From Spirochaetaceae bacterium (GTDB taxonomy: Bacteria > Spirochaetota > Spirochaetia > DSM-2461): a stretch of DNA of 64,000 bases. Where the stretch lies: the NCBI GenBank assembly GCA_051531975.1, contig JAOPTT010000002.1, positions 569,968 to 633,967 on the forward strand. The letters are read 5' to 3'. Shown here piece by piece: positions 1 to 64,000 of this stretch (its first letter is position 1; the number at the start of each line of letters is the position of its first letter). Under the pieces are notes generated by a model. It searched no databases. It was not told the origin of the DNA and was given only the letters and a program-made list of their open reading frames with translations. A program made the position numbers and the translations under genes.

Positions 1-1
1 G

Positions 2-124
2 GTAAGTACTGTAATCCCAACTAAAGATATGAATGTACATAAATTGATGGACTCAGCGGACAAAGGCCTTTATCGTGCTAAAGAGAGTGGTAGAAATAAA
101 GTTGAGAGTCAAAATATTAAATAA
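2..124 (+). CDS. 3' end of a GGDEF-domain (diguanylate cyclase) protein, truncated by the window edge
   Basis: Manual translation VSTVIPTKDMNVHKLMDSADKGLYRAKESGRNKV...* matches the GGDEF C-terminal ADxALYxAKxxGRN motif. Confidence 0.85.
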   Translation, partial: VSTVIPTKDMNVHKLMDSADKGLYRAKESGRNKVESQNIK

Positions 125-152
125 TTGACAATTATTTCCAAAGTGATATCCT
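125..152 (+). promoter_or_regulatory. Putative sigma70 promoter of the PAS kinase gene
   Basis: TTGACA (125-130), 16-bp spacer, TGn-TATCCT (147-152). Confidence 0.4.
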
Positions 153-215
153 TATGTATATATCTCAATACTATTCTGCAAGATATTACTAAAACATCGA
201 CAGTAAGGAAAGATC

Positions 216-2870
216 ATGAAAAGCACAATTCCAGATTCTGAAACAACTGAAAAACTAAATCTTAAAAACAATGATCGCTTGGAGAATGTACTTCGTTGCT
301 TAGAAACAGGTGCTTGGGAAATGGATTTAGAATCAAATCTGGTATGGCGTTCATTGCAACTCGACAAAATATTTGGGTATACCGAACCTATAAAAGAGTG
401 GACTTTCAACATATTTATTGGGCATGTTGTCGACGAAGATAGAGACATGGTAAATAAAATATTTAGAAAATCTATTTCAGAAATAACAGATTGTAAATTC
501 GAATGCAGAATTAATAAAGTAGATGGAAATATTTGTTGGATATTGGTAAAGGGAAGTCATGAGGTAATCAAAAATAAAAAACCAAATAAGATGTTTGGTA
601 TCGTCCAGGATATCACCGAAAAAAAGATTACAGAAGAGAAAACACAAGCTACAGAGGCCAATTTAAAGAGTACTTTTGATCTATCCCCAAGTATTATTTG
701 CAAAGCAAATTTAAAGACTGGATATTTTGTTGAAGCAAATCAAGCAGTAACCAGAATTCTTGGTTATTCTGTGGAAGAATTTACATCTAGGCCATTTATT
801 GAATTTATTCATCCAGAGGATCAACAAAAATCAACTGATGAAAAGATTGAACAAATAAATGGTAAGGAAGTTACTTTCTTTGAAAATCGCTATTTATGTA
901 CTAATGGCTCTTATACTTGGATGGCATGGCATGGTACAAAAGCAGATAAAAATGGGATTGTAAATGCTATTGGAACTGAAATTACCGACCGAAAACACTT
1001 CGAAGAAGCTTTAAAAGAGAGTGAAGAGCGGTTCAGGACCATTTCTGAAAATGCACCTGGGTTAATAAACTCATTCGATGCAGATGGTAAATGTCTGTTT
1101 TGGAATAAACAATGTCAAAAAACCTTTGGGTGGACTTTAGAGGAGATTAACCAACATGATTCTGCAATGCCACTATTCTATCCAGACCCTACCATTTGTG
1201 AAGAGGTATTAAACAGTTTTATTAATGAAAAAGACGGAATTTTTAAGGAGTGGCATCCGGTTACGAAAGATGGAAATATACTCAGTATAATGTGGGCAAA
1301 CTTCAGTCTACCTAACGGTCAAGTATTTAGTATGGGACATGACATCACAGAGCGTAAACAGACAGAAGAGTCCCTAATTAAATTAAAAACTGCAATTGAA
1401 ATATCAGAAGTTAACGTAATAATTACAAATAATGAGGGTCTCATTGAATATGCCAATCCATATTTCACAAAATTAACAGGTTATTCCCTTTCAGAAGTTA
1501 TAGGGAAAAATCCTCGGATATTAAATTCTGGTTTTCATCCTAAGGAGTTTTATGAAGATATGTGGAGTACTGTTAATTCAGGACAAACTTGGGAAGGAGA
1601 ATTTCGTAATCGGAAAAAGAATGGGGATTTATATTGGGAGAAAGCTATTATTTCCCCAATTCAAAATGAGACTAAGATTATAACTAATTATGTAGCAATT
1701 AAAACAGATATTTCAGAAGACAAGAAGATAGAAGAACAATTAAGACAATCTCAGAAAATGGAAGCTATAGGACAGCTTGCTGGAGGCATTGCCCATGATT
1801 TTAATAATATGTTAACAGGAATAATGGGTTGTGCCGAAATAATTTCTACACAAGTAGCTGATGATCAAGAATTAAGCAAATTTGTAGATTTAATAATGGA
1901 TACATCAATGCAAGCTGCAGAGTTAACTAAAAAATTATTATCATTTTCTAGAAATGTAACACCAGTTAATAAGATTTTTGATATTCATGAAGCTATAGCA
2001 AAAACATCCTCTATGTTAGAAAGAAGTATAGATAAATCAATTTTAATAAAATCTAAATTAAATGCAAATAACTCTATGATAAATGGAGATCAATCTTTAA
2101 TAGAAACTTCACTTCTGAATTTAGGGATTAACGCCAGAGATGTAATGCCTAAAGGTGGAGAGTTAACATTTGTAACAAAGGATATTAGTTTTAATGAATC
2201 AAATAAAAGTCCAGACTTGAACATCGTTAATGGTGAATACATAGAAATTGATGTACAAGATACAGGTCTTGGAATGACAAAAGAAGTTCAAGAACGTATA
2301 TTTGAACCATTTTATACAACAAAAAAAATAGGTAAAGGAACTGGGTTAGGCCTTTCCATTGTATATAATACAATAAAAGAAAACAGTGGTTTTATTCATA
2401 TTTACAGTGAAATTGGATATGGATCAATGTTTAAAATATATTTTCCTGTAATAAAAGATGATTCTATAATTAAAGAAAGTCAGAGTCAAAAAATATTACA
2501 TGGAAGTGGCACAGTCTTAGTAGTCGATGATGAAAATATAGTAAGACTGGTTAGTTCTCAGATGTTAAGTGAATTAGGATACGATGTCTTAGTTGCAGCC
2601 GAAGGTGAAGAGTGTATCGATATATATAAAGAAAAAGAATCAAGTATAGATCTTGTTATTCTTGATATGATAATGCCAAAGATGAATGGTAAGGATGTCT
2701 TTTATAAACTAAAATCGATAAATCCGGAGGTTAAGATAATAATTTGCTCTGGATTTTCCATGGATATCAGCATAGAAAAACTTTTTGATGATGGTCTAGC
2801 AGGTTTTATACAAAAGCCTTATAAGAAACTCGATCTTTCTAGGACGGTTTCAGAAATACTAAACAGATAA
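216..2870 (+). CDS. Cytoplasmic multi-PAS hybrid sensor histidine kinase (about 4 PAS, HisKA, HATPase, REC)
   Basis: PAS ends DITE(R/K)K; H-box GGIAHDFNN; G-boxes DTGLGM, FEPFYTTK, GTGLGL; REC VVDDE, LDMIMP, KP. Confidence 0.95.
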   Translation: MKSTIPDSETTEKLNLKNNDRLENVLRCLETGAWEMDLESNLVWRSLQLDKIFGYTEPIKEWTFNIFIGHVVDEDRDMVNKIFRKSISEITDCKFECRINKVDGNICWILVKGSHEVIKNKKPNKMFGIVQDITEKKITEEKTQATEANLKSTFDLSPSIICKANLKTGYFVEANQAVTRILGYSVEEFTSRPFIEFIHPEDQQKSTDEKIEQINGKEVTFFENRYLCTNGSYTWMAWHGTKADKNGIVNAIGTEITDRKHFEEALKESEERFRTISENAPGLINSFDADGKCLFWNKQCQKTFGWTLEEINQHDSAMPLFYPDPTICEEVLNSFINEKDGIFKEWHPVTKDGNILSIMWANFSLPNGQVFSMGHDITERKQTEESLIKLKTAIEISEVNVIITNNEGLIEYANPYFTKLTGYSLSEVIGKNPRILNSGFHPKEFYEDMWSTVNSGQTWEGEFRNRKKNGDLYWEKAIISPIQNETKIITNYVAIKTDISEDKKIEEQLRQSQKMEAIGQLAGGIAHDFNNMLTGIMGCAEIISTQVADDQELSKFVDLIMDTSMQAAELTKKLLSFSRNVTPVNKIFDIHEAIAKTSSMLERSIDKSILIKSKLNANNSMINGDQSLIETSLLNLGINARDVMPKGGELTFVTKDISFNESNKSPDLNIVNGEYIEIDVQDTGLGMTKEVQERIFEPFYTTKKIGKGTGLGLSIVYNTIKENSGFIHIYSEIGYGSMFKIYFPVIKDDSIIKESQSQKILHGSGTVLVVDDENIVRLVSSQMLSELGYDVLVAAEGEECIDIYKEKESSIDLVILDMIMPKMNGKDVFYKLKSINPEVKIIICSGFSMDISIEKLFDDGLAGFIQKPYKKLDLSRTVSEILNR

Positions 2871-2913
2871 TAAACAATGTTCTAATGATGTTGCTTATCT
2901 TTTAAAGAACTAA

Positions 2914-3678
2914 TTACATCTTTTTGAATTTATTAAATAGTGAGTTTACTACAATTTTTTTTATCTCATCTGTAATTGTTAATTTTTCATACTCTTCATT
3001 TAGGTTAAGGTTATTTACTAATTCAATTAACTCATCTTTTGTAATAATGTTATTATCCCCTAACATATAAAGGGAACTAAAGACATTTATTAAAGAATCT
3101 GCGTCTATAAATAAAAAATTACTATAATAGTTTTTAAGAAATATTATTCTACGTAATTTACGATCTTCCTCACTGATTATTTGTTTATCATACATAAGAT
3201 CTAGCCTATTGATATGTGGTGTTACCATATCAATTACAATTTCAGGGTTTTTCAACTCCATCCTATTTGCCTTAAATACTTTTTTATTTTTTTTACAAAA
3301 AGAACCAATTTTTTGATCTTCATCTAATATATGGGTATTTAACCAAGTAAAAAGTAGGTCATGGAACTCAATAACTGTATAATTTTGATCATTTTTTATT
3401 TTTATTAAAACAGTTTGTAATTGTTTAATAAAATTTTTATGACTCTTCCTTTGGTTATCTAATCCAGGGTAAGAAATTTCATTCATTAATGCCTCTTCTG
3501 CATCAAAATGAAAACTTGTGTAGTTAATTAAATATTTTAATATATATCCAAATTCCTTAATTGTGTTAATTTTTTTATCAGAAATTGTAGTATTAAATGT
3601 ATCAATCATCTCAACTAAAACTTTATGTTGATTATCTATCTCTTCAACACCTATTTCATACTCATCTTTCCATTTCAT
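2914..3678 (-). CDS. Bacteriohemerythrin-domain protein with ~125-aa C-terminal extension
   Basis: W...IGVEEIDNQH, HFDAEE, HILDED motifs; start moved to ATG 3678 behind a GAGG RBS. Confidence 0.85.
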   Translation of the reverse strand: MKWKDEYEIGVEEIDNQHKVLVEMIDTFNTTISDKKINTIKEFGYILKYLINYTSFHFDAEEALMNEISYPGLDNQRKSHKNFIKQLQTVLIKIKNDQNYTVIEFHDLLFTWLNTHILDEDQKIGSFCKKNKKVFKANRMELKNPEIVIDMVTPHINRLDLMYDKQIISEEDRKLRRIIFLKNYYSNFLFIDADSLINVFSSLYMLGDNNIITKDELIELVNNLNLNEEYEKLTITDEIKKIVVNSLFNKFKKM

Positions 3679-3713
3679 AAGAACCTCTATACACAATTAG
3701 TAACATATTAAAA

Positions 3714-6305
3714 TCAATTATTCATAACCTCTACCAGTAACTGACTCAATTCATAATTTTTAAATGGTTTAGAAAGAAATCCTAAGACTCCTGATTTTTT
3801 TAGTTCGCTAATATGTTCATTTTTTGTGAAACCTGACGAGATTATGACATTACAGCTTGTATCAATCTCTTTCATCTTATAGAAGGCTTCCCTACCATTA
3901 ACTTCAGGCATAATCATATCCATAATAACAAGATCTATTTTAGCGTATTGTCTTTGGAAAATATCTATAGCGATCTGGCCATTTTCTGCTAAAATAACAT
4001 CATAACCTAACTCTTTTAGCATCTCTTTACATGTGATTCTTATTAGTTCCTCATCGTCCACTAATAGTATTGTTCCTTTTCCAGTAAATATAATTTCCGG
4101 TTTCTTTATAGGTTCAATGTTATAATGTGAACATGGAATCATAATATGAAATGATGTACCTAAATCTATCTCAGTAACAACAGTTATAGCACCACGATGA
4201 TCCTGTACAGTTCCATAAACAGCCGATAAACCCAGTCCTGACCCTTTGCCCTGTTCTTTAGTAGTAAAAAACGGTTCATATATTTTGTCTAGATACTCTA
4301 GAGGAATTCCGGTACCATTATCATTAATTTCAATTTCGCAATATTCCCCAGGTTCAATATCAAAAGAGCTGGTTTTACAGTAATTTTGATCTAGGGTAAT
4401 ATTATTAGTTGTGATCCGGATATCTCCCCCATTTGGAAGAGCATGGCTTGAATTGATACATAAATTTAAAATAGCATTTTGTAATGCTGAACTATCACCA
4501 ATAATATTGCTTCTATCTGATCTATTTTCAACAATAATATTAATTTTTTTATCAATAGTACTTTTAAGGATTTCTGTTGTTTCGTCAATTATATTATGAA
4601 GGTCCACAGCTGTTGAAGCAATATGACCTTTTCTTCCAAATATAAGAAGTTTAGATATTAAGTCAGCTGCTCGGATTGAGGCCTGTATAATAATATCTAC
4701 AAATTTAAGTCCTCTTTCATCTAGATTTCTTTTAGGGGATTTAAGGACCTCTGCCGAATTAACAATGCCTCCCAATACATTGTTAAAATCATGAGCCATT
4801 CCTCCAGCAAGTTGCCCTATAGCATCCATTCGATTTTTATGATTTAACTGTTCCTGAATCTCAAGCTTTTTTGTTACATCAAGAATCTGTATTACAGCTC
4901 CTTCTTCACCTCCCTTAAAAAGAGGATAAATAAGTATATCAAAGTATTTTGTTTTATTTTCGAGCTCAATAGATTTACTATTTTCTCTAATGACAATATG
5001 TGTTTTTATACTATCAATTATTTTATCTAAGTCTAATTTCATAAATGGAATTGCATATTTTAGAGATTTACCTTTAACTTCCTCTGCTAACTTAGATGTA
5101 ATAGTTTCTGCTGTCTGGTTCCACTGGGTTATCCTACCGTGTTTATCCACTCCTATTAAAATTGAGGGCATTGAATTAATTATACTTTGGATATATATTT
5201 GCAACTTTTTTTCATCGACCATACTCATTTCTAGGGAATGGTAGAGGCTTATGATCTTATCTTCTCTTTTTTTAATATTGTTAACCATTAATTGAAAGTT
5301 TTCGGCCAGAAGGTTAAATTCAGTGAAACGTTCAGATCTAAAAGACATTTTATAATTACCTGAAGAGACTACTTCGGTTAGTTTTATGAACTGTGTTAAT
5401 TCAGAAAATATAGATTTAAGTCTTAACTGAAAGATCAAAACTCCCAATAATAGTAGGATAAGTACAACTATTATTGCAATCACATTAATTCTGATTATTG
5501 GAGAATATATTAAACTCATAGGATAGTAAATGATTATTTTCCACCCCGTCTCTCTTATATTATTAACTGTAACTAGATATTCTTTTCCAAGAAGTTCTTT
5601 CTGTGCGGTTACTGGATTATTACTGGTTATACTCGATAGATATTTGTAGTTCTTATCATATTCCCTTCGTAAAACTCTCTGATTATCAGAATGTGCTATA
5701 AATGTCCCATTGTTATCAATTATCTCAATTTCAGCAGTTTCATCAAGCTCTAAATTTCTTATTAAATCATTAAAAGTTGAATATACTATGGTACAGGATA
5801 GAACTCCATTATGTATTGGTAATGATAAATCAACAGTAGGTAGATATATCTGCTCAGAAAGATATACGTTTGACCAGTAGGATTTTCCTGTTTCATTTGG
5901 AATTTTAAATTGTGGCTTATTTGCAAGGCTATTCCCTAATAAATTGTTATTTATAGGGGAGACTATCTTTATGCTGGAATCATTATTAATTATCATAACC
6001 TGATTAAAAATCTCATAACTTGAAACCAGGTTATCTAATTTTATTTGGATGGCCTGGTTTGAAAGATCCTTTTCAGTTTCTAAAACCTTTTTTGTATATA
6101 GTAGATTCTCAATTGTATTATCTAATGTTTCTTCAATTTTAGATGACAATATTTTAGATATTATTTCATTATGTTTTATCGCATCTTTTTTTAGATAGTC
6201 TGAATAATATAAAAGAGAGAATAATTCTAAGATGATTACAGGAATCATGACAGCAAGTGTAAAGCTGACCATGAATTCCTTTTTAAGTTCTTTATGTCTC
6301 CGCAT
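3714..6305 (-). CDS. Membrane hybrid histidine kinase (dCache-like, HAMP, PAS, HisKA, HATPase, REC)
   Basis: Two TM segments around a Cache-like region (GTFIAH...TGWKII); [10 protein letters not shown]-box; REC domain. Confidence 0.93.
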
Positions 6306-6326
6306 AAATTATGATAACACATAAAA

Positions 6327-7424
6327 TCATCTGAATTCACCATCAATAATACTGTAAATATCATTTTCTATGATAATGTCTCCATAATTATTAAATCGTA
6401 GATCTCTTTCCAACCCAAAGAAGAGTTCTTTCTCTAATATAGTATCTTTAACTGATTCAGGATTTTGCTTATCACTGTTCTCTAGACCACTAATTAGGAT
6501 CTGAACTGCATCATATGCTAGTGAACCAAGAAATGAAGGATCTATATTAAACATATTATGATACTCTGATTTAAAAGTTTTAAAGGACTTACTTACTTCT
6601 TTACGTTTTTTTTCTAGAACTATATATAAACCTTCAACAGCTTCCCCACCATTTATAATTAGATCATTTGACATAGCCCAAGTGCCACAGTAATAATCTA
6701 TGTCAGGGTTCAGTTTCCAAATAAGTTGAGCTAATGAGGCTGTATCTATAGCATTGGTTGCAAAAAGTACTCCATCAGCTCCAGACTGTACTATCTGCTC
6801 TGATATCTTTTCAAATGAAAGAGATGAGTCTTCACCAATAGTAAGTGCAACACCTACTGTTCCACCTAAACTACTAAATTCTTCAGAAAAATATTGATAA
6901 AGAGTTTCCGTATAACTTTTATTTCCCATATCATATACCACTGCAATATTTTTTTTACCCTGGGAGCTAGCCATTTTTGCAAGAGAATTTGCTTGCCCTC
7001 TATTAGTTGGGACACCTCTTAGGAAGTTATCATCTCTATCGCTTAAATAGGTTGTACTCATTGATGGTGAAATCATTAATACATCTTTATCTTTAATAGT
7101 TTCCAAGGCTGTCTCTGCCAGACTGCTCATTAATGGACCTATAATAAAATGAACATCATCTGCTAATAATTCATTAATAACTGCTTCGGCTTTTTTAGGG
7201 TCATTTGCATCATCTTTAATTATCAGTTCAACATCTTTACCGTTTAAACCTCCACTTGAATTTAATTGTTCAATTGCAAGTTCTACAGCATTTCTAGCAT
7301 CAATACCAAGCTCAGATCTACCACCAGTTAAGGTTCCCACATAACCAACCTTCACAGGTTTGGACCCATTACAGGATAAAAAAGTTAAAAGAACTAAAGT
7401 GAATATAATAATATAATTTTTCAT
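6327..7424 (-). CDS. LivJ/LivK-type (branched-chain amino acid family) substrate-binding lipoprotein, with no adjacent transporter
   Basis: Lipobox FLSC; N-terminal VKVGYVGTLTG; LNSSGGLNGKDVELIIKDD; AYDAV motif. Confidence 0.9.
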   Translation of the reverse strand: MKNYIIIFTLVLLTFLSCNGSKPVKVGYVGTLTGGRSELGIDARNAVELAIEQLNSSGGLNGKDVELIIKDDANDPKKAEAVINELLADDVHFIIGPLMSSLAETALETIKDKDVLMISPSMSTTYLSDRDDNFLRGVPTNRGQANSLAKMASSQGKKNIAVVYDMGNKSYTETLYQYFSEEFSSLGGTVGVALTIGEDSSLSFEKISEQIVQSGADGVLFATNAIDTASLAQLIWKLNPDIDYYCGTWAMSNDLIINGGEAVEGLYIVLEKKRKEVSKSFKTFKSEYHNMFNIDPSFLGSLAYDAVQILISGLENSDKQNPESVKDTILEKELFFGLERDLRFNNYGDIIIENDIYSIIDGEFR

Positions 7425-7459
7425 AAAATGCTCCTTAAATTAAAGCATAGTTCTACTAG

Positions 7460-7505
7460 TCATACAGTGCAAATTAAAGTCGCTAATTTAATTTGCATTG
7501 TATGA
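7460..7505 (-). terminator. Long hairpin ending the first MalT-like module transcript
   Basis: TCATACAGTGCAAATTAAA / TTTAATTTGCATTGTATGA, 19-bp arms with one mismatch, just past the stop at 7511. Confidence 0.65.
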
Positions 7506-7510
7506 TATTA

Positions 7511-7936
7511 TTAATTATTTGAAGTTTTATCATTTTCTATTTTTGGCCAGTTCCATGCAAAATAAATAATCAACAAAGCAAGAATAAGCTCCACGACGCC
7601 ATAAAAAATGTAATAGGCCCATGTCTCTCCTATCATATTTCCTATATTAACCAACGCGTATAAAGCTCCAAAAATAATGTTCAACAATCTATTGATATTT
7701 GATTTTAAGATAATTGATAACAATACCATTAACCCTGGAATCATCATTAATAAAGAAGCAATAAAAAGAGAAGTCTGAGTCACGGGGAAGGGTCCCATAA
7801 AACCATCTATAATTGATTCTAAATGTCCTGGTCGCATAAAGCTAAAAATATCACAATAAATATATAACAGCATCATAGATCCCCAGATTGCCGCTAACTG
7901 CACTTTAATATTAATTTTTGTATTCTCTCGTTTCAT
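7511..7936 (-). CDS. Four-TM membrane protein, DUF6326-like
   Basis: LAAIW...MLLYIYCDIF...PG motif, four hydrophobic segments, C-terminal AWNWPK; GAGG RBS before ATG 7936. Confidence 0.75.
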   Translation of the reverse strand: MKRENTKINIKVQLAAIWGSMMLLYIYCDIFSFMRPGHLESIIDGFMGPFPVTQTSLFIASLLMMIPGLMVLLSIILKSNINRLLNIIFGALYALVNIGNMIGETWAYYIFYGVVELILALLIIYFAWNWPKIENDKTSNN

Positions 7937-7962
7937 TTTACACCTCAATTGTTTTTAATTTT

Positions 7963-8598
7963 TCAAATTTTTGCTAAAGAGACTATTTGCCTCACTATCT
8001 CTGCAGGAACTTCCGGGAAAGACATTTTAATTAACCAGTTTGGAACGTTAACAACTGGAGAAATCAGAGCTGAAACTATAATCTCAACTAGTCCATCTTC
8101 CAATTCTTTGAACTCAAAACTTGTTTTATACCTTGTTAACCTTACTTCCTGACTAGTTTCATAATCATAGGAGATAGAACTTAATTTAATTATAGCTCTA
8201 CCTTCGCTAATATTCTCATCTATTTCCATTTTTAATACACAGTCTGTACTTGGAAAAGGCCATTCAGCATCGGAAGAATAATATACTACCCACTCTGTAT
8301 TAGAAACAATATCTAAAACTTTACTTTCATCTTCCTGCATTAACAATTTATGATTATTAACATCTTTTATAACACTAATACAATCTTCGAAGTCTACTTC
8401 TACTGTAGTCGTTATTACATATTCTATTAGTTGAATAACTTCTCCTTCACTGTTTTTCTCTTTACTAACTGAACTTTTTACAATAATTCCATCTTTTTTG
8501 GTTTTTTGGAGTTTCCAATTACCAGTTTCTCCTATTAAATTTCCATTTATTACAACAAAAACTATAAGAAGAAACACAATACGTATTTTACATTTCAT
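7963..8598 (-). CDS. Secreted START/SRPBCC-like (lipid-binding fold) protein
   Basis: Signal peptide; WKLQKTKKDGIIV, WPFPSTDCV and VPNWLI resemble START-domain motifs. Confidence 0.65.
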   Translation of the reverse strand: MKCKIRIVFLLIVFVVINGNLIGETGNWKLQKTKKDGIIVKSSVSKEKNSEGEVIQLIEYVITTTVEVDFEDCISVIKDVNNHKLLMQEDESKVLDIVSNTEWVVYYSSDAEWPFPSTDCVLKMEIDENISEGRAIIKLSSISYDYETSQEVRLTRYKTSFEFKELEDGLVEIIVSALISPVVNVPNWLIKMSFPEVPAEIVRQIVSLAKI

Positions 8599-8815
8599 TC
8601 CTTTCTACTCCTTCCTCATTAATTTTTAAAGAAATTAAAGTTATTCCTAAATCACGAATCTTAGTAAGAATCCCAAAAAGCGCCGCCTGATCAACCATGG
8701 GGGTTCTAAGTAACGAGATCCCTGATCTCTTTAACTCAATTTTTTGAACTATGTCATTAGCTATTCCCTGGGATAAATGACCTTTAATCGTGATTTCATA
8801 TACCTTTTCTTCCAC
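8588..8815 (-). CDS. Small conserved protein, possibly ACT/ferredoxin-like; paralogue of 16682..16900
   Basis: YEITIKGHL...DQAALFGILTKIRDLGITLISL; GTG start with AGGAG RBS. Confidence 0.8.
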   Translation of the reverse strand: MEEKVYEITIKGHLSQGIANDIVQKIELKRSGISLLRTPMVDQAALFGILTKIRDLGITLISLKINEEGVERNEM

Positions 8816-8892
8816 GTTATCTCCTTATCTAGCAATTGGTATTGCTGATGAAAGTTAAGTAGAGTTTGGAATATTGAAGATTAATCTCATAG

Positions 8893-8910
8893 GTACTAAA
8901 GTACTGTTTT
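8893..8910. promoter_or_regulatory. Putative operator palindrome, copy 1
   Basis: GTACT-AA-AGTAC followed by TGTTT; an equivalent motif lies at 16956. Confidence 0.5.
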
Positions 8911-8931
8911 ACATTTTTTATATAATTAACT

Positions 8932-11499
8932 TTAAATTAGTTTTAATTTTTTAGCCTTCGCAACCGCTTCTGTTCTTCTTTTAACTTGTAATTTGTCAAA
9001 GATCCGAGAGTTATGGCCTTTTATAGTACTAAGTGCTACACAGATTTGTTCACATATATCTTTGTTTGATAATCCTTCTGCTATTAATTTAAGTACTTCA
9101 ATTTCTCTTTCAGATAACTCATCTATAATAGTAATAGCTGATTCATCTTTTTCACCTAATATTTTCTTAATATATTCAGAATAGCGACCCTTACGTTGTA
9201 CTTCTAATAACATATCATTAAGTCTATTCTCTTGTAAAAAAACAGTTATATAAGATGATGGTTCACCTAGTAAAAGAGCTTTTTCTAAAAATGTAATTGC
9301 ATTAGTTTTATCATCCGTTAAATTTGAAATAATCGATAATAGAATGTAAGATTCCAGTTGCTCAAATTTCAAATCTTTTAGTAAATATATCTTAAGTAGT
9401 TCTTCTAAGGTCTGCTTAGATTCCTTATATTTTCCATAGGCCATCATAACTTTGACAGAGGATAAAGATTTCTCACTAGGAGCTAGCGAGTTCTTTGCTT
9501 CTTCAATTCTACCTTCTTTGATAAGTCCTGTAATTAATCCATTTGTAGCTTTAGCAGATAAAATATTAAAACCATTACTTTTAACCTGTTGCCTAATTGT
9601 TCTAAATTTTGAAATTGTTTCTTCATATAACCCATCTGCTTGTAAAATAAATAGATTTGTCATTTTACAAGTAATAATACTGTCTAATCTTCCAAGTATT
9701 AGAGCAAGTCCAGTACTTTTTTGGGCATATAATTTTGCTTTTGAAAAACTATTTTGATGATAATAAATTCTAGACAATCCGCTATAAACTTCACATGCCA
9801 TAGGTGGTGAAGTACCATTTAGCAGTGATATAATTCTCTTATATGTTCTCTTAGCTTCAACTAAATCACATTCAGCTTCCTGAAAAATTCCCAAGGACGT
9901 AGAAGCTAAAACATTAACTACGATATTACCTGTATCAGTACAGTTTTTTATAGTTCTTTCCATGTATAGTTGAGCAGTTTTTAAATCTCCAAGAAATTGA
10001 TGTGCTATACCCATAAACCAATTTACAGAACCTTTTGATGATAAGTTATCTTCACTGATTAATTCTAAAGCCTCTACAGCATATTTTATGATATTAGGGA
10101 CATCATGGTGACTTAGGGCTAAATACGCTCGAAGTGAGGCGATCTGCCCCCTTAGATCTTTATAAGTAACATCCTTAGGGTTGATATACTTTTCAGCAGT
10201 GCTCAGCTTTTCTTCTATACCATCGATCTTCCCACTTAGTGCTAATGCTGAAGCATAATGAACCAACAAGGCTGGCCTATTCTTAAAATCATCATTTGAT
10301 AATCTAGAAAACCAGGTTATAACTTGGGAAAGTCCTCCCCTATGGATTAAGTTAATACCACGGCTCTTTAATAACCTAAAAGAAAGATCTATATCCCCAG
10401 CTTTTGTAGCATGAATAAAAGCTTCAAGTTGTCGATCATGATCTTCATACCATCTGCTTGCCACTAAATGAAGTGATGCTGTGTTTTTAGTTTGCCGAGA
10501 TTTAATCAGATCAGCAAAAAGATGATGATACCGAAACCATTTTCTCTCTTCATCTAAGGGTATAATAAATAGATTTATCTGCTGTAGATACTCTAAGGTT
10601 TTTTGTCCTGATCCTTGTACACTATCTAGTAGGGCATCGCAAATAGAACCACAAAATCGATCTAATATGGAGGTTTTTAAAAGGAACTCCTGAATAGAAG
10701 GGTCTTGTTTAGTAAGAACTTCCTCAAGAAGATAATCCATAATATAAAAGTGATTCCCAGTGAAATGTTCAACAAAATGGTTTAAGTCTTTTTGAGTTTT
10801 CATAGTAATAGCTGTTAACTGTAGACCAGCTATCCAACCTTCTGTACGTATATCTAGAGCATCGATACTACTATCTGATAGCATCAGATTCATTTTTATC
10901 TTCAGAAACTCCGATGTTTCTTCTTTATTAAAACGTAGGTCATTTACCCGAATTTCAGTCAGTTCATCCCTTGCCCGTAAACGTGATAAAGGAAGATCTG
11001 GGTCCTCACGGGTTATTATTACTAGTTTCATGTTAGGAGGTAGATGTCCTAAAAAGAAATTGATTCCCTCAATTAACTCTTTTGACCGTATCAGGTGAAA
11101 ATCATCCAGAATTAACATTATATCTTCTTCTGATGCTGTAATTTCATTAATTAAGTTTGTAAATATAACATTTATATTAAAATCTCCAGGAGAGTGAATC
11201 ATTGTAAGAATGTTCTCCCCAATTGCACTGTTAACAGTTTGAAGAGTTGCAATCATGTAGGTTAAAAATTGTTTTGGATCATTATCAGACAGATCTAATG
11301 AGTACCAGCAGTAAAATCCTTTTATTTTTTGTAGCCACTCTGTAATAAGAGTTGTTTTACCAAATCCAGCAGAAGCAGACACTAAAATTAAATTATGTTG
11401 ATTGTTTTGTTCTAAAACATCCAATAATCGATGTCGTTTTATTAAATTAGATCCCGCCTTGGGAGAGTTCAGCTTTGTTTTTATTATTAAATCAGTCAT
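8932..11499 (-). CDS. MalT-like STAND ATPase / TPR / LuxR-HTH transcriptional regulator (copy 1)
   Basis: Walker A ASAGFGKT, LILDDFH, RTEGWIAGLQL, WFRYHHLF; C-terminal LSEREIEVL...GLSNKDI HTH. Confidence 0.93.
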   Translation of the reverse strand: MTDLIIKTKLNSPKAGSNLIKRHRLLDVLEQNNQHNLILVSASAGFGKTTLITEWLQKIKGFYCWYSLDLSDNDPKQFLTYMIATLQTVNSAIGENILTMIHSPGDFNINVIFTNLINEITASEEDIMLILDDFHLIRSKELIEGINFFLGHLPPNMKLVIITREDPDLPLSRLRARDELTEIRVNDLRFNKEETSEFLKIKMNLMLSDSSIDALDIRTEGWIAGLQLTAITMKTQKDLNHFVEHFTGNHFYIMDYLLEEVLTKQDPSIQEFLLKTSILDRFCGSICDALLDSVQGSGQKTLEYLQQINLFIIPLDEERKWFRYHHLFADLIKSRQTKNTASLHLVASRWYEDHDRQLEAFIHATKAGDIDLSFRLLKSRGINLIHRGGLSQVITWFSRLSNDDFKNRPALLVHYASALALSGKIDGIEEKLSTAEKYINPKDVTYKDLRGQIASLRAYLALSHHDVPNIIKYAVEALELISEDNLSSKGSVNWFMGIAHQFLGDLKTAQLYMERTIKNCTDTGNIVVNVLASTSLGIFQEAECDLVEAKRTYKRIISLLNGTSPPMACEVYSGLSRIYYHQNSFSKAKLYAQKSTGLALILGRLDSIITCKMTNLFILQADGLYEETISKFRTIRQQVKSNGFNILSAKATNGLITGLIKEGRIEEAKNSLAPSEKSLSSVKVMMAYGKYKESKQTLEELLKIYLLKDLKFEQLESYILLSIISNLTDDKTNAITFLEKALLLGEPSSYITVFLQENRLNDMLLEVQRKGRYSEYIKKILGEKDESAITIIDELSEREIEVLKLIAEGLSNKDICEQICVALSTIKGHNSRIFDKLQVKRRTEAVAKAKKLKLI

Positions 11500-11669
11500 C
11501 TATGGATATTATAACATGATTTTATATTTTGATGTTTAAGCTTTATAAAATATTATTATCTATAAGTAAATATAACAAAACCTTATTTTTGACACAATTT
11601 GAACACACTTTAGAAATATTTTTCTATTAGATTAGAAATAGATTACTTCTAAAGGAGCTTGATATCTAT

Positions 11670-12176
11670 ATGAAATACATTGCAGTGATTATATTTGGTG
11701 TTTTAAAGTTATTTTATATTAATGCAAATAACAGAACGTTGTTGTTTATGTTAACACCAATTAATAAAATAGTTTGTTTAGTGACAAATACACAGGCCAC
11801 AGTAGGTACAGAAGGTTACTTAAACAACAGTCTGAATATTATAATTAACAAATCCTGCTCAGGTTTTAATTTTTTCCTAGTAATTTTTGTAATGACCTTT
11901 GTTATGTCTTTTAAATATATTAATAGTACATTTCAGAAAACAGTTATAATTCCATGTCTTCTTATGACATCGTATTTAGTCACAATATTTGTTAACTCTT
12001 CAAGAATACTAATATCCCTGAAAACAAGTTATTTATTAACGAATCAAAATATAACACTACCCTGGCTTCATTATGTCGAAGGAATATTTATCTATCTATT
12101 TTTTCTAATTTTAATCTACACAATACTTGATAAAAGTATTACAAAAAGGATGTATCAAAATGAACAATTTAACTAA
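11670..12176 (+). CDS. xrtK: Exosortase K
   Basis: Cys-Arg-His triad in KSCSGFNFF, VNSSRI and LHYVEG; lies directly upstream of an MSEP-CTERM protein. Confidence 0.85.
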   Translation: MKYIAVIIFGVLKLFYINANNRTLLFMLTPINKIVCLVTNTQATVGTEGYLNNSLNIIINKSCSGFNFFLVIFVMTFVMSFKYINSTFQKTVIIPCLLMTSYLVTIFVNSSRILISLKTSYLLTNQNITLPWLHYVEGIFIYLFFLILIYTILDKSITKRMYQNEQFN

Positions 12177-14958
12177 ACCATACTGGATTTTTTTAATAAA
12201 TACCCTGCCCTTAATTATTCTCTTTATTATATTAAGAAGAGACTATGTTATTATTAAATCACTATTAACCCCTGATAATATAACCCTATGGAAAAGTTTT
12301 ACAACTGCATTAATTATCTATGGAATTTCTAATCTGGTATATGGGGTAATTCTTAAAATAAAAAATAGAGAGATAGATGTTATTTACACTTGTGTAACAC
12401 TGGTTATTTCTATATCAATAATCTACTTCTATATATATAACTTAGATGAAATAATTCCATTTAACATACCTCAGTGGATGGTCCCAGGTGAAAGGTTGGT
12501 TTATGTAGGTACATTTTTAATGCCTACAATACTATTTTTAATATTTATATTAGTATTTAAATTAACATCCGTTAATAAAAAGTTTAATGCATTTATATCC
12601 TTTGGAATTTCAGTTCTAATACCAGTATGTTGGTACATTATCTTAACTTTAGGGCTTCCTTCTATGTTATCACTACCCTCAAGATATAAGGATCATATTA
12701 ATGTTGTTCTCCTAATTACAGGGATAGTCCTATTTATATTCTTTCTATTTAGGGGTTGTTATATCCTTATACAAAGAAGATCTGAAAGACTTAGAAGAAG
12801 AGAAATATTCTGGAGAATCCCCTTAGCACTACTGTTACCAATTGGAGGCTTATTATTACATCTAAAATTTCCTATTTTTGGTAATTTCAACTCTAGATGG
12901 TTCTTTATTATTGGGTGTATTAATGGAATATTACTCTGCTTACCTAATTTAAATAATAAAACTTACAGACTATATCTATTTATTGGTCGGAGTATAACCT
13001 ATATGTTTAGTATTTATTTCTTAATTGTCTTTATCCCCTATTTACCAGTATCCGTAGTGGCTATTTTGGCATATGGGTCAGGATTATTAATGTTATGTCC
13101 TATAACACTATTTATGATTCATACCCAAACTTTGACCCATGATTGGAACTACTTAAAATCATATTTTAATAAAAAAATATTAGGTGTAATTATTTTATCA
13201 TCTGTTTTAATTATACCCTTTGGCTTATCAATCTCAATTTTAAGGGATAAAGGGACATTAAATAGTACCTTAAACTATCTTTATAGTCCTGATTATTCTA
13301 AGGAGTATAAAATCAATAGGAAATCTTTAAAAAATACCCTAGAAAACATAACATCATTACAAAAGAGTCGAATAGATTTTTTAGAGTTTAACGATAACTA
13401 CATACCATATTTATCTGGAATATATAACAAAATGGTATTTAATGGTTTAACAATATCAAAGAGTAAAATTAACGAAATAGAACAGATTTTTTTTGATAAA
13501 GATAAAAATTATAATACCCCAAACAGATTTGAAAATGAAAGTATTGAAATTACAGAGTTAGATGTAGAAAGCAGATACGATGTTGATCAGGATGTTTGGA
13601 TAAGTACTCTAAATATAAAACTAACCAATACTACCGATTTCTTTGGACAAGAGTATGTAACGACCCTAGATTTACCAAATGGTTGTTGGATTAGCGATTA
13701 TTATCTTTATGTTAATGGGATAAAAGAACATGGACTATTAGCAGAGAAAAAGTCAGCTATGTGGATTTATAATCAGATTAGGTACAGAGAGAGAAGAGAT
13801 CCAGGAATACTATATTATTTATCAGGAAACAAGGTAGAGTTTAAAGTCTTTCCATTTGCTGGTAATGAGGTAAGAGAAACAGGTATAGAGTTTATACACA
13901 AGGAGCCTTTCTCTTTAAAAATTGATTATAGAGAAATAATGTTAGGAGACTATAAAGATCAGATAAAGAGCAATCATGTTGGAAACAGTAATAATGATGT
14001 AATTTATATTTCTGAATCTGAGAAAAAGGAATTAGATATACTAGAGCGTAAACCATATTATCATTTTATTGTGGATACCTCACAAAACCAGGATATTAAT
14101 AAAAATAGTAATATTCAAATGATTAACTCCTTACTTAAAAGACAACATATCAAAAATATTGGAAGTAAAATATCTTTTACTAATAGCACAGTTATTACTT
14201 ACGATTTAAATAACAATCTAGAGGAACTATATGACAAACAAACATTTCATGGGGGATTTTATACTGACAGAGCAATAAAAAAAGCTCTATATGATAGTTA
14301 TGTAAATCTTTCTAAAACATATCCTATTATTATTATAGTTACTGATAATATCTATAATGGTGTATTAGTAAATAATTTCTCTGATCTTAAAATAACTTAT
14401 CCAGATAGTTCTTTATTTTATCTGCTAAAAGAAGATGGAGAGTTGGAAACTCACAACCTAGAATCTAATCCTTTAAAGGTAGTTCAAGAACAGCCTAAGT
14501 TTAATAATACAGTTTATGCCTACCCTAATAGATTAAATCCTGTGGTTTACCTTCCTAAACAAAATGGTGGTGAAGTTATATTGTTAAATAAAGAATTTAA
14601 ACTTAATAGAAAGCTAATTAAAGACAAAAACTGGGAAAGTGGACTTCTGCAACAAGGATTATGGATACAACATAAACTTTACCCGGATAAAGATGGTAAA
14701 AGATGGCAGCAGCAGATTAGATCAAGTTTTGAATCAAAAATAATGAGTCCAGTTACTTCATACCTAGTAGTTGAAAACGATGCACAAAGAGCTATGTTAA
14801 AAAGAAAACAGGAGCGTGTATTAAATGGTAAAGAATCTTTTGATATACAAGAAGAACCGGTACAGATGTCAGAACCAGGGTTTGTGATATTGGCATTAAT
14901 ATTACTTACAACATTATATCTAAAAAAAAGGAAAAACGAATTCGGAGTTAAAATTTAA
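12160..14958 (+). CDS. MSEP-CTERM sorting-domain protein (multi-TM N-terminus, VIT-like and vWA-like regions)
   Basis: C-terminal QMSEP + TM helix + KKRK; VIT-like AEKKSAMWIYNQI...RDPGIL...KVFPF; AAGGA RBS before ATG 12160. Confidence 0.88.
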   Translation: MNNLTKPYWIFLINTLPLIILFIILRRDYVIIKSLLTPDNITLWKSFTTALIIYGISNLVYGVILKIKNREIDVIYTCVTLVISISIIYFYIYNLDEIIPFNIPQWMVPGERLVYVGTFLMPTILFLIFILVFKLTSVNKKFNAFISFGISVLIPVCWYIILTLGLPSMLSLPSRYKDHINVVLLITGIVLFIFFLFRGCYILIQRRSERLRRREIFWRIPLALLLPIGGLLLHLKFPIFGNFNSRWFFIIGCINGILLCLPNLNNKTYRLYLFIGRSITYMFSIYFLIVFIPYLPVSVVAILAYGSGLLMLCPITLFMIHTQTLTHDWNYLKSYFNKKILGVIILSSVLIIPFGLSISILRDKGTLNSTLNYLYSPDYSKEYKINRKSLKNTLENITSLQKSRIDFLEFNDNYIPYLSGIYNKMVFNGLTISKSKINEIEQIFFDKDKNYNTPNRFENESIEITELDVESRYDVDQDVWISTLNIKLTNTTDFFGQEYVTTLDLPNGCWISDYYLYVNGIKEHGLLAEKKSAMWIYNQIRYRERRDPGILYYLSGNKVEFKVFPFAGNEVRETGIEFIHKEPFSLKIDYREIMLGDYKDQIKSNHVGNSNNDVIYISESEKKELDILERKPYYHFIVDTSQNQDINKNSNIQMINSLLKRQHIKNIGSKISFTNSTVITYDLNNNLEELYDKQTFHGGFYTDRAIKKALYDSYVNLSKTYPIIIIVTDNIYNGVLVNNFSDLKITYPDSSLFYLLKEDGELETHNLESNPLKVVQEQPKFNNTVYAYPNRLNPVVYLPKQNGGEVILLNKEFKLNRKLIKDKNWESGLLQQGLWIQHKLYPDKDGKRWQQQIRSSFESKIMSPVTSYLVVENDAQRAMLKRKQERVLNGKESFDIQEEPVQMSEPGFVILALILLTTLYLKKRKNEFGVKI

Positions 14959-14959
14959 A

Positions 14960-14994
14960 AATAATGGAAGTGCATGTTTTTCACTTCCATTATT
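14960..14994. terminator. Bidirectional terminator between convergent genes
   Basis: AATAATGGAAGTG / CACTTCCATTATT, perfect 13-bp inverted repeat. Confidence 0.75.
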
Positions 14995-15004
14995 CCTACA
15001 ATCT

Positions 15005-15718
15005 TTATTTACTGTTGTTTTTAATTTCCTGTTTTTTCCATAAATCTACATTTACACCTTTAATTGTTAACCATAATGCAAATGATAATTCTGCTGGGAT
15101 TGTAGATAAAACTATCATGGTATATATCGCGTCAAATTGTGGTAAAATGATATATCCAACACTATCAACAAAATATCCAAATGCAGCAAATAGGAATAAA
15201 AAACCTAAAACTTTTGGAAAAAATGTAGATTTTATTATCAACATACCAATTATTAGCAAGTGAAGACTAAAGAAAATACCCCAAATAAGGCTGGTTGTAG
15301 AGTAGGCATTTAGAAATAGAAGAACAAGAGCATTTATCTGATCTGGGTTAAAAACAGAGAGATAAGCCTGTCCACTTAACAACTCTAATACAATCAGTTT
15401 ATTTATAATATTCATTCCAATCATTGTAGTCATCGCCAATCTTGCAAAAGCTGCAATAGCTGACTTAGTTTTATTAACCGGTTTAAATATATTAAAGATC
15501 AGAACTGTTATTACTATTTCAAGCAGGAAGACAAATGAATCTGCTACTGCTCCCAAACGGAACATAGATTCAGAATCCAAAATACTCTTGGCTGTAGCAT
15601 TAGCATCTCCTGGAACTATTAGACTCTCAAATCCTCCAAAAAATCCAAATCCCCCACATACTGCTATTAGTAGATATATAACTCCTGCAATCTTAGCAGT
15701 TTTATTTATCGATTTCAT
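15005..15718 (-). CDS. DUF4386-family membrane protein
   Basis: AKIAGVIYL, VPGDANATA, FKPVNK, LWLTIKG motifs; about 6 TM segments. Confidence 0.8.
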   Translation of the reverse strand: MKSINKTAKIAGVIYLLIAVCGGFGFFGGFESLIVPGDANATAKSILDSESMFRLGAVADSFVFLLEIVITVLIFNIFKPVNKTKSAIAAFARLAMTTMIGMNIINKLIVLELLSGQAYLSVFNPDQINALVLLFLNAYSTTSLIWGIFFSLHLLIIGMLIIKSTFFPKVLGFLFLFAAFGYFVDSVGYIILPQFDAIYTMIVLSTIPAELSFALWLTIKGVNVDLWKKQEIKNNSK

Positions 15719-16685
15719 CTTTGTTCTCCTCTCTTATTGTTATTACTAAATTACCTTTTTTATGTCCCTGTTCAACATATCTATGAGCTTCTGGAATATC
15801 GGCTAAAACATATGTTCTATCGATAACACATTTTATCTGTCCTGATTCTATTAACCCTTTAAAGAAAACAAGATCCTCTGCAGTTTCCTTCATTACACCG
15901 GAAACTACACTTTTACTACTTGTTATTGTTGACCATATTCCTCTAAACGTTTGTGATACACTTGCTGCTGCTAAAACTAATGAACCTCGTTTATTTAAGG
16001 ATTTTATACTCCATCCATAGGAACTTTTACCAACTGTATCAAAAATAAGATCGTACTTCTCTGTTCTATCTGTTATGTCCTCTTTTGTATAATCAATAAC
16101 ATCATCAGCTCCAAGGGATCTAACTAAATCTATATTTGATGTACTACAAACCCCAGTTACATTGGCTCCAAAGTATTTTGCAAGTTGTATTGCGGCTGTT
16201 CCTAATGCTCCAGAGGCTCCATATATAAGGACATTTTGCCCCTGTTTAATATTACCTTTTCTTAGGTAATGCAACGCTGTATTTCCTCCAAATGGAATAG
16301 ATACTGCTTCTTCATAAGTCATATTTGTGGGTTTAATAGATACCACGGCATCTTCGGGTATACTTAAATACTCTGCATAAGCACCAAAAGCCATACCTGT
16401 TGTTCCGTATACTTTATCGCCTTGTTTGAATTTTGTTACATCTTTTCCAACAGATTCTATCTCACCTGCAAAAACAAAGCCGAGAATACTGTTTTTTGGT
16501 TTTGTGAGTCCAAAAAACAGTCTAATTACAAATGGATCCGCTTTTCTTAGATGCCAGTCCCCTGATGATACAGATGTTGCATAATTTTTAATTAATATCT
16601 CTTTATCATTTGGAATGGGCTTTTCTACTTCTTCTAATTTTAAAACATCAGGTGAGCCATACTCTTTAAATATAATTGCTTTCAC
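15702..16685 (-). CDS. NAD(P)-dependent medium-chain dehydrogenase/reductase (Qor-like, lacks Zn-binding Cys)
   Basis: YGSPDVL, GASGALG nucleotide-binding motif, LGADDVIDY, AHRYVEQGHKKG; GTG start overlaps the upstream stop. Confidence 0.9.
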   Translation of the reverse strand: MKAIIFKEYGSPDVLKLEEVEKPIPNDKEILIKNYATSVSSGDWHLRKADPFVIRLFFGLTKPKNSILGFVFAGEIESVGKDVTKFKQGDKVYGTTGMAFGAYAEYLSIPEDAVVSIKPTNMTYEEAVSIPFGGNTALHYLRKGNIKQGQNVLIYGASGALGTAAIQLAKYFGANVTGVCSTSNIDLVRSLGADDVIDYTKEDITDRTEKYDLIFDTVGKSSYGWSIKSLNKRGSLVLAAASVSQTFRGIWSTITSSKSVVSGVMKETAEDLVFFKGLIESGQIKCVIDRTYVLADIPEAHRYVEQGHKKGNLVITIREENKDEIDK

Positions 16686-16900
16686 TTTTTTACTCCTTGG
16701 TTTACTGAAATTAATGGTATTCCTAAATCCCGGACTCTTTTTAGCAGTCCATGTAAAGCTGCCTGGTCTTGGACCATTCCGGTAATTAAAGTATCTCCAT
16801 TATCTTCAAGGGAAATAGTCATGCTTCCAAACCAGTCTGACCATTTTATATCTAGGTGTCCCTCGACTCTGATCTGATAATTTTTTGCACTGTTTAACAT
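16682..16900 (-). CDS. Small conserved protein, possibly ACT/ferredoxin-like; paralogue of 8588..8815
   Basis: YQIRVEGHLDIKWSDWF...GDTLITG...DQAALHGLLKRVRDLGIPLISV. Confidence 0.85.
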   Translation of the reverse strand: MLNSAKNYQIRVEGHLDIKWSDWFGSMTISLEDNGDTLITGMVQDQAALHGLLKRVRDLGIPLISVNQGVKK

Positions 16901-16955
16901 CTCAATTTCTCCCTGTATACTAAAAATATACTCTAGGATGAGTTGCCTAACAAAG

Positions 16956-16983
16956 ACACTAAAGTGTTGTTTGGAGTGTTGTT
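16956..16983. promoter_or_regulatory. Putative operator palindrome, copy 2, with a direct repeat
   Basis: ACACT-AA-AGTGT followed by TGTTT; AGTGTTGTT repeated at 16963 and 16975. Confidence 0.5.
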
Positions 16984-17005
16984 CTGAATTTAAGACTCAG
17001 GATAT

Positions 17006-19606
17006 TTAAAGTTTAATGATATTTAGAGATCTGGCTTTTTGTATAGCCATTGTTCGATTTTTTACATTTAGTTTACTAAATATTTTTCTGTTATGACCTT
17101 TGACTGTATCCAGCGCAAGGAAGAGTTTTTCACAAATGTCATTATTGGACAGACCCTGGGCTATTAGCTCAAGTACTTCAATCTCCCTTAAACTTAATGG
17201 ATGAATTAAAGGTTGTTGCAACTCTTTATTACCACTATTTTTAAAAGCTGTTATAATCCTAAAAACATACTCAGATGATAATCCATCAGAAGATATATCT
17301 GAAATCATATTAAACATCGATTTACCTTCGTCTACAAAGATACGTATATAGTTACCATTTTCAGCTAATGTTATTAGTTCTTTAAAAACTCTATTTGTAT
17401 TATCTCTTTCTCCTAGACCATAAAAAGAGAATGCTTGTAGTATAAGAAGATTAAGTTTCTCAAAATACCATTTTTTACTATCAATATCTTTTAATAATCT
17501 GTTAATAATATCTAAAGCCTCATTATATTTACCCTGGTCGATTAACAGACGTATACTGCTAACTGGGATATCATACATTTTTATCTCTGTTTCAGCCTGT
17601 GGTATATCCCCTCTACTTATATGAAATAGAACTCTGGCCTCGACAATATCATTCATGCGGAATTGAAGATTATGACTTAAAACATACTGTTCAGCTTCAT
17701 TCAATAAACTTAAAGCTGCGACAGTATCCTTCTGCACAAGTTTTAATTTTGCCAGTAGTATAAGGCAGGATATTGGTGTGTCGATGTTTTCCAACTGCAG
17801 CGCCAGGGTTAGGCTCTCTTCCCCATATTTTTTAGCTTTTTCTAGGTCATTCCACCAGTAATAAATACGAGCCAAACCTAAAAAAGCCTCACAAGTTGAT
17901 GGCCATGGTGGAGTTCCAATATCTTTTATAATACTTTTAAAAACCTCTTCTGCCTGTAATAATCGGTTCTGAGATTCAAGAACCTGACCAAGACACGTTG
18001 ATGCCGCTATAGTAGACATGACATTTCCCGTAGATTTACTAATTGGAATTACACCTCTATATTCATCTATTGCTAACTCTCTCTGCCCAAGATTCTGATA
18101 TGCAAATCCTAATGTCCATTTAGCCAAGGGTCGTACAGCAAAATTATCAGGGTCTAGGTTTTCAAGTGCTATTTTTGATTGTGTAAGAATTTTTTTTGCA
18201 TCGTGTACTGGGATAGCAAGCATAGCTCGGATAGCTGCAATTTGTCCTACTAGATCTTTATACTTATCTATTTCATCTGTTTTTTTTATCATCTCTTCAG
18301 CTAAAGATAATTTTGAAACTATCCCACTTGCTTTTCCAAGAAATGTGAGAACTAGAGCATGAATGATAACCAAGGATGGTCTGTTTATAAATACGGATTC
18401 AGGTAAAGATTCCAACCAATTGTAGACTGGAACCATCTCTCCTCTAAAAATAAAAGGCATTCCATTACCTTCTATTAGTTTCTCAGCACGATCTATATCA
18501 TTCGCGGCAATAGCATGTTTAAAAGCTTCCATTTCTAGATCATTATTCTCAAACCAGACACTGGCCTTTTTATGTAATTCTGAAATATCAACAGATTCAC
18601 TTCTGTTAAGTCTTTGTCTTAGTAGGTCTGCAAAAAGATGGTGGTAACGAAACCATTTTCTCTGATCATCTAGAGGAATAATAAAGAGATTAGAATGTTC
18701 TATTAATTCAAGAGTTTCCTGACCTGAGACTTTATCATTCTGAAAAACTGAATCACATAGTGAACCACAAAATCTATCCATAATTGATGTCTGAAGCAGA
18801 AAGTTCTGAATATCTTCAGTTTGCTGCCTTAAAACTTCTTCAACTAGATAATCAAGGATGTACCGATGACTTCCAGAAAATGTATTAATGAACTCATGGG
18901 TATCATGATGTCCCTTTATAGAAATCGCTGCTAACTGTAATCCTGCAATCCAACCCTCTGTTCGGGATTCAAGTATGACTAAATCATCCTCTTTTAGATT
19001 AAGTTTCATCACTTTGTTTAAAAAAGAAGTAATTTCAGATAACGTGAAACGCAGATCTTTTGATCTAATTTCATTTAATTGTCCACGAACACGATACCGT
19101 GGCAGAGGAAGTACCGGGTCTTCCCGTGTGGCAATAACGAGGTGTAATTGTTCAGGAATATTTTCTATAAGAAAGTTTAGGATATTATCAACATCAGTGG
19201 AATCTACCAGATGATAGTCGTCTAAAATAAGGATTGTTTTATCTTCTAAAACAGTTAATTCATTGATTATAGAAATAAGTATTGATTCAGGTGATGGTGG
19301 CTGAGGTGACCTAAGCATTGCCATCATTCCAACTGCAAAGTCCGGGTATAACGTCTGGATTGCTGCAATTAAGTAGATAAGAAAATGTGAAACATCACTA
19401 TGCTCTTCATCTAATGAAATCCAAGCAACAGGTCTCTTACATACTGTTATCCACTGACTAAGTATTGTTGTTTTTCCAAAACCTGCCGAGGCTGATAAAA
19501 GTGTCAATTTTACATTTAAACCATCATTCAACTTATCTATTATATGTTTTCTTAGAATCACTTTTGACATTGTTTGAGGAATGTGTAATTTTGTAGATAA
19601 AATCAT
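17006..19606 (-). CDS. MalT-like STAND ATPase / TPR / LuxR-HTH transcriptional regulator (copy 2)
   Basis: ASAGFGKT, LILDDYH, RTEGWIAGLQL, WFRYHHLF; C-terminal LuxR HTH. Confidence 0.93.
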   Translation of the reverse strand: MILSTKLHIPQTMSKVILRKHIIDKLNDGLNVKLTLLSASAGFGKTTILSQWITVCKRPVAWISLDEEHSDVSHFLIYLIAAIQTLYPDFAVGMMAMLRSPQPPSPESILISIINELTVLEDKTILILDDYHLVDSTDVDNILNFLIENIPEQLHLVIATREDPVLPLPRYRVRGQLNEIRSKDLRFTLSEITSFLNKVMKLNLKEDDLVILESRTEGWIAGLQLAAISIKGHHDTHEFINTFSGSHRYILDYLVEEVLRQQTEDIQNFLLQTSIMDRFCGSLCDSVFQNDKVSGQETLELIEHSNLFIIPLDDQRKWFRYHHLFADLLRQRLNRSESVDISELHKKASVWFENNDLEMEAFKHAIAANDIDRAEKLIEGNGMPFIFRGEMVPVYNWLESLPESVFINRPSLVIIHALVLTFLGKASGIVSKLSLAEEMIKKTDEIDKYKDLVGQIAAIRAMLAIPVHDAKKILTQSKIALENLDPDNFAVRPLAKWTLGFAYQNLGQRELAIDEYRGVIPISKSTGNVMSTIAASTCLGQVLESQNRLLQAEEVFKSIIKDIGTPPWPSTCEAFLGLARIYYWWNDLEKAKKYGEESLTLALQLENIDTPISCLILLAKLKLVQKDTVAALSLLNEAEQYVLSHNLQFRMNDIVEARVLFHISRGDIPQAETEIKMYDIPVSSIRLLIDQGKYNEALDIINRLLKDIDSKKWYFEKLNLLILQAFSFYGLGERDNTNRVFKELITLAENGNYIRIFVDEGKSMFNMISDISSDGLSSEYVFRIITAFKNSGNKELQQPLIHPLSLREIEVLELIAQGLSNNDICEKLFLALDTVKGHNRKIFSKLNVKNRTMAIQKARSLNIIKL

Positions 19607-19721
19607 GTTTAACCTTTACCCCTCTTCTTTGTAATTTTCAAAACAGGACAATAAACAATTAATATATAATACTTCATAATATGTAAAACTTATATAATTT
19701 AACGTAATATAAATAACTCTT

Positions 19722-20063
19722 CTAATAAACTTCAATACTATCTATACCATTAAGATCTACTGTTGAAGTATATATACTATTGCAAGTGACTCTTATATCA
19801 ATTTTTCCACTTATCTCTTCTTTATATAACTGCTTTAAAGATTTAAATTGTTCTATATATAGTGCCTGTAATTCAATATCGGTTCCTGGGTCAAAGTTAA
19901 TTTTAACTATATCATTAACCTTAAACAGTTCTGGGGCTCTGTATATTTCCTTGTTTTTATTTAATAGATATTTTAAAAAACTTTGTCTCTTTAATAACTC
20001 TTTTGCCAATATTTTTTTGTTTATTATTAATAAACCACTTATTAACTCATAAAATATGTCCAT
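19722..20063 (-). CDS. Hypothetical protein, third gene of the AAA+/vWA operon
   Basis: 113-aa ORF with AGGAG RBS, 8 bp downstream of the vWA gene. Confidence 0.65.
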   Translation of the reverse strand: MDIFYELISGLLIINKKILAKELLKRQSFLKYLLNKNKEIYRAPELFKVNDIVKINFDPGTDIELQALYIEQFKSLKQLYKEEISGKIDIRVTCNSIYTSTVDLNGIDSIEVY

Positions 20064-20071
20064 ATTTTCTC

Positions 20072-21178
20072 CTAGTTTGTAAAAAACATAACTTCCCCAA
20101 AACTAGAGGGGTTTTCCCCATCTTTAGTTAATAACCATAAAACTTTTTGATTAACACTATCTGGGCATAATCCTTTTCCATCAGTAAAAATTACAACTAA
20201 GGGTATTTTCATCTCATCTGCAAGTTTAAAGATAGGATTAAAGTCTGTACTTCCACGTCTATGTCTACCTCTTTCCTGAATATATTGTTTTAGTGGGATA
20301 GGTGTTGAACATTGGGAATCAAACCTAACTATTTGTATTTTTACACCTGTTATCTTATTAATTTCTATTAACTCTTTTATATATATTTGTATTAAGTGAT
20401 CTGGCATAGAACCTGACTCGTCTAGAGCTATTAAAGCCACAACCCCTTTGTTATAGATATTACCTGGATAATGTTCATACCTTCTGGAAACTTTTTTATA
20501 TGATTTCCTCTTATCTCTTCTTCCTTTCCCAGATAAAAACCTTTTAAGAACAGCTCTCCAATTTATTATATAATCACTATATAGTTCAGTTATATTTTCT
20601 AAATCTAATCCACTGTCTATAATACTTTTTGAAACAACTGTTTTTAATAGAGAAAGCTCTTCGTGGGATGGTTCATTATCAGAAATAATATCAGCTTTGT
20701 ATTCCCGGTTATTTAAGGTGATTAAAGCCTGCCCGGAACTAGCTTTACCTTTAATATTAATATTTAACTTATCTAAAATGTTATAATAATATTCACAACT
20801 TTGCCCATATCGGATTTTCACATTAAACTCAAAAGCTATTATTTCGATATTTATCCAATTATCATCTATATAAATTTCATCAATATATTGATTAACAGCC
20901 ATGTCACAAGCCACTGCCCACAAATGTGCAGACTTTTTCCCAATCCTTATATTGTGTTGTAAAATAACATGCAATAACTCATGTAAGATGTATCCATATT
21001 TAAGGTTGTCTTCTAAGTCATGAAACCACTGGGGATTATAGGACATTACAAACCTAGGATAGGCTTGTATATTAATTTTTTTTGTACTTGAACTCTTTTT
21101 TATCTGTAATTTTGACGCTACATGACCATAAAATGGTTCCTTTATAAGAAGCTTTAGTAGTGTCTGCTGGATATCCAT
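20072..21178 (-). CDS. DUF2201-type putative metallopeptidase + vWA domain protein
   Basis: HELLH (HExxH), WAVACDMAVNQ, MIDAS LDESGS, GSTDF, IFTDG. Confidence 0.88.
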   Translation of the reverse strand: MDIQQTLLKLLIKEPFYGHVASKLQIKKSSSTKKINIQAYPRFVMSYNPQWFHDLEDNLKYGYILHELLHVILQHNIRIGKKSAHLWAVACDMAVNQYIDEIYIDDNWINIEIIAFEFNVKIRYGQSCEYYYNILDKLNINIKGKASSGQALITLNNREYKADIISDNEPSHEELSLLKTVVSKSIIDSGLDLENITELYSDYIINWRAVLKRFLSGKGRRDKRKSYKKVSRRYEHYPGNIYNKGVVALIALDESGSMPDHLIQIYIKELIEINKITGVKIQIVRFDSQCSTPIPLKQYIQERGRHRRGSTDFNPIFKLADEMKIPLVVIFTDGKGLCPDSVNQKVLWLLTKDGENPSSFGEVMFFTN

Positions 21179-21186
21179 TGTTACTC

Positions 21187-22257
21187 CTAATTAGTCATCA
21201 GATCTATAATTACATCACTAATTGAATCAAATGAATCCATAGAATCTGATATTTGGCTTAGAAGGTTTTCATCTTTTGTAATTAGCTCTTTATAAAATAC
21301 AATTTGAAGTTCCTGGGGTAATATATTTAAGAATCTATTTAAATGTGTTAAATCCATGGAATTTTCGACGTCAATTTTTGAGACTGTAGATTTTATTATC
21401 TGATTTAAAAGATCTATATTATTATTATTAATAAGTCTAACTATCTGGTTTTCTACACTGTTATAATTTGTAAGAATATCGCTAGCATCAGGTAGTTCTT
21501 TATCTCTTAATTGTATAAAACCTAAAAAGGACGCAGCGGCTTCTGATCCAACTATTCCGGCTATAGTTTCCTGGAGTATGTCTTCTGAAATATTGCATAT
21601 TTCTAATATCTCTTGTATTTTTGACCAGCCTCTAGGAGTTGGTGATTTTTGTAGTGCTGAAGAATTTTTTCTTACAACTAATAACATTTCTGGATAGGAC
21701 TTAAGGTAAGATAAAACCTTATTATTTGAAAAAGACAACCTACTATATTTTATATAATCATCAATGTTAGGTTCAATCCAGATGGCGATAAATCTATCAA
21801 TTATTGCATCGTCTAAAGTATTTACCATATAATTCATATTATCTGGATTCATTGTTACAGCAATTCTCCAACCATCCGCTAAAATATGATCATTTAGTTT
21901 CCTCTCAAGTAGCAGTGGGTAGAGTACAGATACAGTATCTGGAGACACCCGATTAATCTCTTCTAGGACTAAAATACCTGATGTTGGATGAATACCACTT
22001 TTTACTGATTGGATTGTTGGTAAAAACCTAGGTGGTAAATATGTAGTTACTTCATCAGTTCTATTTTTATCTGGTAAACCCATAAAATCAGGACCTTCTA
22101 AAGCTGCGGCATATAGATCAATATAACCTATACCCATCTCCTCTGTGCACTGTTTATATATTGATGTTTTACCAACACCTCTTTCACTTATAAGTGCAGT
22201 AACACTATGTGTTTTATATAGCTCTTTAATAACATCTTTTGCTTTATTTAATCTCAT
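21187..22257 (-). CDS. MoxR-like AAA+ ATPase
   Basis: Walker A SERGVGKT, DFMGLP, Walker B LVLEEINR, LDDAIIDRF, PTPRGW. Confidence 0.88.
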   Translation of the reverse strand: MRLNKAKDVIKELYKTHSVTALISERGVGKTSIYKQCTEEMGIGYIDLYAAALEGPDFMGLPDKNRTDEVTTYLPPRFLPTIQSVKSGIHPTSGILVLEEINRVSPDTVSVLYPLLLERKLNDHILADGWRIAVTMNPDNMNYMVNTLDDAIIDRFIAIWIEPNIDDYIKYSRLSFSNNKVLSYLKSYPEMLLVVRKNSSALQKSPTPRGWSKIQEILEICNISEDILQETIAGIVGSEAAASFLGFIQLRDKELPDASDILTNYNSVENQIVRLINNNNIDLLNQIIKSTVSKIDVENSMDLTHLNRFLNILPQELQIVFYKELITKDENLLSQISDSMDSFDSISDVIIDLMTN

Positions 22258-22406
22258 AAAAACCTCTAACTAGTAATAATTACTATTTAGATTAACATTA
22301 TATTAAAATATGATCTACTAAGTCTCGACAGCTAAATAAAACTTATATAGAGATATTAAATTATAAATACCCTATAATTTACTATATAAAATATATTGGG
22401 GGATTT

Positions 22407-23021
22407 ATGAAAAACTTAGATTCGATTAATAATACAGTAGACATGGTTAAACATAAAAAGATATTTAATAGTATATCCCCTATTTATAACCTCTTTTTTA
22501 ACAGTCAGGTTAAAAAATATAGCCAGATTTATATAGATTTAGAATCTGGACTGAATTTAACAAATAATTCTACAATTCTTGACATAGGTTGTGGGACTGG
22601 AGCATTCTCAAAAACTTTCTCATTGGCAGGTCACCTTTTAACAGGTGTAGATATATCAGAAAAGATGCTCAAATATGCTCAAAATCGGGGTATTAATGCT
22701 ATTTATGGTAACATTCTTGATGGTTTAGAATTTGAAAATAAAACATTTGATCATGTTATCTCAGCCTATGTAAGCCACGGCCTTGATAAAGAGAAAAGAG
22801 TAAAAATGTTATTAGAGGCGTCAAGATTATCCAAAGGAGTTGTAATTTTACACGATTATAGTCAAAACAGTAATGCTATGATAAAATTTGTAGAATATCT
22901 GGAAGATGGTGATTACTTTAATTTTATTAAAACTGGAATAAGCGATATGCAAGAGGTATTTTCAAATGTACAGATACTGCCTGTGAATAAATATAATAAT
23001 TGGTATATCTGTACACCTTAA
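22407..23021 (+). CDS. Class I SAM-dependent methyltransferase
   Basis: ILDIGCGTG, GVDISEKML, FDHV motifs. Confidence 0.9.
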   Translation: MKNLDSINNTVDMVKHKKIFNSISPIYNLFFNSQVKKYSQIYIDLESGLNLTNNSTILDIGCGTGAFSKTFSLAGHLLTGVDISEKMLKYAQNRGINAIYGNILDGLEFENKTFDHVISAYVSHGLDKEKRVKMLLEASRLSKGVVILHDYSQNSNAMIKFVEYLEDGDYFNFIKTGISDMQEVFSNVQILPVNKYNNWYICTP

Positions 23022-23099
23022 TCTGTTTTCATCAACTATTTAAAAGTATCTAACTATATATATACAAATAATGAACCTCTGATTATAATTGATTTAGAT

Positions 23100-25124
23100 A
23101 TGGACGAGAGTGATTTATTAAATTTCAAACTGAATCGAATAAAAAGGACTTCAAAACTTAAAAAACCAGGAGAATGGATAGACCCTGATACTATTATTGA
23201 AATAGATGGAAAAGAGATTATTGGTGGATTCTTCTATACTGGGAACTTTCTAAAGGGTCTAGATGCTTTTAGTAATGAACCCTCTTTAATAGATCCTGAT
23301 TTAACTGTTAACTTTAATAATCCAAATATATCAGGAAGCGGTATGGGTTACTGGCCTACATATAGCTTAATATCTCCAGAAAGTAGAGCTGCATATTTAA
23401 ACTGGTTAAGAGGTTCAAGAGATAATACAGAGGACTATATTGGTTTTGTATTTTTATATCTTTATGGATTAGAACGTAGGTTACTTCTAGATAATAGAAA
23501 AAACAAACTTGAGCCACAGGAATTACAGGATATATATACGGAACTATATCGCCTAAAAGATATTTATAATATTAACCACTCATTTGAAATTCATATAAAC
23601 TCTCTTTTATCATATTTAATGGCTATTCAGGCAGACATTGTAGATTTAGAAGATATCCCCAATGATCTAATTCTAAGCAAAAATAAATTTAATAATGGTT
23701 TTAAATATTTAATGGGATACAGTGTTAGAAACTCTATACCTATAACATCAGAACTAGCATATGCATGGGTATATAATCATCCGGAATATAATTTAAGGAC
23801 TCCAGCTGTTCGTTGTGACACAGAATTCAAGAAACTCTTTTCTAAGCGTTTTTCAGAAGAATTTCCTAGTGGAATGATAATTAAAGAGAATAAAAAAAAA
23901 TTAGTTCTCCACTATATACCTGTAAATGTAACCTTAAGAAATTATATTCCACCAAATATTGATCTACCTGATCCATGCAGATTAAAAAAGCACTTTTCTA
24001 TGGTACAGGAAATAGCAGATTTAGTTATTAAGGAACTTGAGCCCTTAAGCCGCTATATGGCTGGTGATGGGCACTCAAAAAAGGATCTAAATTATGTAGC
24101 TTTAATACCAGTTGATCTACTTGATGGTATAAAAAACACCGGACTTGAAAATATTAGAAGTGAATTAACTCAGCTATCAAAAAGTGATACCGAAACTATT
24201 GATGTGGAATTAATTATGAGTTTATTGGATATCAATCCTCATCAGAAATTAGACAAAAAAATTGCACAGTTTATCATTAAAATATTAGGGGCTGTAGGTT
24301 ATGGTGTAGCGCCAGACTTAAGGTACCACCATACGACCTTTAAATTAACAGAGCAGATAGTTCTATTCAAAACTAGTAGGTTTATAAACTTTGAACCATC
24401 CCACGAGTTTAACTTAACTGGGGCAATTATTAGATTAGCAGATCTGATTCCTAATATTTCGGAACAATTATTAATAAACCATATTAATGGTAATAGCTCT
24501 TTAACAGATATGGAGAAATTATCCCTAAGAGCATACCTTAAATGGAGACTATTACATCAAAAAGATTCAGTGGGACTAAAGCTACTATTAAGTTTGCTAA
24601 ATTTAAACCAGAAAGAGGTTATTGGGAACATATTAATTGACCTTAGTATAATAGACGGGAAAGTAGACAGTATAAAAACAGATGCTCTAAAAAAAGTATT
24701 TAATGTTTTAGATCTAGAAGACAATTTGGTAAAAGAAAAAATAGATTTAAAGAGGAAGGACAGTTTTGCTCTGGATCATGATCTATTAAAGATTCACGAA
24801 GAAGAGACTAAGGATGTTCAGGAAATTTTAGAAAATATATTTGCCATAGATGAAATAATTATAGAAAATAAACCACAGGTTCCAAGGACCCAACTGGATA
24901 AAAATCACCTAAACCTTTATAATAAATTAATAAAACAGGAAGAATGGGAATACTCTGAGGTAGAAAAGATATGTAGTTCTTTGAACCTTATGGTATCTGG
25001 GGCAATAGAAGTTATTAATGACTGGGCTTATGATCTAGTTGATGCTCCACTAATTGAAGATGAAAATCCACTATATATAGATGACGAGATAAAACAGGAG
25101 ATTGAATGTATACTAAAAAACTAA
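23100..25124 (+). CDS. sngA: Shango-type defence protein A (TerB_N / TerB-like / TerB_C)
   Basis: YWPTYSLISPESRAAYLNWL...GFVFLYLYGLERR (TerB_N); GAIEVINDWAYD (TerB_C); overlaps the DUF2791 ATPase gene. Confidence 0.8.
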   Translation: MDESDLLNFKLNRIKRTSKLKKPGEWIDPDTIIEIDGKEIIGGFFYTGNFLKGLDAFSNEPSLIDPDLTVNFNNPNISGSGMGYWPTYSLISPESRAAYLNWLRGSRDNTEDYIGFVFLYLYGLERRLLLDNRKNKLEPQELQDIYTELYRLKDIYNINHSFEIHINSLLSYLMAIQADIVDLEDIPNDLILSKNKFNNGFKYLMGYSVRNSIPITSELAYAWVYNHPEYNLRTPAVRCDTEFKKLFSKRFSEEFPSGMIIKENKKKLVLHYIPVNVTLRNYIPPNIDLPDPCRLKKHFSMVQEIADLVIKELEPLSRYMAGDGHSKKDLNYVALIPVDLLDGIKNTGLENIRSELTQLSKSDTETIDVELIMSLLDINPHQKLDKKIAQFIIKILGAVGYGVAPDLRYHHTTFKLTEQIVLFKTSRFINFEPSHEFNLTGAIIRLADLIPNISEQLLINHINGNSSLTDMEKLSLRAYLKWRLLHQKDSVGLKLLLSLLNLNQKEVIGNILIDLSIIDGKVDSIKTDALKKVFNVLDLEDNLVKEKIDLKRKDSFALDHDLLKIHEEETKDVQEILENIFAIDEIIIENKPQVPRTQLDKNHLNLYNKLIKQEEWEYSEVEKICSSLNLMVSGAIEVINDWAYDLVDAPLIEDENPLYIDDEIKQEIECILKN

Positions 25125-26386
25125 GAGCTAAAGAGAGAGATTCTATAATTCAATCATTAAAAGCCGGTGTAACTCCACGAACTGGTATACAGCATATTCA
25201 GGTCGGTAGAGTAAAAGAAGTAAAAGCACTTATAAAAGATATAGATAGAGTTGCAGAAGGTGGTTCAGCTTTTAAACTAATTATTGGTGAGTTTGGATCG
25301 GGAAAGACATTCTTTTTATCTGTTATTAAATCTATAGCTCTAGAAAAAAAACTTGTTGTTATAAATGCAGATCTATCCCCAGATAGAAGAATACATGCAT
25401 CTAGTGGACAGGCAAGAAATCTATATTCAGAACTTATGAAGAACCTCTCTACAAGAAACAAACCAGATGGAAATGGACTAACAAGTGTTGTTGAGAAGTT
25501 TATAAGTTCTGCCCGCCAGGAAGCTGATAGTTCAGATTATTCTGTATCAGAAGTTATTAAAAATAGACTATCTTCTATGCATGATTATGTTGGAGGATAT
25601 GACTTTGCCCAGGTAATAAACAAGTATTGGGAAGGCTATGAAAGTTCTAATGATGAACTTAAAAACAGCGCGATAAGGTGGCTAAGAGCTGAATATACAA
25701 CTAAAACTGATGCCAAAAAGGCATTGGGGATTAGAACTATAATATCCGATACATCATTTTATGATAACCTAAAATTAATGAGCCTATTTGTAAAACAGGC
25801 TGGATATACTGGTCTTTTAGTAAACCTAGATGAGATGGTAAATCTCTACAAACTACACAATAGGCAGGCTAGGCTGTCTAACTATGAGCAAATTTTAAGG
25901 ATTTTAAACGACTGCCTACAAGGAAGTGCAAACAGTATAGGTTTTCTACTTGGTGGAACCCCTGAGTTCCTTTCTGATACTAGGCGCGGACTGTTTAGTT
26001 ATGACGCTCTACAAACCAGGCTTGCAGAGAACAGTTTTGCAAAAGATGCTGGAGTCGTAGACTATACCTCACCTACGTTACAACTTAATAATCTAACACC
26101 GGAGGAGTTATATATACTCTTAAAAAATCTCAGATGGGTTTATGCATCAGGGGATGAATCAGAATATCTTGTATCTGATGAAGCGCTATCAGCATTTTTG
26201 AATCACTGCAGTAATAAAATTGGGGATGCTTATTTTAGGACACCAAGAAATACTATAAAAGCATTTGTAGATATGCTTGCCGTTTTAGAGCAGAACAGAG
26301 ACTTAAAGTGGGAAGATCTTATAGATTCTGTGGAATTAACAGATGCAGATAGTTTAGATAACGAGCTAACAGGTTTTGAACTCTGA
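25106..26386 (+). CDS. sngB: Shango-type defence ATPase (DUF2791 / BrxD-like P-loop)
   Basis: SLKAGVTPRTG, Walker A GEFGSGKT, LDEMVNL, GLFSYDALQTRL. Confidence 0.85.
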   Translation: MYTKKLRAKERDSIIQSLKAGVTPRTGIQHIQVGRVKEVKALIKDIDRVAEGGSAFKLIIGEFGSGKTFFLSVIKSIALEKKLVVINADLSPDRRIHASSGQARNLYSELMKNLSTRNKPDGNGLTSVVEKFISSARQEADSSDYSVSEVIKNRLSSMHDYVGGYDFAQVINKYWEGYESSNDELKNSAIRWLRAEYTTKTDAKKALGIRTIISDTSFYDNLKLMSLFVKQAGYTGLLVNLDEMVNLYKLHNRQARLSNYEQILRILNDCLQGSANSIGFLLGGTPEFLSDTRRGLFSYDALQTRLAENSFAKDAGVVDYTSPTLQLNNLTPEELYILLKNLRWVYASGDESEYLVSDEALSAFLNHCSNKIGDAYFRTPRNTIKAFVDMLAVLEQNRDLKWEDLIDSVELTDADSLDNELTGFEL

Positions 26387-26387
26387 T

Positions 26388-28631
26388 ATGGCAACCCAAT
26401 ATAATAAATTAGATAGTAGAGTTCAGAAGTGGATTTATAAACAGGGCTGGAAAGATTTAAGAGAGGTTCAAAAACTATCAATTGATCCTATATTAAAGGC
26501 AAATTGTGACATAGTAATAAGTGCTGCAACTGCGGCAGGAAAAACTGAAGCTGCATTTATGCCTGCTTTAACAACAACTGCGGACATTCAAACAGGTTTT
26601 GGTATTTTATATATTAGTCCACTTAAAGCACTAATAAATGATCAACATCGCAGGTTAGAACCGCTGGCAGAGACAATGGATTTAAAGGTTACCGCATGGC
26701 ATGGAGATAGTTCTGTCACAAAAAAGAAACAGGTAATATTAAAACCAAATGGAGTTATATTAATAACTCCAGAATCTTTAGAATCCATGTTAATTCTTAG
26801 AGCTGGTTGGGTTAAAAAATCATTTGAGAATATAAAGTATATAATAATTGATGAGTATCATGCTTTTTTAGGCAGTGAGAGAGGTACACAGCTTCAGTCA
26901 CTAATGCATCGATTAGAAGATATTCTGGAATTAGATAGAAAGATCCCTCGAATAGCTTTAAGTGCAACTTTAGGGGATATGGATAGTGTATTAAAATCCC
27001 TTAGACCAGATAATTCATTTCCATCTATATTAATTGAACCAACTGACCCAAATGAAGTTAAATCATCTATGTTGATGCAGGTTAGAGGTTATATAGAGAA
27101 GATTGTTAAAGTTGAAGAAGCTATTGAAAACCCAGAGGAGTATGTAGAAAAAACAGTATCCTCTGATGATCAGATTGCAGCAGATCTTTTTACACTACTT
27201 CGAGGGGATAGTCATCTTGTTTTTGCTAATAGTAGAAAAAGAACTGAGAATTTTTCTGCTTTGTTAAGTGATCTTTGTAGGGACAATGGTGTGCCTAACG
27301 AGTTTTTCCCACACCACGGCTCACTCTCAAAAGAGATAAGGTTTGACCTAGAATCCAGACTTCAGAGAGACAGCCTACCTACAACCGCGGTTTGTACTAT
27401 GACCCTAGAGTTAGGTATAGATATAGGCAAAGTAAAATCTGTATCCCAGGTAACTGCACCTCTTTCTGTATCTAGTTTGCGGCAACGTTTAGGACGTTCT
27501 GGTCGGAGAGGAGATAACCCGGTATTAAGAATGTTTATTAGTGAGAATGAACTTATGGTAAATTCATCTATTGTTGATAAACTTAGACTAGAACTGCTCC
27601 AGAGTATAGCTGTGTTACGACTCCTAATTATAGAAAAGTGGTATGAACCTGCTGATACGGATCTATACCATTTTTCAACTCTAATACATCAAATTTTAGC
27701 AGTTATTTCCCAGTGGGGTGGAGTAAGAGCTGATAGGATATGGCAGCTTTTATGTAAATCAGGATCATTCAATAAAATAACAGTGGATCAGTTCTCCCAG
27801 CTACTTACTTTTATGGGTGATAAAAATCTAATATCACAATTATCAAGTGGAGAATTAACAATCGGTGAATCTGGAGAGAGACTTGTTAATCACTACACAT
27901 TTTATGCTGTATTTAATACACCAGAAGAGTACAGGGTGATTGTTAAAGGTAGAACTATAGGTTCTATTCCTTTAGACAGCTTTGTAGTTAATCAGCAATA
28001 TATAATTTTCAGTGGTAGAAGATGGAAAGTTATTGATATTGATAACGATAAAAAAGTAATTACACTAGAGGCATCAGAAGGAGGGAAACCTCCAAAGTTT
28101 AGTAACGGAAGCCTGATTATACATGACAAAATAAGACAGGAGATGTTAAAGGTATATACATTAGCTGACCATAGAATAGACATTGGTAGTAGAAAGATTG
28201 AATTTATGGATGATACTGCTATAAATCTATTTAATGAGGGTGTTAAACTATTTCAGGAGTTAGAACTATCAAAAAATAGACTAACTAGTCATGGCAGACA
28301 TGTATATCTGATTCCATGGATGGGGGATAAAGTTGTAAATACTCTTTCTATACTACTTATTACTGCCGGATATAAATTAAGTAACTTTGCTGGGGTTATA
28401 GAAATTGAGAACAGTGATATAGAGGACGTAAGAGAGTCCTTAATTCTATTCAGTTTAGATAATAAATTTACCAATGCAGATCTTGCAAAATATGTGGAAA
28501 ACAAAGAGCTAGAAAAATTTGATAAACTCCTGCCAGAGAATCTACTTGAAATAGAATATGGTGCTAAGGCCTTTAATATATCAAGGACAATTATTTGGCT
28601 TAAAAATGAAATTTCTAATAAATGTATATAA
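26388..28631 (+). CDS. sngC: Shango-type Lhr-like DExH helicase
   Basis: TAAGKT, SPLKAL, DEYH, LSAT, HHGSL, TLELGIDIG, QRLGRSGR; alternative TTG start at 26376. Confidence 0.85.
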   Translation: MATQYNKLDSRVQKWIYKQGWKDLREVQKLSIDPILKANCDIVISAATAAGKTEAAFMPALTTTADIQTGFGILYISPLKALINDQHRRLEPLAETMDLKVTAWHGDSSVTKKKQVILKPNGVILITPESLESMLILRAGWVKKSFENIKYIIIDEYHAFLGSERGTQLQSLMHRLEDILELDRKIPRIALSATLGDMDSVLKSLRPDNSFPSILIEPTDPNEVKSSMLMQVRGYIEKIVKVEEAIENPEEYVEKTVSSDDQIAADLFTLLRGDSHLVFANSRKRTENFSALLSDLCRDNGVPNEFFPHHGSLSKEIRFDLESRLQRDSLPTTAVCTMTLELGIDIGKVKSVSQVTAPLSVSSLRQRLGRSGRRGDNPVLRMFISENELMVNSSIVDKLRLELLQSIAVLRLLIIEKWYEPADTDLYHFSTLIHQILAVISQWGGVRADRIWQLLCKSGSFNKITVDQFSQLLTFMGDKNLISQLSSGELTIGESGERLVNHYTFYAVFNTPEEYRVIVKGRTIGSIPLDSFVVNQQYIIFSGRRWKVIDIDNDKKVITLEASEGGKPPKFSNGSLIIHDKIRQEMLKVYTLADHRIDIGSRKIEFMDDTAINLFNEGVKLFQELELSKNRLTSHGRHVYLIPWMGDKVVNTLSILLITAGYKLSNFAGVIEIENSDIEDVRESLILFSLDNKFTNADLAKYVENKELEKFDKLLPENLLEIEYGAKAFNISRTIIWLKNEISNKCI

Positions 28632-28743
28632 CATTACATAAAAAAATAAATCAGAGAAAATAGAAATATTGTATACAAAATATATTTGTGAAAATAATTT
28701 ACCACGACTTTAAAAAACCGTGCTAAACTCTTGATTAATGAAC

Positions 28744-28820
28744 TTCTTAATTTAATAGGATTGAAATTTACTGCTCATTTAATGAAACAGAGAAACCTAT
28801 TTACTACTAAAGATTAAGAA
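28744..28820 (+). promoter_or_regulatory. Candidate structured 5' leader (long irregular hairpin)
   Basis: Nested pairings TTCTTAATTT/AGATTAAGAA, AATAGG/CCTATT, CTG/CAG, TCAT/ATGA, between a TGnTAAACT extended -10 and the AAGGAG RBS. Confidence 0.4.
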
Positions 28821-28842
28821 ATCATAATTAAAAGGAGAAAAA

Positions 28843-30360
28843 ATGGATTTTTCAAGTTTCAACCAGTTATTAATTGCATTTATTTTATTAATTCCAATAG
28901 TAATTCTATCTAGAACAGTAGTGGCTGGGACAAAATACTCACCTATTCTTATTATTGTTATCTTCGGATTATTAATGGGATTCCTTCTTGGAGAAAGTGG
29001 TATGGCCACTGCAGGATTACAGGAATTCACAATGGTAGGATTTATGAGTAAAGTAACTGTTGTTGTTTTAATTGTAACATTCTTTGTTGGAGGGCAAGAG
29101 CTCAAAAAACTTTCTAAAAAAGCACCTTTGGATATTGAAGACCTAATAACACCTTCAGAAGAAGAGATTATTCTAGGGACAAAACGTACCGAACTTTTCT
29201 TTATTGTACGTTCATTCTTTATTTTGTTAGCAATACAGGGAACATTTACAATTATTAAAGGTGTCGCTGGAAATGATCCAATAGGATCTGCATACCCTCT
29301 ATTAACATATCTTGGAATTATTGGTGCTTTAATACTAATTGATTCAAAGGCAAAAATTAAAAATAAGTCTCTATATCTTGGTAAAGGTTTTCTAGAGATG
29401 TGTATGATACTAATTTTATTACTTATTTCTTATGGTATCTCTATCTGGGTAAAACCTTTAATCGCCCTACCTCAAATATTCTTTGCTATGTTACTTTCTG
29501 CTGGTTTAGGTTATATATTTTCTAATTGGAGATTTGGACCAACAATGAAATCTCTTCTATTTGCTGGAATACCAGTTGTACTTGCTGCTAACTTCCTAGT
29601 TGGTGGATCAAGAATAGTAGAAGCATTTAAAATTGATGAAATGGCTAAAGTTATGGGTTATGGGTTTTTTGGTCAACTTCTATGGATGTTTGGTGGAATC
29701 CTAATTCTTATTAAACTTGGTAAGGCTAATCATGTAAGAAATCTTGCACCTGGTATGGCTGGTTCTTTATCGCATTCAGGTCTAACTGGAGCATGTACTG
29801 CCGGAGACTTAGGACATATAGCTGCTGCCCGTGCACCAATTATGATAAATATCCCATTTTTTGGTCACATTTTTGTATTTACCATATTGGCTATTAGTGC
29901 AAAACAGGGAGTACTTATGGCGATCCCAGCTTCTTTAGTAGTTCTTTGTGGAATAGTATTAACATACTTTGCTTTAAAAAACCTTAGAAATGCTAATGGA
30001 GAAGATGCAAAAGAGGTTCGTGGTCTAATGTTATTTAGCTTTGGTTGGCAGTTAATGGCAGTATTTGGAAGCTTTTTACTACTACATCTAAGTGGAATAA
30101 CACTATGGAATGCCTCGATGGCAACAAGTTCAGCAATCAGTCACTTTGGTCTGTTTGCAGCTGTTCAGGGTGGAATGTTTGGTCATGGAACAGATACTCT
30201 AATCCCATTTATTTTTGCAATGCCATTTTTAGTTCACCCAGTTGTATTTGGAATGTTTGGTAAAGCAATGAAAAACAATGGAGTAATGTCTGTTAAACCG
30301 GTAATAATCTTTGTAATTCTTGGTTTAATTGGAGTAATATATTCACTGTTTATTATGTAA
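28843..30360 (+). CDS. Uncharacterised polytopic membrane protein, putative transporter
   Basis: More than 12 hydrophobic segments; Gly-rich GSLSHSGLTGACTAGD and SAISHFGLFAAVQGG motifs; AAGGAG RBS. Confidence 0.8.
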   Translation: MDFSSFNQLLIAFILLIPIVILSRTVVAGTKYSPILIIVIFGLLMGFLLGESGMATAGLQEFTMVGFMSKVTVVVLIVTFFVGGQELKKLSKKAPLDIEDLITPSEEEIILGTKRTELFFIVRSFFILLAIQGTFTIIKGVAGNDPIGSAYPLLTYLGIIGALILIDSKAKIKNKSLYLGKGFLEMCMILILLLISYGISIWVKPLIALPQIFFAMLLSAGLGYIFSNWRFGPTMKSLLFAGIPVVLAANFLVGGSRIVEAFKIDEMAKVMGYGFFGQLLWMFGGILILIKLGKANHVRNLAPGMAGSLSHSGLTGACTAGDLGHIAAARAPIMINIPFFGHIFVFTILAISAKQGVLMAIPASLVVLCGIVLTYFALKNLRNANGEDAKEVRGLMLFSFGWQLMAVFGSFLLLHLSGITLWNASMATSSAISHFGLFAAVQGGMFGHGTDTLIPFIFAMPFLVHPVVFGMFGKAMKNNGVMSVKPVIIFVILGLIGVIYSLFIM

Positions 30361-30373
30361 TATATTAAAATAG

Positions 30374-30401
30374 CTAAAGCCTGTGTTAAAACAGGCTTTA
30401 G
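30374..30401. terminator. Bidirectional terminator
   Basis: CTAAAGCCTGT / ACAGGCTTTAG inverted repeat between convergent genes. Confidence 0.8.
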
Positions 30402-30416
30402 TATTAAATCACTTAT

Positions 30417-30878
30417 TTATATATTTTTTAGAAGGTTTGCCATCTCAATAGCACCTAATGCAGAATCAAAACCTTTATTCCCAGCTTTAGTTCCTGCACG
30501 TTCCACAGCTTGTTCTATAGTATCTGTAGTTAATATACCAAACATTACAGGTATTTCCTGATTTAAAGATACCTGGGATATACCCTTTACTGCTTCGTTA
30601 CATACATAGTCGTAGTGTGTTGTAGCTCCACGAATAACAGAACCTAAACATATTATTGCATCGTACTTATTTGATTTTGCTAGTTTTTGGGCAACTAGAG
30701 GTATCTCAAAAGCTCCCGGAACCCTAATAATCTCAATATTAGACTCATCTCCACCGTGTCTTGTAATACAGTCTATGGAACCTTCTAATAATCGTTCTGT
30801 AATAAAACTATTAAATCTAGCTACAATAATTCCAAACTTCAGACCTTCTGCTATTAAATTCCCATTTATCTCTTTCAT
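30417..30878 (-). CDS. ribH: 6,7-dimethyl-8-ribityllumazine synthase
   Basis: [37 protein letters not shown]. Confidence 0.97.
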
Positions 30879-30879
30879 G

Positions 30880-32067
30880 TTATCTCCTTTCTGACAGAAT
30901 GTGTCCCATTCTATCTTTTTTTGTCTCTAAATATTTAGCATTATTACTATGATATCTGCCCTCTAAAGATATTCTCTTTACTACCCTTATACCTTCTTTT
31001 TCAAGGCCATTAACCTTAAGTGGGTTATTAGTAAGAAGGTTTACACTAAGAATATCTTTCTCTTTTAATAGACTTGCTGCTAAGGAATATTCTCGTAAGT
31101 CAGCTTTAAATCCAAGTTTTAAGTTGGCATCCATGGTATCAAATCCCTGATCCTGAAGATTATAAGTTCTAAGTTTATTAATTAGACCTATGCCCCTGCC
31201 CTCTTGCCTAAGATATAAAATAGCCCCACCGTTTTTATTTATATAACGTAATGAATCTGTTAATTGGTCCCCACAGTCACATCTTAATGAACCTAATAGA
31301 TCCCCGGTTAAACACTCTGAATGCATTCTTAAATTAAGAGGGGATGTTAATTCTCCTTTATGTATAAAAAGGTGGGGCATCTCCTTACTTTTAGGGTTAT
31401 CAATTGTCTCTATTAAAAAAGTGCCTATATCTGTTGGAATAGAAATAGGCTTCTTTTGGAACAGATAGTGTTTATACTCTTTTAACTCTTTTATTGTGAT
31501 CCTATTTAGATTATGAGTAGCCTGAAATTTATCAAGTTCTTCTGCTCTAGCCATCGTTCCATCATCATTAATAATTTCACAAATTACCCCACATGGAGTA
31601 AGTCCAGACAAAACTGCCATATCTACAGCGGCTTCTGTATGACCTTCCCGTTCTAATACTCCACCATTTTTTGCAATGAGTGGAAAGATATGACCTGGTC
31701 TGTGAAAATCACCTTTTTGTGAAGTTGGGTTCGATATCGCTTTAATAGTTTTTGATCTGTCACTTGCTGATATTCCTGTAGTTGTTCCAGCCTTAACATC
31801 ACAACTAACCGTAAATGCAGTTCCTTGTTTATCCTGCTCTGTTGTCATTAGTTCTAGACCTAAACGTTTTGCATAATCTTCACTAATAGGACAACAAATT
31901 AGACCTTTACCATAGTTGGCCATAAAACTAATATCTTCCGGGGTTATTAACTCTCCAGCCATTATTAGATCACCTTCATTTTCCCGGTCTTCATTGTCAG
32001 TTACGATAATAATTTTACCCTTTTTAAAGTCTTCTAATATATCTTCTACTTTTTCAAAGTCCTTCAT
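30880..32067 (-). CDS. ribBA: Bifunctional DHBP synthase / GTP cyclohydrolase II
   Basis: [37 protein letters not shown]...[17 protein letters not shown]. Confidence 0.97.
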
Positions 32068-32068
32068 T

Positions 32069-32692
32069 TTAATACCCCCACCCTAAAAGTTTTTCTTTTG
32101 TTAAACCTACTGTTTGTTTTTCTACAACTGTTTTTACTAAAATATCTGGCTCTATATTTACCAAGTCCCCTACCTTTAACAGGTTTACAGTTGTATTTGC
32201 TAATGTATGTGGGATTATATTTATAATAATTACTAGCTGCCTTATTTCAGCGATAGTTAAACTTAAACCATCAACTGTTACAGACCCCTCATTTACCATG
32301 TAATTATTTAATTCTGGTGATATTTTGATAGACAAGAAGGTATTTTTATTTACTTTTCTTATGTTCTTAATTACACCAGTTTCTTGAACATGCCCTTGTA
32401 CAAAATGACCACCAAATGGCTTATTCATTGTTAATGCTCTTTCAAGATTCACCTTTTTAAATGGCTTCAATTTGTTTAAATTGGTTTTATTTAGGCTTTC
32501 TTGCAAAATATTAACAGTAAAACTATTAGTATCTATGGCTACTACAGTTTGGCAAACACCATTTATAGAGATTGAATCACCTAGTACTGTATTTTCTAAA
32601 ACGACCTTTGCTCTAATTTGTAACTTTTTGGAATTTCTGCTACCAGAAATAGATAAAACAGCTCCAACCTCTTCAATTATTCCTGTAAACAT
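32069..32692 (-). CDS. ribE: Riboflavin synthase (alpha chain)
   Basis: MFTGII N-terminus, GDSISINGVCQTV, GGHFVQGHV. Confidence 0.96.
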   Translation of the reverse strand: MFTGIIEEVGAVLSISGSRNSKKLQIRAKVVLENTVLGDSISINGVCQTVVAIDTNSFTVNILQESLNKTNLNKLKPFKKVNLERALTMNKPFGGHFVQGHVQETGVIKNIRKVNKNTFLSIKISPELNNYMVNEGSVTVDGLSLTIAEIRQLVIIINIIPHTLANTTVNLLKVGDLVNIEPDILVKTVVEKQTVGLTKEKLLGWGY

Positions 32693-33756
32693 AACTCCTC
32701 CCTATAACCATTAAAAACCATATGGTTATCTAGAATCTCAAAACTTGGTGATTTAAACTTTATACTATCTTTAGGGTGATTAATAGAAAGAGAACCCACA
32801 GGAGATAGACCATTGCCCAAAAGTTTAGGGGCTGTATAAACTGTTATTTGATCCCATAAACCTGCCTCTAAAAATTGAGTAATTAGATTTGAACCACCTT
32901 CTACAAATAGTGAGTTAATTCCAATGAGTTTTAATTCATCTATAATGTCTTTAATTTTAAAGGTTGATCCTTTAAGTTTTAGGAAAGAACCTCTATATCT
33001 GGCTTTATGAGATTCAGAAACCTCTTCTGAGCAGATAATTACTGGATTTTTATCAAATATCTTTAAGTTTGCCGGTGATTTTAGTAAAGGATCAATAATT
33101 ATAGGCCTTGGAGATGGTAAATTATCATACCTAACATCAAGAGTCGGATTATCTAACTCCAAGGTTCTTCTTCCTACGATAATTCCATCACAACAGGATC
33201 TATGGAAATGACTGTTTTTCCTACACTCTTCACTGGATATCCATTTAGAAACACCATCAGATGTAGCAATCTGCCCATCCAATGTCTGTGCCCACTTAAT
33301 GTGTACATAAGGTCTACCAAGCTTCATGACAGTGTTAAAACCACGGTTTAGTTCCAGTGCTAACCTTTGTTCTACTCCAACCAAAACTTCTATGCCATTA
33401 GATTCTAATAATGCGAGTCCAGAACCTGAAACATTTGGGTTTAAATCGACTTGGGAAACTACAACACGTTTAATACCGGCTTTAATAATGGCATCACAAC
33501 AGGGAGGATTGTTTTTACCCTTGTAGAACTTAGAACATGGTTCTAGGTTGCAATAAAGAGTACTACCTACCGTTGATTCGATACAGGATTCTATAGCATT
33601 AATTTCAGCATGTTTGCCTCTATAATACTCATGATAACCCTGTCCAATAATTTCTTCATTTTTAACAATGACTGCACCAACTAAGGGGTTTGGAGATACT
33701 TTTCCTAAACCACCCCGGGCGAGGGATATCGCCCTTTTCATAAAATAATTATCCAA
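32677..33756 (-). CDS. ribD: Bifunctional pyrimidine deaminase / reductase
   Basis: PNPLVGAVIV, HAE, NLEPC...PPC, LDGQIA, VEGG. Confidence 0.96.
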   Translation of the reverse strand: MDNYFMKRAISLARGGLGKVSPNPLVGAVIVKNEEIIGQGYHEYYRGKHAEINAIESCIESTVGSTLYCNLEPCSKFYKGKNNPPCCDAIIKAGIKRVVVSQVDLNPNVSGSGLALLESNGIEVLVGVEQRLALELNRGFNTVMKLGRPYVHIKWAQTLDGQIATSDGVSKWISSEECRKNSHFHRSCCDGIIVGRRTLELDNPTLDVRYDNLPSPRPIIIDPLLKSPANLKIFDKNPVIICSEEVSESHKARYRGSFLKLKGSTFKIKDIIDELKLIGINSLFVEGGSNLITQFLEAGLWDQITVYTAPKLLGNGLSPVGSLSINHPKDSIKFKSPSFEILDNHMVFNGYREELCLQE

Positions 33757-33816
33757 TAAGGATCTCCTAAATTATAAGGGCGTGACAAAAAGAATTGAGA
33801 TTTGTTTTTTATAACA

Positions 33817-33942
33817 TTTTCTTCCATCCGGACTGTACCGTTGGTATTGGAATTTCACCAAATCAGTCCAAGAGTAAACCCTTGGAGTCGTGGACTATAA
33901 CCACCAGTTGGGAATTGCTTACGCTCACCCGACCCTGAAAAT
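33817..33942 (-). ncRNA. FMN riboswitch (RFN element)
   Basis: Minus strand reads TTCAGGGTCGGGTGA...AATTCCCAACTGGTGGT...AGTCCACGA...GGTGAAATTCC...ACGGTACAGTCCGGATGGAAGAA, upstream of ribD. Confidence 0.95.
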
Positions 33943-33949
33943 TGTATTC

Positions 33950-33979
33950 ATCTTAATTGCAAATGAATTAGGATGTCAA
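33950..33979 (-). promoter_or_regulatory. sigma70 promoter of the rib operon
   Basis: TTGACA-N18-TAAGAT on the minus strand, placing the transcript start at the riboswitch 5' end. Confidence 0.6.
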
Positions 33980-34056
33980 GTAATTTTTATATTGTATAAG
34001 TTATATAATTAGAGGATGGACCTAGGAATTTAATAGAGAATTCAAACAGAAATTTA

Positions 34057-34087
34057 AAATGGCTCCGATTGAATACCGGAGCCATTT
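34057..34087 (-). terminator. Intrinsic terminator
   Basis: AAATGGCTCCG / CGGAGCCATTT hairpin downstream of the lipoprotein gene. Confidence 0.7.
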
Positions 34088-34161
34088 AATGCAAACTGCT
34101 TAGAAAAGAGTATCCACAATCTAGGATTAGTTCATTAAAGCAGAATTCTTAAATAGATAAA

Positions 34162-34908
34162 TTAAATAGTTGGAGCCAAAGTCTGCAACATATTTTGGTA
34201 ATTTATATTACCATTGTTTAAATCAAAAACATACCAATAAATATTTGTATAATCTCCGTAATTTGGCGGAGTAAATGATTCAACAAATCCATATTGATCA
34301 TATACTGTAACTAATGCATCTGAGTATGGGAAATTTTCATCTTGGCTATAATTATATACATAATATTTGTATGTAATACCTGCTAAGCCATTTAAAGTAA
34401 TTGTTTCTGGACCATACTGATATGAATCACTTCTATTTAGAGTAGATGAACCACCTGCTGTAAATAAAATATTTGCATCTAAATCAGTTGGATTATCACC
34501 CCAAGTTAATACAATACGATACTCTCCATAACCTAAATAAGGATTTCCTATTATTTCATTATCAGAAATATATGTTGTATTATATTCAGTAATTTCTACT
34601 TCAATAGAGACAAAGTCATGATTATATGATGAAAAATCTAATGTTCTATAACCAGGTGGTAACTCAATGTAAAAAGAACCATCCCAATCACTAGTGGTTG
34701 AATAACTAGTCATTTCATAATCACTAATAGTTACCCCAGATATACCCTCACCTGTAACAGCATCGTACACTGTTCCACTTGCATAACCTATTTCTTCGTA
34801 ATAATCATCACCACCACCATCATCACCTTCTATCAATTCTAATAAGCTATCACAACTAGTCATTAACAAAAATGTAGATAATATTAATATTATTATTTTT
34901 TTACTCAT
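34162..34908 (-). CDS. Lipoprotein with a carboxypeptidase-regulatory-like beta-sandwich and a YfaP-like domain
   Basis: Lipobox MTSC; GTVYDAVTGEGISGVTI; IVLTWG...DLD...GPETITL...YYVYNYS. Confidence 0.7.
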   Translation of the reverse strand: MSKKIIILILSTFLLMTSCDSLLELIEGDDGGGDDYYEEIGYASGTVYDAVTGEGISGVTISDYEMTSYSTTSDWDGSFYIELPPGYRTLDFSSYNHDFVSIEVEITEYNTTYISDNEIIGNPYLGYGEYRIVLTWGDNPTDLDANILFTAGGSSTLNRSDSYQYGPETITLNGLAGITYKYYVYNYSQDENFPYSDALVTVYDQYGFVESFTPPNYGDYTNIYWYVFDLNNGNINYQNMLQTLAPTI

Positions 34909-35490
34909 TTATAACTCCTTTTTATACTTAACTAAATTTCCAAGCAAAAAAGACTAATATAACTTTTTGTTTAAGAAGAAAACCTAATTAAATATTTTCT
35001 TATATTTAAAACTTTTTTAATCTCACCTAATAATATTTCAATACTATTTTATTCTCTTCACTTCTATTATTAACTTTAGTATTGCATAGCTTGTTGAACA
35101 AATAGATAGAACGGCTTTTAGAATGAAACTAGTATACACAGAGCCATAAAGAGAACACCTGCGCTATATCGTGAATAATTTCACTATTAATCCCACGTAG
35201 GAGATTATCTTTATATTATTATGCAACTAATTTTATTTTAAATTAGGTGGTTTGTCCTCGTTATTCAAAATAAATAACCCCCTCATAATTAAAATTAATT
35301 ATAAACTTCTTACTTATAACTATATGATCCAAAGTTGAATAACACAATGATTCAATCTTAGAAATGGAAAGAAAAGACTTATTATTTCGAAAGATATAAT
35401 ATAAATACCACAGAAAAAGATCATTATAAGTTATCAGGGATCTCTGTCTAAGTATCAGGTGTAATTGTATTCCTCATATATAAGTCAAAG

Positions 35491-35994
35491 TTAATTTCTT
35501 GTTAACTTAATAATCTCGTTACTATGTTTTGGGTAAGATTTAATTAATTCTTCCCTAGAAAACAGTTCAAAATCTTCAAAGTCAAATCCAAAACTTACCA
35601 TACATCCAACTAGAGAATAACCTTTACCACTTTTAACATAACTACCAAATATAGTCCCTGCTGGTACAAGGACTTGAGGACATTCCCCTTTATCAATATC
35701 AACCCCAAGGGTTACAGATATTAGAGACCCATCTATATTAATCATAGAGATAATAAGTGGTTCTCCATCGTGGAAATACCAAATTTCATCAGATTTTAAT
35801 CTATGAAAATTAGAGACTTCCCTGTCTTTTATAAGGAAATATATACTTGTAGATAAGGGACGAGTACCACTAGTATCAAGCCCTATAAAGCTATTATCTA
35901 TATTGTGATCTGATTTATAAAATAGAGAGAAGTAACCACCCTCAGGATGTTCTTCCATATTTAATTTTTTTATCCAATAATTATTATCTTTCAT
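35491..35994 (-). CDS. Cupin_5 (DUF985) family protein
   Basis: HPEGGYF, TSIYFL, FHRLKSDEIWYFHDG, GFDFEDF. Confidence 0.92.
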   Translation of the reverse strand: MKDNNYWIKKLNMEEHPEGGYFSLFYKSDHNIDNSFIGLDTSGTRPLSTSIYFLIKDREVSNFHRLKSDEIWYFHDGEPLIISMINIDGSLISVTLGVDIDKGECPQVLVPAGTIFGSYVKSGKGYSLVGCMVSFGFDFEDFELFSREELIKSYPKHSNEIIKLTRN

Positions 35995-35996
35995 AA

Positions 35997-37457
35997 TTAT
36001 AATTCAAGTTTATTTGCAATTTCATTTAATTCTTCAGATGATCGTGCATTTTTATTTGTCTCTTCAACTAACCCTTGTAGTGCATTTGTTATCTGGTTTA
36101 TACCTTCAGATTGTTCTTTTATTGAATCTGTTATTTCATGGGAAATAGATTTAAGGTTTTTAGCATTTTCAAGAATCGTTCCAGTAGCTTTGGCCTGTTC
36201 ACTTGCTGCGGAATCAATGGAATTAACCATATTATCAACACTATTAATTGTATCTACAATGTTATTAATTGCATCAAGAGATTCATTAATATTATTTATA
36301 TTTTGTTCTGCTTTAGTATGACTGTCGTCTGACAACTCTTTTGTTTCCACAACATCTATTTTTATCTCTTTAATAATTTGATCAATTCTTTTAGATGATG
36401 CCTGTGCACTTTCTGCTAATTTTCCTATTTCGTTTGCTACAACACTAAATCCTTTTCCTGACTCTCCTGCATGAGCAGCCTCAATGGCGGCATTCATAGA
36501 TAATAGATTTGTTTGAGCCGAAACGCTATTAATTACTTTTAGAATTTCATCAACTTTCTGTGTTTTTTCATTTAATGAGTTTATTTTATTAGAAATATGT
36601 TCCAAGCTCTCATTTATACCAGAAATAGAATGTAAAGTATCTTTTATTTTTCCTTCTCCTATCCTTGCAACATTAACATTCTCCCTAGATAATACTGAGG
36701 CTTTAGATGAATTCTGGGAAACAGACTCTATACTTGCACTCATCTCTTCAAGAGCAGTAACAGTATCCTCAATAACATTAAATTGTTTTGTAGTATTGTT
36801 ACTTATGCTGCTTAAGTTTTGAGAAAATTGAACTGATGTTGCTGAGAGTTCTTCAGTAGCTGAAGCTTCGAGCTCAATAGTCTCCTTTAAATCTATTGAA
36901 GACTTCTTTAGTTGAGTAACAGCTTTATCCAATCTGGATTTTATTGTTACATCTGAAACAATTTCTATATGCCCAATTTTTTTTGTTTTATCTTTTCTAT
37001 GATAGAGGTAATTAGTATCAACCTGAAAGTTCATATCAAGCCCTTCATTAGTAAAATAGGATCTTGGATCTCCGTTTCTAAGCATCATTACACCACATTT
37101 TGGAGTTTCACATATATCAGCTCCCCAGCGACTGCATTGTTGTCCTACTATTTCATCTCTCTCAACACCTATAATATCTTTTACTGGTTTATTTATAAAT
37201 GTCCAGTTCATATCTATATCTGTAACTGATATTGGATTAGGTATAGAATCTAATAATTGTCCATACCAATCATCAAGATCATAATATGATTTTATCAATA
37301 TATAAATAGTTAAAGCTACAAGTATTATTATTACTGGTATAGAGAAAATAATAACTCCTCCAAGAATAGATTTAAGAATTGTATACGATACTAAATCAAA
37401 TAATGTTAAAGTAGATATGGATATTAAGAGTATAGTTACTAATTTTTTATTTTTCAT
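35997..37457 (-). CDS. Methyl-accepting chemotaxis protein with 2 TM and a Cys-rich PAS domain
   Basis: [30 protein letters not shown] signalling hairpin; PAS with [15 protein letters not shown]. Confidence 0.93.
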
Positions 37458-37553
37458 AAACATTCCTTTAATATTTTATAATTAATTATTATATAGAATT
37501 ATTCCATTTACAAATATTTTATTGAGGAAATCTAATTTCGTTAGTTAATACGA

Positions 37554-39821
37554 TTATTTACTTTTTAAAATCTTTTTGATTAATTTGTTAATCTCATAAT
37601 CCATGAAGGGCTTTTTAATAAAACCTGCTAGCCCCATTTTTCTTAGATCATTTATATTTTCGTCCTTAGTATAGCCTGACGAAATTATGACTTTACAGTT
37701 TTCATCAATCATCTTCATCTTCATATATGTTTCACTTCCACTCATATCAGGCATTATCATATCCATAATGACTAAGTCAATATTTCCATACTGCTGCTTA
37801 AAAAGTGTCAAACATTCCATTCCATTCTTTGCTAATAACACCTTATATCCCATCTCTTCAAGCATATCTTTTACAGTTATCCTGATTATTTCTTCATCAT
37901 CTACTAATAATATGATACCTGACCCAGTTACAATAATTGATTCATTTTTTATTAAGATTGCTTTTTTTTCTGAACAGGGAAGTTGAATTGTAAATGTAGT
38001 TCCTATTCCAACCTCACTTCTCACAAATATTGAACCATGATGCCCGAGTATTGTCCCATAAACTGTAGATAACCCAAGCCCAGTGCCTTTCCCTTGTTCC
38101 TTAGTTGTAAAAAATGGATCAAATATTTTTTTTAAATTTTCATATTTTATACCACAACCTGTATCACTAATTTCAATTTCAATATAATTACCTGGTTTGA
38201 TCTTAAATATACTGGATTCACAATATAATTTATCTAATTGCACCTGTTTTGTTCCAAAGATAATTTCACCACCATCAGGCATCGCATGACTAGCATTTAT
38301 TCCTAGATTTAGTAGAGAACTCTGTAAAAAAGAAGAATTTGCTTCTATAAAATGAGGTTTTGAGTTTTTAATAAGTGATATTGTAATTTTTTTATCTAGT
38401 GTGCTTTTTAAAATCTCAATAGTGTTTTCTATAATATTATGAATATCTATTATTTCAAAAGTAAATTTCTCTTTCCTACCTAGTGTTAACAACTGAGAGG
38501 TTAAATCTGCAGCCCTTATAGTAGATTGAAGTATTAACTCTACACACTTAATTCCCTTTTTGTCCAAACCTCTATCTTTTGATAACAATACATTCCCAGC
38601 TGCAGCTATTCCACCAAGCATATTGTTAAAATCATGGGCGATACCCCCAGCAAGTTGCCCTATTGCATCCATTTTACTACTTTGAAATATTTGTTCTTCT
38701 AATATTATACGTTTCGTAATATCGGTTGATATACCGGATAAGGCATAAGTTTCACCCGAACTATTTTTGAGGGGGAATTTAACTGAAATATAGGTGTGCT
38801 CTCCATCTTTCAATTTAGCAGTTTCTTCAAACTCAAGAAGACAATCAGATTCTAATACATTACGATCATTGTCCTGATAGTATTTAGCAATCTCTTCAGG
38901 CATTATTTCGTAATCTGTTTTCCCATAAGCTTCTTTATCTGAAATATTGAAAGCTCGTTCAAACATTCTGTTAACAAATTGATAACGTCCTTCTAGATCT
39001 TTTATGAATATTATTGATGAAGTATTATTCAGTAAATCACGCTGTTGTTGCTGACTCTCTCCCAATGCCTCTTCTGCAATTTTACGCTCAATAATTTCAT
39101 GCTTTGTTGTCTCAAACAACTGTTTTGCTGAAGATGTATCTTTAGAAATCGTAAACTGCCGCATATTATGTCTATTTATATCATTCTTATTTCTTAACTG
39201 GTTTTCTGCAGGATCCTGAACAGCACGTTTTGTTTTTATATTTACTTCTGAATATTTTTTTAACTCATAAATAGATTCATCTAATTTTACTTTCGCAGTA
39301 ATATCTGATACTAATTCTAAGTGCCCTATCTTATTTTTTTTTAAATCATATAGATAGGTTGTATCAACTTGATAATTCTTATCAATGCCCTCATTAACAA
39401 AATAAGAGGTCCCTTCATCTTTTCGTAATAGACAAATGCCACATCTTTCAGTATTACAAATGTCGGCATTCCAGTTAGAACATTGTAATCCAATGGCATC
39501 TTCCCGTGTTCTGCCTATTATATCTTTTACAGAACGGTTAATAAAAGTCCAGTTCATATCTAAATCTGTTATTGACATCGGTAAATAAACAAAATCTAAA
39601 ATTTGTTCATACCAGTTATTTAATTCTTTAAAGGAATTTGATGTCTTTAATACAATAATAACCATATTAATTGAAACTAGTGGTAGTGAAACTAGTAAAA
39701 TGATAAAAGGATTATATTTTGTGACGATTATCAAAATAAAGTCTAAAATAAATATAGCTACCAAAAAAAATAATCCAATAATTAATTGAACAATCATATT
39801 CTTTGTTAACTTTTTATACAT
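37554..39821 (-). CDS. Hybrid histidine kinase with 2 TM, Cys-rich PAS, a second PAS, HisKA, HATPase and REC
   Basis: CSNWNADICNTERCG PAS; GGIAHDFNN; REC; GAGGA RBS before ATG 39821. Confidence 0.92.
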   Translation of the reverse strand: MYKKLTKNMIVQLIIGLFFLVAIFILDFILIIVTKYNPFIILLVSLPLVSINMVIIVLKTSNSFKELNNWYEQILDFVYLPMSITDLDMNWTFINRSVKDIIGRTREDAIGLQCSNWNADICNTERCGICLLRKDEGTSYFVNEGIDKNYQVDTTYLYDLKKNKIGHLELVSDITAKVKLDESIYELKKYSEVNIKTKRAVQDPAENQLRNKNDINRHNMRQFTISKDTSSAKQLFETTKHEIIERKIAEEALGESQQQQRDLLNNTSSIIFIKDLEGRYQFVNRMFERAFNISDKEAYGKTDYEIMPEEIAKYYQDNDRNVLESDCLLEFEETAKLKDGEHTYISVKFPLKNSSGETYALSGISTDITKRIILEEQIFQSSKMDAIGQLAGGIAHDFNNMLGGIAAAGNVLLSKDRGLDKKGIKCVELILQSTIRAADLTSQLLTLGRKEKFTFEIIDIHNIIENTIEILKSTLDKKITISLIKNSKPHFIEANSSFLQSSLLNLGINASHAMPDGGEIIFGTKQVQLDKLYCESSIFKIKPGNYIEIEISDTGCGIKYENLKKIFDPFFTTKEQGKGTGLGLSTVYGTILGHHGSIFVRSEVGIGTTFTIQLPCSEKKAILIKNESIIVTGSGIILLVDDEEIIRITVKDMLEEMGYKVLLAKNGMECLTLFKQQYGNIDLVIMDMIMPDMSGSETYMKMKMIDENCKVIISSGYTKDENINDLRKMGLAGFIKKPFMDYEINKLIKKILKSK

Positions 39822-40003
39822 ATTTATTCCTCTATAAATCATGAATATTTAGAACTGTTATTTAAATTATACTCATATTCATTTCAAAAGATAGGAATAT
39901 CTATTATATAAGCGTTTACATGGACTTGAACAAAAGTTAATACAATACACATTTCTCCTGCAGTCACATCAAAAACTGCATTGTACAGTGTTTCAAAGAA
40001 ATT

Positions 40004-41272
40004 CTACACTATTTTACAAACCAGGGTAATTGAGACTCCAATATCACTATTCTCTATATAAACATCACCATCCATAAGTCTCATAATTTGCCGTATAATA
40101 TAAAGTCCTAGACCATACCCTGGTTTATTTGAAATGTTAGATCCTCTATAAAAGCTATTAAAGACAAACTTCAGCTCTTTTTCAGGAATTTGTTGACCTG
40201 AATTATCTATTGATATTAATAAGTAGTTATCCTCTTCGTAAGATGAGACGTTTATTTTATTTAAATCTCCATATTTGATAATATTTTCTGTAATATTATC
40301 AAATACTTCAGTTATCCTATCCATATCAACTTCTATAAGTTTATTTTCTAGAAAAAAATTGAATTGGTATTCTACATTATAAAGATCGAATTTTTTATAT
40401 ATCAGATCTTCTAATAACTTATAAATATCATTGGCGTAATAATGACTTTTATTAATGTGTATATTTTTGTAACTATTCATTGAACTATTTAATAGATCTG
40501 TCGTTAATGAATCTATTATTTCAACTTTATCTTGTATTATTTTATAAATTTTGTGTTTCTCTTCATCATCATCATATATATCATCCATAAGTGCAGTAGA
40601 GTAGTTTTTAATGCCAGCTAAAGGTGTTTTTATGTCGTGGGAAATACCAGCAATGACAGTTTTTCTCTCTTTCTCTAATCTGTTTGTAATACTTTTTTGT
40701 TCTACCATCTTCTCTCTTATCATATCAAGACCCCATAAAAGCTTTTTAATTTCAGGAGAATTATTATCTATTTCGATTTTTGATACATAACCTTTTGTTA
40801 ATTTCTGGGTTATTTCTGAAATTGTGACAATGGGCTTTATATACCTTTTATAAATATAGAAAAGAAGTATAAAAGTGTATAAAAACATAACAATAAAAAA
40901 GAGAGAGATTGTCATTAAATTCAGTTCTATAATTTTACCAGAGTCTTTAATAATATATTTAACATAAAAGTCACTACTGTTTATTGGAAGTATTACTGAG
41001 ATCTCAGTAACTGGTGTTAATAAAAAATTGTCTAAATTATCATCTAATCCATACTTAAAAATTATAATATCATGAATGAAAGTATAGCTATGTATAAGGT
41101 CTTTATACTTTTCTAAATCTTTAGTATTAAAGTCAGCTGAGATTTGATTATGTAGCCGGTTTACTTCAACGATATATACTTTTTTTTCACTCTTAGATTC
41201 TCTTTCTACCAAAAAAAGAATAAGTGCTAATAGTATTCCCATTAAAATCGTATAATAAATTATTTTTTTCAA
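40004..41272 (-). CDS. Membrane sensor histidine kinase (HAMP, HisKA, HATPase)
   Basis: ISHDIKTPL, NIIKY, FYRGSN, GYGLGL. Confidence 0.93.
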   Translation of the reverse strand: MKKIIYYTILMGILLALILFLVERESKSEKKVYIVEVNRLHNQISADFNTKDLEKYKDLIHSYTFIHDIIIFKYGLDDNLDNFLLTPVTEISVILPINSSDFYVKYIIKDSGKIIELNLMTISLFFIVMFLYTFILLFYIYKRYIKPIVTISEITQKLTKGYVSKIEIDNNSPEIKKLLWGLDMIREKMVEQKSITNRLEKERKTVIAGISHDIKTPLAGIKNYSTALMDDIYDDDEEKHKIYKIIQDKVEIIDSLTTDLLNSSMNSYKNIHINKSHYYANDIYKLLEDLIYKKFDLYNVEYQFNFFLENKLIEVDMDRITEVFDNITENIIKYGDLNKINVSSYEEDNYLLISIDNSGQQIPEKELKFVFNSFYRGSNISNKPGYGLGLYIIRQIMRLMDGDVYIENSDIGVSITLVCKIV

Positions 41273-41949
41273 TCTATACCCTCAAATCTATATCCAATTC
41301 CCCACTTAGTTATTATTGATATTGGTTTTTTAGGATTTTTTTCTATTTTTTCTCTTAGTTTATTAATATGTACAGTCAGAGTGGAGAGTTCACTATCACT
41401 CTCCATTCCCCATATTTTATTAAAAATAATCTCCTTTTTTAATATTTTTCCTTTGTTGTCTATAAGTAGCTTTAACAGGTCAAACTCTTTTGTTGCTAAT
41501 TGTAACTCTTTTTTTCCTAGAAAGACCTGTCTGCTTTGGGTTAATAATGTTAGAGAGCCCTCTTCTATTTTCTCTCTTTTATCTGCCATTTCATAATTTC
41601 TTCTCATATTTGCTTTCACTCTAGCAACTAGTTCATTTAACGCATAAGGTTTAACAATATAATCGTCTGCACCTAACTCTAAACCTAGTATTTTATCCTC
41701 TTCATAGTTTTTAGCACTAACTATAATAATAGGGATATTAGACCTTTCTCTAACCTCTTCACAGATGGTATATCCATCTATACCAGGAAGCATAATGTCT
41801 AATATTAGCAGTTTAATATCATGGTCCTTAATATATTCTAAAGCATCTTCTCCATTTGAAACAATCTTTGTAGAAAATCCTGCATTATCTAGGTATTTTT
41901 TTGCCATCATCTGTAAATCTTTATCATCTTCAACCAATAAAATATCCAT
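41269..41949 (-). CDS. OmpR/PhoB-family response regulator
   Basis: LVEDD, LDIMLP, GADDYIVKP, VHINKLREKIE, WGIGYRF. Confidence 0.96.
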   Translation of the reverse strand: MDILLVEDDKDLQMMAKKYLDNAGFSTKIVSNGEDALEYIKDHDIKLLILDIMLPGIDGYTICEEVRERSNIPIIIVSAKNYEEDKILGLELGADDYIVKPYALNELVARVKANMRRNYEMADKREKIEEGSLTLLTQSRQVFLGKKELQLATKEFDLLKLLIDNKGKILKKEIIFNKIWGMESDSELSTLTVHINKLREKIEKNPKKPISIITKWGIGYRFEGID

Positions 41950-41968
41950 AACATAAACTCCTATTTAT

Positions 41969-42730
41969 CTACCAACCCATATCAAATAGCCAATTTGTAA
42001 GCTTTCTCTCTCTCTCTTTTAAGTGTACCTCATTTTTATCAGATTTACCTAAATTCAATTCACCTTCAATAATTCCATCATTCAAGAAGATAACTCTTTC
42101 TGTTTGTGCAGCAACTTTTGCATCATGAGTTACTAACATTATAGTTTTTCCAGCTTCGTTTATATCTGTGAGAATATCAATTATCTGTTTAGCAGAGCTT
42201 GAGTTAAGAGCTCCTGTAGGTTCATCTCCAAATATGATATCCGGTTCATTAATTAAGGATCTACAAATAGCAGCTCGTTGTAATTGTCCACCAGAGACCT
42301 GTGTTATGTCATTATCACTTAGTTCCCTAATTCCTGTCATAGTCATAAGATCTAAAGCCCTCTTTTTAACTTCAGCTCTGGTGCTAATTTTTGATTTATA
42401 ACCTGAAACAAGTATATTATCTAATATGTCCAGGTTCTTTAGCAGATGTGAGTTCTGAAATATGAAACCCATTTTATTAAGTCGAAATACTGACATCTCA
42501 TTTTCAGAAAAAACATTGATCTCTTTATTATTAAAAAAGACACTTCCTGATGTTATTTTATCCATTCCACTTACGTTGTATAACAGTGTAGATTTCCCAG
42601 AACCAGACGGACCCATTACTGTAACAAACTCACCTTTTTTTATCTTTAAATTGATATTTCTTAATACGTGATTTTGTTTTTTATTAACTACATATGTTTT
42701 ACATAAATCTTTAGTTTCAATTATATTCAT
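41969..42730 (-). CDS. ABC exporter ATP-binding protein (LolD/MacB type)
   Basis: GPSGSGKS, SGGQLQR, DEPTGAL, VTHD. Confidence 0.96.
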   Translation of the reverse strand: MNIIETKDLCKTYVVNKKQNHVLRNINLKIKKGEFVTVMGPSGSGKSTLLYNVSGMDKITSGSVFFNNKEINVFSENEMSVFRLNKMGFIFQNSHLLKNLDILDNILVSGYKSKISTRAEVKKRALDLMTMTGIRELSDNDITQVSGGQLQRAAICRSLINEPDIIFGDEPTGALNSSSAKQIIDILTDINEAGKTIMLVTHDAKVAAQTERVIFLNDGIIEGELNLGKSDKNEVHLKERERKLTNWLFDMGW

Positions 42731-42742
42731 TGTCTGTCTCCT

Positions 42743-45079
42743 CTATTCGGCTTGTAATTTAGTTATTGAAATATCTTGAATTGATAATGTACTCAAAAAT
42801 ATTGTTACAAAAACTGATATAAAAAATATTGTAGGGTATAAAATATATGATAATAACGGATTTATAATGAAGCGTATTTCTGAAATACCTCTTCCGGATA
42901 AAACCCCACCCATTATAGATGAGCCTAGTGTATTTGCTAAAATTGAACCAAATATTAGACCACCTAGTAATATAATAAAACCTCTCGTAATATACTGCTT
43001 TTGTATATCCCATTTCTTAAACCCTAAACTTTTCATTATAGCAATTTGATCAAACTCTTTAGCTGTTAACATTTTAATAAAAAGAGATGATATAAGTATA
43101 GAAATACAAATTGATATCGTAAGCGCTATAAATGTTAATAGTTCTAACTGCTCCAATGTTGACCCAAAAGTTTCATCAATATATCCGTCTAGACTTGTTA
43201 TTTTTGCATTTGGGAATCTATTTTCAAAACCTTTGATTTTTGATTTGTTATTCTCCAAAACATTTAACTGAATCATATACCACATAACTAAATCATGGTC
43301 AGGTTGAATCTTTGCTCTAGCTGTTTTCCCACCATTGGTAATATCTTGATATATACCCGTTACAACCAATTTTTTAATTTCACCGGATATTTCTAGTAAG
43401 AGATATTCTCCTACACCTATATCTAAATCCTGTGCAGTAAGTGATGATATAGAGATCTCATTTATTAACATGGGATTTGATCCTCTGCTATAAATTACAG
43501 GGAATGTATTTATATCACCTGATTCAACAAGAAGATCCTCTTCTTCTCCATTTTTTAGAGTAATTATATATCTACAAATTATTCGCCTGGCAAACTCTGT
43601 AACATCTGGATCAGACTGTATATCTTTAAGGATAGATTCGAAGTCTGTTTTCATAGTATCACTCTGTCTTACATTTATTAAAACATCACTTTTACCCATC
43701 CCCATATAGGATACAAAGTTAGGGGATTTAATTGTGGTGTAGAAGTTTAATGGTAGAATAACTATAAAAACAGCTATTACAAACAGAAAGAATATTAGAC
43801 CATATGATTTTGACTTTAATACAACATCTTTTAGTGCTAATAACATATCGATGCTTAAAACTTTACTATTTTTTAATGAAAACAACTTTCTATTTTTATA
43901 TGTTTCACCACTATTACCAAGTCTTATAGCATCCACAGCTGAAATTCTTTTAAATCTTCTTAGGGTTAAGTAGCAAAAAAACAGAATAAGGCAAAAAACA
44001 AGTATAACAGCCAATACAGGAATAATTATCCCAGCTTCTGTCTTTTCTGAAGTTCCAAAATATAACAGAATATTTGACGATAACAAACTATTTACTTTAA
44101 ATGATATGACATAACCAATAATACATGCAAATAAAGATTCAATAAAATACTTCATCATGTACATTTTCATTATCTCAAAATATTTGAACCCGATTGCTTT
44201 CATAACTCCGATCTCTTTATAGTCTTCTTCAATGGTTGATAAAATTGTATACCTAATACATAGCACAGCAATTATTATTAAAAGAAAACTTATTAAAATT
44301 ATGACTGAAGCAATTAAACCATCAGTTAGTGCATTCATAACCTTAAATAGATTATAATCTACTGCTGGTCCTTTTTTAGGAAGATCTGAAGAACTATAGA
44401 TTTTAGAAAATTCCGAAATGTCTTCTCTATTATTGAGTGTAAATGAGATCAAAAATTCTATTCCATCTGAGTATTCTTCTAGATCATTAAAGTCCTTATC
44501 GCTTAATAACAGTCTTTTGGTACTTATTATTGATGGACCCATCAGAGCATCTCGACTAAATGATTTAATGCTGTATATTTTATTTAATCCTTCAGCTTGA
44601 TTAATCTCTAAACTATCTCCAACCTTAAGTTCGTATTTCTCCATGAAAAAAAGTGGTATCGAAATCTCACCAGGACTTAAATGAATTGGCTTGTTTTGGA
44701 GATCTAATAATAGATCAAATCTTGGGTTCTGCCTTACAAATGCTAACTCAATAACATCATCTTTTAATGGCTCCGTACTATTACTAAACCAGACAGATGA
44801 ACCTTTAATATGAATCATTTTACTGACTTGTTTATCACTAATTAAACTACTGTTTGAAGCCCAGGAGTTAATCTCATTTATATCGATATCCCCTTGATGT
44901 TGCTGGAGAAAATCAGGAACTTTTGCTTTATCAAATAAGTTATCCACCGAGCTAGTTAAATCTAATATTAAATTGACTCCACTAGACATAAATAGGGATG
45001 AAATAACAATAAAAGCAAAAAGTGTGATTGTTATGACTTTTTTTCGTTTAAAATCTTTTTTAAGCATTTTAATATACAT
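42743..45079 (-). CDS. FtsX/MacB-type ABC permease (duplicated permease domain)
   Basis: EIGVMKAIGF and QIAIMKSLGF permease motifs; two large periplasmic loops. Confidence 0.92.
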   Translation of the reverse strand: MYIKMLKKDFKRKKVITITLFAFIVISSLFMSSGVNLILDLTSSVDNLFDKAKVPDFLQQHQGDIDINEINSWASNSSLISDKQVSKMIHIKGSSVWFSNSTEPLKDDVIELAFVRQNPRFDLLLDLQNKPIHLSPGEISIPLFFMEKYELKVGDSLEINQAEGLNKIYSIKSFSRDALMGPSIISTKRLLLSDKDFNDLEEYSDGIEFLISFTLNNREDISEFSKIYSSSDLPKKGPAVDYNLFKVMNALTDGLIASVIILISFLLIIIAVLCIRYTILSTIEEDYKEIGVMKAIGFKYFEIMKMYMMKYFIESLFACIIGYVISFKVNSLLSSNILLYFGTSEKTEAGIIIPVLAVILVFCLILFFCYLTLRRFKRISAVDAIRLGNSGETYKNRKLFSLKNSKVLSIDMLLALKDVVLKSKSYGLIFFLFVIAVFIVILPLNFYTTIKSPNFVSYMGMGKSDVLINVRQSDTMKTDFESILKDIQSDPDVTEFARRIICRYIITLKNGEEEDLLVESGDINTFPVIYSRGSNPMLINEISISSLTAQDLDIGVGEYLLLEISGEIKKLVVTGIYQDITNGGKTARAKIQPDHDLVMWYMIQLNVLENNKSKIKGFENRFPNAKITSLDGYIDETFGSTLEQLELLTFIALTISICISILISSLFIKMLTAKEFDQIAIMKSLGFKKWDIQKQYITRGFIILLGGLIFGSILANTLGSSIMGGVLSGRGISEIRFIINPLLSYILYPTIFFISVFVTIFLSTLSIQDISITKLQAE

Positions 45080-45090
45080 ATCTATATCCT

Positions 45091-47010
45091 TTATTTAAAA
45101 ATATACTTAGAAACAGTAATATTTGCTGACCAACCTGGATTTGACTCTCTAACCGCATTCCAAGATAAATCTGCTTCTATTCCTAACTCAATATCAAAAG
45201 GTAACATTAATGCTATACCCAACCCACTTCCATGGTAAAAATTAGTGTCTACAACATCTAAAAAGATATCATGTTTTACAAAAACCAAAAATGTATCGCT
45301 TAGTATATCATAGTTAAAATCAAGGTTTAGTATAACGGCATTATCAGATCGGTATTCTGATTCAAGATAACCACTAAGACGTGGCCCTTCTCCTAGAAGA
45401 TCACTTGCTCCTATCTCCCACTTTTCAGATTCGTATAAGTTTATCCCTGCGTAGTGACCAATAGATAGGGATATAAAACTTCTATCAACTGGTTTAAAAT
45501 CATAACTTAATACATTTTTAAACTTTCCAGCTGGTGACTCATCGTGGGTATAGAGGTTTTCGGAATATCCCCAAGATTCAAAATTTGGTTTGTAAATTAT
45601 TGATGAATTAGAAAGAAATGAAAATCCAACAGTTGATCCAAATGCTCCAGGAAGTGATGATTCTTTAGTTGTTAAAGAGAATTCCATATCACCAGTATAG
45701 GTATAATTGTTTTCTGGAGTTATAAATCCATCTGTACTACCCTCAAAATCAGTTATAGAGATATTATGATTTGTTGATAGTGTTACCCCAAAATCAGAAG
45801 TTTTAATAATACTTAGAGAGATGTTTGTCATAGGTGTTGTGACACCCCAATCTGTTTCAACTCCGTTCTCAATAAAAGTATATGGATTTGATATAAACAG
45901 ACTATCGGCATGTAATTTAAAGTTGAATGGTAGGGATAGATTCTCTTTTATCGTATAGTCAATTCCCAAAAAAATACCTGCTGTAATTAAAATAAACTCA
46001 TTCCCAGTACCTAAGAAGTTACTATCAGAAAATAGGTATAGGGGTGCTCCTGAATAATTAATATCATCAGAATTTGTATTTGTTCCTCGTATGTTTCCAA
46101 GAAATGCATGAACCTTTGTATTATCTTCATTTAAAGTTAATTTTAGATTTACAAGATCATCTGTTTTTGAAGACTCAATCTGAACAGAGTTAATAGATGG
46201 CATCTTTTCAATTAGATCGATTATTTTCTGTTTAATCTCAAAATTATAGATTTCTCCCTCTAACTCTTTAACTAATGCATATGTTTTAGTAATCTTGGTT
46301 TTTAAATTATCATCTATACTAATTTCACCAATTTTTAGACCTTCATTTACAATAGTTATCTCTTTATAGTTCTCGTTTGCTTGATAATGATATGGATTTA
46401 ACTGAATTACCCTTACATAATAATCCTTTGCTTTAACATGATCCTCTTTCATAAAATAATAGTCACCCATTAGATATAAAACATCTGGATTATTAGGATA
46501 TTCAGATTCTAATTCCATAAGCTTTTTTAGGCCAACTTTTTCATTACCACCTGCAACTTCAGGAAAGAATATCAATGAAAAAACCTCTAAGATTCTAGTA
46601 TCAATACTTTTAGGATCTAGTTCTACAGAGAGTTTAAAATATTTCTCCTTTTCTTTTGAATTAGATAACAGAGTAGCCAAATCAATAATTCTTGCTTCAT
46701 ATAACTTTGCTAGCCTGTAATAATTTACAGCAGGATTAATTCCCTCATTAGCTAAAGCCTTTATTTCCGGTATAGCTAAAGATATTATATTCTCGATTTT
46801 AGACTGAGGTGCAGATGTCTGTTGTAAAACCCAAAAGTAAGAATATAATAAATCTGCTTTTTCAACTCGATCTTCCCACTTTTCCCCAGAAATATACTCA
46901 CGTAATTCTTCTGCTTTATATTGAGTTCTAAGAACTTCAATTTCTGTTGCAGATGTGGAAAGCATTACATTAAAAAATAGACATACACATAAAATTTTTA
47001 TACTTTTCAT
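45091..47010 (-). CDS. Exported TPR + POTRA-like + Omp85-like beta-barrel outer-membrane protein
   Basis: Signal peptide; TPR (DVLYLMGDYYF...AKDYYVRVIQLNP); POTRA-like IGEISIDDNLKT...VNLKLTLNE; DSNFLGTG; C-terminal amphipathic strands ending YIFK. Confidence 0.6.
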   Translation of the reverse strand: MKSIKILCVCLFFNVMLSTSATEIEVLRTQYKAEELREYISGEKWEDRVEKADLLYSYFWVLQQTSAPQSKIENIISLAIPEIKALANEGINPAVNYYRLAKLYEARIIDLATLLSNSKEKEKYFKLSVELDPKSIDTRILEVFSLIFFPEVAGGNEKVGLKKLMELESEYPNNPDVLYLMGDYYFMKEDHVKAKDYYVRVIQLNPYHYQANENYKEITIVNEGLKIGEISIDDNLKTKITKTYALVKELEGEIYNFEIKQKIIDLIEKMPSINSVQIESSKTDDLVNLKLTLNEDNTKVHAFLGNIRGTNTNSDDINYSGAPLYLFSDSNFLGTGNEFILITAGIFLGIDYTIKENLSLPFNFKLHADSLFISNPYTFIENGVETDWGVTTPMTNISLSIIKTSDFGVTLSTNHNISITDFEGSTDGFITPENNYTYTGDMEFSLTTKESSLPGAFGSTVGFSFLSNSSIIYKPNFESWGYSENLYTHDESPAGKFKNVLSYDFKPVDRSFISLSIGHYAGINLYESEKWEIGASDLLGEGPRLSGYLESEYRSDNAVILNLDFNYDILSDTFLVFVKHDIFLDVVDTNFYHGSGLGIALMLPFDIELGIEADLSWNAVRESNPGWSANITVSKYIFK

Positions 47011-47153
47011 AGCATAACTCCTTAATTATAAATTAGTATAAAATACCAATTCTAAAGAAATCCTTAACTATGAAAACTTTTTATGTAAATCTGGATTTTC
47101 TAAGCACTAAAGAGATTTATTGCCAAATATCATAAGTGCCCTTATTATGACTT

Positions 47154-49046
47154 ATGAGAATTCGCTATAAGTTAATTATACTAATGTTATTTTATATTAT
47201 TGGTATCTCCACTGTCGCTGTTATGTCTATACAAAGTAGGATTAAAGCAGAAGAGATCCAGAACTCAATAAATCTAGGTGCAGAACTTCAGATAAAATCA
47301 AGGGAAGTTCAAAGCCACATGAAGGATATAGTTTTTGATCTATTTTCCCCAAAGATGTATAACCAGATTAGATCTTTAACATTTTCACCTAGGTCCGCTG
47401 TTACTATAAAACAGTTCCAAGAATCCGTTATGTTATATAGACAAACTTTTGATCAATTCATGAAGTTGGATCATTTTTTTAGGGAAGAAAATGAATTAAT
47501 TAGGGACCAATATTTTACTGCAATAACAATGAATGAACGGGCAATGAAAATGTTGTCTAGTATGGAAGAGACTTTAGTTATATTACGTAGTCAGTATAGA
47601 ACTGTTGATAATTTATATAACGAAATGCAAAAAGAGGAGTCACTTAGTCCTTTTTTTAATGAGTTTCAGGAGACATCCTATTATTTCAAGAATAGCTTTG
47701 AAAGTTTTATGAACTATTTTATAGATTCAATTAGAGAAGAAGGTAGAGATATACAGGTAAGAATGGATCTAATGTTTATCTTTACATCATTATTCATATT
47801 AGTAGTCTCTTTAATTTTTACCCTACTACTCTCTAAAGACCTTGTTGGAAAATTAAAGAAAGTAGAAACTTCGTTTAGGATGATGTCTAAGGGTAACTTC
47901 TCCTTTAAGGTAGATATACACTCTAAAGATGAGTTTGGGACTCTTGCTGAAACATTTAACGAGCTAGTATTTGATTTAAAGGAAAATGTTAACAGTATTC
48001 TTAATTTAACTAGGGATATAGGGAGTTTTATATCTGATAAATCTGATGTGGATGAATTATACGATCTAGTAGCACTTGCTATTATCCAGGATACAGCCGC
48101 CGATGTAGTACTTGTTTTAAGGAATGAAAAAGATGGTACATTTGTTAAAGAAGCACAAAAGGGTCAGTTGTTAACAGAGTCTGAAGAGAGTAAAATAATA
48201 ACCTATATAACAAAACAAATAACTCCACATAATAGACAAATTTACATTAAAGATGCTTCAGATGTATTAGAATTAAGTAATATAAATTCAATTCTTGCAG
48301 TACCACTTATTGTTGGAGGCAAATCTTTTGGATATTTAATATCAATTAAACGGACAGCTGGAGAATATTTCTCAGATCTTGGTTTTACCCGTCTTGCAAC
48401 ATTTGCAGAATATGCGTCTTTAACCATAGATAATTATTTTAAGTATCAGGAATTATTAGAAAGAAGAGATGCAAAATATCAGGCATTACAGTCCCAGGTT
48501 CAACCTCACTTTTTATATAATGTTCTTGGAGTTATTTTAGGACTAAATAGAACTGGCGAAACAGAAAAGATAACAGAAACAGTTACTGCACTTAAAGATA
48601 TGTTAAGGTATATACAATCCCAGAATAGCTGGACATCCCTAGAAGAGGAGTGTCAATTTATAGATCAGTACTGCATTTTACAAAAGATTAGATTTGGAGA
48701 TCGTATATCATATTCCATAACAATGGATGACAATGCTAGACATTTTCAGATTCCTAGACTTCTGCTACAGCCATTAATTGAAAACTCAATAATACATGGT
48801 TTAGAACCCCTAGAAGAAGGTGGAAGGTTAGAAATTTTATGTGAATCTACAAGACTCCGTGGGGAAAAAGGTATAACAGTTTATATAAAAGATAACGGTA
48901 TTGGATTTGATTCAGAGAATATGGATAGGAAAATGAATGTTGGATTATTAAATGTTGGGCAGAGATTAAAAATTGTATATCCTGAGTCTATTTTTTCCAT
49001 AAATAGTAAACTTGGAGAAGGAACAACTGTAAGGATTGATATATGA
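47154..49046 (+). CDS. YesM/LytS-type sensor kinase with HAMP and GAF domains
   Basis: ALQSQVQPHFLYNVL H-box, LQPLIENSIIHG; GAF-like SILAVPLIVGGK...FAEYASLTIDN. Confidence 0.92.
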   Translation: MRIRYKLIILMLFYIIGISTVAVMSIQSRIKAEEIQNSINLGAELQIKSREVQSHMKDIVFDLFSPKMYNQIRSLTFSPRSAVTIKQFQESVMLYRQTFDQFMKLDHFFREENELIRDQYFTAITMNERAMKMLSSMEETLVILRSQYRTVDNLYNEMQKEESLSPFFNEFQETSYYFKNSFESFMNYFIDSIREEGRDIQVRMDLMFIFTSLFILVVSLIFTLLLSKDLVGKLKKVETSFRMMSKGNFSFKVDIHSKDEFGTLAETFNELVFDLKENVNSILNLTRDIGSFISDKSDVDELYDLVALAIIQDTAADVVLVLRNEKDGTFVKEAQKGQLLTESEESKIITYITKQITPHNRQIYIKDASDVLELSNINSILAVPLIVGGKSFGYLISIKRTAGEYFSDLGFTRLATFAEYASLTIDNYFKYQELLERRDAKYQALQSQVQPHFLYNVLGVILGLNRTGETEKITETVTALKDMLRYIQSQNSWTSLEEECQFIDQYCILQKIRFGDRISYSITMDDNARHFQIPRLLLQPLIENSIIHGLEPLEEGGRLEILCESTRLRGEKGITVYIKDNGIGFDSENMDRKMNVGLLNVGQRLKIVYPESIFSINSKLGEGTTVRIDI

Positions 49047-49744
49047 AAATATTAATTGCCGACGATGAAGAGTACGTTAGAATTGAATTACACGCCTTAT
49101 TAGTAGAACTGGTACCACGTGCTATTATTGAGGAAGTAGAAAATGGGAGCAAACTTGAAGAGTTTTTAAATAAAAACCAGTATCAAATAGTATTTGTAGA
49201 TATAAAAATGCCAGGGCCATCTGGGTTAGAGGTTTTAGAGAGAGTAAATGTAAAAAATACACTTTTTGTTATTCTTTCAGGATATTCAGAATTTGAGTAT
49301 GCAAAGAAAGCAGTTAGCCTTGGTGTTTCAGAATATATGTTAAAGCCTATAACTAAAAAAGATCTGGCTGAAGTATTAAAAAAAGTTATGCCTTCTTTAC
49401 AAGTATACGAAGATGATGAAAATGTTAATAACAAATTAATCCAGGATACTGAAAAATTAATATATAGACGTTATAAAGAACAGATAGGTGTATCCCAATT
49501 AGCTACAGAATTAAATGTATCCCCCAATTATCTAAGTTCACAGTTCAAAAAAAATAAAAACCAGACTCTTACTAGTTATATAACAGATCTTAGACTTAAA
49601 ACTGCTAAAGAGATGTTATTACTCCCTGGAGCGTCTGTAAAAGAGATATCTTTTAACCTTGGTTATCAAAGTAGTCGTCATTTTGCCAGATTATTCAGAG
49701 AGAAATACAACCAGTCTCCTTCTGAGTTCATGAAAAATAGTTAA
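49043..49744 (+). CDS. YesN-type REC-AraC response regulator
   Basis: IADDE, DIKMP, GYSEFEYAK; AraC HTH SPNYLS...GYQSSRHFARLF. Confidence 0.93.
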   Translation: MKILIADDEEYVRIELHALLVELVPRAIIEEVENGSKLEEFLNKNQYQIVFVDIKMPGPSGLEVLERVNVKNTLFVILSGYSEFEYAKKAVSLGVSEYMLKPITKKDLAEVLKKVMPSLQVYEDDENVNNKLIQDTEKLIYRRYKEQIGVSQLATELNVSPNYLSSQFKKNKNQTLTSYITDLRLKTAKEMLLLPGASVKEISFNLGYQSSRHFARLFREKYNQSPSEFMKNS

Positions 49745-49861
49745 TTTATGTTTATTTATTTCATAATCGTAGAATTTGACCACATTCTGTAGTTAACAGT
49801 CCTAACTGCTTTTTCAGATGCAGAGCTACAATTAGATATAAAGAAAAAAGGAAGGAAGTAG

Positions 49862-50875
49862 ATGAAGAAAATTTTACTAATGTTACTTGCACTAACTGTA
49901 GTTACAGGTATTTTTGCCAATGGTCAAAAAGAAGAGGCTAAAGAAGATCAGCCTTTAAAAATTGTTTTACTTGTAAAGAGTTTAGGAAACGGTTTTTTTG
50001 AAGCAGTCGCCGATGGTGGTGTTGAAGCAGCTAAAGAGTTAGGAAATGTAGAGTCAATTTACATGGGACCAAGTTCGGCAACAGCTGAGGGACAAATTGA
50101 TATTATTGAAACACTTATAGCACAACGTGTTGATGGTATAGCAATTTCTGCAAACGATAGAGATGCACTTAAACCAGTAACTAAAAAAGCAATGGCTGCC
50201 GGTATTAAAGTAATGTCTTTTGATTCTGGTATTAACCCAGGTGGTAGAATTGTAGACCTTATTCCTTCTGATGCTGAGTTAATTGGTAGACAACAGGTTC
50301 AACTAATCGCAGAACTTTGTGATTACAAAGGTAAAGTTGGAATTGTATCAGCAACAGCTCAAGCAACTAACCAGAACATGTGGATTGAATGGATGAAAAA
50401 AGAATTTATGGATCCTGCATATGCCGATATGGAATTAGTTGATGTTACTTATGGTGATGATGCAGCTGATAAAAGTTATAGAGAAGCAGTAGGACTTATG
50501 CAAAAATATCCTGATTTAGCGGGTATTATTTCACCTACAACAGTTGGTGTTCTTGCGGCAGCTAAAGCAATCGAAGACGAAGGAATGCAAGGTAAGGTTC
50601 AGTTAACTGGTCTTGGTCTTCCATCAGAAATGCAGCACTATGTAGAAAATGGAACATGTGGTCAAATGGCTTTATGGAACCCAATAGACTTAGGTTATAC
50701 TTCTACAATGATTCTTGAAGCTCTGATTACTGGTAAAGTTGAAGGTAAAGTTGGAGAACTAGTTCAAGTTGGTAGAATGGGTCAAGTTATGATCGGTGAA
50801 GATGGTGTATCTATAATGGGAACTCCTTTTGTATTCAATAAAGAAAACATCGCAAAATTCGCAGCAATGTTCTAA
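49862..50875 (+). CDS. rhaS: L-rhamnose ABC transporter substrate-binding protein
   Basis: VKSLGNGFFEA, SATAQATNQNMWI, GLGLPSEM, LWNPIDLGY; cluster ends in rhaM. Confidence 0.88.
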   Translation: MKKILLMLLALTVVTGIFANGQKEEAKEDQPLKIVLLVKSLGNGFFEAVADGGVEAAKELGNVESIYMGPSSATAEGQIDIIETLIAQRVDGIAISANDRDALKPVTKKAMAAGIKVMSFDSGINPGGRIVDLIPSDAELIGRQQVQLIAELCDYKGKVGIVSATAQATNQNMWIEWMKKEFMDPAYADMELVDVTYGDDAADKSYREAVGLMQKYPDLAGIISPTTVGVLAAAKAIEDEGMQGKVQLTGLGLPSEMQHYVENGTCGQMALWNPIDLGYTSTMILEALITGKVEGKVGELVQVGRMGQVMIGEDGVSIMGTPFVFNKENIAKFAAMF

Positions 50876-50897
50876 TAAAAAATAATACTTAATACTT

Positions 50898-50929
50898 AAA
50901 CAGGTTCTTCAATTGTAAGAACCTGTTTT
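50898..50929 (+). terminator. Intercistronic hairpin/terminator after the binding-protein gene
   Basis: AAACAGGTTCTT / AAGAACCTGTTT followed by T. Confidence 0.75.
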
Positions 50930-51008
50930 ATCAAAATACCTCTGGATATTACTAAATTATAACCTTTTATAGGTGAGTAATATCCAAATAATTTAAGGAG
51001 TTAAAGTT

Positions 51009-52511
51009 TTGTCTGAGAATATACTACAGCTAAAAGGTGTTACAAAACATTTCCCGGGAATAAAAGCCCTTGATGGGATACACCTAAATATCAGACCGGG
51101 AGAAGTTCATGCCTTAATAGGCGAGAATGGTGCTGGAAAATCAACTCTAGTAAAAATTTTAACTGGAGTATATATACCAACCAATGGAGAGATACTCTTT
51201 AAAGGTGAGAAATATTCAGTAAAGAATGCTATTGAAGCCCAGGAAGCTGGAATTACAGCGATCCACCAGGAAGCTTCTATGTTTCCAGAACTATCAGTAA
51301 TGGAAAATATTTATATGGGACACCATTTAAAACGAAATGGATCTCTAGACTGGCGTGGAATGCGTCAAAAAACAAAAGAGTTACTGGATAAAATTGAATT
51401 AGACATTAAACCAGAAACAGCTATTAAAAATTTGAGTGTAGCACAGAGACATATGGTAGAGATTGCTAAAGCTCTATCTATAGATGCTCAGGTTGTGATT
51501 ATGGACGAACCAACTTCTGCTTTAACACTAAGTGAAGTAGAAGATTTATATAAAATTATTAGACAGTTAAAAAAAGAGAATAAAGCTGTTGTTTTTATCT
51601 CCCATAAATTTGAAGAGATACAGGAGATTTGTGATCACTTTACTGTTCTTCGGGATGGTAAATATATTGGTGAAGGTAAAGTTAAAGAGACAACTTTAGA
51701 CGACATTATTAAAATGATGGTTGGTCGTAGTTTAGATCAGCTGTTTCCAAAACAAGAACTAAAAATAGGATCAACAATTCTAGAAGTTAATAATCTTACC
51801 CGGAATGGATTTTTTAAAGATATCTCATTTAAATTGAATCGAGGTGAAATTTTAGGATTTTTTGGTTTAGTTGGTGCTGGAAGAAGTGAAGTTATGAGGA
51901 CTATTTTTGGTATTGATAAAAAAGATGGTGGTGAAGTCCTATTAAATGGAGAATTTTTAAAAGGATATGATCCTCAACTTTCTATGAAAAAAGGTATCGC
52001 TTTTGTACCTGAGGATAGACAAACTCAAGGTGTTATTCTTGAACAGAGTTTAACTAGCAATATAACACTACCTATTATAGATACAATAAGTAAGTTTGGC
52101 TTTGTAGATACAAAAAAAGAGAAAGAGATTACAAGCACATATGGAAATATGATGGAGATTAGATCTGCAGGATGGCATGTAAACGCAGAAACACTTTCTG
52201 GTGGAAACCAACAAAAAGTTGTACTTGCTAAATGGCTAGCAACAAAACCTGATATTTTGATACTAGACGAACCAACAAAAGGAATTGATGTTGGAACTAA
52301 AGCGGCCATACATGAGTTTATTTCTAAAATGGCAGGGGAAGGTCTAGCTGTAATAATGGTATCTTCTGAACTACCTGAAATCTTAGGAATGAGTGACAGA
52401 GTAATTGTAATGCACGAAGGGAAATTAACAAAAGAGTTTACTCGGCAAGAAGCAAACTCGGATAACGTAATAAAAGCTGCAACAGGTAATATAGAGGAGG
52501 CTTCCAAATGA
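51009..52511 (+). CDS. rhaT: Sugar (rhamnose) ABC transporter ATP-binding protein with two ABC domains
   Basis: GENGAGKS, DEPTSAL, LSGGNQQK, DEPTKGIDVG; TTG start with AAGGAG RBS. Confidence 0.9.
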   Translation: MSENILQLKGVTKHFPGIKALDGIHLNIRPGEVHALIGENGAGKSTLVKILTGVYIPTNGEILFKGEKYSVKNAIEAQEAGITAIHQEASMFPELSVMENIYMGHHLKRNGSLDWRGMRQKTKELLDKIELDIKPETAIKNLSVAQRHMVEIAKALSIDAQVVIMDEPTSALTLSEVEDLYKIIRQLKKENKAVVFISHKFEEIQEICDHFTVLRDGKYIGEGKVKETTLDDIIKMMVGRSLDQLFPKQELKIGSTILEVNNLTRNGFFKDISFKLNRGEILGFFGLVGAGRSEVMRTIFGIDKKDGGEVLLNGEFLKGYDPQLSMKKGIAFVPEDRQTQGVILEQSLTSNITLPIIDTISKFGFVDTKKEKEITSTYGNMMEIRSAGWHVNAETLSGGNQQKVVLAKWLATKPDILILDEPTKGIDVGTKAAIHEFISKMAGEGLAVIMVSSELPEILGMSDRVIVMHEGKLTKEFTRQEANSDNVIKAATGNIEEASK

Positions 52512-53491
52512 AATCTATAATAAATATACTCAAAAAAAGAGAATTCACTCTAATACTTCTTACATTTGTTTTAATTTTTGCTGTTACTCTAAGAGCACCA
52601 GGATTTATAGATGGTAAAAATGTTAATAGAATAATAAACGATACATCAATATTAATAATTGTAGCTATTGGTCAGTTTTTAGTTATATTAACCGGAGGAA
52701 TTGACCTTTCGATAGCTGCAATACTTGCATTTTCTGGAATGGCAGTTTCTATGTTAAATCAATACTACCCTTCTATTCCCATACCTATAATAATATTAAT
52801 TGGAATACTTATAGGTCTTCTACTAGGGCTTTTTAACGGTGTTTTAGTAGCTATTGGGAAAGTACCTCCTATTATAGCAACTCTTGGTACTATGAGTATT
52901 TATAGAGGGTTTACCTTTGTATTAAGTAAGGGTCAGTGGGTTACTGCACATGAGATGACTGAAAAATATATGAATATACCTAAAGGTCATTTTTTAGGAA
53001 TAACTAGCTTAATTTGGTCTGCAATAATTATTGCAGCAATATTGTTTTATTTTGTTCGATATACACGAAGTGGCCGGGAGATATATGCAATAGGTGGTAA
53101 TAAAAAAGCGGCTGTTTTTGCTGGAGTTAATGGAGTTAAAATCAACCTAATTATTTTTACGATTAGTGGAGCACTTGGTGGATTAGCAGGGGTGATGTGG
53201 ACTTCAAGATACGCGGCTGCAGTTAATGAAACAGCCATGGGTTTTGAACTTATGACAGTAGCTGCATGTGTTATTGGTGGAGTTAATATTGCCGGTGGTT
53301 CTGGTACCATACCAGGGGTTATTCTAGGAGCTCTTTTTCTAGGAATAATTAACAACGCTCTACCTGTAATTGATGTATCACCATTTTTACAGATGTTTAT
53401 ACAGGGTGTAGTAGTACTACTTGCCATGTTTATAAATGTAATGGTTGATAAAAGAAAAGAACAAAAACTGTTAAATGGGAGAAGTCTATAA
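52508..53491 (+). CDS. rhaP: Rhamnose ABC transporter permease
   Basis: ILTGGIDLS, IATLGT, YAIGGN, AACVIGG. Confidence 0.85.
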   Translation: MKSIINILKKREFTLILLTFVLIFAVTLRAPGFIDGKNVNRIINDTSILIIVAIGQFLVILTGGIDLSIAAILAFSGMAVSMLNQYYPSIPIPIIILIGILIGLLLGLFNGVLVAIGKVPPIIATLGTMSIYRGFTFVLSKGQWVTAHEMTEKYMNIPKGHFLGITSLIWSAIIIAAILFYFVRYTRSGREIYAIGGNKKAAVFAGVNGVKINLIIFTISGALGGLAGVMWTSRYAAAVNETAMGFELMTVAACVIGGVNIAGGSGTIPGVILGALFLGIINNALPVIDVSPFLQMFIQGVVVLLAMFINVMVDKRKEQKLLNGRSL

Positions 53492-54531
53492 TGGAAAAGA
53501 GAAATAACTTGGTAGATTCTGCCAGACTTGTAGATGAAAAAGGTAGTATTTTAAATAGACTGATTAATCTTGTGACTCAGTGGGAAAGTTTACTATTTAT
53601 CATAATTGTAGTTATGGTAATTGTTTTTAGTAATATAACACCATACTTCTTAGATTATTTTAACTTAATGAACGCATCATTCACGTTTATGGAAAAGGGT
53701 ATTCTTGCACTACCTATGATTTTTGTAATTTTATGTGGGGATATAGATATTTCTGTAGCAGCGATAATAGCTTTATCATCTTTTGCTATGGGTTTAGCAT
53801 CCTCCTTAGGTCTAGACACAGCTCAAATTATTGCTATTGGTATATTTGTGGGTGGTCTAGCTGGAGCTTTTAATGCAGTGTTTATTATTAATTTTAAAAT
53901 ACCAGCAATTGCTGTAACTCTTGCATCTCAATCTCTATTTAGAGGAATATCTCAAGCAGTATTAGGGGATCAGGCCTATACTAAATATCCGGAAAGCTTT
54001 AGTTATTTTGGACAAGGTTATATAGGAAATAGTTTAATTCCATTTGAACTTGTATTCTTTTTAGTATTAGCTTGTATATTTGGATATGTCCTACATAAAA
54101 CAACTTATGGAAGGAAGCTTTATGCTATTGGGAACTCAAGTACAGCAGCTAGGTTTTCTGGTGTAAAGGTAGATAAGATTAGATTCATAAACTTTGTTGT
54201 AAATGGTCTTTTTGCTGGAATTGTAGCTGTTTTATTAACTTCAAGAATAGGAAGTACAAGACCCAATATTGCCCAAGGATGGGAACTTGAAGCTATAACA
54301 TTAGTTGTTCTTGGTGGTGTATCTATTATGGGTGGTAAAGGAAAATTAATTGGTGTATTTTTATCTATATTCCTAATCGGTTATCTAAAGTTTGGAATGG
54401 GTTTAATGAATCTTTCAGCAAAGGTAATGATAATTACTACAGGTTTTCTTCTTATCGCTGCTGTTTTATTACCTGTTATTATGGATAACTTAAAAAGACG
54501 AAGTAAACTAAAAAGACAAAAAGCAGGTTAA
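53491..54531 (+). CDS. rhaQ: Rhamnose ABC transporter permease
   Basis: GDIDISV, SRIGSTRPNIAQGWELEAITLVVLGG. Confidence 0.85.
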   Translation: MEKRNNLVDSARLVDEKGSILNRLINLVTQWESLLFIIIVVMVIVFSNITPYFLDYFNLMNASFTFMEKGILALPMIFVILCGDIDISVAAIIALSSFAMGLASSLGLDTAQIIAIGIFVGGLAGAFNAVFIINFKIPAIAVTLASQSLFRGISQAVLGDQAYTKYPESFSYFGQGYIGNSLIPFELVFFLVLACIFGYVLHKTTYGRKLYAIGNSSTAARFSGVKVDKIRFINFVVNGLFAGIVAVLLTSRIGSTRPNIAQGWELEAITLVVLGGVSIMGGKGKLIGVFLSIFLIGYLKFGMGLMNLSAKVMIITTGFLLIAAVLLPVIMDNLKRRSKLKRQKAG

Positions 54532-54535
54532 AAAG

Positions 54536-54853
54536 ATGAACAGAGTAGCTTTCAAAATGAAACTTAAAAAAGGTTTTGAAGAAGAATATAAAAAACGTCA
54601 TGATGAAATATGGCCAGAGCTCCATGAACTACTTAGGGGTCAGGGAATATCAAACTATTCGATATTTTTTGATGAAGAGACAGGATTTTTATTTGGTTTT
54701 CAAAATGTAAATGGTGATTCTGGAAGTCAGGATTTAGGTCAAAATCCTATCGTTAAAAAATGGTGGGATTTTATGGCTGATATTATGGAAGTTAATGAAG
54801 ATAACTCCCCTATTACTACACCTTTAAGGGAACTATTTTACTTCAAAAAATAA
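54536..54853 (+). CDS. rhaM: L-rhamnose mutarotase
   Basis: EYKKRHDEIWPE, GISNYSIF, KWWDFMADIM. Confidence 0.95.
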   Translation: MNRVAFKMKLKKGFEEEYKKRHDEIWPELHELLRGQGISNYSIFFDEETGFLFGFQNVNGDSGSQDLGQNPIVKKWWDFMADIMEVNEDNSPITTPLRELFYFKK

Positions 54854-54965
54854 TTTAGAACTAAGAGATCTGCTTATTATTATGCAATCAGATGATGCAG
54901 TTGCTGCTCTTTTAAATGATTTTATTGAAATAGTTCTCTGTATTTATAATCCTGTACAACCTAAT

Positions 54966-54993
54966 GTCCTTGCTTCAAGTCCAAGTGGACCCA
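54966..54993 (+). other. Degenerate tRNA 3' fragment, possible att site
   Basis: GTC-CTTGC-TTCAAGT-CCAAG-TGGACCC-A reads as T-arm plus acceptor 3' strand; no 5' half upstream. Confidence 0.45.
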
Positions 54994-54995
54994 TT

Positions 54996-55026
54996 AAAGT
55001 CACTCTTTTAGAGTGGCTTTTTTATT
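54996..55026 (+). terminator. Intrinsic terminator
   Basis: AAAGTCACTCT / AGAGTGGCTTT hairpin followed by a T-run. Confidence 0.75.
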
Positions 55027-55079
55027 TATAACGTTTCTGACAGCAGGAGGAAATGTACGTCATATATAACAAGGGTTTT

Positions 55080-56050
55080 GGACGTGGGTTAGTTTTTTAC
55101 ATCCTTAGGCACTTGAGCGAAAATAATGATGGTGCAAACCGGACAATATCATCATTTTCTTAATTGCCCCTAAACTTTCTTGAATTTCAACATCAGGGAT
55201 CTTACAGATGTATGCACATTGCCTGATGCATTCTCTTATTGTTATAATATTCGATAAATTCATCGATGATGTGTCTAACTTGCTTTTCAGAAAACAGGAG
55301 AAAATGATCGAGAGCTTCTCTTCTAATAGTTCCGTTAAATCTTTCTACATGAAGCGAGAGAAATATTTACTCATGTAATTCCGTAATCAGAATAGTCGAT
55401 CGATGTAAATTGCGCAGCATTATCATATATCAGAGTTTTAGATTCTTCATTTTCATATGAGAAATCAATTATTTGTTGTCTGACGAATTCCCTACTCGGA
55501 TTTTCAGTTAAACTCCACTTAACAATCTTTCGAGTATTCAATTCTAATATAATAAACACCAATCTCTTACCGAATAGAGTGTCTATAGTCATAAAATCCA
55601 TAGCAAATAATGTATCCCATTGCATTTTAAGGAATTTCTTCCAGGAGCCATTTGGGTGAATAAGGCCTTCCTTACGGAAAGTGCTAATAATCCTATTTAC
55701 AGTCGTGTAATGAATATCGATATTAATTTTCTTAAGTTCAGAAGAGTCTCTGGCTTGACTATAATCAAATGATTTATAGCTGGAGTTGAAAGGGCTTTAA
55801 TCATTGAGAGATAAAACTTATCATTCTTACTGAAATGAAGCCTCTTTTTATTAAGATTGAGATGTCTTTTATAAATCTCATTTTCCTTCTTAAGTAGCAG
55901 CATTGTGAAAATAATATTCTTTCTTTTACGGAAAATTATCTTAAATATTATATTGAGTAGTGAGTAAAGGAATTTGAACATAATTTAATTCTCGGTATTT
56001 GAGAAAACTACCATATTCTGACCACATATGTAAAAAAATAACCCACGCCC
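55080..56050 (-). mobile_element. Degenerate insertion sequence (rve/DDE integrase-core transposase in 3 fragments) with terminal inverted repeats
   Basis: Fragments MFKFLYS... (55697-55981), ...SWKKFLKMQWDTLFAMDF...YDN (55371-55695) and VERFNGTIRREALDH...YYN..RMHQ (~55215-55350); 23-bp IRs at 55080-55102 and 56028-56050 (21/23 match). Confidence 0.85.
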
Positions 56051-56079
56051 TTAAACTTATATAGATAGTTTAATGAATT

Positions 56080-56676
56080 TTACAATCTAACTTCCATACC
56101 CCGGGCATAAAGATAAGATATTTGTGATATTATCCATATTACTTTAAGTTCTTCTTCATCTCTTGGACCAAAAATCATAAGATACTCACTATTCTCCCCT
56201 GAAATAGAGTCTGTCCATGGATGCATAATACCCCAGCCCTTTTCTATTACTGATTTTGCAATATTATTAGGTAGTATCATATGTAAACTTCCATCAGAGG
56301 GGATGTGTTGGTGGGCAAATTCCAAACTATCTCGTATAAAAGCCCCACTTAGGTCTCCTGCAAAAGTTTTCTTCAATCTCCAACCTATTGAACCTGCTAA
56401 AGAGTAGGGAGTAGGCTCTAATACCACTCCAGGTAGTTTTGAAATAGCTACCCTTAACTGCTCTTGTAATACTACAGGTGCATTTTGACTGTATTGTTGA
56501 TGAGGTATTCCTGTAGCAAATTCTGGTGCCTCTCCTTTTCTTTCTGATATCCTACTAAACTCCCCAGAGATTATATTAAAGTCAAAAGGCGTTAATATCT
56601 GATTATCTACTTCTAGTGAATTTAACCCTATAATATTAATTACAATAAATATAATAATTAATTTAAATTTTTCCAT
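56080..56676 (-). CDS. DUF5519 / luciferase-like domain protein with signal peptide
   Basis: IPHQQ, EFAHQH..DGSLHMILP, KGWG..HP, FGPRDEEEL motifs. Confidence 0.75.
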   Translation of the reverse strand: MEKFKLIIIFIVINIIGLNSLEVDNQILTPFDFNIISGEFSRISERKGEAPEFATGIPHQQYSQNAPVVLQEQLRVAISKLPGVVLEPTPYSLAGSIGWRLKKTFAGDLSGAFIRDSLEFAHQHIPSDGSLHMILPNNIAKSVIEKGWGIMHPWTDSISGENSEYLMIFGPRDEEELKVIWIISQISYLYARGMEVRL

Positions 56677-56856
56677 AGTTTAAAGTTAGGTTACTTCAAA
56701 CTGTTTGTCAATTTTAGGAATTGAAAAGAACTCAGTTCTTATTAGCAATTATTCTTATTTAGTATTATTATATTAATTAAATAGGAAGGACAACAATTCA
56801 GTGATTTTGAATGGTTTGATATGTTGGTAGAACTCGTGCTATAGATTTTTAGACTT

Positions 56857-57257
56857 TCAGGTACTACTCCTGTAATAATGATGGTGTAAGCCACTTAATA
56901 TCTGTTGTTTTTTGATATTTCCAGAGGTTTGATATATGTAGCCCTCTGGAATTCTCTTAATTCCTTGATGTGGACGGAGAAGGTTATAATAATCTACGTA
57001 CTCCTTTATGATATTCCGGACCTGCTTCTCTGAGAACAATAGAAAATGATCTGTTACTTTTCTGGAAAGCTTGAAAATCAGAGTAAGGAAAAGTCTATCT
57101 CTCCTTTTAAAGAGTTATGAATCTTCTTATGATTTAATTGTCTCTTATAGATCTGATTCTCCTTTTCCAATGCCATGAAGGTGAATATTAGGTCTTTTCT
57201 TTTTGTGAATAAAATTTTAAAGATTGAATTGAGTAATATAGCTATGAAGTTAAACAT
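56857..57257 (-). pseudogene. Second transposase remnant of the same IS family (frameshift and large internal deletion)
   Basis: MFNFIAILLNSIFKILFTKRKDLIFT...KENQIYKR, frameshift, RDRLFL...KVTDHFLLFSEKQVR...YYNLLRPHQG...GLHHHYYR. Confidence 0.8.
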
Positions 57258-57456
57258 ATTTCATTATCGGTAGTCTTTATTAAGGAATATCTTCCACATT
57301 AGCGTAAAAAGCCATAGTACGCCCTTCGCAATATATCTCTAGTCTATATGTAATCATTCTGCTAAAAGTTAATATGTATCGTTAAAAAAAATACATATTT
57401 ATATCATAAAAAATCAACTTTTAAAATAAGCTACAGAACGGGGCACGGGCTCTTAT

Positions 57457-58254
57457 TTAACCCATTTGTCTGAATTTCCTTGGAGAAAAACCAGTCTGTT
57501 TCTTAAATGTCCGGCTGAAATAGCTTATTTCATTAAATCCGGTATCCATAGCGATTAATGAAATCTGATCAGTGGTATTGGTTAATAATATTCTAGCCTT
57601 TGATATTCGAATCTCCAGAAGATCCTTTATGGGACTGATGTGAAAGAACTGCTTGTATAAGACGGCAAAGCGGTTTTCTGATAAATTTGCCATTTCCGCC
57701 AGTTCCTTGATGGTCCAGTTTTTATAGGAGTTATTGTAGAGTTTTTCCCGAATATTGCAGAATAGGAGATAGTGGTAGGTATTATCAAATTCCCCGGTCA
57801 TTTTGTTTTTATTATGGTTATAATTTCGTCCGGTCAACCTGAGAAGCTCATGTATTTTTCCTGATATCTGCTCGGTGCTGAACTTCTCCTTTCTCGCGGT
57901 TTCCTTACGAATTTCAAGCAGAATCGGCACTATAAAATCGGTATTTAGGGGACTGAAATATTCATTTAATGGGATGTTGTACTTTAATAATATTTTTTCA
58001 ATATCATTCCCGCTGATGTGGATCCAGTCATTGATAAAACCACATTTATACCCCCTGCACCACTGTGGAAATCCGGGTGTATGGAGAATCATATCACCCT
58101 CATGACAGATCTGTCTGCCATGGCGGGTGTTATTTTCTGTTCTTGTATAGAAGCGCATCAGCAGATAATCATTGCAGCCTCTGGGGCGGATAACAGTAAA
58201 ATCTTTTTGATGATTTGTTGAAACTCCAAATGCTGAAGACCTTAATAAATCCAT
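57457..58254 (-). CDS. AraC-family transcriptional regulator
   Basis: RPRG cupin-like N-terminus; WTIKELA, GFNEISYFSRTFKK.TG.SP..FR. Confidence 0.93.
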   Translation of the reverse strand: MDLLRSSAFGVSTNHQKDFTVIRPRGCNDYLLMRFYTRTENNTRHGRQICHEGDMILHTPGFPQWCRGYKCGFINDWIHISGNDIEKILLKYNIPLNEYFSPLNTDFIVPILLEIRKETARKEKFSTEQISGKIHELLRLTGRNYNHNKNKMTGEFDNTYHYLLFCNIREKLYNNSYKNWTIKELAEMANLSENRFAVLYKQFFHISPIKDLLEIRISKARILLTNTTDQISLIAMDTGFNEISYFSRTFKKQTGFSPRKFRQMG

Positions 58255-58401
58255 TATTCAACCTTTTGTTATCAATATCAATCGATTCAGTATTTTATAT
58301 CTGATAAAAGAATAAGTCAAATTGTTAAAAGTATCCTTCTTGTGGATTTTTTTTAATAATTTATCATTACTTAGAATCTTAAAGCAAAATTCCATAAAAG
58401 G

Positions 58402-59418
58402 ATGGTCTATATGAAAACAGTAAAAATTATAGGAAAAAAGAAAGCAGGTCTGGAAGATGTTAAAGACTTAGTTCCAAAAAATGATCTTGTGGTAATTAAA
58501 ATTCACTCAGCTCCCATGTGCACTGAATACCATAACTTTGAAAACGGCAATGAGGGTATCAGTTTTGGCCATGAGGCGGCAGGTGAAGTGGTTGCAGTTG
58601 ACAAAGCCAATACAGTCAAAGTGGGGGACAGGGTCTTAGTTCATCCCCAGACTCCCTGTGGAAAGTGTAACCTGTGTCTTGAAGGTAATTTTGTTCATTG
58701 TGAAAACAGCAGGGATTACCTGAGTGAAAGTGACAATGAAACAGATACAGGTACTATGGCTCAGTATATGCTTAAGTCAGAGTACTCGTTGAACATCATT
58801 CCTGAAGGTCTGAGTTATGATCATGCCTCCATGGGTTTATGCGCCCTAGGACCAACATTCGGTTCCATGCAGTTAATGAATGTAAACTCTTTTGATACTG
58901 TTCTGATTTCCGGACTTGGAGCTGTAGGTCTGGGTGGTATTGTAAACGCCAGGTACAGAGGGGCAAAAGTTATTGGAATAGATACCAATCCATATCGAAT
59001 GAATCTGGCTAAGGAACTTGGAGCATTTGCCGTCATTGATCCCGTTAATGAGAATGTGGCAGAAAGAGTGAAGGAATTGACCGGAGGATTGGGGGCGGAT
59101 AAAGCCATTGAGACCAGCGGTGTGGGTTCTACCAAACCTATTCTTGTTGATTCTGTCCGCCGGAAAGGGAGTATAGCCCTTGTAGGCTGGAATGGATCAC
59201 TCGATGCTAGTGAGATAATCGGGAAAGGATTAGTCATATATGGTGCCTGGCATTATAATAAAAGCGATACCCATAAGCTCTTTAAAATGATTGGAGATAT
59301 TCCGGAGCAGCTTGACAGACAGCTGACTCACGCCTTCCCCATGAGGGATATTCAGAAGGCATGGGAACTGCAGTGCACCGGCCAGTGTGGCAAGGTTATC
59401 CTTCATCCCTGGGAGTAA
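58402..59418 (+). CDS. Zinc-dependent (sugar) alcohol dehydrogenase
   Basis: MCTEYH, GHEAAG, CGKCNLC...C structural Zn site, GLGAVG. Confidence 0.93.
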   Translation: MVYMKTVKIIGKKKAGLEDVKDLVPKNDLVVIKIHSAPMCTEYHNFENGNEGISFGHEAAGEVVAVDKANTVKVGDRVLVHPQTPCGKCNLCLEGNFVHCENSRDYLSESDNETDTGTMAQYMLKSEYSLNIIPEGLSYDHASMGLCALGPTFGSMQLMNVNSFDTVLISGLGAVGLGGIVNARYRGAKVIGIDTNPYRMNLAKELGAFAVIDPVNENVAERVKELTGGLGADKAIETSGVGSTKPILVDSVRRKGSIALVGWNGSLDASEIIGKGLVIYGAWHYNKSDTHKLFKMIGDIPEQLDRQLTHAFPMRDIQKAWELQCTGQCGKVILHPWE

Positions 59419-59474
59419 TTTCTAGCTAACTTATGAAAAAATGGAAGCAAATAAATAAAATATAGGAGAACATT

Positions 59475-60377
59475 ATGAGAATAGGTGGACCGATTTTCCA
59501 AAAAACAACAAGTATTGACCAGCTGATAAAATTACACAGGCAGTTGGGTTTTGGCGCCACATATACAAACTGGATAGAAGACAGGATTGCCAGGGAAGAG
59601 TATGTGGCCGCTTTCAAAGAGGCTGACATATGGCTGGCAGAACTGGGAGCCTATTGTATCAATATTCTGGATACAGATTCTGCCAAAAGAAAGAATAATA
59701 TTGATCTTATCTGTCAAAAACTGGAGCAGGCCGATGAAATGGGTGTGAGATGTTGTGTCATTCATGGCGGTTCCTATGAGACTGGCGGCTGGGGAAGGGC
59801 CAATCCTGCCAATCTTTCAGATAAGGCTTTTGGTGAAACTGTAGGTATCATCAAAAACATCCTTGATCGGGTCAATCCGAAAACCACAAAGCTGGTTTTA
59901 GAGACTGAATCTTATCTATTCCCTGATAGCCCCGAGTCTTATAAAAAGATCATTGATGCTGTGGATGATGATCGCTTGGCTGTTCATCTTGATCCGGTCA
60001 ATATCACATGCAGTCCCAGACGAGTCTATTTTAATGATGATTTTTTACGGTCCTGTTTTTCAATCCTCGGTGATAAAATCATCAGTTGCCATGCTAAAGA
60101 CTTTAATATGGAGCCAACCTGGCCCACTGTTAAAATTGACGAAACCTTTATGGGTGATGGTGTTTTAAACTACCAGGTATACCTGAAAGAGATTGAAAAA
60201 ATGTCTGTACCTCCAACTCTGATGATTGAACATCTGAATGAAAACCAGCTTGTTAAGGCTCTGAATTATATTTTTGCAGAAGCAGATAAGGCGGGAATTG
60301 TATTCGAAGGTTCCTCAGAAAGAATTCCCTTTGAAGCGGGTGAAGGCGGCGATGTTTATTTTGCTCCTCATTTGTAG
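59475..60377 (+). CDS. Sugar phosphate isomerase/epimerase (xylose-isomerase-like TIM barrel)
   Basis: LVLET, HLDPVN, CHAKD, GDGVLNY, MIEH metal ligands. Confidence 0.88.
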   Translation: MRIGGPIFQKTTSIDQLIKLHRQLGFGATYTNWIEDRIAREEYVAAFKEADIWLAELGAYCINILDTDSAKRKNNIDLICQKLEQADEMGVRCCVIHGGSYETGGWGRANPANLSDKAFGETVGIIKNILDRVNPKTTKLVLETESYLFPDSPESYKKIIDAVDDDRLAVHLDPVNITCSPRRVYFNDDFLRSCFSILGDKIISCHAKDFNMEPTWPTVKIDETFMGDGVLNYQVYLKEIEKMSVPPTLMIEHLNENQLVKALNYIFAEADKAGIVFEGSSERIPFEAGEGGDVYFAPHL

Positions 60378-60457
60378 AAAAAAGAGGAAATAAGAGAACC
60401 TGTGAAATTCTGTTTAGAGAAATATTAAATTGTTATATAAGAGAGAGGGATTTTAAT

Positions 60458-61573
60458 ATGAAAGAATTGAAAATTGCTATAATCGGCTGCGGCCCCCGAG
60501 CCACAAGACATGCGGCAGCCTATGGGAATATTGAAAATACCAGGCTTGTTGCCTGCTGCTACAGGAGCAAGGAAGAGCAGAATGATTTTGCACAAAAATA
60601 CAGCTGTAAACCCTACTTTAACCCGGAAGAGATGATCAAAGAGGAAAAACCGGATATCGTGCACATTGTGACTCCCGTTTTCAGTCACGCGGAAATGCTG
60701 GAGATTGTCTGTAAATTGAATGTTCCCGCCTGTCTGTGTGAAAAACCACTTTGTGTGGGTGTCAAGGATTACAACCGAATCAGAAAAGCTGTAAGGGCAT
60801 CAAAAACTAAAATTGTGGTGAACCATCAGTTCCGGTATCATCGTGATCTTGTTAAGTGTGCCGAGGCTGTTGCCTCTGGAAAACTGGGTAAAATCCGGTA
60901 CTGTGAATTTTCCTGCGGCATGTCTATGAACCAGCAAGGAACCCATGTTCTGGATTATATTCTTAAATTACTGGGAGATCCCAAAGTGGAATCCGTATAT
61001 GGTGCTGCGGGTTCACCCGATCCGGCAGAACCCAGACATCCCGCTCCCAAAGGGACCGTGGCCCAGGTAAAGTTTGACAACGGAGTTTATGGTACCTGGG
61101 TAACAGGAGAGTCCGCCCCCATCGTTGCAGATGACGGCACAAATTTTAAACACTGCCGGGAAGCTGTCTACTGCGAAAATGGCTGGGTCACCTATGAAGA
61201 ATTTGGGGAGTGGCGCATTGTCTCCCCCGATGGAGTTGAGAGCGGCGTCATTGAGTTTAATGCAGGTGGTGGAGATGCGGAAACTCAGATGAGTGAGTCA
61301 AAAACAGAGTGGGACATTGAAAATGATAGCGCTCAGGAAAAACTCACCCTGTCATTGATTGATTGGCTTCTGGATGATAATAAAGTCTCACCATCAAATA
61401 TTGGACATGCCTTTGATGAGTGGAATGCCGTCCTTGCCCTTTATCAATCCTCTTTAACAGGAGAGATTGTCAAGCTTCCTTTTGATCCTCCTGATGACCT
61501 GTTTGAAAAGATGGGACTCATCAAGTATGTCGATCCCAAGTATCTGGAGTATGTTAAGAAAAATATACTTTAA
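60458..61573 (+). CDS. Gfo/Idh/MocA-family oxidoreductase
   Basis: IAIIGCG, CEKP, NHQFRY, QGTHVLD. Confidence 0.92.
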   Translation: MKELKIAIIGCGPRATRHAAAYGNIENTRLVACCYRSKEEQNDFAQKYSCKPYFNPEEMIKEEKPDIVHIVTPVFSHAEMLEIVCKLNVPACLCEKPLCVGVKDYNRIRKAVRASKTKIVVNHQFRYHRDLVKCAEAVASGKLGKIRYCEFSCGMSMNQQGTHVLDYILKLLGDPKVESVYGAAGSPDPAEPRHPAPKGTVAQVKFDNGVYGTWVTGESAPIVADDGTNFKHCREAVYCENGWVTYEEFGEWRIVSPDGVESGVIEFNAGGGDAETQMSESKTEWDIENDSAQEKLTLSLIDWLLDDNKVSPSNIGHAFDEWNAVLALYQSSLTGEIVKLPFDPPDDLFEKMGLIKYVDPKYLEYVKKNIL

Positions 61574-61582
61574 AAATAAATC

Positions 61583-61613
61583 TTCTATTCTCATGTATTA
61601 CATGAGAATAGAA
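61583..61613. terminator. Near-perfect palindrome / terminator after the oxidoreductase operon
   Basis: TTCTATTCTCATGTA-T-TACATGAGAATAGAA. Confidence 0.7.
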
Positions 61614-61921
61614 AATCCAGAGTAAACAAATGACGCCAATATGAGGCTCTTATTATCTTTATATGGCCGAACTGACAATAAATTACCGCCAAAAAATATT
61701 TAAGTAATTCCACAGACCTATTAATATGCTGATTCTATAAATATGCTACATCTTAAATCATTATTTAATCCCATTGGCAGTCACTATTTGCCTATGACTT
61801 TTTACTGTCGATACCTTTTCTCTTTTACCTTCACCAAGACAAGTGTTTTCAAATATAGGTGAAAACCTTTAATTTACCGGTTATCATCAAGATATGTGCT
61901 GATTAACTGTTTCTGGTGAAA

Positions 61922-62359
61922 CTATATTTGTATTCCATTTATTACTAAGAAATCATATGGTGTCTTAACCACTAGTTTCGATATAACAGGATAATGTTTG
62001 AAGTTTCGCGTTACAAACAAATCCATATTAGCTTGCAGTGCAGATTTAAATTGAAACATATCTGCAAGATCTTTTATATTAGATTCATCCAGTGCATCTT
62101 TTACTGTTTCTTCATCTATAGATGTTAGACTAAATAATTTTGTCAACTTCCTCATCACATTTAATCTATCATCTTTTCTTAAATCTTTTCTAATTAAATA
62201 ATAAATATTGGCAATTATAAGTGGTGACGTATATAAAACATAATCAGGACTAGTTTCCACATAGTCAATAAACTTTATAGAGGTTTGTGATAATGTTTAA
62301 TCTTCCCGTTTAATTAGTACATCTAAAATAACATCTGAATCTATAAAGACTTTAATCAT
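61922..62359 (-). pseudogene. PIN-domain (VapC-like) toxin with an in-frame TAA at codon 21
   Basis: MIKVFIDSDVILDVLIKRED*TLSQ...IANIYYLIRK...DLAD...VTRNFKHY; stop at 62297-62299. Confidence 0.85.
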
Positions 62360-62621
62360 TTAAATACTTCTTTTCCAGATACCTATGATAACCATCTTTA
62401 GCATTAGTATTTTCACGATTCTCTTCACCTAATATCCCAACCAAAGAACGAAGAGTCTTAGACTTAGGAGTATAAGTACTTTCCTCATTTCCCTTTAATA
62501 ATTCTCTTAGATAATCTTCTACAAGATGAGAAACACTGGTCTTATGGTTTTTTGCATAGGACTTAGCTTGCAGCTTGATATTCCCATCAATTAGTAAGTT
62601 TAATGTTTAACTTTCACTCAT
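62352..62621 (-). pseudogene. DUF6364-like (RHH) antitoxin with an in-frame TAA at codon 5
   Basis: MSES*TLNLLIDGNIKLQAKSYAKNHKTSVSHLVEDYL...SLVGIL...YHRYLEKKY; overlaps the toxin start; absent from the ORF track. Confidence 0.8.
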
Positions 62622-62635
62622 GGCATTTTCCTTCT

Positions 62636-62672
62636 ACACGCATAATATACACCCTCTATACGCATACGTCAA
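62636..62672 (-). promoter_or_regulatory. TA operon promoter with repeated TATGCGT motif (possible autorepression sites)
   Basis: TTGACG-N17-TATATT; TATGCGTA in the spacer and TATGCGTG overlapping/after the -10. Confidence 0.6.
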
Positions 62673-62873
62673 AAGTCTATGGGACTATTAGTATATTCAT
62701 GAAATTATTGTTTTTGAAAATGATGACAATAAGAATATTGACCTATTTCCTGAGATTCGTCAGGAAGGGTATGGGTCAATAGTCTTTGGCCTCCCTTTGT
62801 GGTGAACACCATGACAAGCTGCCGGTAAAAGATCCAGATGGTACCTGGGGTTGGATAATATATACTATGGTAT

Positions 62874-63644
62874 TTATTTCTTCATAACATCCTGAATAAT
62901 CAAACCGGCTAAAGTAAAACCAAATAGTCCTGTAATATGGGTTATAGAACCATTAATCTGTTTCTTTGTACTACACCATTCATGAACCTCGTCACACCCC
63001 TCTTTTTTAGGGCATACACAGTTTCCAGATCCACAACCGATATTAACTTCGTGGGTTGGTAGTACTTCATCACTAAACACACATAGAAACTTTTTAGTAA
63101 CTCCAATTCTTTTAAGTCTGTTTCGAACAAGCCGGCCTAAAGGGCAACCATATGTTTTCCAGATCTGTTTAACCTGAACTCGGGAGGCATCTATCTTAGA
63201 TGCTGCTCCAAATGATGAGTAGAGTATGGTATCAGAAGAGAGAGCATGGGATATAAGTTCAACCTTGCAGCTTAAAGAGTCTATTGCATCAATTACATAG
63301 TCATAACTATTAAGATCAAATTCCTCCCTTGTCTCCTTACTATATATCTTTTCAATAGCTGTAATATTAACCTTAGGGTTTATATCGATTAACCTATTTC
63401 TAAGTGCAATAACCTTTACTTCTCCAACGGTTTTTGTTGTAGCCTGTAACTGTCTATTAATGTTCGTAACACAGACCAGATCCGAATCAACTATAGTAAT
63501 ATCAACTATACCGGATCGAACCAATGACTCTGCACACCAGCTACCTACTCCACCAACACCAAAGATAATAACCTTGGTATTCTGAAGTTTGTTAAACACC
63601 TCTTGGCCAGTTAAACGTAATAATCTGTTAAAAATAATACTCAT
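62874..63644 (-). CDS. tcdA: tRNA threonylcarbamoyladenosine dehydratase (ThiF/E1-like)
   Basis: GVGGVGSW, DSDLVCVTNINRQ, YDYVIDAID, CVFSDE. Confidence 0.88.
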   Translation of the reverse strand: MSIIFNRLLRLTGQEVFNKLQNTKVIIFGVGGVGSWCAESLVRSGIVDITIVDSDLVCVTNINRQLQATTKTVGEVKVIALRNRLIDINPKVNITAIEKIYSKETREEFDLNSYDYVIDAIDSLSCKVELISHALSSDTILYSSFGAASKIDASRVQVKQIWKTYGCPLGRLVRNRLKRIGVTKKFLCVFSDEVLPTHEVNIGCGSGNCVCPKKEGCDEVHEWCSTKKQINGSITHITGLFGFTLAGLIIQDVMKK

Positions 63645-63801
63645 GGTAGTTTTATATCATACCTATTATGTCTATTCCAAGACTATAATGTGTAAAAACC
63701 CTATAATTATAAACATGGGAAATTACTCTAACTCGTTTTTATTTATATATTACCCAGAGTATTTGATTAGTAAATTCAGTTCTATATAAACTTGGATCTA
63801 T

Positions 63802-63999
63802 TTAATCCCAGGGTTCAAAACCTCTCTCTTCATGATCTTTACTCCATGGTTTAAAGTTTTTATTTATAACTGGTATTTTAGCTGCTTTATCTTTTTGCCA
63901 AGTTAAGAGTAGATCTTTTAATCTATTTTTATGTTCTATCTCAACTCTAGATAGATCAATTTTTTCACTTGGATCATTTTCTAAATTATATAATTCAAA
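63802..63999 (-). CDS. 3' end of a sulfatase-family protein, truncated by the window edge
   Basis: Manual translation FELYNLENDPSEKIDL...LLTWQK...AKIP.INKNF, a typical sulfatase C-terminal motif. Confidence 0.75.
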   Translation of the reverse strand, partial: FELYNLENDPSEKIDLSRVEIEHKNRLKDLLLTWQKDKAAKIPVINKNFKPWSKDHEERGFEPWD

Positions 64000-64000
64000 C

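Follow-up and report, generated by a model that had tools for sequence, protein, structure and literature searches.

A widespread cassette of a MalT-like ATPase regulator, a conserved small protein and interchangeable membrane and redox genes, present in three copies in a Spirochaetaceae genome

Background

The E. coli regulator MalT acts on arrays of repeated boxes and is inhibited by the proteins MalK, MalY and Aes, which are moonlighting enzymes or a transporter subunit. An excerpt of one article states that inhibitory proteins, MalY among them, sequester inactive MalT (PMC10427625), and an excerpt of another links MalT to a membrane transporter (PMC5760070). According to the latter excerpt, IniR of mycobacteria is a MalT-like multidomain ATPase with a sensor resembling MalT domain III and a LuxR-type HTH, and activates one adjacent operon, iniBAC, on envelope stress via trehalose (PMC5760070). 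Stand-alone RAM proteins are described, in the excerpt available, as binding small ligands and forming hetero-oligomers with the full-length regulator FL11 (PMC2995911).

In this study, we report a computational analysis of a cassette that occurs twice on the minus strand of a 64,000-nt stretch of DNA (the window), covering its architecture, the linkage of its regulator and small gene, the co-variation of operator and HTH, and the fold and fusions of the small protein. A literature search found no publication on the cassette and no paper on DUF4386 or on DUF6326. The cassette is undescribed and its small protein belongs to an unnamed family, in agreement with the original remark that no functional description of the arrangement was known.

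Results

Two modules with the same layout, as had been described from the sequence, were recovered at 7459-11499 and 14950-19606, with open reading frames, lengths and order all in agreement. Each consists of a MalT-like STAND/TPR/LuxR regulator gene, a spacer of 105-116 nt with a palindrome, a gene for a paralogous protein of 72-75 aa, two cargo genes and a hairpin; the genes, operators, promoter match and hairpins of these two modules all lie on the minus strand.

In module A, the 855-aa regulator (8932-11499) combines a MalT-like STAND ATPase with a TPR_MalT sensor (Pfam, 1e-31) and a LuxR/GerE HTH (GerE, 3e-15). The 116-nt spacer contains GTACTTTAGTAC (8893-8904) within operator A, AAAACA-GTACTTTAGTAC-C (8892-8910), a box type common to other phyla. 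Small protein A (8588-8815; 75 aa) has a GTG start with AAGGAG 5 nt upstream, and was the third-best match in the own-genome search. Cargo A1 (7963-8598) encodes a 211-aa START-like protein with a hydrophobic N-terminus, which had no Pfam match and was related by phmmer to START protein 3qsz (E 1.3e-5 over residues 59-203); cargo A2 (7511-7948) encodes a 145-aa DUF6326 membrane protein (PF19851, E 1.4e-16). The module ends in a terminator-like hairpin with a 20-bp stem (7459-7506; -20.1 kcal/mol, z -4.78, 0 of 200 shuffles as stable).

Module B begins with an 866-aa regulator of the same domain content (17006-19606; TPR_MalT 3e-53, GerE 4e-17), followed by a 105-nt spacer that contains ACACTTTAGTGT (16956-16967). 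Operator B (16956-16983), conserved in other phyla, is made up of the direct half-site AACAACAC and then the palindrome AAACAACAC-TTT-AGTGT, and it is abutted by a sigma-70-like promoter match, TTGTTA-17-TATATT (16925-16953), which agrees with the consensus at 9 of 12 positions and is a consensus match only. Small protein B (16682-16900; 72 aa), for which an AF2 model was obtained, precedes cargo B1 (15702-16685), a 327-aa MDR-family NAD(P)H quinone-oxidoreductase-like enzyme (Pfam ADH_N and ADH_zinc_N_2) that scores 153.6 bits against NCBIfam quinone_pig3, under the cut-off of 296.8. Cargo B2 (15005-15718) is a 237-aa DUF4386 membrane protein (PF14329, E 2e-49), modelled by AF2 as all-helical (pLDDT 94.2), for which Foldseek found no solved structural relative. 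A terminator-like hairpin with a U-run closes the module (14950-15005; -21.4 kcal/mol, z -5.87, 0 of 200 shuffles as stable).

Pfam, NCBIfam and PDB sequence matches support a regulator layout in which a NOD with Walker A/B motifs is followed by a TPR_MalT sensor and then a LuxR/GerE HTH. In the PDB search, regulator B matched the E. coli MalT chain 8bob over residues 1-418 (E 4.5e-56), and in a 45-row regulator alignment G42, G44, K45 and D130 were invariant, with D129 in at least 90% of rows. Regulators A and B are not MalT orthologues, because they score 420-422 bits against the NCBIfam MalT model, under its 537-bit cut-off, and no maltose genes were found among the 19 ORFs scanned in the window, as had been noted beforehand.

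The genome itself holds exactly three full-length MalT-like regulators and three small genes, each pair adjacent; the third module (L006) sits on another contig, so that all three regulators and all three small genes are paired. In L006 a DUF4386 gene precedes the small gene, and the expectation that the small gene always comes first in the regulon therefore does not hold. The sequence ACACTTTAGTGT occurs three times in the 5.46-Mb genome, once beside each MalT-like gene, with about 1.3 copies expected from base composition. This genome also encodes a NarL-type response regulator (recognition helix Q-T-V-K-N-H) whose gene adjoins a GTACTTTAGTAC box.

Neighbours of small-protein homologues were tabulated across genomes. 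Since the loci were gathered via the small protein, linkage was measured from that side, with regulators of the same kind lacking a small gene under-sampled, and on this measure 154 of the 173 distinct small-protein genes have a MalT-like regulator in the flank that was fetched (1.5-7 kb). The best 80 loci (from at least 591 relatives; 73 of these 80 loci have a regulator) contribute 83 of 92 genes to this count. Among Actinomycetota, the top loci add 24 of 28 and the divergent loci 40 of 46; genomes of the same phylum add 4 of 4 and the genome itself 3 of 3. For the remaining 19 genes no regulator was present in the fetched flank, four of them lying at most 700 nt from a contig end. When regulators were taken as the starting point in five further genomes, a small gene adjoined 12 of the 13 whose model coverage was full or nearly so. 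Record titles of the loci name at least seven major groups. The regulator and small gene stay together in tandem, reversed and divergent arrangements; cargo in most loci is an MDR reductase, DUF4386 or DUF6326, with other genes in the divergent Actinomycetota loci, and the pair is also kept with entirely different cargo (SfLAP with a PLP decarboxylase, MFS, DUF7144, GATase). The predicted fixed core of regulator and small protein with interchangeable cargo is thus upheld far outside the window.

Among 36 modules, identity of the small protein correlates with that of the regulator at a Spearman coefficient of 0.41, compared with 0.20 and 0.31 for cargo against regulator, -0.08 for small protein against DUF4386 and 0.28 for small protein against MDR. 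Nearest-regulator neighbours share the same first cargo type in only 10 of the 36, and mean pairwise identity is 0.63 for the small protein and 0.52 for the regulator. The cassette occurs in several copies per genome, and one copy was seen on a conjugative plasmid.

The palindrome shared by the two spacers is very probably a real operator: it is conserved across phyla and co-varies with the regulator recognition helix. The box is kept in loci titled Spirochaetia, Chloroflexota groups, Blastocatellia, Rubrobacteraceae, Phaeodactylibacter and Papillibacter; in its array form, the palindrome YAC-TWW-GTR comes after a direct repeat of AACAAYAC. In a set of 104 unique pairs of regulator and small gene, those with HTH type KG[HY]N have a class I box in 50 of 53 cases and class II in none, and those with HTH type RTHT have another box (TCACCAC-ATGT-GGTGA) in 17 of 31 cases and in no case class I by itself; among class I boxes, Asp or Asn at a recognition-helix residue accompanies CAC in 27 of 27, and Ser, Thr, Ile or Val accompanies TAC in 22 of 23, all counts being based on loose regular expressions, the first candidate site per spacer and related rows. 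The window modules follow the same rule: regulator A has Ser before T-I-K-G-H-N and a TAC box, and regulator B has Asp before T-V-K-G-H-N and a CAC box. In a 40-regulator tree from which the HTH columns were left out, these traits change 11 and 10 times, and each of the five independent pairs that lie on supported branches either agrees or shows no change, with none opposed (p about 0.06, phylogenetically corrected). As the operator bases co-vary with the recognition-helix residue, the regulator very probably binds the spacer operator.

The small protein, annotated by PGAP as a hypothetical protein, is 63-80% identical across phyla, and its family comprises 16,750 clusters at 50% identity (matches at E<=1e-3). 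It had no Pfam, NCBIfam or PDB-sequence match, and no ACT or RAM sequence profile matched it. The AF2 model of small protein B (pLDDT 89.6) has the order beta-alpha-beta-beta-alpha-beta, a predicted ferredoxin-like fold nearest to ACT/RAM domains. Its closest match was an Lrp/AsnC RAM domain (VIA Z 8.3, rmsd 2.9, 72 aligned), followed by another Lrp/AsnC RAM domain (Z 8.0), a homoserine-dehydrogenase ACT domain (7.8) and the stand-alone RAM protein STS042 (7.2), the fold match being borderline with Z about 8 and a best Foldseek E of 0.013. Chains with two small-protein stretches exist. Divergent members do not keep the His of the GHL motif, which leaves no residue to point to as a catalytic or ligand site. 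In many predicted proteins the small domain is N-terminally fused to DUF6326, DUF4386 or MDR; the partner is the cargo and not the regulator, a biased comparison because read-through can fuse only the downstream gene. In two Chloroflexota species-representative genomes, an ORF of 347-349 aa combining the small domain and DUF4386 directly follows the regulator.

Discussion

We propose that the module is a self-contained transcriptional switch in which the small protein is the partner of the regulator, an explanation that as a whole we rate at an even chance. On induction, the regulator, a MalT-type STAND ATPase, would multimerise and bind the array of half-sites that closely follows its own gene; in module B the -35-like hexamer directly adjoins these half-sites, and binding would activate the downstream operon. 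The output would be the cytoplasmic ferredoxin-like protein of about 70 residues in every case, together with variable cargo, mostly MDR, DUF4386 and DUF6326. The small protein would be a dedicated partner, a small ligand-binding or cargo-docking module, probably a dimer, that reports the state of ligand or cargo to the STAND protein in the manner of MalK, MalY and Aes on MalT; with the regulator controlling the small gene, the feedback loop would thereby be closed. We hold it highly likely that the regulator binds the predicted operator and controls the operon; that the small protein acts on the regulator is possible, with a chance slightly under even. We infer activation rather than repression, as well as the sign of the feedback, the contact between regulator and small protein, and the nature of the signal, for which our guess would be a hydrophobic or electrophilic xenobiotic or membrane stress. 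From the cargo types only, it is plausible that the cargo handles a hydrophobic compound.

The small protein may instead be an accessory of the cargo only, an ACT/RAM-like regulatory or docking subunit of MDR or DUF4386/DUF6326 that makes no contact with the regulator and adjoins it merely through membership of the regulated operon. ACT domains commonly regulate enzymes, translation of the small gene is coupled to that of the following gene in modules A and B alike (overlaps of 11 nt in A and 4 nt in B), and the N-terminal fusions to DUF6326, DUF4386 and MDR, found also in the two species-representative genomes, fit a cargo partner at least as well as a regulator partner. We nevertheless consider this rather unlikely, since the pair outlasts a complete change of cargo as well as small-then-regulator or divergent order, the identity of the small protein follows the regulator better than DUF4386 or MDR, and it would be unusual for one 70-aa domain to serve three cargo families that are not related to each other, other than as a generic adaptor.

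Less probable still is a reading in which the switch serves mainly to produce the small protein, for instance as a stress protein or as one that binds a small molecule, nucleic acid or other target, with the cargo a later addition. No other product of the regulon is constant, the conservation of the small protein exceeds that of the regulator, its family is very large, and some loci have no recognisable cargo after the small gene; against this, none of its features indicates a particular target, the same three cargo families recur across phyla, and its fusion to cargo speaks for the two acting together.

Defence systems commonly include STAND NTPases with TPR sensors, and the several cassette copies per genome, one plasmid-borne, would suit an Avs-like anti-phage or conflict system with the STAND protein as the sensor of an invader protein. 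We regard this as very improbable: a LuxR HTH forms the effector domain and its operator co-varies with it, PADLOC gave no match for the small protein or cargo and matched the regulators in the HTH region only, and the cargo consists of redox and membrane proteins instead of nucleases or other typical effectors. That the modules, on the same strand within 12 kb, are merely a recent local duplication is already refuted by the age of the paralogues (regulators 40% identical over 868 columns; small proteins 39%, E 1e-12), their different cargo, the third copy on another contig and the recurrence of the cassette in many phyla.

The switch proposed here concerns a widespread cassette, comprising a MalT-like ATPase regulator, its own operator, a conserved protein of about 70 residues and swappable membrane and redox genes. 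Other large ATPases with a LuxR HTH likewise lie beside the genes they control; in the excerpts consulted, however, they are pathway-specific regulators that activate polyketide and other clusters, with no mention of a conserved partner of about 70 aa or of DUF4386/DUF6326/MDR cargo. IniR shares with the cassette regulators a MalT-like ATPase, a MalT-type sensor and a LuxR-type HTH, but the NCBIfam IniR model matches them weakly and in the HTH region only (E 1e-3 to 2e-4), the cargo is not alike, and the excerpt names no small partner protein for IniR (PMC5760070).

Stand-alone RAM proteins (DM1, STS042) and ACT domains are similar in size to the small protein and have the fold predicted for it. 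It has no sequence-profile relation to these domains, the Z range is one that a common arrangement can reach, and instead of an Lrp protein its partner would be a STAND ATPase. The class I core, ACTWWAGT flanked by YAC/GTR, probably resembles the DosR and NarL consensus sites of GerE-family operators, but the cassette HTH is carried on a STAND ATPase and the operator has extra direct half-sites at about 12-nt spacing. With MalT, the cassette regulators share the order of NOD ATPase, arm, TPR-like sensor and LuxR HTH. The MalT box is asymmetric, whereas the cassette operator is a palindrome with direct AACAAYAC half-sites, and the putative partner in the cassette is a dedicated protein of about 70 aa, whose gene is part of the regulated operon and which is conserved together with the regulator in different phyla.

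Two modules with a common layout

ORF listing, together with Pfam and NCBIfam scans, confirmed the minus-strand layout that had been seen to occur twice in the window. In module A, regulator A (855 aa; 8932-11499, minus strand) gave weak P-loop ATPase matches, TPR_MalT at E 1e-31 and a GerE/LuxR HTH at E 3e-15. It is followed, after a spacer of 116 nt, by small ORF A (75 aa; 8588-8815, minus strand), which has a GTG start with AAGGAG ahead, and then by the cargo, namely the gene for a START-like protein of 211 aa with a hydrophobic N-terminus (7963-8598, minus strand) and a gene assigned to DUF6326 by Pfam (7511-7948, minus strand). A hairpin with a 20-bp stem (7459-7506, minus strand) closes the module. 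Module B comprises regulator B (866 aa; 17006-19606, minus strand), of the same architecture, a spacer of 105 nt, small ORF B (72 aa; 16682-16900, minus strand), an MDR/quinone-reductase-like gene (15702-16685, minus strand), a DUF4386 gene (15005-15718, minus strand) and, at its end, a hairpin with a U-run. The regulators share 40% identity and the small proteins 39% (E 1e-12). Each small ORF runs into the gene that follows it, over 11 nt in module A and 4 nt in module B, and is thus translationally coupled to the cargo. The duplicated module is a real feature of this DNA, and chance is far from explaining it.

The genome as a whole holds exactly three convincing small-protein matches and, by tblastn, exactly three full-length MalT-like genes. 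The third pair (locus L006, contig C6) has the order regulator, box, DUF4386, small gene; the small gene had been taken to be the first of the regulon, and this order shows that it is not always so.

The DNA around the modules was also annotated. Between modules A and B, on the opposite strand (11670-14958, plus strand), a gene for exosortase K (TIGR04287, E 1e-32) is followed by one for an MSEP-CTERM sorting-domain protein (TIGR04286, 853 bits). In the region 216-7424, which lies directly downstream of module A, the genes for a hemerythrin-domain protein and a periplasmic binding protein have a hybrid histidine kinase on either side, one with PAS domains and a receiver and the other with dCache, PAS and receiver domains. 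Upstream of regulator B (19722-25124) are a 113-aa ORF without a family, a DUF2201 metallopeptidase/VWA-like protein and an AAA_5 ATPase, with a methyltransferase and a TerB_N/TerB_C protein on the other strand. The G+C content is 0.41 at 58001-62000 and about 0.30 in the rest of the window.

Regulators of the MalT type

The activation of NOD/NLR-like ATPases has its bacterial model in the STAND regulators of the MalT type. To our knowledge, their signals and partners have been described mainly for MalT, IniR and some antibiotic-cluster activators.

Judged by their sequences, the two window regulators belong to the STAND proteins of the MalT type. In regulator B, residues 1-418 match MalT chain 8bob (E 4.5e-56). 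In the NOD, which gives weak Pfam matches to AAA_16/ATPase_2, the Walker motif residues G42, G44, K45 and D130 are invariant among 45 aligned regulators, and D129 is present in at least 90% of the rows. The MalT-like TPR (SUPR) sensor, PF17874, was matched above its gathering score in both regulators (E 1e-31 in A, 3e-53 in B); the C-terminal LuxR/GerE HTH, PF00196, was matched at E 3e-15 and 4e-17. That they should be MalT orthologues is ruled out by their scores of 419.6 and 421.7 bits with the MalT equivalog model NF003420, below the curated cut-off of 537 bits, and by the absence of mal genes; as had been noted, none was found among the 19 neighbouring ORFs scanned. An Avs-like anti-phage STAND function received no defence assignment from PADLOC, in which the regulators matched only CARF3 models in the HTH region, and the small protein and cargo had no match at all. 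One report (PMC5760070) describes IniR as a MalT-like ATPase/LuxR activator of one single envelope-stress operon.

Distribution of the small protein and its linkage to the regulator

More than 7,293 relatives of the small protein were present among 90% clusters; where a source gives a name, it is hypothetical protein. Its profile gave 16,750 matches at E<=1e-3 among 1.84 billion 50% representatives, 9,620 of them at E<=1e-10; the top two, of 7432 and 2683 aa, contain 34-41 short stretches in repetition and appear to be artefacts of these repeats. The family has no Pfam, NCBIfam or PDB-sequence match, and in the protein atlas it falls in unnamed, Chloroflexota-rich clusters only. A species-level scan with one genome per species gave at least 591 relatives, from which the best 80 loci were kept. 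Judged by their record titles, Chloroflexota predominate among these 80, the other groups being Blastocatellia and other Acidobacteriota, Rubrobacteraceae, Trueperaceae, Spirochaetia/Spirochaetota, Papillibacter, a Bacillales MAG and Phaeodactylibacter.

Neighbours of the small-protein relatives were tabulated as the original prediction had proposed, locus L134 being left out of the small-protein set and of the pair and arrangement analyses. A tblastn search in which the proteins of the window served as queries found a MalT-like gene in 73 of the best 80 loci, nearly always ending 100-300 nt ahead of the small gene on the same strand. These loci carry 92 distinct small genes; the regulator C-terminus lay at most 700 nt upstream of 69 and further upstream of 13, one had another arrangement, no regulator was seen for six, and three were at a contig edge. 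For the 28 small genes of the top Actinomycetota loci (1.5-kb flanks) the corresponding counts were 18, 2, 4, 4 and 0. A divergent Actinomycetota set was composed of 40 chosen places spanning E 2e-21 to 5e-8, room on the contig being required; its 46 small genes were distributed as 7, 10, 23, 5 and 1, so that a regulator was nearby for 40 of the 46 distinct small genes, or in 36 of 40 by locus. The other carriers of the organism's own phylum had a regulator upstream in four of four cases. Overall, 154 of 173 small genes had a MalT-like regulator inside the fetched flank; proximity within 5 kb by chance was estimated at below 3%, given at most 11 regulator-type genes per 5-Mb genome. Counted from the regulator side in five other carrier genomes, 12 of the 13 regulators that covered the model fully or nearly so had a small gene beside them, and two further regulator matches with a different C-terminal half had no small gene alongside.

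Carriers made up 5 of 401 sampled genomes in the organism's own phylum, 58 of 401 in the phylum of genome G401 (taken as Actinomycetota) and 60 of 301 in that of genome G404 (taken as Chloroflexota). In Chloroflexia genomes, two to four cassettes stand head to tail over ~14-25 kb (L015, L026, L067 and contig C27 of G404), with two or three in L015, L026 and L067, and up to 10 small-protein matches were seen in one genome of the Actinomycetota sample.

One cassette (L180) is carried by plasmid pREC3 of Acaryochloris marina MBIC10699 (285760-296319), which is typed as conjugative (MOBF, MPF_T). The PGAP order is LuxR C-terminal-related regulator, VOC family protein, AraC regulator (opposite strand), DUF6326, alcohol dehydrogenase, hypothetical protein (opposite strand), the small protein (again 'hypothetical protein') and a further pair of DUF6326 genes; extra genes at this locus encode VOC-family, methyltransferase and adenylate-kinase proteins. 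A copy on a conjugative plasmid gives a route for the patchy distribution of the cassette.

Interchangeable cargo

The same-strand ORFs downstream of 138 small genes were clustered. The main clusters were those foreseen, namely MDR dehydrogenases (70 proteins, 48 loci), DUF4386 (67 in 45 loci, with an extra cluster of 9) and DUF6326 (21), along with two unnamed families of ~150 aa, one of them with weak sub-threshold membrane-protein family matches. Smaller sets comprised nitroreductase, DUF333, DUF3795, ICMT-like, RibD_C, PQQ_2 and ABC proteins. In the divergent Actinomycetota loci the cargo is different, consisting of SfLAP with a PLP decarboxylase, MFS, DUF7144 and GATase proteins. The proposed arrangement, a constant pair of genes to which exchangeable cargo is added, has good support, as has the operator described below.

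The Pfam scores of the cargo were above the gathering threshold for DUF4386 (PF14329; 168.8 bits), DUF6326 (PF19851; 61.5 bits) and MDR (83.5, 62.7 and 50 bits). The START-like protein of module A had no Pfam match and no relative in the 80 loci; over residues 59-203 it matched 3qsz, a STAR-related lipid transfer protein, by phmmer (E 1.3e-5). A Foldseek search of the PDB with the DUF4386 model gave no match (best E 0.13, TM at most 0.33). Neither DUF4386 nor DUF6326 was found in the full-text literature, and broader literature searches gave no description of the cassette, supplements and subscription journals lying outside the scope of both. The presence of quinone-type reductases, a nitroreductase, VOC proteins, small membrane proteins and a START-like protein suggests that the signal may be a hydrophobic or electrophilic compound.

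Operator motifs and the recognition helix

The shared palindrome had been noted in the two window spacers, and an operator motif proved common to regulator-to-small spacers across phyla. The class I motif consists of the half-site AACAAYAC and, ~12 nt on, the palindrome AACAAYAC-TWW-GTRYC. By eye, class I spacers often have an extra AYAC downstream and a TATGYT-like hexamer ~25 nt past the palindrome. In module B the promoter-like match TTGTTA-17-TATATT abuts the palindrome, whose centre is near -43 by counting. The sequence ACACTTTAGTGT has three copies in the 5.46-Mb genome, each adjoining one of the MalT-like regulators: after regulator B, after regulator C (that of L006) and upstream of regulator C, in the region from which transcription diverges. 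The last of these precedes ORFs of 217, 210 and 173 aa (L006:13397-15476, contig C6) without a Pfam family at E<=0.001, which may be further targets of regulator C. No comparable autoregulation box was found upstream of the genes for regulators A and B, where only 3-mismatch or half-site matches occur.

The sequence GTACTTTAGTAC has two copies in the genome, one in module A and one behind the gene for a NarL-type response regulator, before an ABC sugar-binding operon. At this second place (L007:6805-10114, minus strand, contig C14), a HisKA_3 kinase and the NarL-type response regulator (recognition helix Q-T-V-K-N-H) are followed by AACAGTACT...GTACTTTAGTAC; the box is of the module A type and stands ahead of the ABC sugar-binding-protein operon. 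This box type may thus be a general GerE-family site in the organism.

Class II spacers contain TCACCAC-ATGT-GGTGA and another TCACCAC downstream, often behind a GC-rich terminator-like hairpin of the regulator gene, and were seen at L016, L086, L043, L060, L034, L064, L057, L026 and L048. The recognition helix of their regulators reads N-T-x-R-T-H-T. In 104 unique regulator-to-small pairs, with boxes called by regular expression, the class I box was present in 50 of the 53 pairs with the HTH T-V/I-K-G-H/Y-N and the class II box in none; the class II box was present in 17 of 31 pairs with T-x-R-T-H-T, and the class I box alone in none. Neither expression fitted the other 14 pairs with RTHT, or 8 of the 20 in which the HTH is of another type.

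Within class I, the second half-site base can be predicted from the residue that precedes T-V-K-G-H-N: CAC...GTG accompanies Asp or Asn (27/27), and TAC...GTA accompanies Ser, Thr, Ile or Val (22/23). The window regulators conform, regulator A having Ser and GTAC and regulator B, like regulator C, Asp and ACAC. A quick maximum-likelihood tree of 40 class I regulators was built on the 358 aa that precede the HTH, the columns of the HTH itself being excluded; ten class I pairs out of 50 did not enter it (eight with in-frame stops in the 420-aa stretch, two too short). At least 11 changes of residue class and at least 10 of the base are placed on this tree. Five independent pairs on supported branches were concordant or unchanged and none was opposed (sign test p ~0.06, the limit for five). 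The co-variation of residue and base, with the tree-based pairs, is strong computational evidence that the regulator HTH would bind the class I site.

Predicted fold and fusions of the small protein

The AlphaFold2 model of the small protein (55-row alignment; pLDDT 89.6) is beta-alpha-beta-beta-alpha-beta, with elements E6-12, H18-24, E28-31, E37-43, H46-59 and E63-68, a predicted ferredoxin-like fold of ~70 residues as in ACT/RAM domains. Foldseek gave no match at E<=1e-3, ACT domains being on top (E 0.013). Borderline matches in exhaustive VIA were Lrp/AsnC RAM domains, at Z 8.3 (rmsd 2.9, 72 aligned) and 8.0, followed by a homoserine-dehydrogenase ACT domain (Z 7.8) and stand-alone RAM or similar small proteins (Z 7.2-7.7), values below 8 being such as a merely common arrangement can produce. 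Searches for ACT/RAM sequence profiles matched neither a Pfam family, at a threshold as loose as E<=10, nor an NCBIfam model, and the best hit of the small-protein profile among PDB sequences had E 0.25. Stand-alone RAM proteins are described in one source (PMC2995911) as binding small ligands and co-assembling with a full-length regulator.

The conserved positions are mostly hydrophobic, with a Gly in the beta1-alpha1 loop and D-Q starting helix 2. A catalytic role for the GHL histidine was discarded, the residue being replaced in divergent members, as was a RiPP or leader peptide, the small protein being a confident globular domain in the model. Three single chains (P0245, P0248 and P0300) carry two matched small-protein stretches, a hint that the small protein may work as a dimeric unit.

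The small domain was also found fused, as the N-terminal part, to DUF6326 (~217-256 aa), DUF4386 (~276-362 aa) and MDR enzymes (~395-574 aa). In two species-representative genomes, an 886-aa regulator is followed by one ORF of 347-349 aa that joins the small domain and DUF4386. Among the 120 of 223 matches listed, none joined the domain to the regulator, an asymmetry that is biased, since read-through joins the small gene to the downstream gene only.

The small protein between regulator and cargo

In 36 modules with a full-length regulator, the pairwise identity of the small protein correlated with that of the regulator at a Spearman coefficient of 0.41; the values for cargo and regulator were 0.20 (DUF4386) and 0.31 (MDR), and those for cargo and small protein -0.08 and 0.28, all from non-independent pairs. 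The nearest regulator neighbour had the same first cargo type in 10 of 36 cases. The small protein thus tracks the regulator more closely than the cargo does, an indication which suggests that the two travel together and that the cargo is exchanged. That the pair is kept with wholly different cargo, also in reversed or divergent arrangements, likewise favours this. When regulator B (866 aa; alignment of 45 rows) and small protein B (55 rows) were co-folded, without controls, the score was 0.02 against a mark of 0.32, which counts neither for nor against a contact.

The cargo fusions point to the small domain cooperating physically with the cargo, as far as gene structure can indicate, and a role as a bridge from regulator to cargo would fit both kinds of evidence. 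That the small protein may feed back on the regulator is plausible and has precedent; MalT is described as being held inactive by partner proteins (PMC10427625). A broader proposal, which we consider unlikely, is that the ~70-residue domain is a universal 'handle' by which unrelated outputs, membrane proteins as well as reductases, would signal to a STAND transcription factor whether they are occupied or what state they are in. The domain, free or fused to cargo, would then keep the regulator inactive, for instance at the membrane, as long as the cargo has not met its substrate.

Were this handle to exist, the 'transporter as sensor' principle of MalK and MalT would be generalised to a portable, horizontally spreading two-gene sensing core, present in about one-fifth of the sampled Chloroflexota genomes and one-seventh of those of the G401 phylum (taken as Actinomycetota). 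A very large unnamed family is associated almost one-to-one with one branch of MalT-type regulators, in a testable system with a readable operator, one base of which is predicted by one recognition-helix residue. The partner protein of such a two-gene core could explain how switches of this type sense their signals, the DNA-recognition code could be of use in designing orthogonal regulators, and the cassette offers a first functional handle for DUF4386 and DUF6326.
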